Source of the DNA: Candidatus Gastranaerophilales bacterium
GTDB taxonomy: Bacteria > Cyanobacteriota > Vampirovibrionia > Gastranaerophilales > Gastranaerophilaceae
Reading direction: 5' to 3'
DNA: 64,000 bases
Assembly: GCA_944326535.1 (NCBI GenBank)
Contig: CALVEJ010000102.1
Coordinates: 1,231-65,230, forward strand
Of the stretch, positions 1 to 64,000 are shown one piece after another (the first letter of the stretch is position 1; every line of letters starts with the position of its first letter). A model generated the notes under the pieces. It ran no database searches and was not told the DNA's origin. It saw nothing but the letters and a program-made list of their open reading frames with translations. Both the position numbers and the translations under genes were made by a program.

Positions 1-470
1 GAGAGAGAAAGAGCAGCATTGTCATTCCCTGTACTGCTCGTGGTATCTATGAGCATTTCACCAGGTTCTATAAGCCTGAACCAGGCTCTGTAGCCCTTCT
101 CATTGGACGCTCTATGCTAGTCAACAAACCTCTTGAAATCATGCTTAGAGACTGGCTGGATATGGAAGTTATCGTGGCTCACTCAAAGAATAAACCACGA
201 TTGTCTCTTGAACCTCCGGCAATCATTGTAAGCGCTGTCGGTCTGCCTGTTCGTCTGAAGGCTTTTGGCTTTCAACCTTATTCTTCAAACAATACCATTA
301 TTTATGATGTAGGCATCAATCGAAACAAGGGAAAGCTTTGTGGAGATTTGTCTTGGGATAAAGATACTCAAGGCTTCTGTAAAGTTACTCCTGTTCCCGG
401 TGGTGTTGGTCGTTTGACGACTCTGAGCTTCTTGAAGAACTCCGTAGATTTATTAGAACTCCTTCAATGA
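1..470 (+). CDS. folD: Methylene-THF dehydrogenase/methenyl-THF cyclohydrolase (FolD-like), 5' end outside window
   Basis: The frame is open from nt 3, with no stop upstream of the listed Met at 114. Blocks IPCTARGI, LIGRSMLVNKP, IIYDVGINR..GKLCGD and TPVPGGVGRLT match conserved FolD motifs. Confidence 0.8.
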   Translation, partial: ERKSSIVIPCTARGIYEHFTRFYKPEPGSVALLIGRSMLVNKPLEIMLRDWLDMEVIVAHSKNKPRLSLEPPAIIVSAVGLPVRLKAFGFQPYSSNNTIIYDVGINRNKGKLCGDLSWDKDTQGFCKVTPVPGGVGRLTTLSFLKNSVDLLELLQ

Positions 471-570
471 TTCCTCGAATCATGACATAAAGGAACACGC
501 AGGCAAAGATGACTACGGGAAGAGTCAGAGCAACTCCGACAATACCAAAGTAATATAAAAAGAAATCCAT
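385..570 (-). CDS. Small hydrophobic membrane peptide (61 aa), antisense to the folD 3' end
   Basis: ORF track entry. It has a long hydrophobic helix (FFLYYFGIVGVALTLPVVIFACVFLYVMI) and a polar Ser-rich tail, and starts 4 nt after the stop of the 31-aa ORF upstream. Confidence 0.4.
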   Translation of the reverse strand: MDFFLYYFGIVGVALTLPVVIFACVFLYVMIRGIIEGVLINLRSSSRSSESSNDQHHREQE

Positions 571-573
571 AAT

Positions 574-669
574 TTAATCCATTGGGTCATAAGGGTCTAT
601 CTTAGTAAGTACGTAGACTATTACCAAGAAACCCAAAGTAAAGAGTAGGGTCTGTCCAGCAAGAGTCAT
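574..669 (-). CDS. Small hydrophobic peptide (31 aa, below the ORF-track cutoff)
   Basis: Hand translation gives MTLAGQTLLFTLGFLVIVYVLTKIDPYDPMD. A GGAGGTG Shine-Dalgarno lies 5 nt upstream of the ATG at 667-669. Confidence 0.4.
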   Translation of the reverse strand: MTLAGQTLLFTLGFLVIVYVLTKIDPYDPMD

Positions 670-670
670 A

Positions 671-697
671 AAGCACCTCCGGGTGCTTTTCTTTTAT
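671..697 (+). terminator. Intrinsic terminator (plus strand) about 200 nt after the folD stop
   Basis: Stem AAGCACC/GGTGCTT (671-677 and 682-688), loop TCCG, then TTCTTTTAT. Confidence 0.6.
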
Positions 698-708
698 CAG
701 GAATAAAT

Positions 709-891
709 ATGTTTAATGTAAAGTTTACCGATGAAAACGACACTTCTTTGTGTCTTTATAAGTTTAACAATAAATACTTTGTTAGGATGTATAATCCCAG
801 TCTTAAGAAATACACCATTATTCGTTTGAATAAGGGTTGTGTCTCTATGTTCTATAACTTCATGAAGACTCTTGCTAAAAAGGATCTCTAA
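709..891 (+). CDS. Hypothetical protein
   Basis: ORF track entry with AGGA upstream of the ATG. No recognisable motif. Confidence 0.5.
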   Translation: MFNVKFTDENDTSLCLYKFNNKYFVRMYNPSLKKYTIIRLNKGCVSMFYNFMKTLAKKDL

Positions 892-892
892 A

Positions 893-1264
893 ATGACTGC
901 TCCGGAACATTATCAGAAGTGTACTGCCATCATTGAACCAAAGGATCTTCTTCAGTATTTCCCCTTCTTTCTTGGAAATGCTGTAAAGTATATTCTTCGT
1001 TATCCCTATAAGGGTCAAGCTTATTCTGATCTCGTTAAAGCTCTGGACTATCTTGAATGGGCTAAGGAACGAAAAGAATCTCCTGAATATGGAGCTTTCT
1101 ACTTGGTTCCTGCATTCAAGAATGAAATTCTCAATACCTTGATTCCCAAGACCGCCATTGAACCGATTAACTACGATGATGCTATTGCAGTAATAAATCG
1201 TGTTCTTGATGACGTGATTTGTGAAGAAGAAGCCAAGGAACGGGATAAGGAAGAAACGTTTTAA
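893..1264 (+). CDS. DUF3310-like phage protein
   Basis: PEHY near the N-terminus and GNAVKYILRYPYKG..DLVKALDYLEW resemble the DUF3310 signature. The internal Met at 893 was chosen as start: it follows the upstream stop and has AAGGA upstream. Confidence 0.65.
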   Translation: MTAPEHYQKCTAIIEPKDLLQYFPFFLGNAVKYILRYPYKGQAYSDLVKALDYLEWAKERKESPEYGAFYLVPAFKNEILNTLIPKTAIEPINYDDAIAVINRVLDDVICEEEAKERDKEETF

Positions 1265-1341
1265 GGGCCTATAGCCAAGCAGGTTAAGGCATCCGACTCA
1301 TAATCGGAGGACCGCAGGTTCAAGTCCTGCTGGGCCCACCA
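1265..1341 (+). tRNA. tRNA-Met (or Ile2), anticodon CAT, CCA encoded
   Basis: Hand-folded cloverleaf. Acceptor GGGCCTA/TGGGCCC, anticodon arm TCCGA-CTCATAA-TCGGA, T arm GCAGG-TTCAAGT-CCTGC. Confidence 0.85.
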
Positions 1342-1344
1342 AAT

Positions 1345-1421
1345 CTAGGTGTAGCGCAGTTAGGTAGCGCAACTGCTTTGGGAGCAGTAGGTCGAGAGTT
1401 CGAATCCCTCCACCTAGACCA
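1345..1421 (+). tRNA. tRNA-Pro, anticodon TGG, CCA encoded
   Basis: Acceptor CTAGGTG/CACCTAG, anticodon arm ACTGC-TTTGGGA-GCAGT, T loop TTCGAAT. One A-C mismatch in the T stem. Confidence 0.8.
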
Positions 1422-1422
1422 T

Positions 1423-1498
1423 GGAACCATAGCTCAGAAGGTAGAGCAGTAGACTTTTAATCTATTGGTCGAGAGTTCAATCCTCTCTGGTTCCACCA
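1423..1498 (+). tRNA. tRNA-Lys, anticodon TTT, CCA encoded
   Basis: Acceptor GGAACCA/TGGTTCC, anticodon arm GTAGA-CTTTTAA-TCTAT, T arm GAGAG-TTCAATC-CTCTC. Confidence 0.85.
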
Positions 1499-1516
1499 AT
1501 TAATATATAATCCAAT

Positions 1517-1713
1517 TTAGGTTTTTAGTTACGGTATTATTCTCCACGGCAGTAAACGTGAAACAGGGTCAACATTTGTCCGCTCCGCGCCTAGGCTACG
1601 CTTGTAAGAGAGTATCTTGTTGGAATTGGTGACGTATTCCTCTGTGAGGATCCTAACGGAAGGCATCTAACCAATTCTGTCAAACTGAGTATAGGGCCTT
1701 TCTAAAAACCTAA
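1517..1713 (+). ncRNA. Candidate structured RNA A (about 197 nt) closed by a 12-bp stem, between tRNA-Lys and tRNA-Thr
   Basis: TTAGGTTTTTAG (1517-1528) pairs perfectly with CTAAAAACCTAA (1702-1713). There is an internal 7-bp helix GAATTGG/CCAATTC. The span has no ORF and no cloverleaf. Confidence 0.4.
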
Positions 1714-1716
1714 TCT

Positions 1717-1790
1717 GCCCGTATAGTTAAATGGTATAACACTTGACTTGTAATCATGGATTCTTGGTTCGATTCCAAGTGTGGGCACCA
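1717..1790 (+). tRNA. tRNA-Thr, anticodon TGT, CCA encoded
   Basis: Acceptor GCCCGTA/TGTGGGC (two G-U pairs), D arm GTTA..TAAC, anticodon loop CTTGTAA, T arm CTTGG-TTCGATT-CCAAG. One T-T mismatch in the anticodon stem. Confidence 0.75.
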
Positions 1791-1796
1791 ATTTAT

Positions 1797-1870
1797 TGGG
1801 ATATAGCTTAATGGTAAAGCACCGGATTTTGATTCCGGCTATGAAGGTTCGATTCCTTCTATCCCTGCCA
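1797..1870 (+). tRNA. tRNA-Gln, anticodon TTG, CCA encoded
   Basis: Anticodon arm CCGGA-TTTTGAT-TCCGG, T arm GAAGG-TTCGATT-CCTTC, unpaired first base pair and G73 as in bacterial tRNA-Gln. Confidence 0.85.
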
Positions 1871-1875
1871 GAACT

Positions 1876-2130
1876 ATGGAAGATAATGAACTGATCGACC
1901 TCTGTGCATTTCGTTATGCCTTGGGTCGAAGAACTTACATCGTGGATGTTGTGGTAACTCATCTCTATTACAGGATAGAGAAGTACTCCATCAACATGCT
2001 CAAGCGACTTCAGGAAGAAATCCGCAATGCTTACGATCTTGGAGATGATTGTGATAAGTATCTTTGGGATATGCTTCTGGAAGAAGTTGAAGATGAACTG
2101 GACAACCGGAGAGATGCCAGAGAGGTTTAA
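1876..2130 (+). CDS. Hypothetical phage protein (FRYALGRRTY motif)
   Basis: ORF track entry. It starts 6 nt after tRNA-Gln, and its last 23 nt overlap tRNA-Ser. Confidence 0.6.
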   Translation: MEDNELIDLCAFRYALGRRTYIVDVVVTHLYYRIEKYSINMLKRLQEEIRNAYDLGDDCDKYLWDMLLEEVEDELDNRRDAREV

Positions 2131-2195
2131 CGGAGCGGTCCTGAAAACCGTCGGTCAGCAATGATCCGTGGGTTCGAATCCCACTCTCTCCGCCA
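2108..2195 (+). tRNA. tRNA-Ser (class II), anticodon TGA, CCA encoded
   Basis: Acceptor GGAGAGA/TCTCTCC, anticodon arm GCGGT-CCTGAAA-ACCGT, long variable arm GGTCA..TGATC, T arm GTGGG-TTCGAAT-CCCAC. Position 33 reads C, not U. Confidence 0.8.
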
Positions 2196-2301
2196 CAGAG
2201 TACTTTGTGGGTACCTCTTTCTGACCTAAGAAAGAGAGGGGCTTATAGGTTGAGCCTGGATCTACGTCAAGTAGCCGCACTCCAAATCAACCTACCAATT
2301 C
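2196..2301 (+). ncRNA. Candidate structured spacer RNA B between tRNA-Ser and tRNA-Leu
   Basis: Hairpin CCTCTTTCT..AGAAAGAGG, then an 8-bp helix TAGGTTGA/TCAACCTA enclosing about 33 nt. No ORF. Confidence 0.3.
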
Positions 2302-2386
2302 GCCCGAATGACGGAATAGGTAGACGTACCGGACTTAAAATCCGTTGCCTTTGTGCGTGAGGGTTCGAGTCCCTCTTCGGGCACCA
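2302..2386 (+). tRNA. tRNA-Leu (class II), anticodon TAA, CCA encoded
   Basis: Acceptor GCCCGAA/TTCGGGC, anticodon loop CTTAAAA, long variable arm, T arm GAGGG-TTCGAGT-CCCTC. Confidence 0.85.
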
Positions 2387-2407
2387 ACAACAACAGATTA
2401 GGTCGTC

Positions 2408-2641
2408 TTATTTAAGATCTCTATAGCTCTATAAGAGTAAAGGGTGCAGATGAAGGAGTTCGTTAGCTGCGTAAGGGTCTAATGACGAGTGTCGCGTTGG
2501 TGAGAAACTACTATAGCGGCTTTAAGTGCTTGAATTAAAGTGTCGAGTAAGACTATCTCACAATCGTCCAACGAAAAACTTGAAAACGAGGCGTCCAAGC
2601 AACGCCTACAATTCATGACTCCCTATAGAGATCTTAAATAA
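2408..2641 (+). ncRNA. Candidate structured RNA C (234 nt) closed by a perfect 19-bp stem
   Basis: TTATTTAAGATCTCTATAG (2408-2426) is the exact reverse complement of 2623-2641. Several internal hairpins are present (AGGCGT/ACGCCT, GTGAGA/TCTCAC, CTTTAA/TTAAAG). There is no ORF longer than 10 codons, and a strong terminator follows. Confidence 0.5.
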
Positions 2642-2655
2642 CCAAAACCCCCGCA

Positions 2656-2690
2656 AAGGCTACCGGATAAAACCGGTAGCCTTATTTTTT
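2656..2690 (+). terminator. Intrinsic terminator closing the tRNA/ncRNA cluster
   Basis: 11-bp stem AAGGCTACCGG/CCGGTAGCCTT, loop ATAAAA, then ATTTTTT. Confidence 0.8.
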
Positions 2691-2707
2691 GCTATAAGGA
2701 GTTTATT

Positions 2708-2887
2708 ATGACTACTTATGAAAGTGCTGCTTATTCTGCTTGGGAAAACTCCTGGGCTAATGAATATGAAGAAGATGAGGAAGAAGACGAAGAAGAAGAA
2801 TGTGATGAGGCTTATGACGAAAGAGAAGAAGCCTTGTGCCATTCTCGTCTTGACGAAGAGAGGTATTACAAATGGCTGAATTGGTGA
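2708..2887 (+). CDS. Highly acidic 59-aa protein (below the ORF-track cutoff)
   Basis: Hand translation gives MTTYESAAYSAWENSWANEYEEDEEEDEEEECDEAYDEREEALCHSRLDEERYYKWLNW. AAGGAG lies 8 nt upstream of the ATG. Confidence 0.55.
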   Translation: MTTYESAAYSAWENSWANEYEEDEEEDEEEECDEAYDEREEALCHSRLDEERYYKWLNW

Positions 2888-3093
2888 CGAATACTGAACT
2901 CGTTGTCGGAGTTAGTACTGACAATCGCATCTATATCCTTGCAAAGGGTAGCAATGGACATACTAAGGTATGTATTGATATGTCCTTTGAGACAGCCAAT
3001 AAGATAGTCTCAGATATCTTGCTTTTGATCCTACATCACGATCCAAGCATCAGAAAATTTACCGATAGTGTTCAAGAGGACGATAAAGAATGA
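2872..3093 (+). CDS. Hypothetical protein
   Basis: ORF track entry, in tight overlap with its neighbours. Confidence 0.55.
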   Translation: MAELVTNTELVVGVSTDNRIYILAKGSNGHTKVCIDMSFETANKIVSDILLLILHHDPSIRKFTDSVQEDDKE

Positions 3094-3368
3094 TTGATTC
3101 TTTTGAACCAGGCATGAGTATGTCTCTCAAAGATCTTAATATCCCTAGAGGAACTACATATATCAGATTCAAGTCTGGGGGAGATTTATGGATAGTTGAA
3201 CGGGACAAGTTAGATGTGATTCTTATGTTCTGTCCTTTTGGTAAGATGCCTTATTGGTATACTCTTTTTGATGAAGAACTGGATAATTTGATTGATGCCC
3301 TTAAGCAAGCCAAAGAAGATAGAAAGAAACTGAAAGATTATATTGATTCTCTAAAGCAAGAAAAATAA
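3090..3368 (+). CDS. Hypothetical protein
   Basis: ORF track entry with an ATGA-type overlap with the upstream ORF. Confidence 0.6.
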   Translation: MIDSFEPGMSMSLKDLNIPRGTTYIRFKSGGDLWIVERDKLDVILMFCPFGKMPYWYTLFDEELDNLIDALKQAKEDRKKLKDYIDSLKQEK

Positions 3369-3643
3369 TGTTTTATGATCTAACTCAATCACCTGGTTAT
3401 GATCCGTATAACTGGAACAGATGGCCTGATGTCACTCCTCCTAGAGGATATGTCATGAGAATCCAAGATTGTTCTCTTGGATCTTCCGGACTCATCAACA
3501 GAATCTTTCAATGTCTTGTTGGATTCTGGGATGGATCCAAATGGGTTGATGTTGATGAACATGAAGAAATTACCATTTATGGTAATAATCTTCTCTTTCG
3601 TCCTTGGGATGAAAAACTTAACTGGCACGTAATAGATGACTGA
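3368..3643 (+). CDS. DUF551-like small protein
   Basis: W..WPDVTPPRGYVMRI and RPWDEK blocks are shared with the ORFs at 54364 and 54998. Confidence 0.6.
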   Translation: MFYDLTQSPGYDPYNWNRWPDVTPPRGYVMRIQDCSLGSSGLINRIFQCLVGFWDGSKWVDVDEHEEITIYGNNLLFRPWDEKLNWHVIDD

Positions 3644-3902
3644 TCCAAACCTTATTTACTACATAGCAGACGTATGTACTAACTTGAGATTCTTTGCTTT
3701 TCTTTTTGGAATGATTAGCTTATTTACAACATCTATGTGTGCTACTTCTTTTATAGGCTCAGAGATGCCAAATGCAAGACCATTCTTTATTCCTAGTCTT
3801 ATCCTACTTATTATTTGTTGTCTGTTGCTTATTTTTATTCCTGAGAAATCTACCGTGCTAAAAATGTATGGTTTACCTCCTACATTGACGATGGGGATGT
3901 AA
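3636..3902 (+). CDS. Small membrane protein (2 predicted TM segments)
   Basis: ORF track entry with two long hydrophobic stretches. Confidence 0.55.
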   Translation: MTDPNLIYYIADVCTNLRFFAFLFGMISLFTTSMCATSFIGSEMPNARPFFIPSLILLIICCLLLIFIPEKSTVLKMYGLPPTLTMGM

Positions 3903-4144
3903 TGATTAAAGAATGCCTTCTCTTTATGCTTGTTTACCTTATCAAGAAGCAACCTGCACTTCTTGAGAATCTTCTTGACTTTATGAAGGATCATGTGCAT
4001 CTGCTTGGCAATCAAATTCTCATGGAAGCTCTTCATGAATTTGAAAACTCCAAACAAGAATATCCCTTTAAGGATAAGATCAATGCTATGCACAAAGCCT
4101 TACTTGAGGAGTATAATAAGCGGTGTGGGATTCGTCCCTCATGA
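3902..4144 (+). CDS. Hypothetical protein
   Basis: ORF track entry. Its start overlaps the upstream stop. Confidence 0.5.
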   Translation: MIKECLLFMLVYLIKKQPALLENLLDFMKDHVHLLGNQILMEALHEFENSKQEYPFKDKINAMHKALLEEYNKRCGIRPS

Positions 4145-4241
4145 CAATGTATCTCTCTTGATTAATCTCGACCCTCGGATTGGTATTTATCAGTTCGAGG
4201 GTTTATTATTATGTTCCTTCCTAAAGTTATGAGGACATATC

Positions 4242-7200
4242 ATGCAAGTGATTAAGCGTGACGGTACAAAGGTACCATTTAGAACCAGAAAGATTGAAAA
4301 TGCCATCCGTAAAGCCGGATGGGTTGATGGTGCTACAGTAAAGAATATCTCTCGAACCATTATGGAAAAAGCTGAACAGTTTGGAGAACTTTCAGTAGAA
4401 ACCATTCAAGATCTGGTTGAAGACCTTCTTATGCAGTCTGATTATAAGAAGGTTGCTAAGGAATACATTCGTTACCGTAAGGTACGAGAGATGATTCGTA
4501 ATTCTGAGAAAGTCAATGAATCCATCCTCAGACTCATTGATGATAAGAATGAATATCTGGCTACGGAGAACTCCAACAAGAACCATCGTCTTGGTTCTAC
4601 GCAGAGAGACTACATCGCCGGTGAAGTCTCGAAGGATATCTCTCTTCGACTCCTTATGCCGAAGGAAGCTGTCGAAGCCCATAAGAAAGGAATCATTCAC
4701 CTCCATGATATGGATTACTTCATCCAGCATATGTTCAACTGTTTTAGCTCTGCTACCCGTTTTGTAACGGATACAGGTGTTCGAGCATTCAAGGATTGTT
4801 TTGATGGTGAAGAAGTCACCGTTCTTGATCGAGATGGTCAATGGCAAAAGGCCATTGTTCGTAAGTACGGCAAGCAATCTATGCAGTATGTTACGTTGCA
4901 GTCTGGTCGCACCACTAAAGTTGTAAAGTGCACTCCGAATCACCGATGGATTCTTAAAGATGGTTCAGTAACCACTTCTTTGAAAGAAGGGGATCGGCTG
5001 TTCTGCCTTCAAGACTCTACTTACGTTCCTCCCGAATTAAATGAGTATTTTTGCTTAGGCTTCATCCTTGGTGACGGTTCAGACGCCAGTGCCGACAACC
5101 GTAAGTATTGGCAGTTGCGCTTGTGCAACGAGAAGATTAAATACAAAGATGTATTTTTGAAGAATGGTTTCGCTATCAGCGGTACGTCTGATAATGATGT
5201 TCATCTTCTTAAGAGAACAAAAATTTCTAAGCAAGACTTCTTGACGTATAAGATGTGGAATCTTCTTCGTCATGAAGATCTAATCCAGTTATTCCACGGA
5301 CTGTATGCTGCAGATGGAGCCAAAGACCGGAACTTTATTGCTACTTCAGATGAACGTCTGGTTGAGCTAATTCAAGACATCTCTGCTGTTGCGGGTTACC
5401 ACATCACTCGTTGCAATCTGCACTATAGAGATACCAATTTCAAAAAGGGAGCAAAGCTCTATGAAATTGGTCTGATGAAGAGTCAACCTGCTAATCGTAA
5501 CTGGGTTGTTAAAAAGATTGAGCTTGATAAGCATACGGACGCTTACGATGCTTGGTGTGTGGAAGAACCTGTAACGCATACCTTTACTCTTGATGGAGGC
5601 ATCGTTACCGGCAACTGCTGTTTGGTTAATCTCGAAGACATTCTTCAGAATGGAACCGTCATCAATGGAACCATGATAGAAAAGCCTCACAGCTTCTCTA
5701 CAGCTTGCAATATCGCTACTCAGGTTGCCGCCATCATTGCGTCCAACCAATACGGTGGTCAGACAATGTCTCTGGCCCATCTGGCTCCTTTTGTTGAAGT
5801 CAGTCGTCAGAAAATCAAGCAGGAAGCTATTGCTGATGGTTTGGCTGTCAGTCTTAATGAAGCAGCTTTGAATGAGTACATTGAGAGCCAAGTAAAGAGA
5901 GAGATTGCTCGTGGCGTACAGATGATTCAGTATCAGATCAATACTCTCAATAGCTCCAATGGTCAAACTCCCTTCATCACTATCTGGGCATATCTCAATG
6001 AAGCCAAGAACCAGCAGGAAAAGGAAGACTTGGCTCTCATCATTGAAGAAGTCTTCAAGCAGCGTATTCAGGGCGTGAAGAACGAGGTTGGTCAGTGGGT
6101 CTCTCCCGCCTTCCCCAAGATCATCTATGCCTTGGAAGAAGACAACTGCAAGAAAGGTACCGAATATTGGTGGCTTACCGAACTGGCAGCGAAGTGTACT
6201 GCCAAGCGATTAGTTCCCGACTATATCTCTGAGAAGAAGATGATTGAGCTCAAGGGAGCTTGCTTCCCTTCAATGGGTTGTCGTTCTTTCCTTTCTCCGT
6301 GGAAGGATAAGGACGGAAAGCTCAAGTTCTACGGAAGATTCAATCAAGGCGTTGTGACACTTAATCTCCCCTATATTGCTTTGCTGGCTTGGGAAGATGC
6401 GAAGATCGTTGATGAAGACATCGTAGACATCTTCTGGGATGTTCTTGATAAGTATGCTGAGATTGCTCATACCGCTCTTCAGGCTCGACATGCTCGTCTT
6501 CTCAATACGCCTGTAGAGACTTCTCCTCTTCATTGGATGCACGGAGCTATAGCAAGACTACCGAAGGGATCCAACTTCAATGAACTTCTCTTTGGTGGTT
6601 ATTCAACGATTTCCCTTGGTTATGCCGGTATCTATGAAACCGTGAAGGTTCTTATTGGTCAGTCTCATACGACTCCTGATGGCAACAGACTGGCTCTTCA
6701 GATCCTCAAGAAACTGAACGACTACTGTGACAAGTGGAAAGCTGAGGAGAATATCGGGTATTCCGTCTATGGTTCTCCAATTGAATCCACTACCTACAAG
6801 TTTGCTCAGGCTATCCAAAGAAACTTCGGAACTATTCCTGACATATCAGATCATGGATATATCACTAATAGCTACCATGTAAATGTCAGAGAGAAGATTG
6901 ATCCGTTCACTAAATTAAAGATTGAATCTGATTTTCAAGCTTTAAGCCAAGGTGGTTGTATCTCTTATATTGAAACAGCCAATCTTCAGAATAATATTCC
7001 TGCCGTTCTGGAAGTTATTAAGTTCATTTACGATAATATTATGTATGCTGAACTTAATACTAAGTCTGACTTCTGTCAGGTTTGCGGTTCAACAGATGAG
7101 ATTAAAATTGTTGAAGACAATGGCAAACTCGTTTGGGAATGTCAGTATTGTGGTAACCGAGATCAGTCCAAAATGAATGTTACAAGACGTACGTGCGGGT

Positions 7201-7292
7201 ACCTCGGAAGCAATTTCTGGAACCAAGGAAGAACTGAAGAGATTAAAGATCGCTACGTTCATCTTGGTGAAACAGAAAAGATGGAATTATGA
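4242..7292 (+). CDS. nrdD: Anaerobic ribonucleoside-triphosphate reductase (class III), interrupted by an intein
   Basis: N-terminal ATP-cone (VIKRDG..FR..KI), HLHDMD..NC|CLVNLEDI, C-terminal Zn ribbon CQVCG..CQYCGN and glycyl-radical motif RRTCGYLGS. The extein length of about 724 aa is typical for NrdD. Confidence 0.95.
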   Translation: MQVIKRDGTKVPFRTRKIENAIRKAGWVDGATVKNISRTIMEKAEQFGELSVETIQDLVEDLLMQSDYKKVAKEYIRYRKVREMIRNSEKVNESILRLIDDKNEYLATENSNKNHRLGSTQRDYIAGEVSKDISLRLLMPKEAVEAHKKGIIHLHDMDYFIQHMFNCFSSATRFVTDTGVRAFKDCFDGEEVTVLDRDGQWQKAIVRKYGKQSMQYVTLQSGRTTKVVKCTPNHRWILKDGSVTTSLKEGDRLFCLQDSTYVPPELNEYFCLGFILGDGSDASADNRKYWQLRLCNEKIKYKDVFLKNGFAISGTSDNDVHLLKRTKISKQDFLTYKMWNLLRHEDLIQLFHGLYAADGAKDRNFIATSDERLVELIQDISAVAGYHITRCNLHYRDTNFKKGAKLYEIGLMKSQPANRNWVVKKIELDKHTDAYDAWCVEEPVTHTFTLDGGIVTGNCCLVNLEDILQNGTVINGTMIEKPHSFSTACNIATQVAAIIASNQYGGQTMSLAHLAPFVEVSRQKIKQEAIADGLAVSLNEAALNEYIESQVKREIARGVQMIQYQINTLNSSNGQTPFITIWAYLNEAKNQQEKEDLALIIEEVFKQRIQGVKNEVGQWVSPAFPKIIYALEEDNCKKGTEYWWLTELAAKCTAKRLVPDYISEKKMIELKGACFPSMGCRSFLSPWKDKDGKLKFYGRFNQGVVTLNLPYIALLAWEDAKIVDEDIVDIFWDVLDKYAEIAHTALQARHARLLNTPVETSPLHWMHGAIARLPKGSNFNELLFGGYSTISLGYAGIYETVKVLIGQSHTTPDGNRLALQILKKLNDYCDKWKAEENIGYSVYGSPIESTTYKFAQAIQRNFGTIPDISDHGYITNSYHVNVREKIDPFTKLKIESDFQALSQGGCISYIETANLQNNIPAVLEVIKFIYDNIMYAELNTKSDFCQVCGSTDEIKIVEDNGKLVWECQYCGNRDQSKMNVTRRTCGYLGSNFWNQGRTEEIKDRYVHLGETEKMEL
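4740..5615 (+). mobile_element. Intein (292 aa) with a LAGLIDADG homing endonuclease domain inside NrdD
   Basis: It begins CFSSATRFVTDTG (block A), has TPNH (block B) and two LAGLIDADG motifs (LGFILGDGS, LYAADGAKD), and ends ..HTFTLDGGIVTGN followed by +1 Cys. Removing it restores HMFN-CCLVNL. Confidence 0.85.
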
Positions 7293-7534
7293 GAGAAGAA
7301 ATTTTAGCAATGAGCCGATGGATGACTCTTTCGGAAACTGTTCCCTATATGTGTAACGGTGATCCGTTTGATCGTATGAAGGGTGAAGCCCTTCAACTTC
7401 AGATTCGTATGACTGCTCTGATTGAACGTATGAAGAAGGACGATGATCCTCTTCTCGGGATTCAGTACAGCTATATGAAGAAGTATTTTGACGTGCTTAT
7501 GGATAGAATGGAAAATATGGAAAATGTTGACTGA
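7289..7534 (+). CDS. Hypothetical protein
   Basis: ORF track entry that overlaps the nrdD stop. Confidence 0.5.
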   Translation: MREEILAMSRWMTLSETVPYMCNGDPFDRMKGEALQLQIRMTALIERMKKDDDPLLGIQYSYMKKYFDVLMDRMENMENVD

Positions 7535-8000
7535 TTGTCATATCTACGAAGTAGATAAATATGACGTTGGCAACGGTCCTGGTATAAGAACTACCGTCTG
7601 GGTTGCCGGATGTTCCCATCAATGTAAGGGTTGTCATAATCCTCAAACATGGAAATGGAACCAAGGTAAACCTTTAACGGTAGAGCTTATCGACAAAATT
7701 CTGAAGGCTTGCGAGGATCCTAAATGCTCCGGTCTGTCACTGTCAGGAGGTGATCCCTTATTTATTAAAAACAGGACAGGCATTACCGAACTCTGCAAGA
7801 CCTTCAGAACCAAGTTTGGTTCTACAAAGACCATCTGGATGTGGACTGGTTATCTGTATGAGGAAGTCAAAGATCTTCCCGTCATGCAATATGTCGATGT
7901 CTTGATAGATGGAAAATTCATGCTGGATCAGAAGGATATTTCTCTTCCTTACTCTGGATCCAGAAATCAAAAGGTTATTTATTTACATGCCGATATTTGA
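7524..8000 (+). CDS. nrdG: Anaerobic RNR activating enzyme (radical SAM)
   Basis: GNGPGIRTTVWVAGCSHQCKGCHNPQTW carries the CxxxCxxC cluster typical of NrdG. The internal Met at 7524 was chosen as start. Confidence 0.9.
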   Translation: MLTDCHIYEVDKYDVGNGPGIRTTVWVAGCSHQCKGCHNPQTWKWNQGKPLTVELIDKILKACEDPKCSGLSLSGGDPLFIKNRTGITELCKTFRTKFGSTKTIWMWTGYLYEEVKDLPVMQYVDVLIDGKFMLDQKDISLPYSGSRNQKVIYLHADI

Positions 8001-8457
8001 TACATGTGCTGAAACCAGCTCCTATTGTCTTCCCAAGCGCAGTACTTCATGCGCTGCCGGATATGATTTCTATGCTGCGGAAGACATTGAAATTCCTTCC
8101 TTTTGGTCATATCTCTGGAAGATGATCTGTCGAAAGGAATTTAAGCCTACGATTGTCTATACGAACATCAAGGCTAAGATGGCGAAGAATGAAGCTCTTT
8201 TGATCTTCAATCGTTCGTCCAATCCCAGTCGAGGGCTTCTTCTTGCCAATGGTGTCGGTGTCGTTGATTCCGACTACTATGGCAATGAAGATAATGACGG
8301 CAATATTGGTTTTCCCTTCTACAACATCTTCCCTTGGAAGGTGAAGATTTCTCGTGGTCAGAAGATCGGTCAAGGTGTCTTCGTTACCTTCAAGAAAACT
8401 GCTGATGATGTTGCCGAAGGTACTCGTACAGGCGGCTTTGGGTCTACAGGTAAATGA
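7987..8457 (+). CDS. dut: dUTP diphosphatase
   Basis: AAGYDFYA, GVGVVDSDYYG, GQKIGQGVF and C-terminal RTGGFGSTGK are the trimeric dUTPase motifs. The start was taken at the Met at 7987. Confidence 0.9.
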   Translation: MPIFDTCAETSSYCLPKRSTSCAAGYDFYAAEDIEIPSFWSYLWKMICRKEFKPTIVYTNIKAKMAKNEALLIFNRSSNPSRGLLLANGVGVVDSDYYGNEDNDGNIGFPFYNIFPWKVKISRGQKIGQGVFVTFKKTADDVAEGTRTGGFGSTGK

Positions 8458-8915
8458 ACCTGAAGCAAATTGGATTAGTTCTTGTATCCTGCGGAGTTAT
8501 ATACTTCGCAGGATATTTATCAGGATCTTCAGCTATAGAAACTGAGTATCAAGAAAAGATCATTGAACAGTTGATGAGAGAAAGAGCTTTGATCCAAGAG
8601 AATAAAATTAAAGAACAACGGTGGAGAGATGAAACCAGAGCATTGGAAGAAGAGTATCAAAAGAAGCTTGCTGATATTGAACATACCAATGCTGCTGTGC
8701 TTGACAGGTTGCGCAAGCAACTTGATGAACAGCGAGTTAAGTTGTCCTACTCCACCGGAACCTCCAACAAGTTTGATGAAAGAGCCAGAGAAGCCCAATT
8801 ATCAGAAAGAATTAAACATCTTGCTGAATTCTCTGAGCGATGCGCTAGAAGAGCAGACCAATTGATTATTCAAGTAGAAGGTCTTCAATCTTGGGTAAAG
8901 AAGACATATTATTGA
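8454..8915 (+). CDS. Inner-membrane spanin (Rz-like)
   Basis: N-terminal TM segment, long charged coiled coil and a C-terminal ..CARRADQLIIQVEGLQSWV block like Rz-family proteins. Confidence 0.7.
   Translation: MNLKQIGLVLVSCGVIYFAGYLSGSSAIETEYQEKIIEQLMRERALIQENKIKEQRWRDETRALEEEYQKKLADIEHTNAAVLDRLRKQLDEQRVKLSYSTGTSNKFDERAREAQLSERIKHLAEFSERCARRADQLIIQVEGLQSWVKKTYY
8629..8865 (+). CDS. Outer-membrane lipoprotein spanin (Rz1-like), embedded in the +1 frame of the Rz-like gene
   Basis: Signal peptide KKSIKRSLLILNIPMLLCLTG|C with a lipobox, then a Pro-rich mature part (CPTPPEPPTS). It lies entirely inside 8454-8915. Confidence 0.65.
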   Translation: MKPEHWKKSIKRSLLILNIPMLLCLTGCASNLMNSELSCPTPPEPPTSLMKEPEKPNYQKELNILLNSLSDALEEQTN

Positions 8916-8954
8916 TATAATTCACTTGTTTATTAACTACATAAACAAACTGAC

Positions 8955-9377
8955 ATGAAAGAAAAACCTTTTAATGAATTTCTTCTGGATCTAGTCAATT
9001 ACATGATTGATCAGGAAGAACAAGAAAAGAAGGATGAAGTAAAGGAAGAAGATCTTCCTGAAGGTATGACTAAAGAAGATCTTGGTCTTACCTTTGCTGA
9101 AGTTCTTATAGCTTTTGAAGCCGAAATTGCTGAAGGTGGACCGGTCACTCTCTGGGCCCAGCATATTGATATGCCTGAGAATGTCTTCCTTACTTACAAG
9201 TATGAAGTGGGTTGGGATGAAAAGGGTAATCAGTTCATCTATCCCAATATCATCCTTGGTTCAGAAACGGAAGAAGATCCCGAGTTTGATCTTGAGAACT
9301 ATCTTCTTGGTTATGGTTGGCATCTCTTCCGTCAGGAAGAAGATGAAGATGATGAGGAAAATGAAAATGGCGTGTAA
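8955..9377 (+). CDS. Acidic hypothetical protein
   Basis: ORF track entry with a Glu/Asp-rich N-terminus and C-terminal tail. Confidence 0.6.
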   Translation: MKEKPFNEFLLDLVNYMIDQEEQEKKDEVKEEDLPEGMTKEDLGLTFAEVLIAFEAEIAEGGPVTLWAQHIDMPENVFLTYKYEVGWDEKGNQFIYPNIILGSETEEDPEFDLENYLLGYGWHLFRQEEDEDDEENENGV

Positions 9378-9415
9378 GTCTAAGGGTAAGCGTCCTCCGA
9401 AGAAGTGAGGGTAAT

Positions 9416-9444
9416 AAAAAAGGAGCCTTTCGGCTCCTTTTTTA
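9416..9444. terminator. Bidirectional intrinsic terminator between the convergent blocks
   Basis: AAAAA-AGGAGCC-TTTC-GGCTCCT-TTTTT, with an A-run and a T-run flanking a GC stem. Confidence 0.75.
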
Positions 9445-12400
9445 TTAGACAAGCAATAGTCCGAAGAACAATGCCGCAGGATGCATAAGCAATCCTCTGA
9501 ACATCATGTCCCAAGTAAGAGAATAAGAAATATCTCCTGACAGGATCTTGGAGAGTAGATTTTCAGAAAGAGGTGTACCACCCAAGAGATTGGTAGGCAA
9601 TACACTTTCCATGATTGTACCCATGATGGTTCGAGATGGATTCAGATGCATCACCATAAGAGAAGCTGCAATCATACGGTATTTATAGGTTAAAAACCAA
9701 GTAAGCCCTGTACGATTCAACCAGTCTCTGGCTCTACCGGCAAGCTGGTCATAGTCCACAAAAAGTGTAGAGACCAAGTTACGAGCAATGCTATGGTCAA
9801 TAGGAACAGGACTGAACTTATTGGAATGTTCCGTAAGATACCAATACCCGGCGCACTTGGCTGCCCAGTCAGACATATTGACGATCTCGTTCATTGTCTG
9901 ATAGGTCATGGAGTTCTTGGTCATCAAAATGTTACTAACAGCAGTTTTGATTTGATCTCCCTTCCCTAAGGTATCCAGCATGGCATTGAATTTTTCATCA
10001 ATGACCGCTTTAGCATAGTTGGCACCTTCATATTCAGCACCTTCCGCACTGATGGTTGAGTATTCACCTTCTTTAATCAGACGATAGATAGGAAGATGTC
10101 TGATTTCCTTATCAATTTTCTTTGCTTGTTCCTGATAAGAAGCCTTCACCTTTGGATCAGTAGCATTATTTGCTTTGAACAGCAATTCTCTATGCTTCTT
10201 CACAAGTCTGTTGTACCTATTGGTAAAGACAACGGCATCGGTATAGTACTTGGCAATCATTGGAAGAGGCATACCAAAGACAAGCCACAGAAGAAGGGTA
10301 TTTGAAAGGGCATTCACCAAAGGAACAACACCTGATCGAATGACAATCGTATCTCTGGCATATGAGACAACGATGTTGAGAACTTCTTCAGCGCGCCCAA
10401 CTTTATAAAGAGCCTGCTTACCCAGAACAGCTTCCAAACACTTAACCATTTGCTTTTGCATGTTCTCCGGGAAGAAGAAACTGTTGTCCCAAAGATCCGT
10501 AAGCTTAGGACGAGGATACCCAAGATAGGTATTCACTTCGTCAGCTAAGAGATAGAGATGATCTCCAAAGTACTTCTTGATTTCTTGCTTGGTTCCCCAA
10601 TCAAGACGAGCCAAAGCCTTCTTGATATTGGGATCTTCTAAGCGAGTTACATCAATGAAGTTCTTCTTATAGTCTTCAGGAGCATTGTTGTACGTATCCC
10701 AAGCCATCTTGACGGCTTGTTTGTTGATGTCAAGAGCAGCAAGTTCTCGGTCCTGTCTGGTCTTCATCTGAGCCATGGCTGAAAAGAAGTCCACACCATC
10801 TTCAATGAGTGCTCTGTCTTCCGGCATAACGGAACGTTCATAGCCGATAACAAAGCCTTCATCGTCATAGATGGGAATCAGTCCATTGCCTGTAGCCTCC
10901 TTATCAAAGTTCTTGTAGATGTCTTCATAAAGAGACGAGTCTTGAACAATAGTACCTTCCATTTCATTGCGTGAAAGGTTCTTATGAAGCATTCCCTTAG
11001 AGGTTTGATTGATGCCTTGGAAGAGACCTTCCTGGTATTCCTGTTCCAGAGGATGCTTACAATACATACGAAAGACCGGTTCAGAAGGATCAATGTTGGA
11101 GTTCTGGTATCGACCCAGGTTTGTATATCCCTGTTTCTCATAGAACTTAACCTGATCTCTGGTTGCGTAGACAAGTCTTCCTGTAGCACTGGCTCCCTTA
11201 GGCATCCAACCAAAGAGATAGTTGTACGGATAGTACTTGTTCTTCGTTTGAGCAACTTTTCTCTCTTCCGCTTCCATGACTTCTTTGTACTGACGAATCA
11301 TGCTCAACATAGCATCCTTGTCAGTCTTAAAGAGATCCTGCATAAAGGATCTGTCGCCTTCAGTGAAGTTCTTGATAGAAAGAAGAGAAATCATTTGACC
11401 CAGAAGAGGAACAATTCCTTCCGGAGCTTCCACCATGGCTACTGAGGTTTCACCAAGAAGACGAGAAATAGCCTCGGGAGAAGTCAGAAGATTATGTCCA
11501 GCCTGACGATTGCCTGTCAGATAGTTGGCAAGCTGTCTGCATTTCTGGATGTAGAGATCACCATACTCAGAAGAAAGTTCCTTGATTTGGTTCCCTACTC
11601 TATCAATCTCAAGATCCAGTTCGCTTTCGTTGGTAAGAACCTTCTGAGCAACTTTTTCATCCAAAGTATGGATACCTGTTCTTAAGATGGTTCTATGAAG
11701 GAATCTCTTGAGATGAGTAGTAATCTTATGGTTTTTGAACTGCTTCTTAAGAAGCTCCGGATCCTCTTCAAGAGTATCCTTTCTCCATCTATCTAAGTAA
11801 CCTTTGACTCGCTTGAAGGAAACTTCTACATCAGTTAAAGAAGGTGTTCTACCATAGATGTCTTTAACTAAAGAAGCCACCTTGGTACTTTGAAACTGAT
11901 TTAGTCCTTTACGAATAGTTTCAGTAGTTTGGAAGTAACCAAGAATAGGATAATCATTGATGGTCTTGAACATCTCTCTTAAGTTTTCACCGAAGTCTTT
12001 ATTAAAGAGAGAGGTAAGACCGGCAATACCTTCTGCAAGTATCCTGTCTACAGACTTAAAGAAGTTTTTAGTATCCAAGTCAATATCAGTACCCTTTGCC
12101 AGCTGTTCTCCTTCTTCGAGAACAACCTTTAAGGAATCAGATATTGTCTTGTTATCTGCTAATTCCTTCGTCCATTTGGTAAGAATCTCATCAGACAGAT
12201 TACCTAAAGATTCTAAAGGATCTGTAATCTTAAGTTGTTTCTTAGTTGGTTCATTTATCTGAACCTTGCCAATAGCATTTGAAACACTATTTTGTGTTAG
12301 AGCCAAAGCTAAGAAGATAGCACTTTCCTTTGCTTCCGGATTGAAGGAATCTGGAAGTTCATTTGGCAAACGTTCATAGAAAGTTGAAGAACCATCCAAC

Positions 12401-15400
12401 AACTTATAGATTGCAACTGAATCATCAAGTTCCTCCTTAGTAGCAGCAATTGGGTCAGAGATAAAACTATATTCATTCAGTTTATCCATAAGTTCTTGCT
12501 GCATTCTAAACAGTAAGTATTCATCTTTCTGGGTCATAATCCCACGAGTCATGAATGCTACTACCGCATCAGCAAAATCTTCTGGATTCTCCAAGAAATT
12601 TTTTGCATGTGAAAGAATTAACTCTCTATAAGAGAGAATCTTAGCCAGTTCTTCCTTATATGCCTGTCCGACTTTTTGTTGGGAAAGATTCTTGCCCCAA
12701 TAAATGCCCTTCTGAGAAACAGTGTCGAAAAGGACTCTGGATCTGGTAATGTTTCTCAGCGCCTTAAAAAAATCTGATTTCCTAAAGAATCCCTTTCCTG
12801 GTTCCAGACTGGTTCCGGCACGAACGATATTCTTGGTAACAGATCTACGCTTTAAGCGATCATCAGGATTAATCTGCTGTTCAGCATTCACCAAGATGAG
12901 CGTATTGGTTCCCCAATAAGTGAGGAAATCAACCGGATCAGCAAAGTGCTCTCTATAGGCTTGATCAAAGGAAAGAGCTTTATCCGTTGGAGAATTCGTA
13001 ACAATACGAATAAGCTTCTTCCAAGCCTTCTGAGCTGCTGTAACAACTTGTTTAACAAGATCCCAGAAGCGCTTTCTATGCTGTTCCCCATCCTTCAACT
13101 GACGTTCTGCAATGGCATTCATCAGTCTGCCATTGGTACAGATATAAGCAATGGCTTCATCCATCCGTTCAGCAGGATCTTTAATTCCGGAAAGAATTTC
13201 ACGAAGTCGAACAATCTGCGGAGCAGGAGTCTTTCCTTGCCAAGCATCTTCATTCATGAAGTCTTCAAGAAGACGTTCCAGATTTTGGATGGCACTCTTC
13301 TGTTCATTCGTTAAAGAATCACTACCGTTGTAGTACATATGAAGCATGTATCCAACAGCAGCATGTGTGGCTTCATGAGCAATCAGTTCAGCGATTTCTG
13401 GTTGTCTTGCATCATAAATGGTACTTTCATCCAGAATATAGATACGAGATTCTCCGTTCTCCTGAACGTAGATGGCTTTTTGCTTAGGATTGGTGAACTT
13501 GTTTCTTACCTTGGCAGGAAGATTATTCTTGGATCCAGCAAAGAACACACGAGTATTCTCAGGAAGAATGGCTTGGATCTTGTTATAGAGAGATCTGTAG
13601 ACACCCTCGGGAGTCTTGTTTTTCCCGAGAGTATCAAAGGCATTCTTAATAATGTCTCGATCAACTTCTTGCAGTGCAGGCGATTTGTTCTGTGAAAAGA
13701 AAGGTTCTTTTTCAGTAACTTCAAAAAGATCCTTTAGCTCTTTATAGATACCATCATCAGTAAGCTCAAAGTATCCGGAATTACCTTCATTACGTCCGGT
13801 AAGACGATTTAACTTTTCGACTTGTTGATCTGTAAGTTTATACTTCTTAACAATCTCAGGAATAACCTCTTCTCTGGCAAGACGATTTAAGAAGCCAACC
13901 ATCATATCCTCAAAGTCTGCAAAGGCTTTAACTCCAGGAAGAGCGTTGTACTTAGCAAGAAGCTTTTCAGCCTTTGAGACAGAGATAGGATTCTTTTCCA
14001 AGTAAGCAACTTCAGGACCACTCATGTGTTGAATGGCTTTAGGAATCCTATTTAATGTTTCATGCTGGATCTCTTCATTCAAAACAACTGTAGCTAGTTC
14101 ATCAAAGAGATTGCGCAGATCATAAGTAAGTTGCGCCTTGATGTCTTTATCGTTTGTTTTGTAGTCTCGACTGTGAATACGTCCACCACGAGCCTCTTTA
14201 CGAAGAATGTTCATATCATCAATGAACGCCTTCGGAGAGAAGAAATCCTGGATAGAAGCATGAAGTCTCTTATAGGATTCAGTCTGTTCAGTCTTGTCTC
14301 CGCTTCGAACATCTCCGCTAAGAGTAGAACCGGAAAGAAAGTTGGCAACAGAAACAGTCACTGCTTCTATTGGATCCAGATTCTCAAGGTTCTTGTATCT
14401 CTTCTTGAGATCCTTACCTACTCGAACCAGCGTGTTCTCGACAACCTTAAAGGCAAGCTGTTTCTGTCCCAATGAAGAGGACTCATTTAACAGCGTAGCC
14501 ATGGTTTCCAGGTAACCGGGTGGAACATACACACCGTCAAAGACTTTCTTGGCACCCTTAAGTCCTTCACGAGCAAGAGCTGACATGAAGTACATGATGG
14601 TGGAAGCGTCACCCATAGCCTGAACGGTAAGAGGTGAACCGGATACACCGGAAGAAATGATCTTTGAATGAGAAGGATAGATAGACAGTCCTGTCTTAGA
14701 ATCCTTCACTAAAGTATTCTGATTGGTGATGTAATTTTCTTTTCGAACGAAGGCTGTGACACCGCTCGGGAAGTCATACCGAGGTGAAAACCTGTTGATA
14801 GTCTGCTGAACTTTATACAGTGCCTTCTGGGTCAGATTTCTAAAGTCTCCCCCTGCTTTGTTAAGTTCTTCCGTTTGAACACCTTGAGACACAATCGTAA
14901 GAATTTCACTGACTGTGGCAATAAGTTGAGCACCTCTCATAGCATCTTCACCCAGCACTTCAGTCACAGCTGAATGAGCAGGTTCACCAAAGACAGGAAT
15001 GAAAAGCTCTGTCAAGTGATCAATACCTGAAGGAGTCACTGTGAAGTTACGAATAGAGTCTTCTTCAATGAACTCATGCTCTTCCTTGTCATAGTGACCA
15101 ATCATCCCTCCTTGAGATTCAGCCTCACTGTCAATAGCCTCAGGAGCAGGATAGTTAGGAACAAGATGCTTTACTTCACTGGCAGGGATACTGTCTCTAA
15201 CAGAGAAAGCTCCTGTTCTTTTGTTATATGCAAAACGGAAGAGTTCTTTTAAGAGCTTAAGTTCTTCATTAACAGTCTTCTTCGATCTGCCATAAGCAAT
15301 ATCTTTAAGATCATTAGAAATATTCTGGTAGATGTCTGTTAAGAGCTGATCAACTAAGTTTCTACTGGATCCAGTAACAGCAGAACCATATGGAATGATG

Positions 15401-18400
15401 GTTGTAAGTACCTTAGACAGTTCTCTGTCAAAAGTAAGAGGATCACTGGTCTTAGCAAGACTAGCAGTTAAAACTTCTGTCTTACCGCTGGCAGCAGAGT
15501 AAGTTAACTTAATCGGATTAAAGGAAACCTTTCCTCTAAGACGATAGATCTCAATGATGTGATGAAGAACTGTAAGAAAGTGTTTTGCTTGTGCCTTCTC
15601 CGCAGCAGTCTTTTTACCTTTTAAGGTATTGATGGCATTCATCATGCGAAGCTTAATCTTTTCAGGAATAGCTTCTTTAGCCACTTCACTATGCAAGTCA
15701 TTACCGCCGGTACCCAAAACCTTACTAGCTAACGAATCTGCCGTAGAAGCTCCTTGAGTAGTAGCGTTGACGCCATAGAAGTTACCGGTTTTATAGGAAG
15801 TCTTCGCCCAGCGACGAGTAAAAGCTCCCATAGAAGAACCAAGGAAGGTATTGATGTTTGATGGACCGTCACTCTTACCGTCAATTTCCAAGGTTAAGTT
15901 GGAATGGAAGTTTCCATGATCGACCTCTGAAGCGTTCAAATAACGAACCACTTCGACCAAGCCATTGATGCCGTAAATGTCATTGACTTGTAAGCCGATA
16001 TCCTGCTTATTGGCAGCATCCATGACCTGCTGAACAATCTCGTCATAAGCGATGTATTCATTGCCCTTCTTTCGCAATTCAGGGGCAACACCCTGGATCA
16101 TCTGGTAGAAGTCGGCAAAGTCTTCGGTCTTTAGGAGACTCTTGACATGCTCAATAAAGGCATCAGCTTGTTTAAGAGATTCCTTAACAGACTTATCGCT
16201 AACCTTGGCTCCCAATGACTGAGCAAGAGCAAGTTTCCAGTCGGAAAGGACATTCTCGTCCTTTAGATTGATATTTGGATTGTCTGCATAACTGATGGCA
16301 ACACGGAGAATTTTGTTTCCTTGAGGTGTAGCAGCACCAATCTGCATCACACGACCACTACGAACTGCGGCATTGTCATAGAAGACAGGAACATCTTCGA
16401 CATTTCGATTGGTAGCCTCACCAACAATCGCAATTTCTTCCAGCTGTTCAAAAGCAAGACGAGCATTGATCTGTCTGCCCATCTCGCTTTCATAAGTATT
16501 ACCGTTGTACAACCCTCGATTAGAATCATTGGCTCCACCAATACCTAAGAATGGAGCATATGGAGCAACGTTTCGTTCTTCATAGTCAGCAGGATGCCCG
16601 GCAATACGGAAAAGATTGAAAAGCGGTCTGTCTACTCGCCCTTCCACCATATTCTCTCTACGAATGTTGGCTACAGCAGCAGGACGCAATCTTGCATTGA
16701 TATGCAACATGTAGGGCACAGCTTCAAAGGCTCTGTCTGACCAGGTGTTCTTATAGTTTGGATCCAGAAGGGCTTCAAGAATATCTCCCTTGGCTCTAAA
16801 TAGATCCTTATATGCCTTATCAACACTGACACCCTTGATGCTTTCACCTGATTCGGTACCGTCGTCCATCTTGATCGGGAAGTCCCGAACATGAAGAGCA
16901 CCTTGATTAATCAAAGCTCTTGCTGTTCTGAGAGCCAGGAAGCCAAGAATTTCACTGTACTCCTTCTCGGTTGCATCGTTGCTAATAGCTACTCCAAGCA
17001 TCTTACGGATACTTGTCATAATGGTCTGAGTTGCCATTGGTTCAATAACCTGAGAAAGAATGTTCTCACCCAAGGCTGCCCAGAGAGTCTCCGGATCATA
17101 ACCATACCTCTGCATTTCGGTTTCATTCAGCATATGAGGAATGTCACCGAGTCTGGCTAAAGACTGAATACTGGCAAGCAGACAGATTTCCGGAATATTT
17201 TTCTTAAACTTTTCAAGAATCTTTGAGTTAGTTTTTTCGAAAAAGTCTTTAACTGCTTGAGGAGTATCCTCATCAAACTCAAGAGAAAAATTGCTGTAGA
17301 AGAAAGGTGCAAAGGTACCCTTGGGATTAGTCATTCCCATAATCTGATCTGCCAAGGACCCATGCTTCATCAGGTAGTTAATTTCTTCATCCGGAGAAGA
17401 AACCTTTCCATTAAAGAAAGAGTCTGTGTTCTGATCCAGAGGAGAATGCTTTCTACGGATTCTTTTGCCTTTTTTATCTACTTCTTCTCTTGTATAGAGC
17501 TTTTCCGTGATGATGGCAGAGTTGGTAAATTTGTTCTCTCTGAAGAGGTTTTTAACGTTATTAGGATCTTTGATGAAGTCTCTGAGAGCCTGAACAGGAG
17601 ATTCAGCATCCCACAAAAGAAGAGGACGCTTAACAGGAACAATGAGAGAAGACAGAAACTCTCCCATAACTTCCTTAAAACGCTGTATTACATTTGCGGG
17701 AGCATAAGGTTTTGCTTGTCTATCCGTTGAATCCCAGAAGTACCCTTGTTTCTCAAGAAGAGTAGGATCCAGTGTCTCAGCATGACGAGTAGGAGCAAAA
17801 CCAAGACCTCTTTCAAGAGCTTGTCTTACAATGTCTCGTTTCTCTTCTTGAGTAGTTCCTTCCCAGTTATAAGTATCACGCTCATCTTCTGTGAGAGGAA
17901 TATTTACACCATTCCCATAGATAATGCCATTATTTACTTCTACTGGAGCCACTCTATTATCGCTAAGCTTTACATTAAACACATCCCCAGTAGAACGAGC
18001 CAAAGCTTTATTTATTCTCTGTTGTGCTGCTGTACTGTCTTCTGTAGAAGCATTTTGGTTCAACAGGGTATTTGCTATTTCCTTGGGAACCTTAAAAGTT
18101 TTCCCATTGCGTTCAATATAGATATCGCCATTCTTTCTATAGCTGAATGCTTTACTGCCATCACTGGCCAAACCTGCCTCTTGTTCAGGATTTGCTTTAA
18201 TTTCTTCAGAAGCTACTTGTTCAAAGCTTTCAGTGAAACCAACAGCATCGAAATCTTTATCTGTAAAACCTGCAACTTCTGTAATAGAAATTGGATTATT
18301 AGATGTTTGAGCAGAAAACTGAGACTGTTCTGTCGTAGGTTCTGCCGTAGAAGTTTCTTCGGAAGATTCAGTAGCAATAGATTTATTCTCCTGGTTCAAA

Positions 18401-20520
18401 GGAACAGAAGTATTTTCTGTTAAAGGAGAAGCAGAAGAAATGGTACTTGTTGTAGTCTTAGAAGTATCAGCAGTTGTTCCTTGCGCTACTGAAGAAGCAT
18501 TAACGGTCGAAGTACCAGGGGCAACAGGAGAAATTCTTGAGGTGTTAGCTGTATTTCTATTGGCCGTAGTCTTATCTGACACATTTTTGTTACGGTCAAA
18601 CAATAAATTCAGCCCTCTCTGGATAGTAGAGTTTTTAGAAGAAAATCCTCTTAACTGAACTTGATCTCCCTTGGGTCGCTTAAAAAATTCTTTCTTAGCA
18701 CGATCAAGATTGGTTGTAGCCAAGGAAGAGAAATACTGCGCTTCACCTAATAATTCAGTCTCATCAAGAGGTGTACCAGATTTGTGATTAGCACGTTGAG
18801 TTGTAATCATGTCGTGCAAGAACCATTGAACACCTCGTTCAAATTCATTCAGAGACTTTAAAGTATTTTCTTTTGTCTTCTTGAGTTCAGCCTTACCGTC
18901 GTCAGGGGTAGCTGAAACAATTTCTTTGTCTCTTTGAATCTGATCCAAGATGTTGACTGCATCATCTGAAGTAATTGCATATCCATTGTTATTGGGTCTT
19001 CTCTTGAAGATGGCTTCGTTATAACCGGGAAGGTCTCCAATGATCGCAGTTAAGTTTCTATCCTGTGTGCTCCCCTGCACGATAGGAGGCATGGTATTTC
19101 CAGCCGCTTCAACAGCACGCTGTGCGGCATCAACAGAAGCTGTAGCTCTTTGTTCAATCTTACCGATGCTGTTGGATCTTGAATCCCAAGCACGTCGAGC
19201 AACACCGGCAATACCGCTACCAACTTCTCCGATGGCATCAATAGCAGATTGAGGAGCCATTTGAAGACCTGTAACACCGAGACCGCCAACAAGACCTTCA
19301 GCCGCACTTTGACCAAGATCTTCAACAACATTCTTACGAGCATCAAGGAAGTCTTTAGTCGCAACGTTCTGGTGATATTGAGTAGCACCTTCGGTGATGG
19401 TTTCTTCCAGTGGTTCAGTAAGACCTTCGCCAAGACGTTGTGTCCAGCGTCCGCTACGTTCAAATGGTTTAGCCAATTTGGCTGTCATAGCGCCTGTAAT
19501 GGCGGCTGTAGCAGCTGTACGAATACCAGCCTGTTCAGCGGCGGCAAAAGCCATGTCTCTTCTGGCTTGCTCTTGCGCCTGTGGTTGAGGAATACCTTGC
19601 TTCATTAACTCTGTAACACGAGAGTTAAATTCAGGGGAATGATCTATCAAGGTAGTGATAGGCGTACTAAGCCCTTCTTGGAGTTGTTGTGCATAAGCAC
19701 CACCACCTTCAACAGCACCTGATGCCGCCATCCAAGGAGCGCTCTTAGCAAGATATTGTGTAAATTTATTGGAAGCATCGGCAACATCAACAGCCGTATC
19801 AACTGCATCCGGAACAGTCTTAGCCGCAACAGCCTTTAAGCCTTTAGCCGCTGCACCAATACCGGCAGAAGCAATCCAAGACGGAACCATGGAACCAAGA
19901 GCTTGAGATCCCATGTTAAGAAGCATTCCGCCGTCTTCCAGAATATTGCCTGCCCCACCAAAGAAGTTTCGGGCAATATGACGAGCATTAGCTACAACTT
20001 CAGAAGTGCCATTAGCAAGATCCTCTCTACGCTGACGATCTGTTCTATTCTTTAATGCTTGCTGTCTGGCAGCATAGGCTCGCTTTTGAGCATCCTGTGC
20101 AGAAGAAGCCCAACTATCGGCTCCTTCATAAATAGCTTGCGAACCACTGGATAACCATTCAGCGAGTTCTTTAGATTTTTCACTACCGAGCGCACCACCA
20201 ACACCTGCAAGACCGGCGAAGAGATCGACTGTACCGCCAAAAGCACCGGCACCAAGATTGATCATGGAATCTTGAATTGCTTCTCCAAGAGAACGAGCAG
20301 CTGCTGCTCCTTCAGCGGAAGCTTGCTTACCTAAAGCTGCGGCTTGCTGTGTATAGGCATTAAAAAGAGCATCTCCATACTTCTCTCTAAAAGTAATTGG
20401 AGAATTTTTATATTCTTCATTCATCTGCTCTTCAGTAGCAGTGACATCTTCGCCAACACCAGCGGTAAAAAGAGGATTCTCTGTATAAATATTTGTATTA
20501 GGCATAAAACAAAAAGCCAT
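9445..20520 (-). CDS. Virion-encapsidated RNA polymerase (N4 gp50-like giant protein, 3,691 aa)
   Basis: T7-family motif A-like LEIDGKSDG (Asp about residue 1547, nt 15880-15882). Motif B-like R-ELS-K-VLTTIIP-YGS has the R-x3-K-x7-YG spacing. Candidate motif C is GDAS or VFDG at about residues 1970-1995. It has an Ala/Gly-rich N-terminus and hydrophobic C-terminal segments. Its size and position (last gene of the late block) match N4 gp50. An alternative start is the ATG at 20505. Confidence 0.9.
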   Translation of the reverse strand: MAFCFMPNTNIYTENPLFTAGVGEDVTATEEQMNEEYKNSPITFREKYGDALFNAYTQQAAALGKQASAEGAAAARSLGEAIQDSMINLGAGAFGGTVDLFAGLAGVGGALGSEKSKELAEWLSSGSQAIYEGADSWASSAQDAQKRAYAARQQALKNRTDRQRREDLANGTSEVVANARHIARNFFGGAGNILEDGGMLLNMGSQALGSMVPSWIASAGIGAAAKGLKAVAAKTVPDAVDTAVDVADASNKFTQYLAKSAPWMAASGAVEGGGAYAQQLQEGLSTPITTLIDHSPEFNSRVTELMKQGIPQPQAQEQARRDMAFAAAEQAGIRTAATAAITGAMTAKLAKPFERSGRWTQRLGEGLTEPLEETITEGATQYHQNVATKDFLDARKNVVEDLGQSAAEGLVGGLGVTGLQMAPQSAIDAIGEVGSGIAGVARRAWDSRSNSIGKIEQRATASVDAAQRAVEAAGNTMPPIVQGSTQDRNLTAIIGDLPGYNEAIFKRRPNNNGYAITSDDAVNILDQIQRDKEIVSATPDDGKAELKKTKENTLKSLNEFERGVQWFLHDMITTQRANHKSGTPLDETELLGEAQYFSSLATTNLDRAKKEFFKRPKGDQVQLRGFSSKNSTIQRGLNLLFDRNKNVSDKTTANRNTANTSRISPVAPGTSTVNASSVAQGTTADTSKTTTSTISSASPLTENTSVPLNQENKSIATESSEETSTAEPTTEQSQFSAQTSNNPISITEVAGFTDKDFDAVGFTESFEQVASEEIKANPEQEAGLASDGSKAFSYRKNGDIYIERNGKTFKVPKEIANTLLNQNASTEDSTAAQQRINKALARSTGDVFNVKLSDNRVAPVEVNNGIIYGNGVNIPLTEDERDTYNWEGTTQEEKRDIVRQALERGLGFAPTRHAETLDPTLLEKQGYFWDSTDRQAKPYAPANVIQRFKEVMGEFLSSLIVPVKRPLLLWDAESPVQALRDFIKDPNNVKNLFRENKFTNSAIITEKLYTREEVDKKGKRIRRKHSPLDQNTDSFFNGKVSSPDEEINYLMKHGSLADQIMGMTNPKGTFAPFFYSNFSLEFDEDTPQAVKDFFEKTNSKILEKFKKNIPEICLLASIQSLARLGDIPHMLNETEMQRYGYDPETLWAALGENILSQVIEPMATQTIMTSIRKMLGVAISNDATEKEYSEILGFLALRTARALINQGALHVRDFPIKMDDGTESGESIKGVSVDKAYKDLFRAKGDILEALLDPNYKNTWSDRAFEAVPYMLHINARLRPAAVANIRRENMVEGRVDRPLFNLFRIAGHPADYEERNVAPYAPFLGIGGANDSNRGLYNGNTYESEMGRQINARLAFEQLEEIAIVGEATNRNVEDVPVFYDNAAVRSGRVMQIGAATPQGNKILRVAISYADNPNINLKDENVLSDWKLALAQSLGAKVSDKSVKESLKQADAFIEHVKSLLKTEDFADFYQMIQGVAPELRKKGNEYIAYDEIVQQVMDAANKQDIGLQVNDIYGINGLVEVVRYLNASEVDHGNFHSNLTLEIDGKSDGPSNINTFLGSSMGAFTRRWAKTSYKTGNFYGVNATTQGASTADSLASKVLGTGGNDLHSEVAKEAIPEKIKLRMMNAINTLKGKKTAAEKAQAKHFLTVLHHIIEIYRLRGKVSFNPIKLTYSAASGKTEVLTASLAKTSDPLTFDRELSKVLTTIIPYGSAVTGSSRNLVDQLLTDIYQNISNDLKDIAYGRSKKTVNEELKLLKELFRFAYNKRTGAFSVRDSIPASEVKHLVPNYPAPEAIDSEAESQGGMIGHYDKEEHEFIEEDSIRNFTVTPSGIDHLTELFIPVFGEPAHSAVTEVLGEDAMRGAQLIATVSEILTIVSQGVQTEELNKAGGDFRNLTQKALYKVQQTINRFSPRYDFPSGVTAFVRKENYITNQNTLVKDSKTGLSIYPSHSKIISSGVSGSPLTVQAMGDASTIMYFMSALAREGLKGAKKVFDGVYVPPGYLETMATLLNESSSLGQKQLAFKVVENTLVRVGKDLKKRYKNLENLDPIEAVTVSVANFLSGSTLSGDVRSGDKTEQTESYKRLHASIQDFFSPKAFIDDMNILRKEARGGRIHSRDYKTNDKDIKAQLTYDLRNLFDELATVVLNEEIQHETLNRIPKAIQHMSGPEVAYLEKNPISVSKAEKLLAKYNALPGVKAFADFEDMMVGFLNRLAREEVIPEIVKKYKLTDQQVEKLNRLTGRNEGNSGYFELTDDGIYKELKDLFEVTEKEPFFSQNKSPALQEVDRDIIKNAFDTLGKNKTPEGVYRSLYNKIQAILPENTRVFFAGSKNNLPAKVRNKFTNPKQKAIYVQENGESRIYILDESTIYDARQPEIAELIAHEATHAAVGYMLHMYYNGSDSLTNEQKSAIQNLERLLEDFMNEDAWQGKTPAPQIVRLREILSGIKDPAERMDEAIAYICTNGRLMNAIAERQLKDGEQHRKRFWDLVKQVVTAAQKAWKKLIRIVTNSPTDKALSFDQAYREHFADPVDFLTYWGTNTLILVNAEQQINPDDRLKRRSVTKNIVRAGTSLEPGKGFFRKSDFFKALRNITRSRVLFDTVSQKGIYWGKNLSQQKVGQAYKEELAKILSYRELILSHAKNFLENPEDFADAVVAFMTRGIMTQKDEYLLFRMQQELMDKLNEYSFISDPIAATKEELDDSVAIYKLLDGSSTFYERLPNELPDSFNPEAKESAIFLALALTQNSVSNAIGKVQINEPTKKQLKITDPLESLGNLSDEILTKWTKELADNKTISDSLKVVLEEGEQLAKGTDIDLDTKNFFKSVDRILAEGIAGLTSLFNKDFGENLREMFKTINDYPILGYFQTTETIRKGLNQFQSTKVASLVKDIYGRTPSLTDVEVSFKRVKGYLDRWRKDTLEEDPELLKKQFKNHKITTHLKRFLHRTILRTGIHTLDEKVAQKVLTNESELDLEIDRVGNQIKELSSEYGDLYIQKCRQLANYLTGNRQAGHNLLTSPEAISRLLGETSVAMVEAPEGIVPLLGQMISLLSIKNFTEGDRSFMQDLFKTDKDAMLSMIRQYKEVMEAEERKVAQTKNKYYPYNYLFGWMPKGASATGRLVYATRDQVKFYEKQGYTNLGRYQNSNIDPSEPVFRMYCKHPLEQEYQEGLFQGINQTSKGMLHKNLSRNEMEGTIVQDSSLYEDIYKNFDKEATGNGLIPIYDDEGFVIGYERSVMPEDRALIEDGVDFFSAMAQMKTRQDRELAALDINKQAVKMAWDTYNNAPEDYKKNFIDVTRLEDPNIKKALARLDWGTKQEIKKYFGDHLYLLADEVNTYLGYPRPKLTDLWDNSFFFPENMQKQMVKCLEAVLGKQALYKVGRAEEVLNIVVSYARDTIVIRSGVVPLVNALSNTLLLWLVFGMPLPMIAKYYTDAVVFTNRYNRLVKKHRELLFKANNATDPKVKASYQEQAKKIDKEIRHLPIYRLIKEGEYSTISAEGAEYEGANYAKAVIDEKFNAMLDTLGKGDQIKTAVSNILMTKNSMTYQTMNEIVNMSDWAAKCAGYWYLTEHSNKFSPVPIDHSIARNLVSTLFVDYDQLAGRARDWLNRTGLTWFLTYKYRMIAASLMVMHLNPSRTIMGTIMESVLPTNLLGGTPLSENLLSKILSGDISYSLTWDMMFRGLLMHPAALFFGLLLV

Positions 20521-20537
20521 TAAACATGTTTAATGGC
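20506..20537 (-). terminator. Hairpin plus T-run overlapping the first ATG of the vRNAP gene (terminator/attenuator)
   Basis: 10-bp palindrome GCCATTAAAC/GTTTAATGGC (20516-20537), followed on the minus strand by TTTTTGTTTT. Confidence 0.5.
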
Positions 20538-20571
20538 TTAATTCTAAAAGGTTTTATGGGATATTGTTAGT

Positions 20572-21822
20572 TTACTTATTCTTTCCTTGCATCTGAGTCT
20601 GAGGCAAATATTCCATATAGTTTTCAATTTGTCTAAGAGTTGTACCAAGCGAAGCAAGATTTCTAGTCTCTTTAGCCGCTCTAGCAGTCATAATTTCTTG
20701 GATGTCTTCTGGACTAAGTTCTCCTATCTTTTCCATAAGAATAGAATCATTCACAGCCTTTTTCATTGCAGAAATTGCTGAGGAAGGAGCACTACTATTT
20801 GCCTCTAAGTTAGCCCAAAGAGGTGTTAAGATAGACGACATTGTTGCTAAATTATTAGCGCCAGGAGTATATTCTCTCAGCTGCTTTTCAAGCATACTAA
20901 TGTCAGTCTTGCTTGGATCACTTCTAAATGGAACATAAGACAACAGCGCATTTTCAAGTCCTCTCCTGATTAATCCAGGAATGAGGTACATATTTAAGTT
21001 TTCATTGTTGGCGGTATCCAGCAGTCTACGATAGATCCCATTGATGTAGTTACTAAATTCATCTGCCGATTCTCCCTCATATCCTCTATCTTTAATGGTT
21101 TGTGATAACCAAGACTGGAAGTTTTCTTCAGGAGAAGTAGTAAGATCTTTAGAGGTCAACCCATAGAAAGCTAAAGTATTATCAAATCTTCTCTTGCTTT
21201 CTTGTGCTTTGACGATATCAGTAAGAAGAGATTGCGCTTCTGACTGAACAGAATCAACATTTGCACTTGAGTAGTTGCCTAAGAGGTTTACCTCTCCATT
21301 GAGAGCTCCTGCGATTAATTTATAAGCATCGGGATTTGCCTCAACTCTGGCTTTATTATCTCTCCACCATATAGGAGCAGATTCAGGACCGTATTGATTA
21401 ATGTATCGTTGGAACTCAGCGAACAAGGTATTAGCTTGATCTTGACGATTCAAACGAAAGATTCTATCTGCTTCTTTTGCTTGTTCACGCTCTTCCACAG
21501 ATTGATCAATCAATGAAGATCTGATTTTATCTGCTCTATTTTGAAAGTCTTCACTACCGGTAATTCTTGCTTCCAAACCCTTAATTGCTTCTGTAGGATC
21601 CTGCCCAGCTTCTCTTCTACGATAGAAAGCATCAATCGTATTGTTGAGTGCTTCTTGTTCCTGAGCTTGAATATATCTGTCATAGTTAGAATCAAGAATC
21701 TTTCTAACCTCTTCCCAAGGATTATGAAGAGCTTGGTTAGACAAAACATCAAGAAGATTCTTACCAGCAGGTTGTGATTGATCGGTTACCTGACCGATCT
21801 CTGTAGGCATGATCATCGGCAT
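20572..21822 (-). CDS. Virion/internal protein (N4 gp51-like by position)
   Basis: ORF track entry. The call rests on synteny only. Confidence 0.6.
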   Translation of the reverse strand: MPMIMPTEIGQVTDQSQPAGKNLLDVLSNQALHNPWEEVRKILDSNYDRYIQAQEQEALNNTIDAFYRRREAGQDPTEAIKGLEARITGSEDFQNRADKIRSSLIDQSVEEREQAKEADRIFRLNRQDQANTLFAEFQRYINQYGPESAPIWWRDNKARVEANPDAYKLIAGALNGEVNLLGNYSSANVDSVQSEAQSLLTDIVKAQESKRRFDNTLAFYGLTSKDLTTSPEENFQSWLSQTIKDRGYEGESADEFSNYINGIYRRLLDTANNENLNMYLIPGLIRRGLENALLSYVPFRSDPSKTDISMLEKQLREYTPGANNLATMSSILTPLWANLEANSSAPSSAISAMKKAVNDSILMEKIGELSPEDIQEIMTARAAKETRNLASLGTTLRQIENYMEYLPQTQMQGKNK

Positions 21823-21823
21823 A

Positions 21824-22414
21824 TTACTTACCTGCTAAAACGTTGTACTTTTCAAGAGCATTCTTCTGGCTATTGAATGCACCATTCAAGCCGATGTTGC
21901 TGGCAGCATTGTTGAGCTGTTCAACAGCAGCATTAAGGTTCTGAGCTCTCTCAGCACCTGCATTGGGATTGAAAGCATTCAACCCTTCGAGCTGGAACAA
22001 AGACTGATTAAGGAAATTTGTCCCTTGGTTCATGAAGTTGGACTGAGACATGCTCTTAGAGAAGGCAAATTGCTTTCTAGCCTCTTCAAGCTGATCTTCC
22101 CATTGCTTGTTCTGATTCCAAAGACCAAGAAGACCAAGACCTGCATTAAGACCAATCTGCGCAGGAGTGGTAGCGTTCTCTCCTTGACCGATGGTTTTGA
22201 ACCAGAAGGATGGTTCTTCTTGAGGATTAGCTGCTGAAGTTCCAGTACCATCTGATCCGCCAAAGCCAAAGAAATTAAGGATACCGTTTCCTATAGAACT
22301 AAGATTTGCGCCAATGTTATCCCACCAATTAGGACCCTCACCATTAGCGTTTAATCCGCTCATGGTATAAGCATTATCAAGATTAATTCCGCCGTTAGAA
22401 TTGTAATAAGCCAT
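21824..22414 (-). CDS. Virion protein (N4 gp52-like by position), Gly/Asn/Ala-rich
   Basis: ORF track entry. The call rests on synteny only. Confidence 0.6.
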   Translation of the reverse strand: MAYYNSNGGINLDNAYTMSGLNANGEGPNWWDNIGANLSSIGNGILNFFGFGGSDGTGTSAANPQEEPSFWFKTIGQGENATTPAQIGLNAGLGLLGLWNQNKQWEDQLEEARKQFAFSKSMSQSNFMNQGTNFLNQSLFQLEGLNAFNPNAGAERAQNLNAAVEQLNNAASNIGLNGAFNSQKNALEKYNVLAGK

Positions 22415-22448
22415 AAATCTATTCCGTATAAGTACCTATATTATATTT

Positions 22449-25295
22449 TTAAGCTGTAAACGAGACAAACTCCTTGTTGTAGTGAAGTTCATCAGGAGTG
22501 AATCCTTGCAAGGTAAGCTTGCTTTCCGTGAATGTTGGAACACTCTGGATCACTGAATCACAGAAGGAAGAACCAGAAGCAGTAGTGATAGACAAGAAGT
22601 CATCAGGAGTCATGCCAATCATCATGTCTGGGAACTGCATCAACATACGCCCCAAGTTGCTCTGGATCTTACATACAAACTCTGCTGTAGTAACAGAATC
22701 TTGTTGAGCATTTAAGATCATCAAGAGATTATTGGCTGTAGCCATTCTATTGTTGAACTCTTGATAATCATTCTCCAGGTTCTGCATCTTTTTCATATTG
22801 ATCTGATCAACAGCAGCACCTAAGAGTTTGGTATATGTAAAGGGATTTTCAAGAACTTCTACCTTAAAGAGATCTCCAAGATCTAAATTCTCAAAGGCTT
22901 TTTCAAGGCTAAATTCTCCAGGGCTCTTTAATCCTGCTCCTTCTGATTTAACCTCTATAAGTCCTATGTCTTTAAGGAAGTCTCCTGCAATTTCCATTGC
23001 TCCTGCGGCAAGACCTCCTACAGCACCTGCTTTGAGAGCATCTCCAAAATCTCCTCCTTTGGCAAAGGATGAACCAAAGGAAGTAATGAACCCTTGAGCC
23101 ATAGCGCCTGCAACGGTTCCAGCTGAAGCGCTGACAGCTGATCCAACTGATGCACCAACACCTGCCATTGCACCGGCAATCAAACCGCCCTTCAAGGCAT
23201 CGGAAAGGCTTCCACCGGCATTCAGGATCTCAGCCGCCGTAATTGTGAAGACGATACCTGCCGCAATAAGAGTACCGAATACAGGAATGCAGGCAACGAT
23301 ACGGCAGATAACTGCAACAATGATTGTCTTAAAGATGTTGTAGAGAGCCGTACCAAGAGCTTCACCAAAGACAAGTTGGAATGTCTTGAGCGCCAGTTCC
23401 AACAGTTTTGCTGTAGTGAAGATGGTAAACAGTGTGGCTGATATGGCAAAGATCAGGCCGTCAAGTATCGGTACGATTGGAGCAAGAACCATACCGAGGA
23501 AGCTGACGAACATTCCCATAAAGCCATCTTGGTACCACTTGATCTTCTTTTTGACCCAGCAGTTAAAGATCAAATACAGGGAGCCATAGGCGATATCCAG
23601 CTGAGTAACAGCACCACATTCCATGAATGTTGACCATTCCAAAGGAACGATCATGGTGTTATTGAAGTCTCCTTGGGCTGTAATGTATTGAAGAGTGAAT
23701 TGATGATATTCACCCGGAGCAGAAGGAAAGTCGTATTGAAAGTTATGTGTAATGCTCTTTACTTCAGCAGCATCCACATGAGCTGCATGAGCGTCGATGT
23801 AAATAGACTTTCCGTGGTAAACAAGATTTCTTTCACCCAAGTCTACAAAGACAACGAATCTCCAACGATTTTGGGATCTCTGATTGCAGAAGAAGGTTAA
23901 GTTGTAGTCAATCTCATGCCATACCGTTTCCATAACAACATGGCATTCGTCTTCGTTACAGCTGACAATGACATTGCCTTCACTGTCTCTCTTTGGTTCC
24001 TGAGTAGACCACCTATGTGTAAAGGCACCGGATAAAACTCCGTAATCACCCGGTTTGGCATCAGGTTTGAACTGTCCGTTGGCTTCAAAATAATCCGATC
24101 CGCCCCATTGGTAAGTAAGATTCAGATTGGAACTTGGACAGTTGATAACGAAACTTCGATAGAACTGAGAAGCAGAAGAACTGTTATAAAACCTTGTGAA
24201 CACATCGGTAAAGAAGTTACCCATGTAGTTCTGTCCGGCACTCAGATCCTTAGGAATGAATCTTTCGTCTGTTGCTCCTTGGCTCAGAGCAAAGTTTGTA
24301 TGGAGATTAAAGAAGAACTCATAAAGATACTTGGTATCAGCAGGCCAAGTGGATCCAATGGCAACACCAAGAATCAGAGTGATGTAGTCCACATCTCCCA
24401 TGCTTCCTGATGTCATGCCTTCTACAAGCATTTCTTGCAGACGTACGTAAGCAGGATCTTCTTCTTTTCTACCAAAGACTTCCAAGTAATCTAGAGCCGC
24501 AGAGATCTTATCTGCCGCATCTCCACCATACCAAGAAGTATTGGTTCTGATCGGGACTACCGGAAAGAAGGTATAAGCTCCTTGGATCCCGTTGTTTCTA
24601 ATGATGGTATCCAGAGCTGAGTTACCCGTACCTTCTTGGTAGTGGTAATAACCGTATTTGTAGTTGATGGTAACGACTGTAGTACTCTCTCCTCCTTCTT
24701 CTTCAGGAGGAGTGATTTCTTCTGTCTCAAACACATATGAGTAGCTGATTTCCAAGAATCGAGTACTCATTGAGTACTGAGGAAGAGAACCTTGAATGGT
24801 TCTGCCGTCAGACCATTTGGCTACGATAGTATGATCATCCGGGTATTCGAGTTCGTAGTCAATGTCTGAATCCTGATAGACCCAGTGAGCCTTACCTTGT
24901 TGTGTAGCCAGGTACTTGATCCAGAAGTCTTCTGAGAAGAACGCTAAATTTGATGAATAAACAGTAAGAGATGCTCCTTCGGGAATGGAAACCACATCCT
25001 TAATGGCATCTCTTACTTCATTATTGTTTATTCGAGCGTCTCCATAGAATACCCCGTTCATGGTGCCGAAGGTATCGGAGTACTTATTCTTTCCCCACCA
25101 ACGAAGAAAACCACGATAGTTCTGAAGTTTAGAAATATCGTAGTAGTTTCGCATATATTCCGAATATTCAATACTTGAGTTGGCTGTGTAGTCCAACATA
25201 GCCGACTCGTATTGATTGACTCTCTTCTTTGGATCAAAGATCGGAAAGTTTGATGACGAAACGTAGTACTTCGTCTTAGAGGAAAAGAAACCCAT
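22449..25295 (-). CDS. Large virion protein with a hydrophobic/Gly-Ala-rich C-terminal third (N4 gp53-like by position)
   Basis: 948 aa with several predicted TM helices (..LGMVLAPIVPILDGLIFAISATLFTIF.., ..IVAVICRIVACIPVFGTLIAAGIVF..). The call is by synteny. Confidence 0.65.
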   Translation of the reverse strand: MGFFSSKTKYYVSSSNFPIFDPKKRVNQYESAMLDYTANSSIEYSEYMRNYYDISKLQNYRGFLRWWGKNKYSDTFGTMNGVFYGDARINNNEVRDAIKDVVSIPEGASLTVYSSNLAFFSEDFWIKYLATQQGKAHWVYQDSDIDYELEYPDDHTIVAKWSDGRTIQGSLPQYSMSTRFLEISYSYVFETEEITPPEEEGGESTTVVTINYKYGYYHYQEGTGNSALDTIIRNNGIQGAYTFFPVVPIRTNTSWYGGDAADKISAALDYLEVFGRKEEDPAYVRLQEMLVEGMTSGSMGDVDYITLILGVAIGSTWPADTKYLYEFFFNLHTNFALSQGATDERFIPKDLSAGQNYMGNFFTDVFTRFYNSSSASQFYRSFVINCPSSNLNLTYQWGGSDYFEANGQFKPDAKPGDYGVLSGAFTHRWSTQEPKRDSEGNVIVSCNEDECHVVMETVWHEIDYNLTFFCNQRSQNRWRFVVFVDLGERNLVYHGKSIYIDAHAAHVDAAEVKSITHNFQYDFPSAPGEYHQFTLQYITAQGDFNNTMIVPLEWSTFMECGAVTQLDIAYGSLYLIFNCWVKKKIKWYQDGFMGMFVSFLGMVLAPIVPILDGLIFAISATLFTIFTTAKLLELALKTFQLVFGEALGTALYNIFKTIIVAVICRIVACIPVFGTLIAAGIVFTITAAEILNAGGSLSDALKGGLIAGAMAGVGASVGSAVSASAGTVAGAMAQGFITSFGSSFAKGGDFGDALKAGAVGGLAAGAMEIAGDFLKDIGLIEVKSEGAGLKSPGEFSLEKAFENLDLGDLFKVEVLENPFTYTKLLGAAVDQINMKKMQNLENDYQEFNNRMATANNLLMILNAQQDSVTTAEFVCKIQSNLGRMLMQFPDMMIGMTPDDFLSITTASGSSFCDSVIQSVPTFTESKLTLQGFTPDELHYNKEFVSFTA

Positions 25296-26149
25296 TAGAC
25301 GTTATTCTTCAAAGAAGTCTGAAGATTGGTGATAGCCGTATTGATACCGGCGGCATCCAAGCCTGTACCGTCAACCGTAGCCGTACTCATTGAAAGCTGT
25401 GTAGCAAAGGAGTCTGCAAAGATCTTGGCTCCCTTGATAACATGGTCATTCTTAAAGGCTTGAACCTGTTGCTTTAACAACTTATTCTGGTTCCCTGTAT
25501 AACCTTCAACCGGAGTCGTACCGTCAAGACGAGTATCAGAAACCTGAGCATGAGCTTGTTCTGTCTGCTCGACCAGCAGTTCTTTCTGTTGAATCTGAAC
25601 ATCTGTTTGAGCTTCCACCAATCCGGTTTGCTGAATCGTAAGATCAGTTTGCTTATCTGTAGCACCAAGTTTGATAACTTCGGTAGCGTACTGAGCTTTT
25701 ACAAGATTAGCTTGAGACTGAGCAATGGCAAGCTTTACCTTGGCTGTGTAGGCATCAATATTCGAAGCAAGAGCTTTAGCCTGAGTGCCCAGAGCGGCGT
25801 AATAAGCATTGTCTTTACCAAGCAGGAACTGAACAGCTTGCTGTAAAGCTTCCTGCATCATGGCAATGTAAGCCTTGGTGTATTCAGCCCCTGTAATTCG
25901 ACCGGCTTCATATTCTTCCTTGAGGTGAACCTTCAAGGCTGTCATGATCTGGTCAAAACAGCCTTCACCATCTACCTTACGTTCAGTAAGAAGGCCAATA
26001 GTTAATTGGTCAGGTACGCGCTGAAGAGCATCAGCAAGCCCAGGAGGAATAGAGAAGGCAGGATCATCAAAATCCACACTAGGGACAGTAAAGTCCAAGC
26101 CTTTTGTGATGTTCTCAAGGATTTGAAGGGAATTTTCATCAATCGTCAT
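25295..26149 (-). CDS. Virion protein (N4 gp54-like by position), coiled-coil rich
   Basis: ORF track entry. The call rests on synteny only. Confidence 0.6.
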   Translation of the reverse strand: MTIDENSLQILENITKGLDFTVPSVDFDDPAFSIPPGLADALQRVPDQLTIGLLTERKVDGEGCFDQIMTALKVHLKEEYEAGRITGAEYTKAYIAMMQEALQQAVQFLLGKDNAYYAALGTQAKALASNIDAYTAKVKLAIAQSQANLVKAQYATEVIKLGATDKQTDLTIQQTGLVEAQTDVQIQQKELLVEQTEQAHAQVSDTRLDGTTPVEGYTGNQNKLLKQQVQAFKNDHVIKGAKIFADSFATQLSMSTATVDGTGLDAAGINTAITNLQTSLKNNV

Positions 26150-26151
26150 GG

Positions 26152-26874
26152 TTATTTAGCCAGTAAGTAGCCAAGTCCACCTGCGGCAAGAAGAGGCAAG
26201 AGATCATTGATATGGCTAAGGAAGTTGATATTTAAGTCATTTGAACCAGAGTTAGAAGTATTCACCTTATTCGGAATCTCTTCTGAAGAAGGAACATTTA
26301 CTTTTGTGGCAGTAGTCGTAGCTTTCTTCTTAGCAGTACCCCTGGATCTTTTGGGAATACTTGTTCCTTGAATGGTGGCATCACCTGTTTTAGCTGTGAC
26401 TTTCTTTACTTTTGGAGACTCCACAGCTTCAACTACTTCCGGAGGAGCAGGAGGAGGATTCTGAACATTCACAATCTCTTTGTAAGTGTTCAGGGGATTC
26501 CAATAACCACCGTAAGGACCTGAAATCTGGTAGAAAGATGGTGATAAGCTTTGAGGTTCAGCTGTTACTGTTCTTTCAACTGGTTCGGGTTGGGCTGAAG
26601 TATTTTGGACTTGAATTTCAGCAGGAGCATTAGCAGGCATTTGTGTTGTAGGTTTTTGGTTCAAACCTAAAAAACGAGCAAGACGAGCAATCTGATCTCC
26701 TGTAACTCTAAGACTGCTATTAGTATTTGTATCATTCAGCTTGCCATGAAGGGTAACTTCTGAAAAAGGCATACTAAAAGAAGAAACAGTAGCAGGACTT
26801 TTTCTTAAATACTCAGTTAAAGCTGTAGGATCAGCACCACCACTGGCGTAAATGCTATCAAGAATATTAGGCAT
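26152..26874 (-). CDS. Virion protein (N4 gp55-like by position) with a C-terminal membrane anchor
   Basis: ORF track entry with a Pro-rich centre and C-terminal LLPLLAAGGLGYLLAK. Confidence 0.55.
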   Translation of the reverse strand: MPNILDSIYASGGADPTALTEYLRKSPATVSSFSMPFSEVTLHGKLNDTNTNSSLRVTGDQIARLARFLGLNQKPTTQMPANAPAEIQVQNTSAQPEPVERTVTAEPQSLSPSFYQISGPYGGYWNPLNTYKEIVNVQNPPPAPPEVVEAVESPKVKKVTAKTGDATIQGTSIPKRSRGTAKKKATTTATKVNVPSSEEIPNKVNTSNSGSNDLNINFLSHINDLLPLLAAGGLGYLLAK

Positions 26875-26887
26875 ACGTATGTTTATA

Positions 26888-26922
26888 AATAAAAAAGGTT
26901 CTATTAGTTAACCAATAGAACC
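26888..26922 (-). terminator. Intrinsic terminator (minus strand) followed by an ATTTATAAAC box
   Basis: Stem GGTTCTATT/AATAGAACC. On the minus strand a T6 run follows, then ATTTATAAAC ends 6 nt before the ATG at 26874. Confidence 0.6.
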
Positions 26923-26943
26923 ATTATCTGTTCAGATCAATTT

Positions 26944-27492
26944 TTAATCAATTCTATTGCCTGCCTGTTGAGCTCTGGCGAGTTCTTCCAGTTCTTCAGG
27001 AGTAAGGTCGGGAAGCACTTCAATACTGAACTCAGGAACATAAGACGTATGAACAAATGTCTTACCCTTCTCTTCACGAGTTTCAATATTGAGGAATGTC
27101 TTGTCCTTTAAGAGACGATAAATACAGAATGGAACGTGATAACCGTTCTGATAGAACCGAGCATCATAGGGAACAAACTTCTTCACTGTACCAAGATAAG
27201 CATTGGCAATGGTAAAGATTTCACCTCTCCAAGCCTTTTTAGCCGGATTCATACAAGTAAGACGAATACGAACCAGCTTAAGCTGTTCTTCCTGAACCTT
27301 CTTACGAAGAGCAGCCTTATCAAGAACCGATTCCTTACCAAGGGTAGCTTCTTCCAGCTTTTCATTCACCTTGGTTCTGAGAGTATCCAAACCAATATTG
27401 TTTGAATACTTGATACCAAGAACATCAGCACGTTGCTTTAAGAGAGCAAGTTCTTCAGCATAATCCGAAGAAACAGTTTTCTTTTCATCCAT
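26944..27492 (-). CDS. Hypothetical structural-module protein
   Basis: ORF track entry located between the MCP and the gp55-like gene. Confidence 0.6.
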   Translation of the reverse strand: MDEKKTVSSDYAEELALLKQRADVLGIKYSNNIGLDTLRTKVNEKLEEATLGKESVLDKAALRKKVQEEQLKLVRIRLTCMNPAKKAWRGEIFTIANAYLGTVKKFVPYDARFYQNGYHVPFCIYRLLKDKTFLNIETREEKGKTFVHTSYVPEFSIEVLPDLTPEELEELARAQQAGNRID

Positions 27493-27533
27493 AGTAAATC
27501 CTTGTTGTTATCTTGTTCACTCTAACGAGAACA

Positions 27534-27571
27534 TAAAAAAATAGGAACGTTGTTTAATACAACGTTCCTAT
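27534..27571 (-). terminator. Intrinsic terminator after the major capsid gene
   Basis: 12-bp stem ATAGGAACGTTG/CAACGTTCCTAT with a T-run on the minus strand. Confidence 0.75.
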
Positions 27572-27598
27572 TATATTCAATTAACTAATAACAGTTAA

Positions 27599-28819
27599 TT
27601 ATTCCGGAGCAACCGTGTACATAACACAGATGCGTTCAGGTCTCTTGCAGAGGAAGCCATAGTAGAACTTCAGACTTGAAAACCCGGTTTCACCATACGG
27701 ATCATCATACGTAGCCGTTTCTCTACCCGGAACCTTCGTAATGATCGAGAACTTACCGTCACGAGCTGAACTCATCTGGAAGCCGATGGTGTTGAAGGAT
27801 TCCGAACCGACCACAAGGATCGGGAAGATGGAGTACTTACCGTCCTTTTCACGATAACCAGGATTGGTCGTAACAGCCTTACCTTCACCTTCCCAAGCAA
27901 GCATTTCAGGAACCTGAATGAAGCGGAAGTGACCGATTGAACCAATTTCACCATGGAGGACATTACCAGCATCGGCATACTGTTGAACAGGAATCCAGAC
28001 CTTGTTGCCGAACTTGTCCTGCATGTCTTCGAGGAGCGGAACAACTGCTGACGAAACATAGGCGATACGAGCCGAATTGATCGTCTTCGTATCAATATTG
28101 CGGGAACCAGAGATGTACTTGGTGTTTCTCGGACAACGGTTTTCATCAAGGATCTGATCCGCCTTACGAAGCGTTTCATAGTCGATGATTGTGGCACCGG
28201 CACCTTCACCCGTCACATCAGTCTTAGCGGCAGCAGTACCCGGATAAACCTGAACACCCGCAGATTCGAGAAGGTCGATCTGAAGCATGGCTTCCTGCAT
28301 CTGAACCATACCGTTCATGAGTTCACGCGAGAGATGGCCACGGAGTTCTGAATCCGAATCAAATTCCATTGATTCACGTGACCATTCATAGAACACGCCG
28401 AACTTGTTAAAGGTACCTTCAAGTTCCACACGAGAGAAACCGACACGGTTCACACGACCACCATTTTCACCGACGACAGGAAGCTTGTCCTTGATCGTAC
28501 CAATATCACGTGACGAACCATAGAGATTACCCTTGTCATACTTGGCACCTGAAGCATCAAGACCCTGGTCATTCACGTTTCGATCATCCAGAAGCGGAAT
28601 GTAGTGGTAAAGCTTGATCTTCTTGCCAAAGTGCTTCGGCATACCAACCGAGTCGGCAAGAGGAGTGAAATACGATTCCTTACGAGCATCCGCAAGAGAC
28701 TTACGGAGCCAGTAGAACGTATTCATCTGATTAGAGTTAGAAGAGTAGTCAATAGATGACTTCCCGTTATTTGTACCGTCCGTATAATTCGGATCGTAGT
28801 TTAAGCCTGTAAAAGCCAT
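27599..28819 (-). CDS. Major capsid protein (N4 gp56-like)
   Basis: 406-aa ORF at the MCP position (portal, small ORF, scaffold-like, this gene). Its codon usage looks GC-richer than its neighbours (judged by eye), and it has its own strong terminator. Confidence 0.7.
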   Translation of the reverse strand: MAFTGLNYDPNYTDGTNNGKSSIDYSSNSNQMNTFYWLRKSLADARKESYFTPLADSVGMPKHFGKKIKLYHYIPLLDDRNVNDQGLDASGAKYDKGNLYGSSRDIGTIKDKLPVVGENGGRVNRVGFSRVELEGTFNKFGVFYEWSRESMEFDSDSELRGHLSRELMNGMVQMQEAMLQIDLLESAGVQVYPGTAAAKTDVTGEGAGATIIDYETLRKADQILDENRCPRNTKYISGSRNIDTKTINSARIAYVSSAVVPLLEDMQDKFGNKVWIPVQQYADAGNVLHGEIGSIGHFRFIQVPEMLAWEGEGKAVTTNPGYREKDGKYSIFPILVVGSESFNTIGFQMSSARDGKFSIITKVPGRETATYDDPYGETGFSSLKFYYGFLCKRPERICVMYTVAPE

Positions 28820-28832
28820 TTAGTTTATTTCC

Positions 28833-29861
28833 TTATGCGTAGTTTGCAAATTGCTTTTCAAATTCCTCATCGCTAAGCGAGAAGGGATCAACAAATGTAG
28901 AAGCAGCTTTGCGAGATCTACCTGAAGGAGCAGCGCTCTTCGCTTGAGCGCTATTAGTATTCACTTCCTGGTTCAATGTCCCTCTAGGTAAATTCGCTAC
29001 AGCTTGTTGTTGCTGTTGCTGCGTCCGTAACCGTTGCAGACAGTAATCCGCAACTGTTGTGTAAGCCTGTAAGAACGGAATGTTGTCGGGTAAAGCACCA
29101 AGCATCTTCTGGTGTTGCATCTCCTTCATAACAAAGTCGTAGACACCATTCATACGTTGCTCATGAAGAGTCGCCAAGATACTGGGATCCTTCCCAATTT
29201 CACTCAGACTAGCTTGATCCCACCCCCTAGCGAGATTGACGGTCTGCAAACCTTCAGGAGTAGAGGTCAACTCATCCAGAGTAGTCTGCAACTGCATCTC
29301 CGCATCGGAAACAGTGTGATTGCCGGGAACATAATTCTGCTCACCATAAATATCCAAATCCATTGGATCCAGCTTACTGTCTTTGATGAGCTTCTTAATC
29401 GCCTCAGGATTCCCCTGAGACAAATCAATCAAGTAGTTCAGCTTGTCATCGTCAAGAAGGTTGGCTTTCTGAAGCATCTGAACCTTCTTACGATAGGGAG
29501 CCAAGGTCTGCATCTTCTGCGTATAGTTGGCACCCATCTGCATAAGCTTGACTACTTCTTGAGGAGATCTGAGCTGAACGGTACCTCCATTCGCCTTGAA
29601 TGGAGACATAACCTGTTCATAGAAGCCCTTGTAGTCAATCTCAGGCTGTTCAACCTGCTGAGGAGCTTCTTCCTCTTCAGATTCTTCCTCTTCCTCTTCT
29701 TCAGAGGATTCTTGAGAAGAAGCTTCTTCAGATTCTTCCTGCTGTTCCGATTCAGGAACTTCTTTAGGAGCTTCTTCTTTAGGTTCTTCATCCTCGATGG
29801 CGGGAGGTTCCATATCGAGAATTTCTTCATCGCTCATGGCTTCAAGATTCTTCTCAGACAT
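28833..29861 (-). CDS. Scaffolding-like protein (acidic N-terminus, Gln-rich)
   Basis: Poly-Glu N-terminal third. It sits immediately upstream of the MCP in the transcription order. Confidence 0.5.
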   Translation of the reverse strand: MSEKNLEAMSDEEILDMEPPAIEDEEPKEEAPKEVPESEQQEESEEASSQESSEEEEEEESEEEEAPQQVEQPEIDYKGFYEQVMSPFKANGGTVQLRSPQEVVKLMQMGANYTQKMQTLAPYRKKVQMLQKANLLDDDKLNYLIDLSQGNPEAIKKLIKDSKLDPMDLDIYGEQNYVPGNHTVSDAEMQLQTTLDELTSTPEGLQTVNLARGWDQASLSEIGKDPSILATLHEQRMNGVYDFVMKEMQHQKMLGALPDNIPFLQAYTTVADYCLQRLRTQQQQQQAVANLPRGTLNQEVNTNSAQAKSAAPSGRSRKAASTFVDPFSLSDEEFEKQFANYA

Positions 29862-30196
29862 TATTCATCCTCCCCTTTGGTTTCCAATTCAAGAATGGCG
29901 TCTTGAACATCTGCAATGTCTTCACGAGCAATATTGGCATTTCGCAAAATGGTATAAAGATAATTTGTAAGCGCAGCACTGGCTTTAGCCATGTTATTGG
30001 CTAACTCTCTTTGTTCCTGCTGAAGCTTTTCACAAACAGCAAGACTCATACAACGCTTCATCTCTTCATCACAAAAACCTTTAACAATAATCTCGTTGAA
30101 GTCATTGTTTAACTTCAAACGCTCAACTTGTTCACCGAGAGCTACAACTTTCTTCAGTGAGGCCAAGTGTTCACGAAGTTCATTTAAGTCAGACAT
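29861..30196 (-). CDS. Hypothetical head-module protein
   Basis: ORF track entry between the portal and the scaffold-like gene. Confidence 0.55.
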   Translation of the reverse strand: MSDLNELREHLASLKKVVALGEQVERLKLNNDFNEIIVKGFCDEEMKRCMSLAVCEKLQQEQRELANNMAKASAALTNYLYTILRNANIAREDIADVQDAILELETKGEDE

Positions 30197-30245
30197 TAAT
30201 TATTCCTATAGAATGATTATAAAAACACAATGATTATAATCAAAT

Positions 30246-32540
30246 TTAACTATTTAACGCTGCATTCTTTAACTGATCTGTCATCAGATTAAAACCAAAC
30301 ATGGCGTCAATATCAGGTCTTTGTTCGCCTTCCTTAAGCGGTTTACCAAGAGACTTAACAATTTCAAGATCCTGGTTCCCTCTAGCCTGAGCCTGCATCT
30401 TCTGAAGTTCTCTGATGTGCTTGGTTCCATCAACTTCCATTTGAGTATCAAGAGCCAAGGCTTGAGCTTCAAGAGAAGCTTTAGCGGCTTGAGCTTTAAC
30501 CAATTCAGTATCCGCTCTGGTCTTTTCAATTTGATCCGGCAGAGTAAGTTGAGCCTGCACAACCTTTGTCTGAGCATCAATCGCCTTGGTTTGAGCATCA
30601 GCACCAAGCTTCTGAGCATTGGCTTGGTTCTCAAGAATTTCAGATTGAAGCTTCTGGTTCTGAAGTTGAAGCTGTTGCAACTGAAGCTGTTGCATCTGTT
30701 GCTGGAACTGAACCTGTTGTGGATCAGGTTGCCAAGTTCTTAACTTCTCGGCGAGTTCAGGCATTCTCTTCAGATCGGCAATCTCGGCAAGAATCATCAT
30801 GGAAATGGATTGATCCATGGTATTGCCAATGGTTTGGAGAAGGAATGCAAGATTCTCTGATTTGGCGTTATCTTCTTCAGCCGTAGCAATATCGACATCA
30901 AGATCGAAATTCCCTCTAAGGTCTTCTCTCTTGATGGAAACGTATTTGCGATTGGTGACTCTGATGGTTTCTTCTTCAGAGAGGAAGACGGCATTCATGG
31001 CAATGATCTTGTTGCCGATCTCCTGAATACCTTTGGCAAGTCTTCTGAGGATTGCCATTTCTCTCTTTGAAGCAGCATCCAGAACACCTCGAATAGCCGT
31101 AGCAACTTTAGTGTTATAGGCATCCCCAGCTAAACCACCTGAGAAGGCTTTAACACCTGTAAGAGCCTCTGCTTCCTGGTTCTGAAGCTGAAGCATGAGC
31201 ATCGCAGACTGAGGAAGCTCTGGATACTGATGTTCAACGAAAGCGGCTTGAGGAGGCATGGAAGGATTAAATTCATAATCCTCACCACTCATGAATTTGC
31301 GTCTATTGACTGGATCAAGGAATCCCTTGGCAAAGCCTTGTTGAGCATTGGCTGAACGCCCCAAAGAATCAATCATGCCTCTGGTAACGGCACCAAGGAT
31401 TCTTTGGTTATCTCCAAGGAGTTCAGCATCTGGTTCACCATATAAACCTCTGAGCTGAGGCAGATAAGGAACCACAACATAGGGAAGCTTTCTATCAGGG
31501 AAAGGATTTTCTTCCAGTCTGATGAGGGTATTCTTGACCCAGGTGGCAACAATGGGAACTAAAGTACCATTGTCATGAATATCGTAGTAACCCCAATACT
31601 CATAGGCTACACACTTCTTTCTTGAGACATCTTTGAAATTGAAATCATCAGGTGTCTGTGTAGCATGATCGGGATCTTCTGAGATACCGACATCTTCCCA
31701 GTTGATCTCTTCAAGATGACTGTATCTTCCATCCTTCTGTAACTCGGCATAGCTGGTTTCGAAGGATTCGATGATGAAGTAAGCCTTCTCAAAATCACCA
31801 TTGCAGGAAGGGTCTATATAGATGTTTCTTGGATCCAGAACTTCAACATAAGGATGATTGCAGATAATCTCTTCATCCTCAACGTTCTGCATCCCAATGA
31901 CTTGACCAACAACAGGAACATTGACCTGACCCGAAGACATCAACTGAACACCGTATTGAATCTCCGGAGCTACAGTATCCTTGAATGTTCTTGGATCCTT
32001 CTGAGCAAGCTCCATAGCCTGCTGAAGTATCTGTACTGTTTGCTGGTCTTGAACCAACACGGCTTGGAAGACTGGTTCTTGTCTAAGGATCGGTTTAGTC
32101 TCTCTGCACCAAGAGAGCTTCACAATGCCGGTGCCTTCATTGACGATAGCTCTGACGTAATCATCAATGAACTTGACTCTGTTGAGTTTTGTTTGAAACT
32201 GCCAGTTCAGAAGCAGTTCGTTCTGTTTGGCAGCCTCAGAGTCTTCAAAAGTTCTCGGAGTAACCGAGAACACTTTATATGAACCGAGGAACGGTTCTGA
32301 CAAAGCGGAGTATCTCCACTCCGCTTGTCTTCGAACCAGCTTAGGCTGTACAGAGGATCTGCCTCTGACAGTTCTAGGTCTTTCCTTGCCTGAGACTTCC
32401 AGAAGTTCCTGCCATTCCGTAATACGAGCAATCTGAGTATCGTGCGAAGGTTTGCAGGCAAGGAAGTCGGCATTCAAATCACTGAAAGAAGGTTCGTTCT
32501 CCCAGTCTGTAAATTTATTCTTCTTAGAAGCCATTACCAA
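30246..32540 (-). CDS. Portal protein (N4 gp59-like)
   Basis: 764-aa ORF with a Gln-rich coiled C-terminal region. The call is by position and size relative to the MCP and terminase. Confidence 0.7.
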   Translation of the reverse strand: MVMASKKNKFTDWENEPSFSDLNADFLACKPSHDTQIARITEWQELLEVSGKERPRTVRGRSSVQPKLVRRQAEWRYSALSEPFLGSYKVFSVTPRTFEDSEAAKQNELLLNWQFQTKLNRVKFIDDYVRAIVNEGTGIVKLSWCRETKPILRQEPVFQAVLVQDQQTVQILQQAMELAQKDPRTFKDTVAPEIQYGVQLMSSGQVNVPVVGQVIGMQNVEDEEIICNHPYVEVLDPRNIYIDPSCNGDFEKAYFIIESFETSYAELQKDGRYSHLEEINWEDVGISEDPDHATQTPDDFNFKDVSRKKCVAYEYWGYYDIHDNGTLVPIVATWVKNTLIRLEENPFPDRKLPYVVVPYLPQLRGLYGEPDAELLGDNQRILGAVTRGMIDSLGRSANAQQGFAKGFLDPVNRRKFMSGEDYEFNPSMPPQAAFVEHQYPELPQSAMLMLQLQNQEAEALTGVKAFSGGLAGDAYNTKVATAIRGVLDAASKREMAILRRLAKGIQEIGNKIIAMNAVFLSEEETIRVTNRKYVSIKREDLRGNFDLDVDIATAEEDNAKSENLAFLLQTIGNTMDQSISMMILAEIADLKRMPELAEKLRTWQPDPQQVQFQQQMQQLQLQQLQLQNQKLQSEILENQANAQKLGADAQTKAIDAQTKVVQAQLTLPDQIEKTRADTELVKAQAAKASLEAQALALDTQMEVDGTKHIRELQKMQAQARGNQDLEIVKSLGKPLKEGEQRPDIDAMFGFNLMTDQLKNAALNS

Positions 32541-32571
32541 TTAGATTCTCACATGAATACTTAATTATGTT

Positions 32572-33654
32572 TTACTTCTTAAACCTTGTAAAAAATTTAC
32601 CTTGAAATGGGTAAGCAACATTACCGATGCTGTCATACGGGACAGAATAAATACGATATCCATCATCCAGTTTGAAAGTTAATCTAAATTCATCTTCTTC
32701 CGTATGACTCAATGTTCCATTCCATGAAGGAAACTTTGTCTTCTTCAATAAGAACTCATCATCGGGGAATACTTCATAACAATATTCCTTCAGTTCTCTC
32801 TTGTAGTATCTGGCATCTTCACCATATATATTGTGCTTGGCAATATTCGGATAGTTGAAGATTGACCAGGATTGGAAGTAATCGGTATTGAAGAAGCAAT
32901 CTGTCTTATTCTTGTTCTTGGTTCCAAGCAGATACAGTTCATTAAATGTACTAACCCAAGTCCACTTCATCGTGAAGTTGATGTACCAACCCAGTTCAGC
33001 CGCAATATTGAGATCTAGATTGAAGAGTTTCTTAGCGGCATCCTTATAGACTTGAGCAAATTCCTTAGCTTGTTCTTCAGTAAGTTTAGGGCCAAAGGGA
33101 CCGATTACTGAAGAAAGAAATTTCACCAGCTCAAAGTTATATTGAGCATATGCTTCATGGAAGAAGATGGAACCAAAGAGTTGATCAGCACACCAACCAT
33201 TGGTGATGACATCAGTATCTACTGAACCAAGTTCCTTTCTCCAATGTTTGACTTCCTTGATGTTGTATTCATTATCTTTAAGGAAGTGATAAAGCTTGGG
33301 ATTTTCCTGAACAGATCCGTCATCGTGGAGAATCAGGAGATCATCCTTATGGATACCGTTCTTGATGAGAGCCAGAACAATAGAAGTGGAATCAACACCT
33401 CCGCTCCATTGAGTAACAATCTTCTTACCCAGGAAGTCTTGAGCTCTTTTATCCATAAGCTCTTTAAGAGGAGTGTCCTTTGGTTCAGGAATAGGATCTA
33501 CCGTATCAATCCAGTTGAAGTCAGAGTATTCATTCAAGACATTAAATCTGTCACGAACCTGTCTTCCGGAGAACAGTTGACAAGCAAAGGTAAAAGGAGT
33601 GATTAGGTCCTCAAGAAGACAGGGAATTGATTGTGCAACGATCAGTTTTGACAT
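32572..33654 (-). CDS. PP-loop (SGGxDS) ATP-pyrophosphatase superfamily protein
   Basis: KKIVTQWSGGVDSTSIVLAL at about residue 80 is the N-type ATP-PPase P-loop. The rest of the protein has no motif I can assign. Confidence 0.6.
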   Translation of the reverse strand: MSKLIVAQSIPCLLEDLITPFTFACQLFSGRQVRDRFNVLNEYSDFNWIDTVDPIPEPKDTPLKELMDKRAQDFLGKKIVTQWSGGVDSTSIVLALIKNGIHKDDLLILHDDGSVQENPKLYHFLKDNEYNIKEVKHWRKELGSVDTDVITNGWCADQLFGSIFFHEAYAQYNFELVKFLSSVIGPFGPKLTEEQAKEFAQVYKDAAKKLFNLDLNIAAELGWYINFTMKWTWVSTFNELYLLGTKNKNKTDCFFNTDYFQSWSIFNYPNIAKHNIYGEDARYYKRELKEYCYEVFPDDEFLLKKTKFPSWNGTLSHTEEDEFRLTFKLDDGYRIYSVPYDSIGNVAYPFQGKFFTRFKK

Positions 33655-34007
33655 GGCAGATATATAACTTCCTCAACGTCAGCGTAGTGATACAAATCTT
33701 TGATGAATTCACTGACTTCTTTCTTTGTAATATTAACTTTGAATCCCTGGATCGGAATCTGAAGAGTAGGAACAATCTCAAAGAATTCTTCAGACTTTTC
33801 TTTTAACTTATCAATATCCAGTCTGTCCGTATCATCAATGATGTCAGCCTTAACAAGCTTAGGCTTATACATATTGAATACAGGAACCAGAGAAGCAGCT
33901 ACCATAGCATATTGACTCTCGGAATAAGATCCAGGAGACATAAGCTTAATCATATGCTTTGCCAATACATATAACAGTTTGTTCTTATTTACTTTCATCT
34001 TCTTCAA
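33642..34007 (-). CDS. Hypothetical protein
   Basis: ORF track entry that overlaps both neighbours. Confidence 0.55.
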   Translation of the reverse strand: MKKMKVNKNKLLYVLAKHMIKLMSPGSYSESQYAMVAASLVPVFNMYKPKLVKADIIDDTDRLDIDKLKEKSEEFFEIVPTLQIPIQGFKVNITKKEVSEFIKDLYHYADVEEVIYLPCQN

Positions 34008-34617
34008 TTAAGAAAGGAATATGAAGATTATAGTTTGTGCATTGGCTTAATGAGATGTTCTCAATTCTTTTATCAAGCCAACCAGCTAAATATCTATTCA
34101 AATCAGTAAGAGATGAATAGTAATAGGTCTGATATCCATCCAGACTTTTAAGGACCAAAGTACAAGCTTTCTCTTTGCCTCTGATGCTTTCTAAAGCTTT
34201 ATAAGAAGCAATGGTCTTGGGACCTACCATCCCGTCTTCACTGATGAGCGGATAAAGCTTTCCGGCGTTGGAGAGATTGTTTAGGATCCGTTGGAACCAA
34301 AGGGAAACTCTGGCTGTACCTACATTGACTCCTGCATCTATGAGCTTATGAGCAATAGCAGGGTTTACATCTATCATTAAATCAAAATGAGGTTCTCTAA
34401 CATAGAGAGTCTCATAGATTTCAATAGCCATCTCTTTGGTAAGATCCTCGATCCTTCCGGTATATCCGTATTCTCTGGCTACATTCTCAGTAATGCCATA
34501 TTTGGTCTTTCCACCCGGATCATAAGGATCATCAGTATATCCACCTTCAACAAGAATAACGGCAGATAGAATAGCCGTGATAATGGCTGAACTAGTTGCC
34601 GCTAATTTCTTGTTCAT
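33985..34617 (-). CDS. Endolysin, GH108 N-acetylmuramidase with an N-terminal signal-anchor (SAR-type) and a PG-binding C-terminal domain
   Basis: EGGYTDDPYDPGGKTKYGIT is the GH108 signature. The N-terminus is hydrophobic (LAATSSAIITAILSAVILV). N4 gp61 belongs to the same family. Confidence 0.9.
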   Translation of the reverse strand: MNKKLAATSSAIITAILSAVILVEGGYTDDPYDPGGKTKYGITENVAREYGYTGRIEDLTKEMAIEIYETLYVREPHFDLMIDVNPAIAHKLIDAGVNVGTARVSLWFQRILNNLSNAGKLYPLISEDGMVGPKTIASYKALESIRGKEKACTLVLKSLDGYQTYYYSSLTDLNRYLAGWLDKRIENISLSQCTNYNLHIPFLIEEDESK

Positions 34618-34879
34618 GTTGGATCTGAGCTTCTAAAAGCTGTTTCTGAAGCTGATGAACTTCCTCAGCACGTTTGTTTCGTTTGTGTTGATAGAAGAGG
34701 TTCACTAAAAAACCAATACCTGTTGTAGCAACGCCGATGATAGTAAGCACTTCATTATTAGAAAGAGACCCGACAATAGAGGTAGCAGCTCCTCCTCCCA
34801 TACCCCATTTAACCGAGCTGTTTGCTACCAAAGCATCTGAGAAATCTCTCAGGTCCCCAATTTCTGACATCTTAAGCAC
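34592..34879 (-). CDS. Holin-like membrane protein
   Basis: 95 aa with hydrophobic segments followed by a highly charged C-terminus (QHKRNKRAEE..). It lies directly upstream of the endolysin and overlaps it. Confidence 0.6.
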   Translation of the reverse strand: MLKMSEIGDLRDFSDALVANSSVKWGMGGGAATSIVGSLSNNEVLTIIGVATTGIGFLVNLFYQHKRNKRAEEVHQLQKQLLEAQIQHEQEISGN

Positions 34880-34907
34880 GAAAATTCTCTAAATAGTTTT
34901 AATCACT

Positions 34908-35234
34908 TTATCGTATATAGAGTCTTTCGTAAAACTTTTTCAGTTCTTCAAGATCATGTAAAGAGAACCAGTAGTTCAAACCTACAAGAAAGATTTTCTT
35001 ATGTTTCTCAAGATATTCCTTAGCTAATCTGTAGACCTCAAGTACTTCCACCTTATCTCCTGCAATAAGGTGATAGAGTTCTCTGGATCGAAGAACCAGA
35101 AAGAGTCTTCTAGTCAGAACATTACCTTTGTCCATCTCTTCAAAGAGAGGAAGATGATCAAAGGATCTTGGAAGTAAGTATTCATCTAAATAGTGGTTAA
35201 ATAAGATAACCAACTCGTCTTTATCTAAGTACAT
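34908..35234 (-). CDS. Hypothetical protein
   Basis: ORF track entry. Confidence 0.5.
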   Translation of the reverse strand: MYLDKDELVILFNHYLDEYLLPRSFDHLPLFEEMDKGNVLTRRLFLVLRSRELYHLIAGDKVEVLEVYRLAKEYLEKHKKIFLVGLNYWFSLHDLEELKKFYERLYIR

Positions 35235-36150
35235 TTCTATTGCGATAACACCAAGTAAGAATATAGAGAGCCAGTCCTACCCGGATTATTCCAAAGTAAG
35301 ACCAGAGATTAAGGACACTGAGTTCTACCAGCAGTCCAAACCCTACACATATACCAAGACCAATGAGAGTTCCAATCTTTCGACCGAAGTCTCTATGGAG
35401 TGCTACTGCAATGGAGTCAATGGTGGATGTAGTGACGCCTATAACGGCTAAGAGAAGAAGAATATTTAAAGTAGCATCAAACTGATACTTACTTAGAAAG
35501 AACACCAAAGATAAATAGACAGCAAAGAATACTGAAGCACATTCAAATGACCAGTTCTTACCGTTTACTTCAGCTCTTTGCCAATGCTGAATGTCAGTGA
35601 TGATTCCTGAGAGAAGAATACAGGCAGACCACATGCCCCATGTAACATCATTGACTGAGGATGAACCTGTTGTTCCTGGTTCAAAGTAATAAAGACAATA
35701 TCCTCCCATAACAAGAAGAACTAGAAGAGTACCTATGCCTTGGAAGAGATCAGTAAAAATGGATGCTGCTAATCCTTTGCGATACATCCAGATGGTGAGG
35801 AATATTCCGAAGAATGCTGAGAGACAGTATGAAGTGATTGGATCAAAGAAATTCCAGAATGTCTCGTTAAGGATTTTCAACTGAATGATGAGACAGAATA
35901 TCTGAATCAGATTGGTGAAAACCTTAACAGGCTTTTGATCCAATACTCTCTGTTGTAGGTATCCGGATTTGTATAAAATACCGAATATGGCAAGAGTGAT
36001 GCAGTTGGCAAATGCCCAAATCAGAAAAGCTTCCAGACCTTTCTGTTGAGCAATCTGCATCCCTAAGATTAAGGAGGTACCCCAAGCCCATGAAATGGCA
36101 ATGGAGGTACCAATATACATTGAAGATAATAAACGCTTAAATATATTCAT
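35221..36150 (-). CDS. Polytopic membrane protein (about 9 TM), transporter-like
   Basis: 309 aa, hydrophobic throughout. The N-terminal IGTSIAISWAWGTSLILGMQIAQQKG resembles the first helices of solute:sodium symporter-type carriers; this similarity is weak and judged by eye. Confidence 0.6.
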   Translation of the reverse strand: MNIFKRLLSSMYIGTSIAISWAWGTSLILGMQIAQQKGLEAFLIWAFANCITLAIFGILYKSGYLQQRVLDQKPVKVFTNLIQIFCLIIQLKILNETFWNFFDPITSYCLSAFFGIFLTIWMYRKGLAASIFTDLFQGIGTLLVLLVMGGYCLYYFEPGTTGSSSVNDVTWGMWSACILLSGIITDIQHWQRAEVNGKNWSFECASVFFAVYLSLVFFLSKYQFDATLNILLLLAVIGVTTSTIDSIAVALHRDFGRKIGTLIGLGICVGFGLLVELSVLNLWSYFGIIRVGLALYILTWCYRNRNVLR

Positions 36151-36159
36151 GATTTAAGC

Positions 36160-36165
36160 ATTATA
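36160..36165 (-). promoter_or_regulatory. TATAAT box (minus strand) 9 nt upstream of the ATG at 36150
   Basis: The minus strand reads GTTTATATAATGCTTAAATC-ATG, the same TTTATATAAT box as in the 47.1-47.3 kb modules. Confidence 0.35.
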
Positions 36166-36235
36166 TAAACTAAACAATAGTTACTGATTAAAACTAATAG
36201 CGTTTATTTCTTCAAATACTGTTTAGAGGTAATTT

Positions 36236-36442
36236 ATGGAACAGACAAAGACTAACCCAAGACTGCTGACACGTAATGAAGTTGCCGCCATGCTGGGAGT
36301 CTCACGACGTACCGTATACAATGCTGTTGAACGGGGTGAATTTCCTGCTCCCATCGACATCTTCGGTATGGCTCGTTGGGAAGAGCAGACTGTGCTAGAC
36401 TTCATCAAGAAGGCTAAGAAGCATAAGCCTCTCTATAGCTGA
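36236..36442 (+). CDS. AlpA/excisionase-family helix-turn-helix protein
   Basis: LLTRNEVAAMLGVSRRTVYNAVERGEFPAP is the Phage_AlpA/HTH_17 pattern. It is the only plus-strand gene in the late block. Confidence 0.7.
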   Translation: MEQTKTNPRLLTRNEVAAMLGVSRRTVYNAVERGEFPAPIDIFGMARWEEQTVLDFIKKAKKHKPLYS

Positions 36443-36466
36443 AAATAGAATCCTTCTTAACGAACA

Positions 36467-36502
36467 AGCCCTTTCAGATCATCCTGAAAGGGCTTTATTT
36501 TT
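36467..36502 (+). terminator. Intrinsic terminator after the HTH gene, facing the end of the minus-strand paralog array
   Basis: 11-bp stem AGCCCTTTCAG/CTGAAAGGGCT, then TTATTTTT. Confidence 0.75.
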
Positions 36503-36518
36503 GATTACTTAGGTTCAG

Positions 36519-36908
36519 CTACCTGAGGGCAGAGGCCTTAATATATAGCGAAAGTGTTTGATTTACATTTGATTTAAATAATGGTAATAAATCAAATACG
36601 TTTTCTTCTGTAATTGAAATTTGCACTTCAGGAAAGTAAAGTTCTTCAATTCTAGGGTCCCACTCACTTGGGTATACTTCTGCTGCGACGATAGCAGACG
36701 GCATAAATCCTGATGCAAAAGTTATACAATATGAGTAACCTGAGGAATTAACTGCAAGCCCCGTAAGCCCTAGCGAAGGATTCAGTTTCCCAATCAAATT
36801 CTCTGTATCATTTAAATAACCAAAAGCCTTGCCTACTCTTCCAATAGTAAGGCTGGTTTTAAAATAGTTATTATTAAGAGGAGACAACATCAACTCTTTA
36901 TTCAGCAT
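36519..36908 (-). CDS. MLNKELLL-family paralog 3
   Basis: It starts MLNKELML, preceded by GGGAGGTGG. The body shows remote similarity to paralog 1 (LT[VI]G, GY.[FL]N, S.YS blocks). Confidence 0.65.
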   Translation of the reverse strand: MLNKELMLSPLNNNYFKTSLTIGRVGKAFGYLNDTENLIGKLNPSLGLTGLAVNSSGYSYCITFASGFMPSAIVAAEVYPSEWDPRIEELYFPEVQISITEENVFDLLPLFKSNVNQTLSLYIKASALR

Positions 36909-36942
36909 CATGCCACCTCCCTAAAGAAGGTGGCGTTGGATA

Positions 36943-37311
36943 TTACTGCTGAAGGATTATTTTGATTATTGCGTTTTCTGGGATAGGATTCGTTCCACCA
37001 AAACTGAAATATCCAAGCCAGTCTGATGAAAGCGCTGAATCGTTCATGCTTGCTGTAACAGATTTCACAGATGCGGTGGAACTTTGTACATACACCTTGA
37101 ATTGTGAAACGTTTAATCCAGGCCAGTGCATTGATGACTTTTCTGAAGTGACAGAGAATTGAATTTTCGTGCCCGTAGATCCTTTTAGATCTACGATTTC
37201 TATGTACCCCGAAGCATTGCACGAAGTTCCACGAGAGTTTTCTGTCTCTATGATGAAGACGGGAGTTTCCAAAACTTCTCTCGCTATTAAAAGCAGTTCT
37301 TTGTTCAGCAT
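36943..37311 (-). CDS. MLNKELLL-family paralog 2
   Basis: It starts MLNKELLL at the internal Met, with GGAGGG 8 nt upstream. Confidence 0.65.
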   Translation of the reverse strand: MLNKELLLIAREVLETPVFIIETENSRGTSCNASGYIEIVDLKGSTGTKIQFSVTSEKSSMHWPGLNVSQFKVYVQSSTASVKSVTASMNDSALSSDWLGYFSFGGTNPIPENAIIKIILQQ

Positions 37312-37362
37312 GAGAGAACCCTCCAATATTGAAGAGCTCTCCGAAGGGGTTTCTTAATCTTC

Positions 37363-37764
37363 TTAGGGGGGGGGGAGGGTTAATCCTATGTAAATATCTA
37401 TAGTTTTGCCCACATCATCCTCCGTGAAATACATAACATCATGCTTAATATATTTAGTACCCTCACCAGTTTCATATGTGAGGGCAATTGTTTCTTTGTC
37501 TTTTCTTTTCAAATACAATGTGCGCTCTGGAAAACTATCATAATTAGAAAATATAACTTCAGTATAACGGCTAGAACCACTATAACTAAATGATCTAATA
37601 GCCGCAATCGTCTTTCCATTTAACAAATGATCTGACAGTTCCCCCCAAGAACCATAAAAGTTATTAAATCCATAACCATTGAGGTCATAAGACCGATAAT
37701 CACCCACAGTCAGTTTTCTCCAACCGCTCACAAACTGTTGGAGTAAAAGTTCTTTATTCAGCAT
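37363..37764 (-). CDS. MLNKELLL-family paralog 1
   Basis: It starts MLNKELLL, with its ATG overlapping the upstream stop (ATGCTGA). It ends LTLPPP-stop inside a C10 run. Confidence 0.65.
   Translation of the reverse strand: MLNKELLLQQFVSGWRKLTVGDYRSYDLNGYGFNNFYGSWGELSDHLLNGKTIAAIRSFSYSGSSRYTEVIFSNYDSFPERTLYLKRKDKETIALTYETGEGTKYIKHDVMYFTEDDVGKTIDIYIGLTLPPP
37366..37375. repeat. G10 (C10 on the coding strand) homopolymer abutting the stop codon of paralog 1
   Basis: Read directly: TCTTA-GGGGGGGGGG-AGGG. Confidence 0.9.
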
Positions 37765-38000
37765 TCCCCATACCCCGCAGGAAGTTGTTTTCTTTCAAGC
37801 TCACTTTCATAAGCTTGCTTACAATGCTGATCTTGCCAGAAGAACAAAGCATCAAGAATATGCACCGGCCAAGATCTATCACCTTGAAGATGATGTCTCC
37901 ATGCTCTGGCACTTAATGTCTCGTCTGCCATTCCCCAAAAGAACGTATTGATCAGTTGATCAATGGCAACGAGAACTTGAAAATAATCAGGATGTTTCAT
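37758..38000 (-). CDS. Hypothetical small protein
   Basis: ORF track entry. It is translationally coupled to paralog 1. Confidence 0.55.
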   Translation of the reverse strand: MKHPDYFQVLVAIDQLINTFFWGMADETLSARAWRHHLQGDRSWPVHILDALFFWQDQHCKQAYESELERKQLPAGYGEC

Positions 38001-38044
38001 TAAACATAGGACGATATTGCTACCGTCCTATCCTTATAAGTAAA

Positions 38045-38245
38045 TTACTTCATCGAAGCCTTTACAGACTTAATGTAGTAGATAGTTTTCCAAATATCCT
38101 TGAGACAGTGAATATCTGTAGATGAAAGCTCATCAACAGACTTATCATTCATACGCTCAAGTTTCTTACGAAGTAGAGCCATGGATTCATCCATTTCTAC
38201 CTCAAGCCAAGATTTTTCTTCAACCATATGCATGCTCCGAGGCAA
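38045..38245 (-). CDS. Hypothetical small protein
   Basis: ORF track entry. Confidence 0.5.
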   Translation of the reverse strand: MPRSMHMVEEKSWLEVEMDESMALLRKKLERMNDKSVDELSSTDIHCLKDIWKTIYYIKSVKASMK

Positions 38246-38561
38246 TACGCTTAATGGAAGCTATGTCAGCTTCATCAAAGTTATAACCAAGAATATTTAA
38301 TTTGCCTGAGGTTTCCAATCCTGACTTGGCAGCCTCTTCCAATTTATCTATATCCAGTAAATCATCCTTTGTAATAAGCCCCATGGTTTTCATAAGAGGA
38401 GTATATACAGTCAGTTTTTCTTGAATAAAGACTGGAAGAAGATACTTAGCAGCACCAACACCAAAGGCTAAAAGAGATCCTTGATTTTGAACTTTTGGTT
38501 TCAGTTCCCTATCAACATACTTCATAAGAATATTGGGAACCTGATCCAGAGAAACTAACAT
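38220..38561 (-). CDS. Hypothetical protein
   Basis: ORF track entry. Confidence 0.55.
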   Translation of the reverse strand: MLVSLDQVPNILMKYVDRELKPKVQNQGSLLAFGVGAAKYLLPVFIQEKLTVYTPLMKTMGLITKDDLLDIDKLEEAAKSGLETSGKLNILGYNFDEADIASIKRIASEHAYG

Positions 38562-38574
38562 AGTAATCCTTTAA

Positions 38575-39198
38575 TTAGGCAGTAGGCGTAGTTGTTGTAG
38601 GAGCTGTCCAGTTATTATACCGAGGCATAACTTCAGGACAAATTGCAGAAGTCGAAATAGTGGTTTGGGTAATCTTGCCGACCAGAGCCTGCAAGCCAGC
38701 AATAGCCGTTGAGTTGGCTTCACAGCAACATTTAGCGGCGGAAGCAACTTGATCAATCTTGCCGTTAAGTGCCAGACCTTGTTCACGAATCTGTCCTTGG
38801 AGAAGTTGTTCACGAAGTTCAGCCTTTTCGCCGGCACACTTCTGCTGTTCTTCAAGTCTGGCAATATTAACTCGATTATTGGCGGCTTCTTCTGCCAACG
38901 GTTTAATAAAAGCATACAACTCAGTTCTGAGTTCTTTATCGTTTGCTACCGTTTGATTAAATGCACTGACAAGATTAGCATTAGCAACCTTTTCAGCCTC
39001 TAATGCTTGAACTTTCGCTTGAAGTTCTGACACATACTGAAGTTCAGCACCGGCTCCAATGCGGGCACCATTACAACCACCGAACAAACCTCCGAGAAGA
39101 CCATTACCGCAGTTGTTATTTAACAGCCCCAAAGCAGTACCAGCAATACCAAGTCCTAAGCCCGTACCGGCAACGCCTTTTGATGCAAACTCACCCAT
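38575..39198 (-). CDS. Gly-zipper / coiled-coil / Cys-cluster protein (tail-module, function unknown)
   Basis: N-terminal GVAGTGLGLGIAGTALGLL..GGLFGG, a central heptad-like region and C-terminal KCCCEAN. Confidence 0.6.
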   Translation of the reverse strand: MGEFASKGVAGTGLGLGIAGTALGLLNNNCGNGLLGGLFGGCNGARIGAGAELQYVSELQAKVQALEAEKVANANLVSAFNQTVANDKELRTELYAFIKPLAEEAANNRVNIARLEEQQKCAGEKAELREQLLQGQIREQGLALNGKIDQVASAAKCCCEANSTAIAGLQALVGKITQTTISTSAICPEVMPRYNNWTAPTTTTPTA

Positions 39199-39283
39199 AA
39201 AAATTTCCTTATAAAGGTTTAGAAATTAGATGACTCTTCACCATCTTTTCTATTAGAACTTAATCCAAGGTATTACTTTAGTC

Positions 39284-39311
39284 AAAAATATAAAGGAGCC
39301 GAAGCTCCTTT
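39284..39311 (-). terminator. Intrinsic terminator (usable in both directions)
   Basis: AAAGGAGC-CGAA-GCTCCTTT, flanked by A/T runs on both sides. Confidence 0.7.
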
Positions 39312-39315
39312 ATTT

Positions 39316-39828
39316 TTAGATCCCTACGTTAGCCAAACTTACTTCTAAAGTATCTGGATCTGCTTCATAAGGAATTGTCCAGAGTTTTCCCATCTGAAGC
39401 ATTGCTTGAGATAAAGCCTTCTGCATTTGTTCAACTGTAACCGTAGCCACAGTATTGTCAGCAAGAACCCAGACCGTAGATTTCATACCGGTAATCGAAG
39501 CCACTTCAAGAGCTCTAGCCATACGGGACTGAGAAGTTTCATCGCCGTCAAAGAGCATTCCATCCACGTCCACTTTAATGGCGGCAACCTGTTCAGCTCT
39601 TTGTTTCTTGGCTTCTTCCAGTTCCTGAGCGGCAATCTCTTCAGGAGTAGGTTCCGGTTCAGGCTCTTCCGTGTAGGTAACATCAAATTGTTCCCAGAAA
39701 GCCTTCTTTTCTTCATATTCTCCTGTTGGTTCAGGACCAAAGGCAGTATTTTCAGCCTTATCAATAGCTTGGCGAACTTCCCAAGAGTTTGAATACTCTT
39801 TTTCGTTATAAACGTACTTCTTAATCAT
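39316..39828 (-). CDS. Tail-fibre accessory protein (DUF4376-like C-terminus)
   Basis: The C-terminal ..DGDETSQSRMARAL..TVWVLADNTVATVTVEQMQKAL..W pattern resembles DUF4376. It lies directly downstream of the fibre genes. Confidence 0.5.
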   Translation of the reverse strand: MIKKYVYNEKEYSNSWEVRQAIDKAENTAFGPEPTGEYEEKKAFWEQFDVTYTEEPEPEPTPEEIAAQELEEAKKQRAEQVAAIKVDVDGMLFDGDETSQSRMARALEVASITGMKSTVWVLADNTVATVTVEQMQKALSQAMLQMGKLWTIPYEADPDTLEVSLANVGI

Positions 39829-40841
39829 TAACTTGGACTCACAAAATTAGCAATACCGAACGTACCGCACCAATGAACAACGAGAACACCTTTGGCGGCG
39901 ATTGTAGGAGCAGACCCACCAACCCATTTCCATGAAGAACCAAGGGTAACCGTAGCTGAGGCATTAGTAATGCCGATGGTCTTTGTCCATGTCTGACCAC
40001 TGGATCCATTGTTCACAGTGATCTTTACGGCACCCGTAATGCAGCATCCGTCTCTAGTCGTATTGCTAACGGTTAAGGCTGAGGATTGAGACTGAAGATT
40101 TTCATAACCACCAACATTTCCTCTGGATCCAGAGATCTTGATGTATGTACTGTCGTGGTTATGAGAAGAAGCAGCCTTGCCGTCCAGTGTGGTCTGAAGA
40201 TTCGTCACATCAGAAATAGCATGTGTATGAGCCTTGGGTGCAACACTTGTTGTATCCGCCTTAGCATTTAAAGCATCCTGAAGACCGGTAACATTACTGA
40301 TTTCATGTGTATGGCTTGTATTCGCCTTGCCTGCCAAAGCCGTATCAAGACCCGTCACTTCTGAAGTCGCGTGAGTATGTGTTGCATTGGCTTTACCGGC
40401 AAGCTCAGTCTTCGTGGCATAGGTAGCCGTAATAACATTGCCGGAAGCATCTTGAGAAGCCTTGACAGCATTTGTCGCATTGGTAGCATTGGTAGCCGTA
40501 TCAGCTGAAGTAGCATGAGTAGCATTGTCTGCTGTAGCCGCACTTTGAACCTTTTCACTTTTGGTAGCGTATGTAGAAGCCGCTTCACTCTTCGTCAGAT
40601 AATCGCCTGACGGCTGCTTGGTATTAATCGACTGCGTAAGCTCTGTCTTGGCAGCCTCAAGTTCAGCAAGAGAAGCTGTCTGGAAAGCACCTCCCGCTGT
40701 CGTACCGTCCATAATCACAGGACGATGTGTTTCCTTCACCACAAGGAGTTGACAATCAACCCCGGCAAAGTTAGCTAAGTTAGCAGTGGATACCTTTCTT
40801 TGAGCTTTGTCTAAATTAGGATCCACAGGAATATTTGCCAT
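39828..40841 (-). CDS. Tail fibre protein with HTH..VTGL repeat modules
   Basis: Repeated (A/T)HTH(A/E)xS(E/N/D)VTGL(D/Q)xAL(A/N)GKA units, typical of the phage tail-fibre repeat. Confidence 0.75.
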   Translation of the reverse strand: MANIPVDPNLDKAQRKVSTANLANFAGVDCQLLVVKETHRPVIMDGTTAGGAFQTASLAELEAAKTELTQSINTKQPSGDYLTKSEAASTYATKSEKVQSAATADNATHATSADTATNATNATNAVKASQDASGNVITATYATKTELAGKANATHTHATSEVTGLDTALAGKANTSHTHEISNVTGLQDALNAKADTTSVAPKAHTHAISDVTNLQTTLDGKAASSHNHDSTYIKISGSRGNVGGYENLQSQSSALTVSNTTRDGCCITGAVKITVNNGSSGQTWTKTIGITNASATVTLGSSWKWVGGSAPTIAAKGVLVVHWCGTFGIANFVSPS

Positions 40842-40865
40842 ATATCTTTATCCTCTATTTATCTG

Positions 40866-43631
40866 TTAGACGCCGACTTCTCCAAGATCGGCAAGTTCAC
40901 TCCAATTAAGCGGTTCTGATTTCAATCTGTAAGCACTCAGTGTCGTTGAGAGATCTGTAACCTGACTCACAGTATGGTTATGTGTAGCATTAGCCTTACC
41001 ATTTAAGGTAGTAGTCAATCCGGTAATCTGATCCTGAGTATGTGTATGCGACGTATTCGCTTTGCCTGCTAAACCTGACGTAAGAGAAGCTTGTGTTGCA
41101 TACGTTGAAGGAATATTTATCAACGTACTTAGATAGATTCTCTTACTGGATCCAATGGAGAAGGTAACATCGTCATGCCCCATGACGATCTGTGTATATT
41201 CAGAAGTTCCCTTTCTGGACAGGAATGTTAAGAGAGGCTCCCAAGAAGAAATCTCTGTTCCGATATTGGTAAGAACAGGTTCAGAACCATTGGTGCCAGT
41301 TACCTGAATGGAAGTACTGGTAGACCCATTGGAAGGAATATTCAGCTTCTTCAAAACATACTTATTAGGATCAAAGTCAGTAACCTGATCAACCGTATGC
41401 GTATGACTTGTATTCGCTTTACCGGCAAGACCTTGCGTTAAAGCCGTATTGGTAGCGTAGTCACCTGTAGGCTGCTTACTGGCTAAAGCCGCATCCAAGC
41501 CAGTAACTTCTGACGTAGCGTGCGTATGAGCTGAAGGAGTAAATGTAGAAGGAACTCCTGTCAGACCTGACCAAGAAGTAGTACCCGGAACACCCTGAGG
41601 ACCCTGATCGCCTTTATCGCCCTTATCACCCTTCGGAATGCCAATGGCAAAGGAAGGAGCTTCAGCAGTACCGCTTTTAACAACCGTAGGAGAAGCACCA
41701 GCCGCAAGACCCGTAACCGAAATGGAAATAGCAGGAGTAACGCCTGTAGGACCTTGAGGACCTTCAGCACCTGTATCCCCCTTGGCTCCTTGAACAGCAC
41801 CGATGGAAGTCCAAGCATTGGCAACCGTATCCCAGATATAAACGGTCGGAGGTGTTGTATCCGTTGTGGCATATACGTCACCTTCAGCACCAGTAGCATG
41901 AGCAGACTGAAGAGCTGAAAGAGAAGCATAAGTACCCTTAATCGTCAAACCATTTCCTGGCTCACCCTTAGGACCTTGAATACCTTGTTTGCCTTGAGGA
42001 CCTTGATCACCCACATCACCCTTCAGACCTTGAGGAATACCCAAGGCAATGGCAATGGATCCTTCATTAGGCGTGATAGTGGCAGTAGCCTGAGATCCAG
42101 GAGTAAGAGTCTGAACCGAGACAGTGGGATTCTGAAGAGCTGTAAGAGCACCTTCAAAGTCATCCTGAATGGCTTCAGCCGCTGTTTTAGCCGCTTCAGC
42201 TTTGGTTGCCGCTTGTTCAGCTAACTGGCGTTGTGAGCTGGCAGCAGTCTGCGAAGATTTTGCTTCACTAGCTGATTGAGCCGCAGCAGTTTCAGAAGCT
42301 TTGGCGTTTGTTTCACTAGTCTTGGCATTCGTCTCTGAAGTCTTCGCCGCAGTCTGAGAAGCCTTAGCTTGAGTAACACTGTTAGCTGCAGCAGAAGCAC
42401 TGGCAGAAGCAGATTCAGCACTGTTAGACGCACTGGAAGCATGTGATTCAGCTGTAGTCTTAGCAGATTCAGCACCTGTCTTGGCTGTTTCAGCAGCAGT
42501 CTGAGCATCTTTGGCAGCAGTGGCGCTATTACTCGCCGCTGTAGCAGATTCGCTCGCAGCAGTAGCCTGTTTTTCAGCTTCAGCCTGAGCTGTTTCAGCC
42601 GCTTCTTGAGCAGTTAAGGCTGTAGAGCTGGCAGACTGAGCAGTGGTAGCAAAGCTTCTGGCAGTATCAGCGTAAGTTTTCGCTTGATCTCGATATGTCC
42701 AGGCATCATTGGCTGAAGTTGTAGCCGTATCCGCTTGTTTCTTGGCTTCTGTAGCTGAAGTCTGAGCAAGAGTCGCTTGTTCCGTAGCCGTCTGAGCAGA
42801 CTGAACCGCTTCATTTCTGGCTTTCAGTGTAGCTTCTGCATCTTCCTTAATCTGAGGGAACATGCCCTGCAAAGCTTCAATGTCGAAGAGCAGATTATTG
42901 AGATTTTGAGAAACTCTGACGATATGTTCAATGTTTACGGAGTCTGTGAGAACATGATTGATGTTCATTGCCACCGTATAAATTGAACCGCCTGTAATCA
43001 CTTCAGGCAACGGAGTATCAACACCGACTTCACCCCAGTCAGGCATGGTGACCGGAGAGGTAGACCCTGTGAAGTCGTTGGCAATAGTGTTGATATAGGT
43101 GATGTTGTCGGCAGTAGTGTTAACATCTTCAATATTATCGGCAACCGTTACTACTGCTTGACCCAGGGCTTCCATATCCTGAGCAACTTGCTCAATGGTA
43201 GCCTGTCTTTCAATGATGTCTTCGTGCGCTGTATCGACAGCAGTCTTTACCAGAGCGGACTGTTCAGCATAATACTTGGAACCATAGAGCTCACCTTCTA
43301 CGGGAGTCTGTGTTTCAATCGCCCATCTCTTGGCGAGAGCTGAATAATTCTCGGCTTCTTGTGCCGCTGTCTCAGCTTTAGTCGCATTATCTTCTGCACC
43401 GAGGATCGTATCCAGATTGTCCCAAACATCCTGTACCTTATCAGCAGCATCTTGGACATTCTGAATTTCTTCCACATGTTCCGACACAAAGATCACTGAA
43501 TCTTTGAAGTCATAAACAGAGGAAATTTCCTTTAGGTGGAGATATACGGCTTTGACCACCGGATAGGCTCGATCAATCATTACACTGACTGTTCGATCCA
43601 CCGGTCCTAATGTATTTCCAATCAAACCCAA
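40866..43631 (-). CDS. Large tail fibre/appendage protein (coiled Ala/Ser/Thr-rich rod, collagen-like G-X-Y stretches, HTH..VTGL repeats)
   Basis: GDVGDQGPQGKQGIQGPKGEPG, GAKGDTGAEGPQGPTG and GDKGDKGDQGPQGVPG triplet runs. It has a long AxxSAxxA repeat region and the same SHTH..VTGL units as 39828-40841. Confidence 0.8.
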   Translation of the reverse strand: MGLIGNTLGPVDRTVSVMIDRAYPVVKAVYLHLKEISSVYDFKDSVIFVSEHVEEIQNVQDAADKVQDVWDNLDTILGAEDNATKAETAAQEAENYSALAKRWAIETQTPVEGELYGSKYYAEQSALVKTAVDTAHEDIIERQATIEQVAQDMEALGQAVVTVADNIEDVNTTADNITYINTIANDFTGSTSPVTMPDWGEVGVDTPLPEVITGGSIYTVAMNINHVLTDSVNIEHIVRVSQNLNNLLFDIEALQGMFPQIKEDAEATLKARNEAVQSAQTATEQATLAQTSATEAKKQADTATTSANDAWTYRDQAKTYADTARSFATTAQSASSTALTAQEAAETAQAEAEKQATAASESATAASNSATAAKDAQTAAETAKTGAESAKTTAESHASSASNSAESASASASAAANSVTQAKASQTAAKTSETNAKTSETNAKASETAAAQSASEAKSSQTAASSQRQLAEQAATKAEAAKTAAEAIQDDFEGALTALQNPTVSVQTLTPGSQATATITPNEGSIAIALGIPQGLKGDVGDQGPQGKQGIQGPKGEPGNGLTIKGTYASLSALQSAHATGAEGDVYATTDTTPPTVYIWDTVANAWTSIGAVQGAKGDTGAEGPQGPTGVTPAISISVTGLAAGASPTVVKSGTAEAPSFAIGIPKGDKGDKGDQGPQGVPGTTSWSGLTGVPSTFTPSAHTHATSEVTGLDAALASKQPTGDYATNTALTQGLAGKANTSHTHTVDQVTDFDPNKYVLKKLNIPSNGSTSTSIQVTGTNGSEPVLTNIGTEISSWEPLLTFLSRKGTSEYTQIVMGHDDVTFSIGSSKRIYLSTLINIPSTYATQASLTSGLAGKANTSHTHTQDQITGLTTTLNGKANATHNHTVSQVTDLSTTLSAYRLKSEPLNWSELADLGEVGV

Positions 43632-44326
43632 CCTCGTCTAATAAACTTCTTATCCGAAACCAATTTATCGGGAGCAAAGGGAGTGTTCAACTGGATCTCC
43701 GTAATAATGTTTTGGTACTCTGCGTAATACTTTTGAGAGTTTGCAACGGCTTCTTGAGTATTCATATCAGAGTGAATCAAATAAGCCGTATAACTAAACA
43801 ATGCTCCGAATAAATGTTCGGGTAATTGAATTGTAGAGGTTAAATCATCAGGAGACAAAATTAAGTGCTTGGCTCTATAAGATACCTGAAGAACTCTATG
43901 ATCTAATGCAACCTGAACAATAATCAGATTAGGTTCAGGAATCATAATCCCCAAGGGACTGTCAGGATCATTCATAGGTCTTCTTCTATTCAGATCATCA
44001 TGAATCTCTACAATGCTCTGAATATCATCCATGAAGGGATCTTCAGGAGTATCAATGATGTAGTAGTTGTACTCATCATCAATCTCACCTTGAGCATTTC
44101 TCCAAGAATGCTCACTAGTTAAGGGATACTCTGTTCTTCCTTCATAGAGTTCCACCAAGACAGCCTTCTCTTTTACAGGAAAAACAGAATAAAGACGGGT
44201 AATCGCCTCATTAATTGCATCTACCACCTTGGGGATGAACTTCTCCTTAACCTTCCCGTTCTCACATAAGGCAAGATTACTAATCTTTCCCCTTGCTAAT
44301 TTATCCAAACACTCTTGAAGATTCAT
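43622..44326 (-). CDS. Virion protein (N4 gp67-like by position)
   Basis: ORF between the terminase and the fibre genes. The call rests on synteny only. Confidence 0.55.
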   Translation of the reverse strand: MNLQECLDKLARGKISNLALCENGKVKEKFIPKVVDAINEAITRLYSVFPVKEKAVLVELYEGRTEYPLTSEHSWRNAQGEIDDEYNYYIIDTPEDPFMDDIQSIVEIHDDLNRRRPMNDPDSPLGIMIPEPNLIIVQVALDHRVLQVSYRAKHLILSPDDLTSTIQLPEHLFGALFSYTAYLIHSDMNTQEAVANSQKYYAEYQNIITEIQLNTPFAPDKLVSDKKFIRRGWV

Positions 44327-45915
44327 ACGATATAACTGTCTCTTGTATACACTTCCAATTCCGGTTCTTCGTAATACACATCTCCTGCTGTAGGAACAAT
44401 AATCTGTTGAGTACTTTCACTTGGTTCCCAAGGACTCAAATAACCCAGCATGGAGATGGTATCAATGCAGTCATCATGACCTTTAATACCGCTTACAGTA
44501 CAGAGTTTTAACTGCTGCATGAACTGTCCCATAATCATAGAATCTTTCATCTGCTCAGGAAAATAAATCTTTCCTGCTTTGAACCAGGGAACAACCAAAT
44601 TAAATCTTGTTAATTTATCATTTACCGGTCTGATACCCGGACTTCCCTTTGTCGTAGCGAAAGTAAACCAGATATTTCTCGCTATCTGTTCTCTCTGCAA
44701 CCAGGGAATGAATCCTCCCTGTTGTCCTGTCACTTCCACTCCCACCGCCTGCGGATGATATTGCTGAACAAGCTTGAATAAGGCATCCACATTCTTATCC
44801 ATCGTCTGTTTCTCACAGACACCATCCACCCAAAACCACTCTTTATTAGCGTTATAAGCCCAAACACTGATTACCGAGTAATCGGCAGTCTCTTTAGCTG
44901 AAGTAGCAAAGTCTGTTGTGATGTAGAAGTTGAAGTTATACCGATTCTGAAGCAACAAATGACGGTCATACCAGCGAATATCTGCATCCTGCACCAGACG
45001 TTCATCATCCGATGAGATACGAAGCATCAGTTCCTGATAAAAAGCTGCTAATTTCCCAGTACCCACAGCCGTATCGTACTGATCTTTCACATAGTCGTAG
45101 GTGAATCTATCAGGCCATGCTCCTTGGAACTCTTCTCTACTGCAAGGAAAGCGTTCACACACAGGCCATACGTTCACATCCCACTCACCGGATTCCACAG
45201 CTTCGATGATGATGTCATCCTTATTGAACGGAGTACCATTGAAGATGATCTTGTGTCTGGTTGGATCCAAGGCATAGTTGACGCCCTTATAGACCGTATC
45301 CTTGATGAGGTTCATCACGGTCTTAGATTTTGAAGCTTCGTCTGAAATCAAGTCGTCCAGCACACAAAGAACAGGACGCTTACCGAAGATCTTGGTACCT
45401 CGAAGACCTGTCGTAGCACCGAAGAGCTTCACTCCCATCTTTTCACCCTTGATATTGGTGAACTCTAGATAGGAGTCAGTGAACTTAGCTTCAGGAATGT
45501 ACTTCTTCAGGAAGTCTGATCTCTCGTATCGGTACTCAATGTTCTTTCTGGCACTCTTGGCACCGTTCTCCATGGAGTCTGAGACATAGATCATTCCTTC
45601 TACCTTCCCAAAGCCGGGAATGTTATGGAATACCGCAAGATAAAGCGTGAAATATTCCATAAACAAAGTAGTTTTTGCAGCTCCGCGAAAACATAGATTA
45701 ACGATTCTCTTGGATCCCTGAGTAAGCTTGTCCAGCATCTTTAGATGAACGGGGGGAGTCTTATTGCTTTCTCCTTCTTCTCCGTTCACAAGCTTAATGA
45801 AGTTCATAAAACTGAGAGCAAACTCAGTAGGATGATAATCAGAGGAGTTTAAAAAGGAATAATCTACTTGATCCAGCCAAGCATCTACATCCTGTTTAAT
45901 CATTCTTGCCATCAA
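44323..45915 (-). CDS. terL: Terminase large subunit
   Basis: Walker A-like CFRGAAKTT and Walker B-like PVLCVLDDLISDE. The C-terminal nuclease half has YITTDFATS and HDDCIDT acidic motifs. Confidence 0.9.
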   Translation of the reverse strand: MMARMIKQDVDAWLDQVDYSFLNSSDYHPTEFALSFMNFIKLVNGEEGESNKTPPVHLKMLDKLTQGSKRIVNLCFRGAAKTTLFMEYFTLYLAVFHNIPGFGKVEGMIYVSDSMENGAKSARKNIEYRYERSDFLKKYIPEAKFTDSYLEFTNIKGEKMGVKLFGATTGLRGTKIFGKRPVLCVLDDLISDEASKSKTVMNLIKDTVYKGVNYALDPTRHKIIFNGTPFNKDDIIIEAVESGEWDVNVWPVCERFPCSREEFQGAWPDRFTYDYVKDQYDTAVGTGKLAAFYQELMLRISSDDERLVQDADIRWYDRHLLLQNRYNFNFYITTDFATSAKETADYSVISVWAYNANKEWFWVDGVCEKQTMDKNVDALFKLVQQYHPQAVGVEVTGQQGGFIPWLQREQIARNIWFTFATTKGSPGIRPVNDKLTRFNLVVPWFKAGKIYFPEQMKDSMIMGQFMQQLKLCTVSGIKGHDDCIDTISMLGYLSPWEPSESTQQIIVPTAGDVYYEEPELEVYTRDSYIV

Positions 45916-46364
45916 TAAGCTCCCTCAGCAACCTGACAGCACTGAATCCCCATATCCCGGTACATCTTCACTACCCTATCTCTATCCTCAAAAGCCAGTT
46001 GAATCTGATATCCCTTCTTTTGAAGCTTCTCAATCCATTCCTTCTTAATCTCTACATCAGGTCTGTAGTCATGATTCTTTCTCATATAAAGACCATCAGG
46101 TTCAGGACCAATATTTTCTCTAAACCACTTGAGAGTATCTTCTCTGGTTCTCTCTGGTCTTCCGGTAATACAAATCAGCTTAGAGCTAGGAACTAAGAAG
46201 GAAGCATAAGCTACAAAGATCTGAGCAATAGGCTTGATGATTTCATCCTTGTCCACATCTTCATAGAATTTATCCCAGTTCTTCTCTTCACCCTGGATCC
46301 AATGGAGTCTATGGCTAAGATCAGCCAAAGTACCGTCAATATCAAACACCACCGCTTCAATCAT
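45912..46364 (-). CDS. HAD-family phosphatase of the T4 Pnkp 3'-phosphatase type (stand-alone)
   Basis: DxDGT motif (VFDIDGTLA), ITGRPE, YMRKNHDYRPDVEIKKEWI and FEDRDRVVKMYRDMGIQCCQV mirror the Pnkp C-terminal domain pattern. Confidence 0.65.
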   Translation of the reverse strand: MIEAVVFDIDGTLADLSHRLHWIQGEEKNWDKFYEDVDKDEIIKPIAQIFVAYASFLVPSSKLICITGRPERTREDTLKWFRENIGPEPDGLYMRKNHDYRPDVEIKKEWIEKLQKKGYQIQLAFEDRDRVVKMYRDMGIQCCQVAEGAY

Positions 46365-47034
46365 TCACAACCTCCGCATAGAGCTTTTGTTCAGCAATTT
46401 CCTTGGTACTCACACCACCTTCAATCAATTCCTTCTGCTTCTTAGCAAGAGAAGTAATTGCTTCCTTCAGTTCATCCAATCCACTCCCTTGTCTCATGTC
46501 AATATTGATCAAAGGAGCATCATTAATCTCGGGCTTGGCAAGATGTTTCAACAGAGAATCAGCAGCCATAGCCTGTACCTTCTCAGATCTAGCAGTTCTC
46601 ATCAGTTGAACATTCTTATTGATAGCTTCTTGATAAGCATCCTGGTTCAGAATCCATGAAGGAATAAGACTCTGTTCCATGATCTTATTAACCAACTTAC
46701 CTCTATGATAAGCGGCTACATAAGGGGATATGTCTCTGGAAGTTTTACCTTGAGCCTTAAGGAGAGCATATCTATCAGGGAAGGTTCTGAAGTAAGCCTC
46801 CTCATTGGTATATCCCATCAACTTGAATGAAACATAAGCTACTGCATTCAAGTAATCATCAAGTTTATATCTACCTTCTTGAAGAACATTAGTATATGCA
46901 AGGAAGTTCTCTTTAATATTCTCTGCATATCCCGGATCAGTAGTGATCTTATCAATCTTCTCTGCTAACTCTTGAGAAGCGAATGTTCTTAATTTAGAAG
47001 GTAAAGCACTCTTCAGTTGTTCTTCTGTAATCAT
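46357..47034 (-). CDS. First gene of the late block (N4 gp69-like by position; small-terminase role is possible but unsupported)
   Basis: ORF track entry trimmed to the Met at 47034 (MITEEQLK). The 24 codons upstream are made of hairpin/T-run sequence. Confidence 0.6.
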   Translation of the reverse strand: MITEEQLKSALPSKLRTFASQELAEKIDKITTDPGYAENIKENFLAYTNVLQEGRYKLDDYLNAVAYVSFKLMGYTNEEAYFRTFPDRYALLKAQGKTSRDISPYVAAYHRGKLVNKIMEQSLIPSWILNQDAYQEAINKNVQLMRTARSEKVQAMAADSLLKHLAKPEINDAPLINIDMRQGSGLDELKEAITSLAKKQKELIEGGVSTKEIAEQKLYAEVVND

Positions 47035-47058
47035 TAGGTATCCTTTAGTCAGATACCT

Positions 47059-47103
47059 ATTATATAAATAAAAAAAGAAGGAAGACCAATACAATCTTCC
47101 TTC
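47059..47103 (-). promoter_or_regulatory. Module C: hairpin, T-run and TATAAT box upstream of the late block
   Basis: The minus strand reads GAAGGAAGA-loop-TCTTCCTTC, then TTTTTTTATTTATATAAT, then a 5' leader hairpin AGGTATC/GATACCT, then the ATG. Confidence 0.5.
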
Positions 47104-47148
47104 CAATAGAGATCATGAAAACACCATGTCCTTATGAAGAACATCCAT

Positions 47149-47196
47149 ATTATATATAAAAAAGAAGGAAGATCAACTCTATATGATCTTCCTTCT
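47149..47196 (-). promoter_or_regulatory. Module B: 12-bp hairpin terminator merged with a TTGATC-N16-TATAAT promoter-like element
   Basis: Stem AGAAGGAAGATC/GATCTTCCTTCT (47163-47174 and 47185-47196), a T-run, and a -10 box at 47149-47154 (minus strand). Confidence 0.5.
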
Positions 47197-47244
47197 CAGC
47201 CCAGTCAACCCACATTTAGAGGAATGTTCTTAAAGAACACTTAT

Positions 47245-47318
47245 ATTATATATAAATAAAATAAGAAGTCAATACATATAAATAAAAAAAAAAAAGAGAG
47301 TCTACTTCTAGACTCTCT
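47245..47318 (-). promoter_or_regulatory. Module A: 10-bp hairpin plus T12 terminator followed by TTGACT-N16-TATAAT
   Basis: Stem AGAGAGTCTA/TAGACTCTCT (47295-47318), A12 on the plus strand (47284-47295), -35 at 47267-47272 and -10 at 47245-47250 (minus strand). Confidence 0.5.
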
Positions 47319-47379
47319 TCTACTTCCATATCTTTATATATCCCTTCATAACCAGGGTCTAACAGATAAAAGACATAGA

Positions 47380-47460
47380 GAAGTATTCTATATATAAACA
47401 ATAAGTAATCTTTCTTCTTGGTTCTTATATATATAAATAAATAAATATATATATAAATAT
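47380..47460. repeat. AT-rich (TA)n/TAAA-type low-complexity tract with further TTTATATATA boxes
   Basis: Read directly: ..TCTATATATAAACAATAAG.. and ..TTCTTATATATATAAATAAATAAATATATATATAAATATAC.. Confidence 0.8.
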
Positions 47461-47487
47461 ACTTGGAAACCTAAGGAAGGAAGGGGG

Positions 47488-47502
47488 GAGTACTACGTAC
47501 TC
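47488..47502 (+). promoter_or_regulatory. Candidate vRNAP-type hairpin promoter (6-bp stem, 3-nt loop)
   Basis: GAGTAC-TAC-GTACTC. N4 early promoters are 5-7 bp / 3-nt-loop DNA hairpins with a central purine. This one sits about 270 nt upstream of the first plus-strand gene. Confidence 0.3.
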
Positions 47503-47690
47503 TATAGTGATTTAGAACCCTTGTCAATAGGGATAGATACCTATATGACTGGATCCAGAGGAAGAAGGATATAGGGACCCTTATGGAGATTCTATGCGCC
47601 GGGAATGAAGGAAGGGAACCTTTGAGATTTGTGCTAATTGGATATCGAAGTAGTGAGATGGAGGGTGGGACTCCTTTGCCGAGGAGCTAT

Positions 47691-47700
47691 CCCCCCCCCC
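47691..47700. repeat. C10 homopolymer in the non-coding region upstream of the first early gene
   Basis: Read directly: GAGCTAT-CCCCCCCCCC-ATTTCAC. Confidence 0.9.
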
Positions 47701-47773
47701 ATTTCACCTGGTCCCTTCCTACTTTGTTGACGGTAGGTAGGGTGTCTAACGCATAACCCTAAGGAGTTTTGTT

Positions 47774-48208
47774 ATGCAATCCAATGTTAACACGAATACT
47801 TCGATCTTTGCTGTTGCGGCAGCAGGTCCTAAGGCGGTGCTTAGCACCATTGCCACCACGGCTTCTGTAGTAGAGGATGTCATCAACGACATCGCTGCGA
47901 ATCGTGAGTCGGTCACGGAAAGCATCCGTGATGTGGGGAGGTCTTTGGATCTTGGTGTGCTCGCCATCACCAATGGAGTGCGCTACGGTGTGTCCGAAGC
48001 ACTCGGCCGTCAAATGACGGACGAAGAATGGACCACTAGCAGTGGTCGTCGCAAGGTCATGAAGGAAATCTTCCGGTACAAGCCGGAAGAAAACCAACCC
48101 ATGGAACTTCCTGGTAAGGAAGAAGTGAAGATTGAAGAACCTGAAGAAGAAGGTTACGAAATTAAGCTTTCTCCTCTTTTGAAGAGCAAGAATTCGATGA
48201 CCTTCTAA
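47774..48208 (+). CDS. First early protein (hypothetical; appears GC-richer than its neighbours by eye, acidic C-terminus)
   Basis: ORF track entry with AAGGAG 8 nt upstream of the ATG. The overlapping 190-aa minus-strand ORF was rejected. Confidence 0.7.
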   Translation: MQSNVNTNTSIFAVAAAGPKAVLSTIATTASVVEDVINDIAANRESVTESIRDVGRSLDLGVLAITNGVRYGVSEALGRQMTDEEWTTSSGRRKVMKEIFRYKPEENQPMELPGKEEVKIEEPEEEGYEIKLSPLLKSKNSMTF

Positions 48209-48219
48209 GGTAAACCGAA

Positions 48220-48243
48220 GGAAGGAGGAGAAATCCTCCTTCC
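48220..48243 (+). terminator. Hairpin after the first early gene
   Basis: 10-bp stem GGAAGGAGGA/TCCTCCTTCC with a GAAA loop. The T-run is weak (CTCTTATAT). Confidence 0.45.
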
Positions 48244-48275
48244 CTCTTATATAAGAGAAAACTCTTATATAAGGG
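48244..48275. repeat. Two copies of a 12-14 bp palindromic box, CTCTTATATAAG(AG)
   Basis: 48244-48257 is a perfect 14-bp palindrome. The second copy is at 48262-48275, with starts 18 bp apart. Confidence 0.8.
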
Positions 48276-48315
48276 AGGTTAAATACCTTCCTTGACTTCT
48301 CTCTCGTGGGAGAGG

Positions 48316-48332
48316 AATGGAATTGTTCCATT
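48316..48332 (+). promoter_or_regulatory. 7-bp stem / 3-nt loop hairpin (second, weaker vRNAP-promoter-like candidate)
   Basis: AATGGAA-TTG-TTCCATT. The central loop base is a pyrimidine, unlike N4 promoters. Confidence 0.2.
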
Positions 48333-48420
48333 ACTACCCATCGAGGGGAAGGACTTACATTGTTGAACTATTTATTAAAAAGATAGTCTTTAGTAGATAG
48401 TTCAATACTTGTTTTAACTG

Positions 48421-48458
48421 AAGGGTTGGGACTTATAGTTCCAACCCTTTTCCTTTAT
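48421..48458 (+). terminator. Hairpin plus T-rich run just upstream of the second early gene
   Basis: 9-bp stem AAGGGTTGG/CCAACCCTT, then TTCCTTTAT. Confidence 0.5.
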
Positions 48459-48470
48459 AAGGAGAACATC

Positions 48471-49070
48471 ATGTTGATCGTTATCATCACTTTTCTTGAA
48501 TACTTTCTTAACAGCCATGCTTGGACTGCCTGGCAGAAGAAAGAAATTCAATCCCAGATTGAATGGGTAAAGAGCAATCCAGGACAAATAATGGAATGTG
48601 ATTCCATTGAGATGGTTATTACCATTATCTCGATGTCTTGGAATGGTTATCCTTTCCGGAATATGGAAGAAGGGAAGATTGCTCTTCAAGCCTCATTTCT
48701 TGAAGAGGAAATTTGGCAAGCATACGAGCAATTTAGAAGGATTAACTTGTTCTGTATGTTTATGGATTATCTTGCTTCCTTAGAAACTTGTTCTGCAATG
48801 CAGAAACATATGTTGAAGATTGCTTTACGGGATCTTAAGTATATTCCCTGGAATGAAAGAGAAAAAGATTATCCTAGACCATTGAACTGGGTAATGCACT
48901 CTTGGTACCCAATTCAATGTCAAATTGCTTCTCAAGAGGAGCAAGATGAATACGATGCTCTTGTTTCTAAACTTTTGAAGTTTTACGAAACTTCTGAGTT
49001 TAAGGAATGGAAGTGGCAAAACATTGATCAATATCGCAAATGGCGAGGTGACTTTGATGATCCGTTCTAA
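48471..49070 (+). CDS. Hypothetical early protein (Trp-rich)
   Basis: ORF track entry trimmed to the ATG at 48471, which has AAGGAG upstream. Confidence 0.65.
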   Translation: MLIVIITFLEYFLNSHAWTAWQKKEIQSQIEWVKSNPGQIMECDSIEMVITIISMSWNGYPFRNMEEGKIALQASFLEEEIWQAYEQFRRINLFCMFMDYLASLETCSAMQKHMLKIALRDLKYIPWNEREKDYPRPLNWVMHSWYPIQCQIASQEEQDEYDALVSKLLKFYETSEFKEWKWQNIDQYRKWRGDFDDPF

Positions 49071-49170
49071 ATAAATCCTAAACTCTGGTTCATTAGGAGT
49101 ACTTTCTTTAAGTTCTTCTTATTGAACCAGAGTGAGAGAAATATTGGTTTAACAAATCGTATATATAACA

Positions 49171-49208
49171 TAAGGCTAGGAGATAGTTCTTCTAGCCTTA
49201 TTTGTTTG
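49171..49208 (+). terminator. Intrinsic terminator
   Basis: TAAGGCTAG..CTAGCCTTA, then TTTGTTTG. Confidence 0.7.
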
Positions 49209-49240
49209 ATAGTAACTAAACAACATTAAGGGAGTTAATC

Positions 49241-49642
49241 ATGTTGTTGAAGTCTGTTCTTATTTCCGCTTTGATTCAGACTTGGGATCAGATCTATGAA
49301 GCCAGCTGTGAAGCTAATCATAGTTATTCTCTGCAATCTTTCAGTCGTTATCCTCTAAATTGGCTTCTTCGTGAACTTCGTGAAGATTCGTGGATTTTAG
49401 ACGACTTCCGCGTTCGTTGGTATATCAACGAATGCAAAGAAGTTGAATTTAATAATCCGGATGGATGGCTTTGGTCAGAAGCTAGGGCTTGTATTCAAAG
49501 GTGCCGGGATAAACATTCCTTCTCCTCTTCTGATGAGATGTGGAGAAAGGATAAGAAGGAATGCTATTCGTATGTATATAACACCGAAGGTAAAAGAAAA
49601 GATCTTTACACTCAACTCTACAATGAGTTGGTGAGAAAATAA
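49241..49642 (+). CDS. Hypothetical early protein
   Basis: ORF track entry with an AAGGGAG SD. Confidence 0.65.
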   Translation: MLLKSVLISALIQTWDQIYEASCEANHSYSLQSFSRYPLNWLLRELREDSWILDDFRVRWYINECKEVEFNNPDGWLWSEARACIQRCRDKHSFSSSDEMWRKDKKECYSYVYNTEGKRKDLYTQLYNELVRK

Positions 49643-49662
49643 TGTAAAAGTGATCAATCCAA

Positions 49663-49691
49663 GAGCCAGCTTATGCTGGCTCATTCTTTTT
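49663..49691 (+). terminator. Intrinsic terminator
   Basis: GAGCCAGC-TTAT-GCTGGCTC, then ATTCTTTTT. Confidence 0.8.
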
Positions 49692-49710
49692 AAATTAAGG
49701 GAGAAACAAA

Positions 49711-49986
49711 ATGTATAAGCATTCTATCTACAACATGGATTTGGATTTTATCAAGCTCATCAAAGAACTCTGTCTTTTGGTTGATTCCAGAGAAAAGCTG
49801 GGAGATGAAAGTCCATTGATTATGGATATCGTAGACGAACTCGAAGACAACTTCGATCAAGGACGAGATTACATCAAGTTCTTAAAACAGGAACTTGAAG
49901 CTCAGTATCCCAAGATGAAATATCAATGGGACATTACAGAATACGAAAGCATTATTCGTCGTTTTGATGAATATCTTGCAAAGTAA
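49711..49986 (+). CDS. Hypothetical early protein
   Basis: ORF track entry with an AAGGGAG SD. Confidence 0.65.
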   Translation: MYKHSIYNMDLDFIKLIKELCLLVDSREKLGDESPLIMDIVDELEDNFDQGRDYIKFLKQELEAQYPKMKYQWDITEYESIIRRFDEYLAK

Positions 49987-49994
49987 TCAAACTA

Positions 49995-50027
49995 AAGACC
50001 GGAGAGAAATTTCCGGTCTTTTCTTTT
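49995..50027 (+). terminator. Intrinsic terminator
   Basis: AAGACCGGA..TCCGGTCTT, then TTCTTTT. Confidence 0.8.
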
Positions 50028-50049
50028 AATTGAACCAAGGGAGAAAATC

Positions 50050-50304
50050 ATGATCAAGAAGTCAGCAATCCTTGAGGCTGTCAAAGACAGTCCTCAGAAA
50101 TATTGGGTGAGCTATCAACTGAATCATATTGAAGGAGATAGTCTCACTCATAAAGAATTTGTTGATCTGCTTTATGAGGTTGATACTGAATGCCATATTT
50201 ATGGCGTAGAAGATAGCTGGTTCGATCTTTATGATCTTTTGAACCAGCTGTATTGGAATAAGTCTATTGAGTTTTCTTCTGACGAAGAAGCTGTTCCTTT
50301 CTAA
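50050..50304 (+). CDS. Hypothetical early protein
   Basis: ORF track entry with an AAGGGAG SD. Confidence 0.65.
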   Translation: MIKKSAILEAVKDSPQKYWVSYQLNHIEGDSLTHKEFVDLLYEVDTECHIYGVEDSWFDLYDLLNQLYWNKSIEFSSDEEAVPF

Positions 50305-50313
50305 GGAGTAATC

Positions 50314-50592
50314 ATGACAGTTAGTAAGTATGCCTTTTTAGTTCGTCTTAGCGAACTTCAAACTAAGGCTGCGAATCGAGTAGCCGATATTGTTGCCGAC
50401 TATGAGGGTGACACTCTTCTTGATGGAGATGTTGAAGACATCCAATATGAGGTCGCTCGACCTTACTACGAGGAAGAGGATGATTACTTCTTTCTCAATA
50501 ATCCTGAGGAAGCTCAGGTTTATCAGCTCCTCGACGAAATGCTTCGAGAGAGTACGAAGAGGTACATCAAGTCTTTAATTGGTAAGTTTTAA
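50314..50592 (+). CDS. Hypothetical early protein (acidic)
   Basis: ORF track entry with a TAAGGAG SD. Confidence 0.65.
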   Translation: MTVSKYAFLVRLSELQTKAANRVADIVADYEGDTLLDGDVEDIQYEVARPYYEEEDDYFFLNNPEEAQVYQLLDEMLRESTKRYIKSLIGKF

Positions 50593-50614
50593 CCAGTTAA
50601 AACTTTTTCCTTAG

Positions 50615-50647
50615 AGGCTGGAAAGGAAACTTTCCAGCCTTTTTGTG
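50615..50647 (+). terminator. Intrinsic terminator
   Basis: 11-bp stem AGGCTGGAAAG/CTTTCCAGCCT with a GAAA loop, then TTTTGTG. Confidence 0.8.
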
Positions 50648-50662
50648 TCTAAGGAGACACAA

Positions 50663-50866
50663 ATGAAGGCTTATGAAATTAAGAGATTGATCCAACGTCA
50701 TCGTTGGATAGCAGGACTGCTTCTCATAGTCTTGGAAATCCTTGGTCAATGTCGAACCAAGGATGCTCCCATGTGGGACGGGAGCATCACAGTTTTCAAG
50801 GATGGTTCTGTCCTTGAAATCGATTACACGCTCGGAGATCCCATTATCCGGGCATATGTTGTTTAA
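50663..50866 (+). CDS. Small membrane protein
   Basis: ORF track entry trimmed to the ATG at 50663 (AAGGAG upstream). One TM segment (WIAGLLLIVLEILG). Confidence 0.55.
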   Translation: MKAYEIKRLIQRHRWIAGLLLIVLEILGQCRTKDAPMWDGSITVFKDGSVLEIDYTLGDPIIRAYVV

Positions 50867-50879
50867 ATAGGAGACAGGT

Positions 50880-51317
50880 ATGTCAACGTTGAGAAAAGCT
50901 GTTGGTGTTTATCCTAATCAAAGCGCAGGAAAGTTCTTCCCTGTTAAGGGCGGGAAAGTCGAAGGGTCCTTTAAGTATTCCGGAAAGGAATATTCTTTCT
51001 CCTTCCCTATCATCAAAGACGTCTATATTCATGACGTATACGAAGGTAAGGGAGGAAAAATAGCCCATTCCTTAAAGGGAATAGGCTATGAAGCTGCTGT
51101 AAGCAGTATTTGGCTGGATGCGAAAGGTCCGGCAGCGGAAGATCGGGTAGTTACGGTGATTGTATTGAAAGCAATCACTAAGGCAATTCTTGCCGAAGAA
51201 TCGTATGTAACGACTTTGTTCGGCAGGAAATACATAAAGAGAAATTCAAACGGCTCTTCTGAAGCCACGATTGATCTTCCGGAAGATGCTTTGGCTCTTT
51301 TGGAAGAAGAACTTTAA
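50880..51317 (+). CDS. Hypothetical protein with an acidic C-terminal tail, directly upstream of the RNAP gene
   Basis: ORF track entry with a TAGGAG SD. It ends ..EDALALLEEEL. Confidence 0.65.
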   Translation: MSTLRKAVGVYPNQSAGKFFPVKGGKVEGSFKYSGKEYSFSFPIIKDVYIHDVYEGKGGKIAHSLKGIGYEAAVSSIWLDAKGPAAEDRVVTVIVLKAITKAILAEESYVTTLFGRKYIKRNSNGSSEATIDLPEDALALLEEEL

Positions 51318-51322
51318 AGGCC

Positions 51323-51349
51323 AGGGAATCAATAGATTCCCTTTTTTAT
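51323..51349 (+). terminator. Intrinsic terminator
   Basis: AGGGAATC-AATA-GATTCCCT, then TTTTTATT. Confidence 0.8.
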
Positions 51350-51373
51350 TAACCGTTGATCAAGGGAGAAAGT

Positions 51374-53581
51374 ATGGTCGACGTTAAACAAGTTCTTAGG
51401 AACATTGAAAGTTCTGTTCCTAAAATGATTGATACTGTTTTTAAGTATCATCCGGAACTTAACGATATGAAAGATCTGTATGAATTGCAGACCTTTGCCG
51501 AAAAGACCTTCTATAGTAAGGATATGAACCAAATGGTTCAAGACTTTATCTTTCCGGAAGAATCTCGGAAGGATGATGCAGTGTTCTGTGAAGAACAAGG
51601 GCTGGATGCTTCTCTTGTCTTCGAGGTGCTTGCTCATTTGAGTATTCATAAGCGTGTCTTTATTGAAGACATGCTTAATCATTTTCGCTCTCGCTTTGAA
51701 AGCGAAGATGAATGCATCAAGTTCTTTGATGCATTGGTGGAGATGAATATTCTCCACCTTAAATATGGCAAATTTGTCATACAGGATGCGTTCTGTATGA
51801 CGGAAGATCAAGAAGACCTTCTTGACTTCTGTACGAGCAGTCCAGTCATGCTTGTGAAGCCTAAGAAGATTAGTATTAATTCTAAGGGTCAATACCGAAA
51901 TGGCTATTTGACTCTTAATAGGGGAATCTTTTCAAAGAAGGCCACTCCTCATCTTGAGGTTCCGGTGGACTTCTTGAATAAACAGAATAGTATGCCGTAT
52001 TGGCTTAACTATTCCGTATGGGATAACTATATTAAATATCATCCCGAAATTCCTTCAAGGAAGGCTGAGGATGATGATAAAACTTATGACGGAAAAGTGC
52101 TGGATGCCCTTACTCGTCATATGAAGAAGTGGCTTTTTATTGAGTTCTATCGGAGATTTGGGGTAGAGAAGGTCTATCTCATGAACATGTATTGTTATAG
52201 AGGGAGAAACTATCCTATTGCCTACGTGATTAATTCACAAGGGCAAGATTCAGATAAAGCACTTCTTTCTTTTGAGCCTAAGCCTATTACTGAGAAAGGT
52301 ATGAAATGGCTTACCATTAGTATTGCTAACTGCTTCAATGCCAAGATTGATGGCGTTGATGCAGATAAATGTACCTTTGATAAACGAGAATCATGGTTCT
52401 ATGAAGTAATTCAGCCGAAGATGGGACTTCCGAAAGAAGAGTTCATTGAATGGCTGAACAAAGCAGCAGAAGAAGCAGAATCTCCTGCCTGCTTCTGGGC
52501 TCAGACTCACAATATGTGGCATATTCAAAAGAATATGCGAGAGAACCAAGAAGCATTGGTTTGGTGCATCACTCACTTTGATGCAACATCTTCTGGGTAT
52601 CAAATTCAAGCAATCTTTGCTAAGGATTGGCAAATTGCTGAGTTGACTAATCTTATTAATCCAAAGTCTCGCAAGGATTTGTACTCAGTTCTTTATGATG
52701 AGTTGATTGCTCAAGGGATTCCGGATACTTATACCCGGAACGAGGTAAAGAAGGAAGGATTTATTCCTGCTATTTACAATAGCATTAATTCTATCAAAGA
52801 TCTGTTTCCTGATGAGAAACATCAAGAGATCTTCTATGAAGTAATGAACCAATTCTCCATGTGGAGAATGAATCGTATGTTTCCGTTCTTGTGGAATAGG
52901 AATTATACGGAATATTCTTTCTGGTATCCGGATGGATTTAAGGTTTATCACGAAGTTACTAACATTGAAGAACAACCTGGTGTATTCCAGGGTGAGGAGT
53001 TTCTGTTTCATTATAGAGTAGTGTCTCCTAGGAAGCGCTCTTGTGAACTTGGTCCCAACGTTACTCATGGTTGGGATGGTTACATTGCTCGGGAACTTTC
53101 TCGTGCAATGACGTTTGGAACCAAGCATAAGAATTGGTTGCTCAAGCTTCGGCAGAATAAAGATGTTTGGGCTATTAACAATCAGTACGTTTGGTCTAAG
53201 GATGATCTGAAGAGTCGGGAGGAGATGAGGAATATTCTTGCTCTTGGTGATAGGTTCCGTATGTACTCTCTTCGTATTCTTATGGAAGTTAAGACTACGA
53301 ATATTGACATCATCCCGGATGAAATCTTTGACGATCTCTTTCAGAGTCTTCCTGATGATTTTTCTTGGATTTCGGAAATTCATGATTCCTTTGGAGTTTG
53401 TCCGAACCAAGCAGAAGAACTCATGGAACAGTACCGACTGAATCTGTATCGTCTTGCCAAGTCCAAGGCTTTGCCTTGCGTCTTGGAAGACTATCTTGGA
53501 TATTATCCCGATCAGTTTGATTATGGTCGGGATGATGAGTTCGCAGAAGCCATTAAGAATAGCGTTTATGCTCTTTGTTAA
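51374..53581 (+). CDS. T7-like single-subunit RNA polymerase (N4 RNAPII equivalent, single polypeptide)
   Basis: Motif A HFDATSSGYQIQ, motif B-like RNEVKKEGFIPAIYNS and motif C EIHDSFGV. The ATG at 51374 has an AAGGGAG SD. Confidence 0.85.
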   Translation: MVDVKQVLRNIESSVPKMIDTVFKYHPELNDMKDLYELQTFAEKTFYSKDMNQMVQDFIFPEESRKDDAVFCEEQGLDASLVFEVLAHLSIHKRVFIEDMLNHFRSRFESEDECIKFFDALVEMNILHLKYGKFVIQDAFCMTEDQEDLLDFCTSSPVMLVKPKKISINSKGQYRNGYLTLNRGIFSKKATPHLEVPVDFLNKQNSMPYWLNYSVWDNYIKYHPEIPSRKAEDDDKTYDGKVLDALTRHMKKWLFIEFYRRFGVEKVYLMNMYCYRGRNYPIAYVINSQGQDSDKALLSFEPKPITEKGMKWLTISIANCFNAKIDGVDADKCTFDKRESWFYEVIQPKMGLPKEEFIEWLNKAAEEAESPACFWAQTHNMWHIQKNMRENQEALVWCITHFDATSSGYQIQAIFAKDWQIAELTNLINPKSRKDLYSVLYDELIAQGIPDTYTRNEVKKEGFIPAIYNSINSIKDLFPDEKHQEIFYEVMNQFSMWRMNRMFPFLWNRNYTEYSFWYPDGFKVYHEVTNIEEQPGVFQGEEFLFHYRVVSPRKRSCELGPNVTHGWDGYIARELSRAMTFGTKHKNWLLKLRQNKDVWAINNQYVWSKDDLKSREEMRNILALGDRFRMYSLRILMEVKTTNIDIIPDEIFDDLFQSLPDDFSWISEIHDSFGVCPNQAEELMEQYRLNLYRLAKSKALPCVLEDYLGYYPDQFDYGRDDEFAEAIKNSVYALC

Positions 53582-53587
53582 TTAAGA

Positions 53588-53620
53588 AAGAGGGAGGCTT
53601 TAACCTCCCTCTTTTTTTTT
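53588..53620 (+). terminator. Intrinsic terminator
   Basis: AAGAGGGAGG..CCTCCCTCTT, then T8. Confidence 0.85.
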
Positions 53621-53743
53621 AACAGCTATTTAAGCCTAATAGGAGCGTTTATATCTTATTTAAGAGATCCGGTGTCCTTATTAACCATATCTAACGGGAT
53701 CTAACTCTCTAGGCGAAACTTAATAACCATAAAGAACGTTATC

Positions 53744-53799
53744 TAACGTTCTGGGTGAAAGGAAAGAACGATAAACAACAATGTTTAACGTTCTGGGTG
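53744..53799 (+). repeat. Direct repeat TAACGTTCTGGGTG x2 (42-bp period) in a 213-bp intergenic region
   Basis: Copies at 53744-53757 and 53786-53799. Related AGAACGTT and AGAACGAT half-sites lie nearby. Confidence 0.8.
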
Positions 53800-53833
53800 G
53801 AATAATCACAGCCATATTTAAGGGAGATATACC

Positions 53834-54208
53834 ATGGCAACCGTTACTAACACCATTCGTGGACAGGCTCAATCCTTGAACAGCAACCAGAAGCCGAAGA
53901 GCGAATACATGCTCCTTATTGGGACGAAGGTGCTCAATGAAGCGACCGATGAATACGAGTTCATCAGTCTTCCGCAACCGGTAGGCATCGATACGATGCA
54001 GGCCGCAAACGTTTCCGGTGAAGGCGATTTCCAGGAATTGTTGTGCAAGCGTAACGATCTCTTGGAACAGCTCTTGGCTTTCGCCAAAGAAGAGCTGAAT
54101 CCGGGCGATGAGCGAGAGCTGGAACTTACGGTAAAGATCTACCGTAGGAAGGCTTCTCAGGCGGTTAAGCATACCAAGGTCACGTTTAACTTTGTTAAGG
54201 AGAAGTGA
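53834..54208 (+). CDS. Hypothetical protein (looks GC-richer than its surroundings by eye)
   Basis: ORF track entry with an AAGGGAG SD. The antisense 150-aa ORF was rejected. Confidence 0.65.
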   Translation: MATVTNTIRGQAQSLNSNQKPKSEYMLLIGTKVLNEATDEYEFISLPQPVGIDTMQAANVSGEGDFQELLCKRNDLLEQLLAFAKEELNPGDERELELTVKIYRRKASQAVKHTKVTFNFVKEK

Positions 54209-54210
54209 TC

Positions 54211-54294
54211 ATGTACGAATCGTCATACGATGATATCGAATGGTCGATGAAGCACACCGATCCGTATGAGACCGGAGACGGTCACGACGATTAA
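54211..54294 (+). CDS. 27-aa acidic peptide (below the ORF-track cutoff)
   Basis: Hand translation gives MYESSYDDIEWSMKHTDPYETGDGHDD. AAGGAG lies 8 nt upstream and a terminator follows directly. Confidence 0.4.
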   Translation: MYESSYDDIEWSMKHTDPYETGDGHDD

Positions 54295-54297
54295 GGA

Positions 54298-54328
54298 AAG
54301 AGGGGCGAAAGCCCCTCTTCTTTTTCTT
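54298..54328 (+). terminator. Intrinsic terminator
   Basis: AAGAGGGGC-GAAA-GCCCCTCTT, then CTTTTTCTT. Confidence 0.85.
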
Positions 54329-54363
54329 CCCGATAGTCCGATAGTCCTTAAAGAGGAACCAAG

Positions 54364-54780
54364 ATGTATCAACTTAAGAACAAGGAACTTCAAGCAAAAC
54401 TGGAAGATCTTACCGGAGGTAAGTTCGTTGATGCTCTAAACAGGTGGATTGAATACTACAAAAATCAGGGTCTAGAAGGAATTCAAGTTAATTTCAGTGA
54501 TAAATGGAATAACTTTAATCGGTTTACTTTATATCTCGATGATGATGATATTGAATTTCCTTATAATCCTAAAGCTTGGAATAACTTTCCAGAAGTGATT
54601 CCTCCTCAAGGTGTCATGATGAGAGTTGAACTCTCTTGTAATGACATTGGGGATAGGTTGTATGGAGCTTATTGGAATCCTGAAGCAAACAGTTGGGTGT
54701 TTGCTGATGGAGAATGTATGTCTGAATACGAAAACAAGTGTGTAACTCGTTATCGTCCTTGGGATGAGGAGAACGAATGA
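54364..54780 (+). CDS. DUF551-like protein
   Basis: WNNFPEVIPPQGVMMRVEL and RYRPWDEE blocks are shared with 3368-3643. Confidence 0.65.
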   Translation: MYQLKNKELQAKLEDLTGGKFVDALNRWIEYYKNQGLEGIQVNFSDKWNNFNRFTLYLDDDDIEFPYNPKAWNNFPEVIPPQGVMMRVELSCNDIGDRLYGAYWNPEANSWVFADGECMSEYENKCVTRYRPWDEENE

Positions 54781-55001
54781 AATACCGACTCAAAGACCGC
54801 GACCTGCAAAGGAAGCTCGACGAAATCAGCAATGGAAGCCTTACAAGGATGCTTGAGAGCGGAATCGTAGATGTGTCGTCATTCGACAAACATCAACTTT
54901 TCCCTCTTTTCTTCGGCGAGTTCTTTGTTCTGGATGACAGAGTTTGCCCGCAGTTTCGCGTGTACGTTTATGTAAACGATCTGGAAGAGGTGAAGGAATG
55001 A
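54777..55001 (+). CDS. Hypothetical protein
   Basis: ORF track entry with overlapping start and stop. Confidence 0.55.
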   Translation: MKYRLKDRDLQRKLDEISNGSLTRMLESGIVDVSSFDKHQLFPLFFGEFFVLDDRVCPQFRVYVYVNDLEEVKE

Positions 55002-55225
55002 AATTCCCAGAACGCTGGCACAAGTGGCCTGAAGAAACTCCACCAGAAGATGAGCCCTTGCAAGTCGAGGTGTGGAACTCCTTTCTTGAGAAATACGAAC
55101 TGGCTGTAGCCGTCTTCCGAGAAGATAGCTTCTTCCACTACGATTCTTACGAATCTTCACAGTATCTTTTCAACCACGTTCTAGAAGAGGTCTTCTGGCG
55201 ATTGTGGGAGGAAGAAAATGAATAA
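54998..55225 (+). CDS. DUF551-like small protein
   Basis: Trimmed to MKFPERWHKWPEETPPEDEPLQVEVW. ATGA overlap with the upstream ORF. Confidence 0.55.
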   Translation: MKFPERWHKWPEETPPEDEPLQVEVWNSFLEKYELAVAVFREDSFFHYDSYESSQYLFNHVLEEVFWRLWEEENE

Positions 55226-55421
55226 GTCAGAAATTTATTCGAATATTTCTTTATATATAAACAATATCCGACAGTCTCTAAATGTTCTTCAAAAAGCCAT
55301 GGATGAAGATATGCCTGCTACCGTACAAGACTTTGCTGATGAAGTAGAGTTTGATGCTGAAAACATAAGCTCTCTTGCTTCATTACTGGATACGGATGAT
55401 GAAGAGGATGAAGATGATTGA
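55218..55421 (+). CDS. Hypothetical acidic protein
   Basis: ORF track entry. It ends DTDDEEDEDD. Confidence 0.55.
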   Translation: MNKSEIYSNISLYINNIRQSLNVLQKAMDEDMPATVQDFADEVEFDAENISSLASLLDTDDEEDEDD

Positions 55422-55644
55422 TCAAGAAACCTTTGATCGTTTTCGAAGAGATGTAAAGGATCTTATTAAGAATTTAGAACTTCTTAATATTGACTTAGAG
55501 TACAAAGACATTGATGAAGCACATTGGTGGGTAGGTGTTATAAAAGAACAGACTGACAATCTTGCTTCTAATATTGAATCTGTAAAGAAGATGGAAGATC
55601 GACGTGCTAAGAAAGGAAATAAAAATGTTTCAGATGATCACTAA
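55414..55644 (+). CDS. Hypothetical protein
   Basis: Trimmed to MIDQETFDRF, overlapping the upstream stop. Confidence 0.55.
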   Translation: MIDQETFDRFRRDVKDLIKNLELLNIDLEYKDIDEAHWWVGVIKEQTDNLASNIESVKKMEDRRAKKGNKNVSDDH

Positions 55645-55903
55645 GATGGGATCTGCTGTTGGTTCAGTAGGTACGGTAGTAGCCGATACTCTTGAAGGAA
55701 CCATTGAACTTGGATCCAAGGCTAAGAATGCTATTGAAGGGGAAATCTCTTCTCTTCAGTATGAACGTGATATGGAGAATGCTGTAAACCGTATCCTCAT
55801 CAAAGCTGAACATATTAAACAGATTATGAAGGCTCTCAATATCAGTTCTGTTGAGGCTGAAGAACTTCTTCTTAAGGAAATGAACCATGGAAAAAATCAT
55901 TAA
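55625..55903 (+). CDS. Hypothetical protein
   Basis: Trimmed to MFQMITK, with AAGGAA upstream. Confidence 0.5.
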   Translation: MFQMITKMGSAVGSVGTVVADTLEGTIELGSKAKNAIEGEISSLQYERDMENAVNRILIKAEHIKQIMKALNISSVEAEELLLKEMNHGKNH

Positions 55904-56267
55904 TCTTACTCTCCATCCGGCTACTGAAGATCAGATTAAGGAAGGCGTAGAAAACTATAAGGATATGGAAGTTCTGAAGAAGGTTCTCACCTTCATTGAT
56001 ATTCCGGACTGTAAGTATCTCAAGTATGTTGCAGATCGTCTTACCAACATTGCCAAGCTTGGTGGTTATAAGAAGGCAATGATTGGCGGTGCAGTGTTCT
56101 TTATGCCGGTGCTTGAAAAGGCTCTTCTTCGTGAAGGCATTACGGTTTGTTATGCTTTCTCCAAGCGTGTTTGTGAAGAAACGCCTCTTCCTGATGGTTC
56201 CGTGGAAAAGAAGTACATCTTCAAACATCTCGGATTTTATGAGGTGAAACCTCATGAACATTGTTAA
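55887..56267 (+). CDS. Hypothetical protein (NLTLHPATEDQ..GV N-terminal motif)
   Basis: ORF track entry. I could not place it in a named family. Confidence 0.6.
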   Translation: MEKIINLTLHPATEDQIKEGVENYKDMEVLKKVLTFIDIPDCKYLKYVADRLTNIAKLGGYKKAMIGGAVFFMPVLEKALLREGITVCYAFSKRVCEETPLPDGSVEKKYIFKHLGFYEVKPHEHC

Positions 56268-56460
56268 CGAACATCAGATAGTCTCTGAACCAGAAGAAGA
56301 GGAAGGCGATTCCTATGAAGAAATGCTTTCCTTGGCTTGGAAATACCTCTCTGAAGATGAAGCTATACGACTCTTTGGAGAGGATGTTATTCCTGTCGAT
56401 ATTTATACTGAAGTACACCCTGTACAAGAGAAAAGAGAAGAAGAGGAGATCCCGTTCTAA
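56254..56460 (+). CDS. Hypothetical acidic protein
   Basis: ORF track entry. Confidence 0.55.
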   Translation: MNIVNEHQIVSEPEEEEGDSYEEMLSLAWKYLSEDEAIRLFGEDVIPVDIYTEVHPVQEKREEEEIPF

Positions 56461-56663
56461 TGGATGAAGCAGATCGAGCACAGATGGATATGGAACAGTA
56501 TTCCTCTGTTCGAAAACAACAAGAAGAGTCTCCAAAGAGTACCGGCTATTGTCTGTACTGTGGTGAGAAACTTAAAAATAAGAACCAACGATGGTGCGAC
56601 AAGGATTGTCGCGATGATTGGGAACGAGAATGGAAATTAAGAAAGAAGATGTCAGGGCAATAA
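56460..56663 (+). CDS. TraR/DksA-family C4 zinc-finger protein
   Basis: MDEADRAQ..E N-terminus and CLYCGEKL..RWCDKDCRD have the typical phage TraR layout. Confidence 0.7.
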   Translation: MDEADRAQMDMEQYSSVRKQQEESPKSTGYCLYCGEKLKNKNQRWCDKDCRDDWEREWKLRKKMSGQ

Positions 56664-56824
56664 GAGCTGGATACTATACGATTACCTATAGTCCTGCAAA
56701 GGATAACGATAGTCATCCATGCATCAAGATTGAAAGTCAATGCAAATGGAACTGGCTGACGGTAAACGAAGTCCGATCTCTCATTGAAACCCTAAAGAGG
56801 GTTGAAGAAACCTGCAAAGAATGA
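56630..56824 (+). CDS. Hypothetical protein
   Basis: ORF track entry trimmed to MEIKKEDV. The start is uncertain. Confidence 0.45.
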   Translation: MEIKKEDVRAIRAGYYTITYSPAKDNDSHPCIKIESQCKWNWLTVNEVRSLIETLKRVEETCKE

Positions 56825-56827
56825 TTC

Positions 56828-56856
56828 AGAGCGCTCTTTGAGCGCTCTTTCTTTTT
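56828..56856 (+). terminator. Intrinsic terminator
   Basis: AGAGCGCT..AGCGCTCT, then TTCTTTTT. Confidence 0.8.
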
Positions 56857-56869
56857 ATAGGAGTCAAGA

Positions 56870-57061
56870 ATGAATTTGACTGAACTTAGTCCTTCTACGG
56901 TTAAGAAGGCGGTAGAGCTGTGCATGAGGGCACGAGTAGTCCCTTTCATTGTTGGCTCTCCCGGATGTGGCAAGTCTCAGATTGTCAAGGAGATTGCTGA
57001 TGAGTACGGATTGAAGATGATCGACTGTCGTCTCTCCACCATGGAACCAACCGACCTTAAT
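56870..57061 (+). CDS. MoxR-type AAA+ ATPase, exon 1
   Basis: Walker A VGSPGCGKS. The reading frame ends ..EPTDLN at the intron boundary (uncertain by up to 3 nt). Confidence 0.8.
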
Positions 57062-57919
57062 TAAGTAGGGCCTTATAAGAGTAATCTTATATTGAAAGTT
57101 ACCTAAACGGGGAAACTCTCTTTTGTAGTTTAAGTAAACCGACTATATAATAGGTTTACTTAAACTAATTTATAGGAGACAATCCCGTGCTAAATACTGA
57201 AATTTGGAAACCAATTAAAGATTTTCCATACGAAGTTTCAAACTTAGGTCATGTAAGAAGATTGGGTAAAACCAATTACTTACATGTATCTACACAAGGG
57301 AATGGAAAATATTTAATCACAAACCTATGGAAAAATAATCGTAACCATACGAAGAACATTCATAGGTTAGTAGCAGAAGCTTTTATACCAAATCCATTAA
57401 ACAAACCACAAGTAAATCATAAGGATAAAAACCCTTTCAATAATTGTGTTGACAATCTTGAATGGGTTACATGTAGCGAAAATCATCGTCATGCCTTCCA
57501 ACATGGAAGAATTCCTCCAAATAGTTTTGAAGGTAAAAAGATGAAAGGAGCTACATCAAACTATCATTATGTTTTATGGGACAAGTCCAAACAAAAATGG
57601 ATGGTGTCTATGAAGTGGAAAAGAAAGAACTACTATGTAGGTAGATTTGCTGATGAAGTAGAAGCCGCTAAAGCGGCGGATGCTTTCATTAAAGAAAAAG
57701 GCTGGGATAAAAAGCTTAACTTCAGTTAAATGCCTAACGACTATCGAACAGACGTAGAAATACGGAACTTAGTAGAGTAGAACACAAGCTTATGGTGTTC
57801 GAAATGGTAACCCTCCTCATGAAATATGAGGAGGTTGATATAGTCTGAACTTTATAGTGATATAAAGCTGTGTTAACTCACGCGGAAGATCTTGCGAATC
57901 TTCCGGAACATTTTGTACC
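57062..57919 (+). mobile_element. Group I intron (T4 td-like, IA2-type) carrying a homing-endonuclease ORF
   Basis: Core strings TAAGTAGGGCCTTATAAG.., CTAAACGGGGAA..CTCT, GACAATCCCGTGCTAAAT, AAATGCCTAACGACTATC and GATATAGTCTGA closely match the td intron core as I remember it. The intron splits a Walker A exon from a Walker B exon. The exact splice sites are ambiguous by up to 3 nt. Confidence 0.85.
57187..57729 (+). CDS. HNH homing endonuclease with NUMOD4 and AP2 DNA-binding domains (intron-encoded)
   Basis: [21 protein letters not shown] (NUMOD4), [34 protein letters not shown] (HNH_3) and [33 protein letters not shown] (AP2). It has a GTG start with a TAGGAG SD. Confidence 0.9.
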
Positions 57920-58759
57920 GGGCTTCCTTGGATCCAGGATGGTAAGGCTCAATTCAATCCTTATGAGTTCTTCCCCTTGGAAGACACTCCTATCCCCAAG
58001 GGATATCAAGGCTGGTGTCTCTTCTTGGATGAGTTCAATTCAGCTTCCCGAGCCACTCAAGCTGCTGCGTACCGCGTAGTGCTGGATCGGGAGGTAGGAC
58101 AACATAAGCTGCATAGTCATTGCTTTGTCATTGCCGCAGGCAACAAGCTTACGGACAATGCCATTGTCAATCGACTGTCTACGGCAATGATTTCTCGTGT
58201 GGTTCATCTTCCAATGATTGCCGACTTCAATGATTGGTTGTTGAACTTTGCGATTCCTCACAAGATTGATGAACGAATCATTGCTTATCTCTCCATGTAT
58301 CCGGACAAGCTCATGCAGTTTGATCCGGAACGAGAAGATGAAGTCTTCTGTAGTCCCCGCACTTGGGAGTTTGCTTCGAAGTTGATTCGAGCCAATGAAG
58401 GAAAGCTCGGTAAGGGCCTTATCCCTGTATTGAGCGGATGCATCACCTTTGAAGAAGCGACTTCCTTTGTGCAGTTCTCTGAGGTCTACAAGGATCTCAT
58501 CACTGTGGACATGCTTCAGAAGAATCCTGACATGGAGCCTCCGAAGGATCATGCCACTCTCTGGGCTACCGTCATTCATCTCATTAATGCAACCACGAAG
58601 GACAACTTCAAGGATCTGGTTGTCTTCCTTCGAAAGATTCCTTCCACCTTCCAAATTGTCTATCTCCGCTCTTTGAAGAGTCTCCATCGAGATCTTCTGG
58701 ATGAACCTGAGTTTGTCAAGTTTGTCGAAGAGATCGGAGACTTCTGCTTCGGAGAATGA
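57920..58759 (+). CDS. MoxR-type AAA+ ATPase, exon 2
   Basis: The frame is open from 57866. It reads ..GLPWIQDGKAQF.., Walker B CLFLDEFN and sensor-1 VIAAGN. Confidence 0.8.
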   Translation, partial: GLPWIQDGKAQFNPYEFFPLEDTPIPKGYQGWCLFLDEFNSASRATQAAAYRVVLDREVGQHKLHSHCFVIAAGNKLTDNAIVNRLSTAMISRVVHLPMIADFNDWLLNFAIPHKIDERIIAYLSMYPDKLMQFDPEREDEVFCSPRTWEFASKLIRANEGKLGKGLIPVLSGCITFEEATSFVQFSEVYKDLITVDMLQKNPDMEPPKDHATLWATVIHLINATTKDNFKDLVVFLRKIPSTFQIVYLRSLKSLHRDLLDEPEFVKFVEEIGDFCFGE

Positions 58760-58760
58760 T

Positions 58761-59864
58761 ATGGATCGAGATCGGTTACTGGAAAAGGTTAAAGCCAAGA
58801 CCTTCATTGGAAAGAATGCTGCTTTCCTTGGTTGTCTTCTCTGTAATCTCAACTTCAAGTGGTCTGAAGAACTGGAAACGGCAGGTGTCAGTAAAAAGGA
58901 TTTTCTTTGGAATCCCAAATTCTTCGATAGTCTGATTGACAGTGAACGGGAGTTTGTTCTTCTTCACGAACTCTGGCACATTGCTTTGCTTCATCTGCCC
59001 CGTATGGGTAACCGAGACATCGAACTCTGGAACATTGCTACGGATATTCGTATCAACAATGATTTGATTCGAGAAGGCTATCACATACCTGAAGGAGGTC
59101 TTTCTAATGACCAGTATCAGAATGATGAATGGACGGAAGAAAAGATCTATGAAGATCTTCTGCGAAAAGCTGACGAATACTCTACGCAGACTTGGGGTTC
59201 TAAGCTGGATCCTTCTAAGGATAACCTGGATCCGCTGGATCAAGTAGCCATAGTTCAACAAGCAGTTACCGCATCCAAGCTTTCATCCAAGGATGCAGGT
59301 AAAGGTACCGGCAAAGTTGAAAACCTCCTCAAAGAGTTTCTTAAACCTAAGCTCTCTTGGCGACATCTATTACATAAGTTCTTCTTCGAAAAGATGGAGC
59401 CGGAGTGGTCTTGGAACAAACCCAATCGAAGATTCAGAGAAGTGTATCTCCCTTCGCTTCTTGCTGATGAGAATCGCCTTACGTCGATTGCTATGTTCCT
59501 GGATACTTCCGGTTCCATCTCCCCCGAAGAGATTCAAAGATTCATTTCTGAAGTAAAGTTTGTTAAACACAATCTCAACCCAAAAAAGCTGAGTATTATT
59601 CAGTTTGATTGGTGTATTCAGAAAATTGACGAATACGGAGAGAATGACAAGCTGAAAGAGTTTAAGATTCGAGGTTATGGCGGAACTTCTTATTCAGAAG
59701 TTCAGGAATATATTGTTAAACATAAACCTACCCTATCCATTATCTTCACCGACCTTCATGCTGATCCAATGGATCCAGTAGGAAAGAATGAAGTGATCTG
59801 GGTAGTTTCAAACAATCCCAAAGCTACCGTACCTTTTGGAGAAGTTGTACATGTATCTGATTGA
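58761..59864 (+). CDS. VWA-domain protein with an N-terminal putative metallopeptidase domain (DUF2201-like), partner of the AAA+ ATPase
   Basis: HExxH (LLHELWHIALLH) and MIDAS-like FLDTSGSIS. Trimmed to the Met at 58761, just after the ATPase stop. Confidence 0.75.
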   Translation: MDRDRLLEKVKAKTFIGKNAAFLGCLLCNLNFKWSEELETAGVSKKDFLWNPKFFDSLIDSEREFVLLHELWHIALLHLPRMGNRDIELWNIATDIRINNDLIREGYHIPEGGLSNDQYQNDEWTEEKIYEDLLRKADEYSTQTWGSKLDPSKDNLDPLDQVAIVQQAVTASKLSSKDAGKGTGKVENLLKEFLKPKLSWRHLLHKFFFEKMEPEWSWNKPNRRFREVYLPSLLADENRLTSIAMFLDTSGSISPEEIQRFISEVKFVKHNLNPKKLSIIQFDWCIQKIDEYGENDKLKEFKIRGYGGTSYSEVQEYIVKHKPTLSIIFTDLHADPMDPVGKNEVIWVVSNNPKATVPFGEVVHVSD

Positions 59865-60687
59865 ACCAGCAGTTAAGATTATCGAAGACTCTGTTAATAC
59901 TAAAGGCGATCGTCTTACCACCTTTGAACTGAAGTATTGGAGACCTCTTCTTCCCGAGATGAATACGCATCGTGTCTTCAGCCGTAATGCCGCATCCAGT
60001 CGTGCTCAATCGTTTGAAGACCGTTGTGAGTTCATTTGTTATAACCCCACTCTTCCTAAACATTGGAATGCTGAAAAGCCCGGAATGATGGGAGGAGAAG
60101 AATTTCCTGAGGAAATCAAGGATTACATCAATGATTCAATTTCTGATCTTAGTCGTATTGTTGTTGATACTCTTCAACATGTGAATGAAGAAGTTAAACA
60201 GCGTACAGGTTATGAAATCCATAAACAGTATTTGAATCGTTACCTTGAACCTTTTACTCGTGTAACTCAATTGGTTTCTTCTACGGATTGGGACAACTTC
60301 TTCTCTCTGCGAATCTCTGATGAGGCTCAGCCGGAGATGAAAGACATTGCCGTTCGTATGCGTGAGGAGATGATCAAGAATATTCCTGTGGAACGTACTC
60401 TTCATATTCCTTATGTGACCCAAGAAGAACGGAATGAACTTCCTCGTGAAGAATGCATTGAAATCTCTGTAGCTCGTTGTGCTCGTGTCTGTTATAAGCC
60501 TTATGCAGGTGAACAGGACAAGGCTAAGGACTTCCGTCTGTATTCCCGTCTAATGGCTGGTAGACATTGGAGTCCCTTTGAACATATTGCCTTCGCAGAT
60601 CCGGAAGGTATGTTTAAGAACGAACATCGGAACTATACCGGATGGGCACAACTTCGAGGGAGATACGATTGGGTGACTCCGGAATAA
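59851..60687 (+). CDS. ThyX-family (flavin-dependent thymidylate synthase-like) protein with an unusual block order
   Basis: ThyX-motif-like HRVFSRNAASSRA near the N-terminus, then T..(V)..DWDNFFSLR..EAQ.E. At the C-terminus are ARCARV..GRHWSPFEHIAF and a degenerate second HR..T....L.GRY. Confidence 0.65.
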   Translation: MYLIEPAVKIIEDSVNTKGDRLTTFELKYWRPLLPEMNTHRVFSRNAASSRAQSFEDRCEFICYNPTLPKHWNAEKPGMMGGEEFPEEIKDYINDSISDLSRIVVDTLQHVNEEVKQRTGYEIHKQYLNRYLEPFTRVTQLVSSTDWDNFFSLRISDEAQPEMKDIAVRMREEMIKNIPVERTLHIPYVTQEERNELPREECIEISVARCARVCYKPYAGEQDKAKDFRLYSRLMAGRHWSPFEHIAFADPEGMFKNEHRNYTGWAQLRGRYDWVTPE

Positions 60688-60739
60688 TCATATTTATTGT
60701 TATTCTTTTAACTCTATTTATTATTAACTTACGTTTTTA

Positions 60740-60770
60740 AGAAAAACCACCTTCGGGTGGTTTTTCTTTA
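60740..60770 (+). terminator. Intrinsic terminator
   Basis: AAAAACCACC-TTCG-GGTGGTTTTT, then CTTT. Confidence 0.85.
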
Positions 60771-60779
60771 TCTACTGCT

Positions 60780-62096
60780 ATGGCTCTGTACGATACTCTT
60801 AATCAAGATCAAAAGGATGCTGCGGCTAAGTTTGAAAGATTTCTCTTGAGTGATGACAAAGAGTTTTATCTTTTCGGAGCCGCAGGCTGTGGAAAAACCT
60901 ATCTCCTTCAGTATCTCCTAACTGAAGGAATTAAAAAATTCAAACGACAGTGTGCAGTACTTGGTAAGGAAGTCAAACTTAAGTATCTGGCTCTGACCGC
61001 ACCTACCAACAAGGCTGTGGAAGTTCTGGAACAGTATCGAAATATTCCTTTTGAACTCCCTCTGTCACACATCTGTACTACTTTTTCTCTCTTTGAAATT
61101 CGAGTAGAGGAAAACTACAAAAATGGAACCACGGAACTTGGATATTCCGGTAGTTTTAGCGGGCATCAGAACGCTGTCGTCGTGGTGGATGAATGCTCCA
61201 TGCTCCCTCAAGAAGTGCTTGATTATATCCGTCGTTTCACTCCGCATTGCAAACTTGTGTTCGTAGGAGACAACTTCCAGTTGGCTCCCGTCAATGGAGA
61301 AGCGTATTGGAACAAAACTCCCGACAAGGTTACGGCATATCTTCGAAGCCCTATTCGAAATAAGGACCAGAAAGCTCTTGTAGATCTTTGCAATCAGCTT
61401 CGGGATACCGTCGATAGTCTGGAGTTCAAAGACATCAAGCTTCACAAAGGAACCATTGACCTGCTCAGTGATGAAGAAGCTTTGGATTGGATCAAGAATG
61501 CAGACTTCGATAAGAACCGCATTCTCTCGTATACCAACAACAAGGTATTGAAGTACATCTCTCTCATCGAACAACAGCAAGGTACTTTCAAGTTCATTCA
61601 GGAAGGAAGGGCCTATGTCAATAATAATTCCTTCACTGCTACTCCTCGAATGTTCTTTTATCCGGAAGAGATGGTTTTCATTGAAGAGATCATTTCTTCT
61701 CCTCATTTGATGGAAGAGCTTCCTTCTCAGTTCTACCTCTCTGTAGTGAAGGCAAGGGTTCGCTCTCTTCGAAATCCCAAGAAGGTCTTCATCTGCACTA
61801 TTGCAACAGATCCAAAGGCACTGAAGGAACGAATCCTTCAAGCTGCTCAGAACAAGAATTGGGTTGTGTATTTTACCTTGAAGAAGGAAGTCATGGACCT
61901 TCGTTTGCCCTATGCTTCAACGATTCATAAGGCTCAAGGAAGTACCTTTGACGAAGTATTTCTTGATCTGGATTCCTTCCGATCCTGTAAGGATCCGGAG
62001 ACTGCTGCACGTCTCCTGTATGTTGCTGCGTCTCGTGCAAAGAACCGTTTGGTTCTCTATGGAAAGCTTCCCAAGAAGTACGGAAAACTAGTTTAA
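60780..62096 (+). CDS. SF1 DNA helicase (Dda/RecD-like)
   Basis: Walker A GAAGCGKTY, Walker B VVVDECSML, and C-terminal STIHKAQGSTFDEVFL and LLYVAASRAKNRL. Confidence 0.85.
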   Translation: MALYDTLNQDQKDAAAKFERFLLSDDKEFYLFGAAGCGKTYLLQYLLTEGIKKFKRQCAVLGKEVKLKYLALTAPTNKAVEVLEQYRNIPFELPLSHICTTFSLFEIRVEENYKNGTTELGYSGSFSGHQNAVVVVDECSMLPQEVLDYIRRFTPHCKLVFVGDNFQLAPVNGEAYWNKTPDKVTAYLRSPIRNKDQKALVDLCNQLRDTVDSLEFKDIKLHKGTIDLLSDEEALDWIKNADFDKNRILSYTNNKVLKYISLIEQQQGTFKFIQEGRAYVNNNSFTATPRMFFYPEEMVFIEEIISSPHLMEELPSQFYLSVVKARVRSLRNPKKVFICTIATDPKALKERILQAAQNKNWVVYFTLKKEVMDLRLPYASTIHKAQGSTFDEVFLDLDSFRSCKDPETAARLLYVAASRAKNRLVLYGKLPKKYGKLV

Positions 62097-62105
62097 GGAG
62101 ACATC

Positions 62106-62612
62106 ATGCTTTCAGACCATGCCTGTCTTGCTTTCAATATGAACAAAAACAAAACCGTTGTTTTTATTCATTGGCTGCTGGAAGACTATATGGACTATCT
62201 CATGAAGGAGGTTGAAGAACAGTATCAGAAGACTCTTCGACGGGAACAGAAGGAAGACAAGTTTCTTGGTCTGGTAATCAACAATGTCAAGTTGTATCGA
62301 GACAAGAGGCACATTGGATATTCTTCTGAACCAAAAGGATTTCTATTTATCTCCAAACCTAATGAAGATGAAAGTAAACTTAGTGTTCTTTATTCCAAGT
62401 TTGTAAAAGACATCAGGTTCTTCCAGCAATGGTTCTCTCTTATGCTGAATAAGGAAGGACATCTTAACTCCTCCATTACTCCTCCTTGTCTTAATGAATA
62501 TTACTTTGGGTATGCGGCTTTGGACTATCACGTACCTCAAGGTAAAGAAGCTACTTGGAAGAAAGGAGAACAGTTGGTTAAGTACTATCGAAGTTTGAAG
62601 ATGATCCTATGA
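62106..62612 (+). CDS. Hypothetical protein
   Basis: ORF track entry with an AAGGAG SD. Confidence 0.6.
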   Translation: MLSDHACLAFNMNKNKTVVFIHWLLEDYMDYLMKEVEEQYQKTLRREQKEDKFLGLVINNVKLYRDKRHIGYSSEPKGFLFISKPNEDESKLSVLYSKFVKDIRFFQQWFSLMLNKEGHLNSSITPPCLNEYYFGYAALDYHVPQGKEATWKKGEQLVKYYRSLKMIL

Positions 62613-64000
62613 GTTACTGGTATGACTCTGTCCAAGACAGTTATAAGATTTGTTTTCTCGTCAACACCATCAACGTAGACAAGATCAAAAAGGAATATCT
62701 TTCTTCTCTGGATCTGAAGGATATTCTTGTACTGGATCTTCCTACGAAGGAAAAAGGAAAAGTAACTGCTAAGGAATATAAGGAATACTGGAATACTCTC
62801 AAGGAAACCTTTAACAACTACAATATAGAGTATGTGGTTGTCTGCAATGGCGATGCTTATAAGGCATTCACCAAGTCTCCTAAAGCAGAAGTCAATCTTG
62901 GCTACATCAAACTTGTAGATAATCGCAAGGTTCTTTATGTACCCGACTATAAAATGGTTTTCTATGATCCTGAGAAAACCAGAGCCAAGATCAACAGATC
63001 CATCTCCTCTCTCAAGGATGATATGAATGGAATGTATCATCCTCCGGGTACGATTCAATACAACTCAACTTATCCGAAGACTCCTTCTGAAATTAAGGAA
63101 GAACTCTTTAAGCTTCTTCCTTGCGATAAGTTGACATGTGATATTGAAACCTTCTCTCTGCGTCCTCACCTTGCAGGGATTGCTTCAATCGGATTTGCCA
63201 AGAACCAGGAAGAAGGCATTGCCTTCTCCGTGGATCTCTTTGCTGACTGTCCTAATAAGGAAGTCAGACAGATTCTGAAGAAGTTCTTTGAACAGTATCA
63301 AGGTACTTTGATCTTCCATAACATTGCCTTCGACACTACGGTATTGGTTTACCAGCTGTACATGTCGGATATTGCAGACACCAAAGGTTGTCTGGAAGGA
63401 ATCAAAGTACTACTGAAGAACTTCGAAGATACGAAACTTATTGCTTATTTGGCAACCAACTCTTGTGCAGGCAATGAGCTGGGACTTAAAGCTCTGGCTC
63501 AAGAGTTTGCAGGAAACTATGCGCAAGAAGAGATTGAACATGTAGAAAAGATTCCTGAAGCACAACTTCTTGAATACAACTTGAAGGATTGTTTATCCAC
63601 TTGGTTCGTATACAACAAATACAAACCGATCATGCTCAAGGACAATCAAGAAGGTATTTATAAGAATCTTTTCCTTCCCTGCATTAAGGATATTGTTCAG
63701 ATGCAACTGACAGGATTCCCTTTGAATATGAAGAGAGTTCTTGAAGTAGAACAGATTCTTAAAGAAGATCAGCAGAATGCTCTGAAAGGTCTTGAGAACA
63801 GCTCAATCATTAAGAACTTCATTGATGTTCTCAAACAGGAATGGGTAGAACAAAGGAACAGTGTTCTAAAGAAAAAGAGAGTAACTTTGGAAGATGCAAC
63901 AAAGGTTACTTTCAATCCCAGAAGCCATCCTCAACTTCAAAGACTGTTCTATGAAGAACTGGGACTTCCGGTCATCAATATGACTGCCAAATGTCTTCCT
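62609..64000 (+). CDS. Family A DNA polymerase with a 3'-5' exonuclease domain, 3' end outside window
   Basis: It is not in the ORF track because there is no stop in the window. The frame is open from the ATG at 62609 (ATGA overlap) to 64000. It carries Exo I CDIETFSL, Exo II IFHNIAFD, Exo III YNLKDC and ..HPQLQRLFYEELGLPV. Confidence 0.8.
   Translation, partial: MSYWYDSVQDSYKICFLVNTINVDKIKKEYLSSLDLKDILVLDLPTKEKGKVTAKEYKEYWNTLKETFNNYNIEYVVVCNGDAYKAFTKSPKAEVNLGYIKLVDNRKVLYVPDYKMVFYDPEKTRAKINRSISSLKDDMNGMYHPPGTIQYNSTYPKTPSEIKEELFKLLPCDKLTCDIETFSLRPHLAGIASIGFAKNQEEGIAFSVDLFADCPNKEVRQILKKFFEQYQGTLIFHNIAFDTTVLVYQLYMSDIADTKGCLEGIKVLLKNFEDTKLIAYLATNSCAGNELGLKALAQEFAGNYAQEEIEHVEKIPEAQLLEYNLKDCLSTWFVYNKYKPIMLKDNQEGIYKNLFLPCIKDIVQMQLTGFPLNMKRVLEVEQILKEDQQNALKGLENSSIIKNFIDVLKQEWVEQRNSVLKKKRVTLEDATKVTFNPRSHPQLQRLFYEELGLPVINMTAKCLP

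Follow-up and report, generated by a model that had tools for sequence, protein, structure and literature searches.

The stretch of DNA analysed here (the window, 64 kb) represents an N4-like phage. It encodes an ORF of virion RNA polymerase size on the minus strand (3691 aa, 9445-20520), a major capsid protein that shares 57-59% identity with its counterparts in N4-like phages of Rhizobium, Pseudomonas and Achromobacter, and a T7-like RNA polymerase in a single ORF of 741 aa (51356-53581); the RNAPII of N4 is a heterodimer of 269 + 404 aa (PMC4496689). On the plus strand, positions 1265-2386 hold seven tRNA genes (ARAGORN, Rfam), the last of which is tRNA-Leu(UAA) (2302-2386; ARAGORN, and 58 bits with the Rfam tRNA model). 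Directly 3' of this gene lies the element under study, hereafter E2, followed by an intrinsic terminator (2656-2690) and by the next gene, which starts at 2708. The terminator, composed of an 11-bp stem with seven G-C pairs (2656-2683) and a subsequent ATTTTTT, is the only one between tRNA-Leu and the next gene, and none separates tRNA-Leu from E2. E2 thus occupies the position of a 3' external transcribed spacer (3'ETS): it is on the tRNA strand, downstream of the last tRNA and upstream of the operon terminator, and no other terminator intervenes. The suggestion that E2 is the last product of the tRNA operon fits this anatomy. The original prediction had also credited the element with its own terminator. 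The terminator is real, but it is conserved across three lineages of related phages (A, B and C) and identical at loci that contain and loci that lack E2, and it therefore belongs to the tRNA operon and not to E2.

Several other features of the window were recorded alongside. The minus strand (45912-46361) encodes a 149-aa protein with a match to HAD_PNKP, the phosphatase domain of polynucleotide kinase-phosphatase (E = 1e-28); it may serve in RNA repair, the phage having tRNAs of its own. The anaerobic ribonucleotide reductase NrdD (4242-7292) measures 1016 aa in the window versus 726-727 aa in the related contigs L001 and L004; the extra segment of ~290 aa follows ~residue 165 and starts with a Cys, and in contig L015 the gene is split around a 180-aa ORF. 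Judged by this layout the extra segment looks intein-like, and Pfam reported no intein domain in NrdD at E<0.01. An AU-rich, loopless 21-bp palindrome with 90% complementarity (57126-57167) lies directly upstream of an HNH/NUMOD4/AP2 endonuclease gene (57187-57729). Finally, a non-coding, AT-rich and repeat-rich region of 650 nt (47100-47760) with several GAAGGAAGA..TCTTCCTTC hairpins probably corresponds to the genome ends or to an early promoter region.

The core of E2 is delimited by two arms, 2408-2426 (TTATTTAAGATCTCTATAG) and 2623-2641, that are complementary at 19 of 19 positions with 196 nt between them, exactly as had been claimed. Shuffled sequences contained on average 0.06 matches to the 19-nt arm, and no other perfect inverted repeat of at least 17 nt with arms more than 100 nt apart occurs in the 64 kb. 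The 5' arm carries the motif TATTTAAG in forward orientation and the 3' arm carries it on the minus strand, pointing inward. Junctions of filled and empty sites (see below) assign to the same insert a further 12 nt on the left, outside the perfect repeat (2396-2407, GATTAGGTCGTC), and a right tail (2642-2648, CCAAAAC, which reads CCAAAATC in relatives). The left 12 nt are the most variable part of the cassette, and their allele in contigs L004, L010 and L015 (GATTAGATCTGC) forms a small hairpin, CAGAU-UAG-AUCUG, in the fold of L004. The tail is followed by CCCCGCAA (2649-2656), the relic of the 5' strand of the first helix of another module, ins116, which is described below.

Folding of 241 nt around the core (2405-2645) on the plus strand yielded a z-score of -3.6 relative to shuffles, whereas the interior alone (2427-2622) scored -0.15 on the plus strand and +0.14 on the minus strand, from which it follows that the closing stem is the source of the thermodynamic signal. 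The 19-bp perfect duplex is present in every predicted fold of the window and of L004. The interior has a branched predicted fold, and the four or more local hairpins that had been described are seen in the minimum-energy fold, but the interior that harbours them is no more stable than shuffled sequence. The proposed rod-like shape did not hold, as the minimum-energy and the centroid folds are both multibranched.

E2 belongs to no known RNA family. A search of positions 2387-2655 against Rfam 15 at the gathering threshold gave no match to any family, be it 6S, Y RNA/YrlA, group I intron, ribozyme, riboswitch or ToxI, the operon yielded tRNAs only, and the same was true of four related loci. 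When the cutoff was relaxed to E-values up to 10, E2 had only a 19-bit match to a snoRNA model, consistent with chance, while matches to YrlA fell on tRNAs. 6S RNAs are rods with a closing stem, a large central bubble and a terminal stem, and Y RNAs (YrlA) combine a Ro/Rsr-binding stem with a tRNA-like domain and usually have an rsr gene close by. The likeness to 6S-like regulators is contradicted by the lack of an RF00013 match and by the multibranched fold, and that to Y-RNA-like regulators by the lack of a YrlA match on E2 and of a TROVE/Rsr domain in the 30 proteins scanned with Pfam. Inspection by eye for a group I intron, RNase P RNA, tmRNA, a hammerhead or a retron ncRNA revealed no core motifs, and Rfam and ARAGORN gave these candidates no support. 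Neither a reverse transcriptase nor a transposase was found among the 30 Pfam-scanned proteins.

We reached relatives of the locus, all metagenomic contigs of the same clade, through proteins homologous to the products of two small flanking ORFs; the 91-aa ORF led to a single cluster of homologues, and a search of IMG/VR for relatives with the 84-aa ORF found none. Within lineage A, whose members are 91-98% identical to the window, E2 is present in L001, L004, L010/L011 and L015 and absent from L030/L031 and L032/L033. The presence/absence comparison that had been proposed as a check on the element is thus positive: the empty loci fall into two distinct backgrounds and match carriers at 96-100% identity in the flanks. 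Filled sites read ...CCAATAACAACA / GATTAGATC(TG/GT)C - 19-bp arm - 196 nt - 19-bp arm - CCAAAATC / CCCCGCAAGC..., and empty sites read ...AACAACA / C(CC/TT)CGCAAGC.... The insert measures 254 nt (2396-2648 in the window), its ends lie 12 nt to the left and 7-8 nt to the right of the perfect repeat, and its termini in relatives, GATT...AATC, pair over 4 bp only. No target-site duplication accompanies it, the left flank being AACAACA and the right flank CCCCGC (CCCCGCAAGC). All three combinations of E2 and ins116 occur among the loci compared. Together with the empty sites, these combinations show that E2 is dispensable in nature, so that any function would be accessory at best; by this comparison of loci, E2 is an optional, lineage-specific cassette and not a core regulator.

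An inverted-repeat-bounded insert of this kind could be a MITE-like miniature mobile DNA that is mobilised in trans and whose RNA is incidental. The perfect 19-bp repeat of terminal type, the likewise inverted insert termini (GATT...AATC), the polymorphism among near-identical genomes (L030-L033 empty versus the window, L001, L004, L010 and L015 filled) and the lack of any ORF with homologues all speak for such an element. Yet a target-site duplication is absent, and the perfect repeat is subterminal, lying inside the ends of the indel. E2 is also a single copy: no second one is found within the window, it always sits at the same locus, and blastn detected nothing in 50,697 phage records (INPHARED), in PLSDB plasmids or in 5,426 E. 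coli genomes. The exact 19-mer arm is absent from IMG/VR, and its 6 matches in 185,579 GTDB species genomes and 5 in JGI metagenomes are all lone arms, those in GTDB being located within unrelated bacterial genomes; match numbers in these two collections are about what chance predicts for a 19-mer. No transposase accompanies the element among the scanned proteins. Hence, of four MITE features that we considered, presence/absence is observed, target-site duplication and multicopy occurrence are not, and the repeat lies 12 and 7-8 nt inside the ends. The inverted repeat that underlay the earlier mention of a MITE stands, and since the indel ends fall outside the repeat and no database searched holds a second copy, E2 is not a classical MITE. 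We consider a MITE-like origin possible but unlikely.

Sequence diversity within E2 is close to zero. Five independent carriers differ at two sites of the 234-nt core: a T/C polymorphism at 2548, which is the sole one in the interior, and a C in place of T in the 3' arm of L001. This second variant produces an A.C mismatch in the plus-strand RNA but would give a G.U pair on the minus strand, and so counts against a plus-strand RNA. The core diverges from the window by 0.4-0.9%, compared with 10-35% for the E2 leader and tail, 2-5% for tRNA-Leu and 0.6-8.6% for the neighbouring ORFs; ins116 differs by ~8% between L015 and L004. Read from these alignments, the low diversity would reflect constraint acting strongly on the core as a whole, or else a cassette that recombination has spread recently. 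Recent spread is favoured over constraint, because the tRNAs are more variable than E2. Near-zero diversity next to diverged flanks is also what a recent spread of mobile DNA would leave behind, and as a pattern of sequence variation it fits a selfish, recently mobile DNA element as well.

We also considered whether E2 encodes a small protein. The statement that it contains no ORF of more than 10 codons holds for ATG starts on the plus strand but not beyond, in that GTG-initiated ORFs of 30 and 33 aa exist on the plus strand and an ATG-initiated ORF of 45 aa on the minus strand (2616-2479), the latter preceded by GGGAG (GGGAGTC ahead of the ATG). The polymorphism at 2548 leaves the encoded residue unaltered in the 45-aa frame and in the 33-aa frame alike, but a single synonymous site amounts to no evidence. 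Among 1.84 billion representative proteins, none is a credible homologue of the 45-aa ORF, the 33-aa ORF has none in phages, a PHROGs search returned nothing, and the gene callers of the source assemblies placed no gene at E2 in any contig. Moreover, the Shine-Dalgarno spacing of the minus-strand ORF is just 2 nt, and this ORF is antisense to the tRNA operon and has no evident promoter. A coding role, be it for the minus-strand ORF or for one of the plus-strand GTG ORFs, is therefore highly improbable.

Another alternative is that E2 is a transcription unit of its own, in which TATTTAAG in the 5' arm would act as a promoter for the T7-like RNA polymerase and transcription would end at the resident terminator. 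The original prediction had drawn attention to an 11-mer of the 5' arm that recurs in a repeat-rich intergenic region, which lies downstream of the polymerase gene. This 11-mer, CTTATTTAAGA, does recur, though at 53655-53665 and hence one base off the position given, and the TATTTAAG core is found there three times, as claimed (53627, 53657 and 53815). As a specific link between E2 and that region, the sharing of CTTATTTAAGA was rejected: by chance, a 234-nt element should have ~1.8 12-mers in common with 128 kb of sequence (both strands counted). The region itself consists of a strong terminator 3' of the polymerase gene, followed by 250 nt with TAACGTTCTGGGTG direct repeats and a hairpin, GAACGTT-ATCT-AACGTTC.

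What lends weight to a promoter is the distribution of the motif TATTTA[AT]. Across 5.3 kb of plus-strand intergenic DNA it occurs 11 times in forward (2409, 4184, 7759, 48369, 53627, 53657, 53815, 56400, 60691, 60715 and 63655) and 2 times in reverse orientation, as opposed to 28 and 28 times genome-wide, and TATTTA is the most biased among the permutations of T4A2 hexamers, though A exceeds T in these regions. This strand bias identifies TATTTA[AT] as a real directional motif. Three copies follow the terminator of the gene for the 741-aa polymerase, and the promoter of N4 RNAPII is short and AT-rich, spanning -7 to +2 (PMC4496689). On these sequence grounds TATTTA[AT] could be the promoter core for the phage's own RNA polymerase. 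On the other hand, lineage B does not conserve the copy at 4184, which forms part of a terminator hairpin loop whose stem covaries, and at 53815 the motif runs into a ribosome-binding context, TTAAGGGAG, that recurs. Middle promoters vary widely among N4-like phages: those of LUZ7 are GC-rich hairpins, whereas N4 has two consensus motifs in which transcription starts at a T (PMC9163698). In E2 the box faces inward on both arms, including its minus-strand copy, and the terminator at which such a unit would end is that of the operon. A transcript that starts within the arm would retain only ~12 bp of the stem, so that a promoter of its own would leave the perfect 19-bp repeat unexplained. We regard an independent transcription unit as rather improbable. 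A T7-like promoter proposed for the minus strand (CTATAGGGAG, upstream of the 45-aa ORF) was discarded because it is not a repeated sequence in the genome, with 54 matches versus 50 expected when two mismatches are allowed.

E2 is not the only non-tRNA module in this slot or in this operon. In relatives, a 116-nt non-coding module, ins116, is located between E2 and the terminator; it contains a pseudoknot, is present in all relatives and has been deleted from the window except for the CCCCGCAA relic. In lineage B (L006, L007 and L013), two tandem 48-nt pseudoknot motifs after tRNA-Leu take the place of E2. In lineage C (L016-L018) the slot is occupied by a hairpin pair resembling the sp2 spacer described below and by an unrelated non-coding stretch of ~190 nt (E3). 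Homology between E2 and E3 was entertained on account of a shared 10-mer, TTCGTTAGCT, and rejected when their local alignment proved not significant against shuffles. The pseudoknot motif of ~48 nt (GUAUGUCUG..CAGAU CCGUA-AUGGGC-UACGG UUUA CCCA) is predicted to form two hairpins and an H-type pseudoknot. It is present in one copy in lineage A (L001, 4405-4520) and in two tandem copies in lineage B (L006, 3562-3660), 94% of its cells are paired versus 30-44% in slid controls, three compensatory pairs were observed, and Rfam returned no match to it. By analogy, the tandem repeats are reminiscent of type III antitoxin RNAs.

Within the operon, the 197-nt spacer between tRNA-Lys and tRNA-Thr (E1, 1517-1713, plus strand) is closed by a perfect 12-bp stem. 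E1 is 100% identical in most relatives, while the L005 allele is 79% identical and features six compensatory pairs and many G.U pairs; the compensatory pairs indicate that E1 is a structured plus-strand RNA. All that lineage B has at the place of E1 is an AU-rich hairpin of 20 bp, with a terminator and a TATAAT box ahead of it. The sequence TATAATCC upstream of E1 was evaluated as a repeated promoter and dismissed, as it shows no enrichment. A second structured spacer, sp2 (106 nt, 2196-2301, plus strand), separates tRNA-Ser from tRNA-Leu. It starts with a conserved AGAGUAC..GUACC, its second stem covaries (CUCUUUCU/AGAAAGAG in the window and CACUUUCUG/CAGAAAGUG in relatives, as read from the sequences), and the loop of this stem measures 6 nt in the window, ~27 nt in L016 and ~60 nt in L004 and L015. 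In lineage C, sp2 is found after and not before tRNA-Leu.

Two further rearrangements were noted in the tRNA clusters of relatives. In L001 (3257-3944), the gene of an HNH endonuclease (162 aa) has come in along with a complete tRNA-Ser that differs from the old one, of which the 3' part remains (ccgtcggtcagcaatgatccgtgggttcgaatcccactctctccgcca); this arrangement reads as a homing-type replacement within the cluster. In L004 (2494-2628), and also in L005 and L014, a 135-nt insert after tRNA-Lys comprises a long hairpin and a tRNA-like element with an acceptor stem, a mini D arm, an anticodon-type arm (loop AAGAUCU), a T arm (GGGUUCGACUCCC) and a 3' CCA, which neither ARAGORN nor Rfam calls. 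Helix-bounded modules that are gained and lost appear to be the rule in this operon, and by analogy with them E2 would be the largest.

Taken together, we assign a probability of about one half to the reading that E2 is a dispensable, recently spread, helix-insulated non-coding cassette of 254 bp in the 3' external transcribed spacer of a phage tRNA operon, from which it would be released as an RNA by RNase III. The view of E2 as a non-coding element of the tRNA transcription unit with a duplex of RNase III length is borne out as to position and stem length. Since E2 lies on the tRNA strand and no terminator intervenes upstream, it is expected to be transcribed with the tRNAs by read-through. 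In the precursor, the 19-bp stem would close off the insert, such that 3' maturation of tRNA-Leu and the terminator hairpin would proceed undisturbed. An RNase III substrate is a transcript in which the RNA duplex runs without interruption for roughly two turns, or about 20 bp. In this model the E2 stem is probably cleaved by the host RNase III, which would separate the tRNA part from the terminator part and free an RNA of ~200 nt. The released RNA may be a stable accessory RNA, for example a decoy or a sponge, or may do nothing. E2 would belong to a set of several helix-bounded spacer modules that can stand in for one another in the tRNA clusters of the clade, and it would have spread recently between close relatives by recombination at one locus.

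Known systems offer partial parallels to such a cassette. The 3'ETS-leuZ RNA of E. coli, which RNase E releases, is ~50 nt long with the terminator included and functions as a sponge that depends on Hfq. This 3' spacer RNA of the glyW-cysT-leuZ operon is cited in PMC5222698 and PMC8383071. Like 3'ETS-leuZ, E2 is situated between the last tRNA, a tRNA-Leu in both cases, and an intrinsic terminator, and it would be processed from a tRNA precursor; unlike it, E2 is an optional element of 254 nt with a 19-bp closing duplex and no known partner. The tRNA cluster of phage T4 gives rise to two stable RNAs of ~100-200 nt whose function is unknown, species 1 and species 2, from the same precursor as the tRNAs. 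E2 resembles them as a structured RNA candidate among phage tRNA genes that would mature from the same precursor, but sequence similarity is lacking: blastn of E2, E1, sp2 and the modules of three relatives against the 50,697 phage records found nothing. We know of no description of a perfect long closing duplex in the T4 species RNAs.

Stalks of the kind that E2 is predicted to form operate in rRNA operons and in the early mRNA of phage T7, where distant complements form a duplex and cleavage by RNase III frees the bracketed RNA. The arms of E2 are likewise distant complements that would bracket an RNA; in contrast to these stalks, the RNA bracketed by E2 is dispensable and has no known role, and its cleavage is putative. 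Among MITEs with effects at the RNA level, the Correia elements of Neisseria occur in many copies and generate a TA target duplication. E2 shares with them its small size, its non-coding nature, the bounding inverted repeat, the presence/absence polymorphism, a transcript that would form an RNase III hairpin and possible promoter boxes, directed outward or inward, in its ends, and it differs in being single-copy and confined to one locus, in having no target-site duplication and in the position of the indel ends outside the repeat.

Phage tRNA clusters are usually read as lists of tRNAs, but the spacers in this clade are long, structured and modular. At least five non-tRNA modules have been independently gained, lost or swapped, and E2 is the largest and best bounded of them. 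Natural E2+ and E2- phages with almost identical genomes exist in the same sample series, which makes a comparison of competition or host range straightforward. If E2 proved to have a phenotype, a class of accessory RNA cargo would be added to phage tRNA operons; if it had none, it would be a clean neutral or selfish insertion that is tolerated because the stem insulates it. It is doubtful, and to our judgement quite improbable, that E2 goes as far as either of two stronger versions: a functional accessory RNA that was gained as a self-insulating cassette and is released by RNase III, for instance as a decoy or sponge against a host RNA-targeting defence, or else the first duplication-free, hairpin-bounded non-coding element that spreads between lytic phages and is mobilised in trans. 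If either were true, the tRNA operons of phages would serve as docking sites for exchangeable non-coding RNA cargo.

What the first reader, a model, noticed from the sequence alone, without database searches (positions are those of the whole stretch)
36519..37764. Three tandem, highly diverged paralogs that all begin with the octapeptide MLNKELLL
Three consecutive minus-strand genes of about 125 aa start MLNKELLL, MLNKELLL and MLNKELML. The codons differ synonymously (AAT/AAC, GAA/GAG, CTT/CTG/TTG), so the peptide rather than the DNA is conserved. The remaining roughly 115 residues are beta-rich and have diverged almost beyond recognition. Only paralogs 1 and 3 share short blocks (LT[VI]G, GY.[FL]N, S.YS, [IV].F[SA]S). 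Each has its own SD or is translationally coupled (ATGCTGA overlap), and the SD of paralog 3 lies in a 7-bp hairpin. A conserved N-terminal tag on a diversifying body suggests interchangeable modules that dock to a common partner. That partner could be a tail or baseplate adaptor, a chaperone or an export/packaging signal. The genes lie just downstream (in the minus-strand direction) of the tail-fibre region.
Basis: seen in the sequence. Interest (0 to 1): 0.65.

Follow-up and report, generated by a model that had tools for sequence, protein, structure and literature searches.

The report
Homopolymer-switched phage gene cassette array
Three small phage genes that begin with the same eight amino acids belong to a mobile, swappable gene array, in which a run of C's ending the first gene sets the frame ribosomes continue in and so, most likely, which downstream gene is translated.

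Summary
Three consecutive minus-strand ORFs (P1 37363-37764, P2 36943-37311, P3 36519-36908) start MLNKELLL, MLNKELLL and MLNKELML in an N4-like podophage from chicken gut. The tag is under protein-level constraint (pN/pS 0.24; Leu7 and Leu8 each use six codons). It is disordered in a confident AF2 model of P1 and is kept across about 47 distant P1-family clusters.

"Paralogs" is only partly right: without the tag, the P2 and P3 bodies are not detectably related to P1. The genes are exchangeable cassettes. They occur in backbones of 34-60% GC, and mosaic breakpoints fall inside the tags.

The larger finding is new. P1 ends in a C10 run, after which the three frames stop (a) at once, (b) on P2's ATG, or (c) on P3's ATG after crossing all of P2 in its -1 frame. 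That frame is stop-free in 11 arrays and three unrelated gene types (0 of 309 risk codons end in T, against 35% elsewhere; p=4e-49). It shows no amino-acid constraint. Hairpins sequester the SDs of P2 and P3.

Best reading: a homopolymer-driven three-way translational switch. Protein function is unknown; a tail-fibre-linked role is likely. No expression data exist.

The parts
37758..38000 (-). 80-aa gene (phrog_3342, function unknown). Its TGA overlaps the P1 start (ATGCTGA).
   Evidence: The same gene precedes the array in L003, L004, L009, L010, L011 and L093.
37363..37764 (-). P1, the leader gene of the array (133 aa). Tag MLNKELLL (37741-37764), then an all-beta domain ending ...DVGKTIDIYIGLTLPPP.
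   Evidence: AF2 pLDDT 87.8, pTM 0.82, residues 1-10 disordered. 47 representative clusters in the family. No Pfam, PHROG, NCBIfam, PADLOC or PDB match.
37366..37379 (-). Homopolymer tract CCCTC10 (C10 = 37366-37375) encoding LPPP just before the P1 stop. This is the frame selector.
   Evidence: 0.016 C/G runs of at least 10 nt are expected in the window. Relatives carry C7-C11 or G8-G13 at the same place. The X2 contig lacks 5 nt here.
37305..37364 (-). Frame b after the tract: 19 codons (KKIKKPLRRALQYWRVLSC), then a TGA at 37305-37307 that lies inside ATGCTGA of the P2 start.
   Evidence: This long form is the annotated state in L001, L004, L005, L007 and P0005, P0009, P0010, P0015-17.
37313..37342 (-). 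Junction A hairpin (13 bp, -17.7 kcal/mol). The P2 SD GGAGG is paired with the upstream CUCUUC.
   Evidence: 95.8% of cells paired; 3 compensatory pairs; 1 of 500 shuffles as high.
36943..37311 (-). P2, the slot-2 cassette (122 aa). Tag at 37288-37311. Beta-rich body unrelated to P1 by sequence.
   Evidence: AF2 is low confidence (pLDDT 60.7). The same type sits in slot 2 of L005, L007, L010, L011 and L093.
36908..37366 (-). Frame c: a stop-free track of 152 codons from the tract through junction A and all of P2 (P2's -1 frame). It ends at TGA 36908-36910, which overlaps the P3 start (ATGATG).
   Evidence: 0 stops against 10 expected for P2 (P=2e-6). Pooled over slot-2 genes, 0 of 309 risk codons end in T, p=4e-49.
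36912..36934 (-). Junction B hairpin (10 bp; GCCACCUUCU/GGGAGGUGGC). The P3 SD is paired.
   Evidence: 98% of cells paired; 1 compensatory pair; little variation.
36519..36908 (-). P3, the slot-3 cassette (129 aa; alternative start at 36911). Tag at 36885-36908.
   Evidence: The same type is in L007 slot 3 and L092.
36466..36495 (.). Bidirectional terminator-like hairpin closing the array, between P3 and the convergent AlpA-like gene.

Best explanation
The three ORFs are one copy of a mobile cassette array. It consists of a leader gene (P1) that ends in a C/G homopolymer, followed by exchangeable small genes that each start with the tag M-L-x-K-E-x-L-L.

Shown:
- After the tract, the three reading frames end at three defined places: frame a stops immediately; frame b stops 17-33 codons later in a codon overlapping the next gene's ATG; frame c stops about 150 codons later in a codon overlapping the ATG of the gene after that.
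- Frame c crosses the whole slot-2 gene in its -1 frame. It is kept free of stops by selection but carries no amino-acid constraint.
- The SD of each downstream cassette is locked in a stable hairpin next to its start codon.
- Tract length differs among close relatives, and all three states occur in assemblies.

Inferred:
- The frame taken after the tract decides where ribosomes coming from P1 terminate. That frame is set by tract length in the DNA, and possibly also by RNA-polymerase or ribosome slippage on CCC-CCC-CCC.
- The termination point in turn decides which hairpin is opened for termination-reinitiation. Frame a gives P1 only, frame b switches P2 on, and frame c switches P3 on while ribosomes run out of frame over the P2 start.
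- The array is therefore a stochastic three-way expression switch. The window itself is in state a.

More tentative:
- The disordered, protein-constrained tag is a common N-terminal docking or targeting peptide.
- The modules act in host interaction together with the tail-fibre module that the array usually accompanies.
For: Three-way layout: found in 11 arrays (window, L001, L003, L004, L005, L007, L009 poly-G, L010, L011, L092, L093 poly-G). It is rebuilt with poly-G and unrelated junction sequence in L009 and L093.

Stop-free -1 frame: slot-2 genes of three unrelated types have 0 stops where 6.7-10.3 are expected (P 1e-4 to 2e-6 each). P1 genes and the other slot-3 genes have 7-23 stops; L003's slot-3 gene (T7) also has none. 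Pooled, T-ending codons at risk sites are 0 of 309 against 34.7% elsewhere (p=4e-49), with 37% in control genes. Main-frame pN/pS is 0.24-0.6 and alt-frame pN/pS about 1-2. The X peptides are alike only at their junction-encoded ends.

Hairpins: -14 to -25 kcal/mol with the SD paired. Junction A has 3 compensatory pairs. Junction B is 98% paired.

All three states occur in assemblies. State a: window, L010, L011, L012, L093. State b: L001, L003, L004, L005, L007, L094. State c: the X2 contig (97% identical to the window, 5 nt shorter tract), the L009 264-aa ORF, the L092 289-aa ORF, P0040 and P0047.

Where P1 has no downstream cassette (L012), the other frames end after 5-9 codons.

Cassette exchange: the same slot holds different types. 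Breakpoints lie at 36895, 37298 and 37770. The array has 40-49% GC in backbones of 34-60% GC.

Tag: pN/pS 0.24 with synonymous sites near saturation; disordered in AF2; kept in distant members.

Tail-fibre linkage.
Against: There is no expression evidence: no RNA runs and no proteomics. There are no raw reads, so tract-length heterogeneity within a population is untested. Length differences between assemblies could partly be fixed differences between lineages.

Exceptions exist. In L094 frame c closes after 106 codons, before the slot-3 start. At the second tract of L092 the long frame reads in-frame into the next gene.

The P2 stop lies only 11 nt from the first paired base of junction B. Ribosomes finishing P2 may therefore also open it, so P3 may not be exclusive to state c. 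Junction B shows little covariation.

In the 188-kb phages the array is not next to a recognisable tail-fibre module. A few family members lack the tag. No structural or sequence link ties any cassette to a known receptor-binding, chaperone or anti-defence family.
Confidence: 0.6

Rival explanations
1. The tract is a recoding site whose purpose is to make three C-terminal isoforms of P1: short, +19 aa basic tail, and +152 aa tail. This would resemble G/GT tail chaperones or T7 10A/10B. The positions of the stops at downstream start codons would then be incidental or secondary.
For: A C-run is a perfect X XXY YYZ slippery site, and PPP codons stall ribosomes (established knowledge). The frame-b tail is consistently basic and usually 17 codons long. 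Long P1-X ORFs exist in databases (P0040, P0047).
Against: The X tail has no amino-acid conservation (pN/pS about 1-2) and differs completely between slot-2 gene types. It looks like out-of-frame sequence (15% Arg; rich in Trp, Cys and His). The stops of frames b and c overlap the next start codons in almost every array, including arrays with unrelated junction sequences. When no cassette follows, the frames end after 5-9 codons (L012).
Confidence: 0.15
2. The tag is a virion- or capsid-targeting signal like the T4 internal-protein CTS. The cassettes would be diverse proteins packaged and ejected with the DNA (for example anti-defence proteins), rather than tail-fibre accessories.
For: [quoted passage not shown] N4-like phages do eject virion proteins such as vRNAP. 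Anti-defence-like genes (Sequestin, Tad2-like) lie near some arrays.
Against: The array works in very different virion types: N4-like, phages with a T7-like terminase, a 188-kb phage and a Sutterella prophage. One peptide is unlikely to fit all of their scaffolds. No LxE-type protease motif follows the tag. No PADLOC or anti-defence family match was found.
Confidence: 0.15
3. The shared N-terminus has no protein function. It would be a by-product of conserved junction DNA (translation-initiation region, embedded stop codon, recombination hot spot) that is homogenised by cassette exchange.
For: Codons 1-5 are nearly fixed at the DNA level (ATG CTG AAY AAA GAR). ATG-YTG-A must hold the upstream frame's stop. 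Breakpoints fall 13 nt into the tag.
Against: Leu7 and Leu8 are kept through six different codons each, including CTN/TTR switches. Synonymous sites are near saturation (pS 0.81) while pN/pS is 0.24 at the conserved positions. The tag persists in family members below 50% identity.
Confidence: 0.08
4. The open frame and the tract-length differences are chance or assembly artefacts.
For: Homopolymers are error-prone in sequencing. Only assembled contigs were available.
Against: p=4e-49 for avoidance of stop-creating codons, replicated in three unrelated gene types and 11 arrays from independent samples and assemblers. The X2 difference is a 5-nt deletion that includes a T, which is not a typical homopolymer miscall.
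Confidence: 0.02

Closest known systems
Hypermutable polyG tracts in Campylobacter (Fletchervirus) phages giving phase-variable receptor-binding-protein expression (Sorensen et al. 2021, Cell Rep 35:109214; cited in PMC10579305 and PMC10877375)
   Same: A lytic phage carries a G/C homopolymer inside a late gene in the host-interaction region, and tract length differs between close relatives. The likely result is phenotypic heterogeneity in the progeny. The habitat is also chicken gut.
   Different: There the tract switches the gene that contains it ON or OFF. Here all three frames have a designed end point, one frame is a stop-free track across a neighbouring gene, and the presumed output is a choice between downstream genes through translational coupling.
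MS2 lysis gene activation by frameshift and termination near its start (Kastelein 1982; Berkhout 1987; references B66 and B69 in PMC5009743), and classical coupling through SD-sequestering hairpins
   Same: A downstream start that cannot initiate on its own is activated by ribosomes that terminate next to it after reading another frame.
   Different: MS2 relies on rare spontaneous frameshifts in an RNA phage. Here a long homopolymer sets the frame, two alternative targets exist, and the conduit frame spans a whole gene.
Paramyxovirus P/V/W(D) co-transcriptional editing at a G run (PMC5009743: a stretch of the P gene 'translated in all three frames')
   Same: A homopolymer gives access to all three frames downstream of a common N-terminal part.
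   Different: That system makes three functional protein C-termini. Here the long alternative frame shows no protein-level constraint, and what is conserved is where it stops.
T4 internal proteins (IPI, IPII, IPIII, Alt) with the capsid targeting sequence (PMC3012670)
   Same: A short conserved N-terminal peptide sits on small, otherwise unrelated, rapidly exchanged proteins clustered in a plastic locus.
   Different: There is no evidence of packaging, no protease motif, and the array occurs in unrelated virion types. It works like a portable tag, but membership is not shown.
Host-recognition modules shared between a schitovirus and distant phage families (Alteromonas A5/V22; PMC10579305)
   Same: An N4-like phage shares a tail-fibre-linked module with unrelated phages by horizontal transfer.
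   Different: That module is a fibre plus a helical chaperone. The proteins here are small all-beta domains with no similarity to those chaperones.
Tail assembly chaperone G/GT -1 frameshift
   Same: A slippery site at the 3' end of a small late gene extends it into an overlapping frame.
   Different: In G/GT the extension is a conserved functional domain made at a fixed ratio. Here the extension is unconstrained in sequence, and there are two alternative extensions.

Membership tests
Simple-sequence-repeat phase-variable (contingency) locus | Homopolymer of at least 7-8 nt inside or at the end of a coding region | tested here: met
   C10 at 37366-37375. C7-C11 or G8-G13 in 12 related loci.
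Simple-sequence-repeat phase-variable (contingency) locus | Tract length differs between otherwise near-identical genomes, giving different frames | tested here: met
   The X2 contig is 97% identical over P1+P2 but has 5 nt fewer in the tract, which puts it in frame c. All three states occur among assemblies.
Simple-sequence-repeat phase-variable (contingency) locus | High-frequency reversible length change within a clonal population | not testable with these tools
   Only assembled contigs are held for the runs that contain the locus.
Translational coupling by termination-reinitiation with a masked SD | Stop codon of the upstream frame overlaps or abuts the downstream start codon | tested here: met
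   ATGCTGA, ATGA, TGATG or TAATG at the ends of frames b and c in 11 arrays.
Translational coupling by termination-reinitiation with a masked SD | SD or start sequestered in a stable, conserved secondary structure | tested here: met
   Predicted hairpins of -14 to -25 kcal/mol. Junction A has 3 compensatory pairs and 96% pairing. Junction B has 98% pairing but weak covariation.
Translational coupling by termination-reinitiation with a masked SD | Downstream translation depends on upstream translation | not testable with these tools
   Needs reporter or ribosome-profiling experiments.
Programmed -1 ribosomal frameshift producing a functional fusion (G/GT type) | Trans-frame extension is a conserved protein sequence | tested here: not met
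   Alt-frame pN/pS is about 1-2 against 0.24-0.6 in the main frame. X peptides of different slot-2 types are unrelated except at the junction-encoded ends.
Programmed -1 ribosomal frameshift producing a functional fusion (G/GT type) | Stimulatory structure 5-9 nt downstream of the slippery site | tested here: not met
   The junction A hairpin begins 14 nt (most loci) to 23 nt (window) after the first base of the frame-a stop.
T4-type capsid targeting sequence proteins | Short conserved N-terminal peptide on otherwise diverse small proteins | tested here: met
T4-type capsid targeting sequence proteins | Prohead-protease cleavage motif (L/I-x-E) at the end of the peptide, and packaging into the head | tested here: inconclusive
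   The tag reads M-L-x-K-E (L-x-x-E), which is not the T4 motif by inspection. No protease gene was looked for systematically. Packaging is not testable.
Any curated protein family (Pfam, PHROGs, NCBIfam, PADLOC, PDB sequences) | Significant profile match | tested here: not met
Tail-fibre accessory or receptor-binding module | Conserved synteny with tail-fibre genes | tested here: met
   The array lies directly downstream of a fibre/PTR/DUF4376 (or Phage_tail_APC) block in the window, L003, L004, L009, L010, L012, L093 and L094. This is not so in the 188-kb phages.
Tail-fibre accessory or receptor-binding module | Structural similarity to a known fibre tip, adhesin or chaperone | tested here: not met
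   PDB: best E 0.07, TM about 0.3. BFVD: TM about 0.65, only to uncharacterized phage proteins. Tail-fibre-annotated hits are weak (TM 0.43-0.46, E 0.017-0.5).

The most novel reading that the evidence does not exclude
A phage-borne three-state translational selector. One hypermutable or slippery homopolymer routes ribosomes into one of three frames whose only selected property is where they stop, including a 150-codon 'ribosome track' laid through another gene. A clonal burst would then express alternative tagged cassette proteins (host-range or counter-defence bet-hedging). The whole device, tags included, would move as a unit between unrelated phages.
Probability: 0.45. Interest if true: 0.88.

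Novelty: new variant of a known kind. Interest (0 to 1): 0.78.

Why it matters
If the switch works as inferred, it would be a compact way for a virus to diversify the expression of alternative genes within one burst. It would need no invertases, retroelements or extra regulators. It would also be a clear case of an overlapping reading frame maintained by selection for ribosome passage rather than for its product. Overlapping-ORF predictors and genome annotators would misread that (several databases already hold the 230-290-aa 'fusion' ORFs).

The work also defines a new, widespread small-protein family (P1) and a portable eight-residue N-terminal tag, both with no annotation. These sit next to tail-fibre modules that move between phages of very different hosts, including a Sutterella prophage. 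The predictions are directly testable with reporters and locked-tract mutants.

Tried and rejected
- Family searches: Pfam, PHROGs, NCBIfam and PADLOC on the three proteins and their neighbours gave nothing for P1-P3.
- PDB: sequence profile search and Foldseek found no meaningful neighbour.
- BFVD: only uncharacterized phage proteins.
- P2 structure: the AF2 model is too poor to use (pLDDT 60.7), so no fold search was run on it.
- DNA similarity to known phages: none by megablast or blastn. The phage was placed only by protein similarity (MCP up to 58% identical to Schitoviridae).
- IMG/VR scan for junction B: only the 188-kb contig already in hand.
- GTDB genomes scan with the P1 profile: no relatives found.
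- RNA runs: none. DNA runs are held only as contigs, so neither expression nor tract heterogeneity could be tested.
- Literature: no paper combines homopolymer phase variation with translational coupling.
- Rejected, X as a conserved overlapping protein: no conservation and pN/pS of about 1 or above.
- Rejected, signal peptide or lipoprotein: by inspection the tag is too short and contains Lys-Glu.
- Rejected, all cassettes are one detectable superfamily: true for T4, T9 and P1b, but not for P2, P3, T5-T8.
Full report
**1. The observation**

The window is an N4-like (Schitoviridae-type) podophage. It encodes a 3,691-aa virion RNA polymerase, a major head protein, a portal and TerL. Its MCP is at most 58% identical to known schitoviruses, and it has no DNA similarity to any catalogued phage. 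It comes from a chicken-gut metagenome.

Between the tail-fibre genes (39828-43631) and the lysis genes (33985-34879) lie three consecutive minus-strand ORFs:
- P1, 37363-37764, starts MLNKELLL.
- P2, 36943-37311, starts MLNKELLL.
- P3, 36519-36908, starts MLNKELML.

A six-frame scan finds this motif at ORF starts nowhere else in the 64 kb. Outside the tag, P1 and P3 give only BLASTP E=0.003 over 62 residues that include the tag. P2 shares nothing but the tag with either. None of the three hits Pfam, PHROGs, NCBIfam or PADLOC.

**2. The tag is real, conserved and constrained at the protein level**

P1 has 17 relatives, P2 has 15 and P3 has 2 in the 5.8-billion-protein set, and all keep the tag. 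A profile search of 1.84 billion representatives finds 47 clusters of the P1 family. Most start ML[NK]K[ED]xLL and end DVGKTIxIYxGTTPPP. A few start directly at the first strand without the tag. One (P0069) has three domains in tandem.

Across 25 distinct tags from 10 loci, Leu2, Leu7 and Leu8 use 4-6 codons each. Synonymous sites are near saturation (pS 0.81). At positions 2, 4, 5, 7 and 8, pN/pS is 0.24.

AF2 folds P1 confidently (pLDDT 87.8, pTM 0.82) as a nine-strand all-beta domain. Only residues 1-10 fall below pLDDT 50. The fold has no PDB neighbour and matches only uncharacterized phage proteins in BFVD at TM about 0.65.

With the tag removed, a family HMM still recognises cassette types T4, T9 and P1b, but not the bodies of the window's P2 and P3. 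So the tag is a portable N-terminal element on bodies that are partly unrelated. 'Paralogs' is only partly justified.

**3. The genes are exchangeable cassettes in a mobile array**

The array occurs in several backbones:
- N4-like phages (window, L004, L009).
- A prophage-like element next to an integrase and tig (L003). Its Tig is 100% identical to Sutterella MAGs.
- Phages with T7-like terminases (L012, L094).
- Phages of about 188 kb that carry ThyX and FolD (L001, L005, L007, L092).
- 55-58% GC contigs (L010, L093).

The array has 40-49% GC in backbones of 34-60% GC. The first gene is a tract-bearing leader. It is P1, or in L093 a poly-G-ending type. The following slots hold different types in different phages, with 1 to 5 tagged genes per array.

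Contigs from other samples of the same study keep the window's P2 (9 differences in 404 nt) but replace P1 and P3 wholesale. The breakpoints are at 36895 and 37298, both 13 nt inside a tag, and at 37770. A dust-metagenome contig also breaks at 36895.

In most backbones the array directly follows a conserved block: tail fibre/PTR, DUF4376 (or Phage_tail_APC), and small genes of about 200, 111, 60 and 80 aa. Horizontal sharing of host-recognition modules that include a schitovirus has a precedent (PMC10579305).

**4. A three-way frame layout behind a homopolymer**

P1 ends ...LPPP*, encoded by CCCTC10 (37366-37379). Only 0.016 C/G runs of at least 10 nt are expected in the window. After the tract there are three frames:
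- Frame a stops at once (TAA 37363-37365). This is the window's state.
- Frame b reads 19 codons (KKIKKPLRRALQYWRVLSC) and stops at the TGA inside ATGCTGA of the P2 start.
- Frame c reads 152 codons through the junction and the whole of P2 in its -1 frame. It stops at the TGA overlapping the P3 start.

The same layout is found in 11 arrays: 1 codon, then 17-33 codons to the next ATG, then 149-161 codons to the ATG after that. In L009 and L093 it is rebuilt with a poly-G tract and unrelated junction sequence. Where nothing follows P1 (L012), the other frames end after 5-9 codons.

Exceptions: L094 frame c closes after 106 codons. At L092's second tract the long frame runs in-frame into the next gene.

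**5. Frame c is kept open by selection but is not a protein**

Slot-2 genes of three unrelated types (P2, T4, T6) have zero -1-frame stops where 6.7-10.3 are expected (P 1e-4 to 2e-6 each). P1 genes and the other slot-3 genes have 7-23; L003's slot-3 gene (T7) also has none.

Pooled over 11 slot-2 genes, codons preceding AA-, AG- or GA-starting codons end in T in 0 of 309 cases, against 34.7% at other sites (Fisher p=4e-49). Control cassette genes show 37%.

The main frames are under purifying selection (pN/pS 0.24-0.6). The overlapping frame is not (about 1-2). Its peptides resemble each other only at the junction-encoded ends and look like out-of-frame sequence. What is selected is that ribosomes in this frame reach the next start codon.

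**6. Masked ribosome-binding sites**

Immediately upstream of the P2 and P3 start codons, the SD (GGAGG) is paired with an anti-SD in hairpins of -14 to -25 kcal/mol.
- Junction A is 96% paired with three compensatory pairs (1 of 500 shuffles as high; slid controls 37-67%).
- Junction B is 98% paired with one compensatory pair but little variation.

The frame-a stop lies 14-23 nt before junction A, probably too far for a terminating ribosome to open it.

**7. All three states exist in nature**

- State a: window, L010, L011, L012, L093.
- State b: L001, L003, L004, L005, L007, L094, and many database proteins with the ...PPPKRKIKRTLRSRRVLSC tail.
- State c: the X2 contig (97% identical to the window over P1+P2, tract 5 nt shorter), the 264-aa ORF of L009, the 289-aa ORF of L092, P0040 and P0047.

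Tract lengths of C7 to C11 are seen. Whether length also varies within a population could not be tested, because only contigs are held. No RNA run contains the locus.

**8. Mechanism proposed**

Shown: the layout, the selection for a stop-free conduit, the masked SDs, the tract polymorphism, the cassette exchange and the protein-level tag.

Inferred: the frame taken after the tract fixes where P1's ribosomes terminate. That frame is set by DNA length, and possibly by RNA-polymerase slippage or by ribosome slippage on CCC-CCC-CCC, whose Pro-Pro-Pro stalls elongation (established knowledge).
- Frame a: P1 alone.
- Frame b: termination on the P2 ATG opens junction A and reinitiates P2.
- Frame c: ribosomes override the P2 start, open junction B and reinitiate P3.

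Because the P2 stop is only 11 nt from junction B, some P2-to-P3 coupling in state b cannot be excluded.

This logic extends the MS2 lysis-gene case (frameshift and termination activate an occluded start; references in PMC5009743). It also extends three-frame use after a homopolymer in paramyxovirus P genes, and it resembles polyG phase variation of receptor-binding proteins in Campylobacter phages (cited in PMC10579305). I found no description of this combination.

**9. What the proteins do remains open**

The tag behaves like a portable N-terminal signal. The closest analogue is the T4 internal-protein capsid targeting sequence (PMC3012670). However, the array functions in unrelated virion types and usually moves with a tail-fibre module. 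I therefore favour a docking peptide for host-interaction accessory modules over a capsid-packaging signal, with low confidence. The tandem three-domain relative P0069 hints that several such domains act together.

**10. Verdict**

- The locus is considerably more interesting than described, because the three genes are wired together by a homopolymer-selected three-frame device.

Noticed in passing
window 36236-36442 (+); L004 7981-10136; L009 7080-9185: An AlpA/HTH_17 gene converges on the array. In the close N4-like relatives L004 and L009, an integrase and an H-NS-like gene sit between it and the array. The window lacks them. This suggests N4-like phages with (remnants of) an integration module.
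   Followed up: partly
window 47691-47700 and 47284-47295: There is a second C10 run (only 0.016 runs of this length are expected) and an A12 run. Both lie in a 650-bp non-coding, AT-rich, TATATA-repeat region between divergent gene blocks. This could be a regulatory or genome-end region, and the tract could affect a promoter.
   Followed up: partly
window 38220-38561 (-) and 33642-34007 (-): The 113-aa gene upstream of the array and the 121-aa gene next to the endolysin are paralogous (BLASTP E=3e-6; shared LDIDKL-E motif). Neither has a known family.
   Followed up: partly
L011 1752-2165 (internal C11 at 1955-1965): A slot-3 cassette carries its own internal C11 run. One frame gives a plausible C-terminus (...VRVEVRL*). 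The assembled frame instead runs on to a stop overlapping the next cassette's ATG. So switches can be chained along an array (see also L092 and L094, each with two tracts).
   Followed up: partly
P0069 (405 aa): One distant family member has three P1-like domains in tandem in a single polypeptide without tags between them. This is a Rosetta-stone hint that separate cassette proteins may work as a multi-domain assembly.
   Followed up: no
L010 4559-4768, L093 2176-2397, L005 11842-12132: Anti-defence-type small genes lie close to the arrays in some relatives: Pfam Sequestin PF21825 just upstream of the 80-aa gene, and Tad2-like PF11195.
   Followed up: no
window 4242-7292 (+): The N4-like phage encodes a 1,016-aa NrdD-like anaerobic ribonucleotide reductase, which fits an anaerobic gut host.
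   Followed up: no
L003 9046-12507: The cassette-bearing element in L003 is integrated next to tig of an uncultured Sutterella (Tig 100% identical to Sutterella MAGs). The array there has 45% GC in a roughly 60% GC surrounding.
   Followed up: yes
window 38575-39198 (-): A 207-aa protein with a Gly-rich hydrophobic N-terminus, a long coiled coil and a Thr/Pro tail is conserved in the fibre-linked block of all N4-like and prophage loci. It has no family assignment.
   Followed up: no
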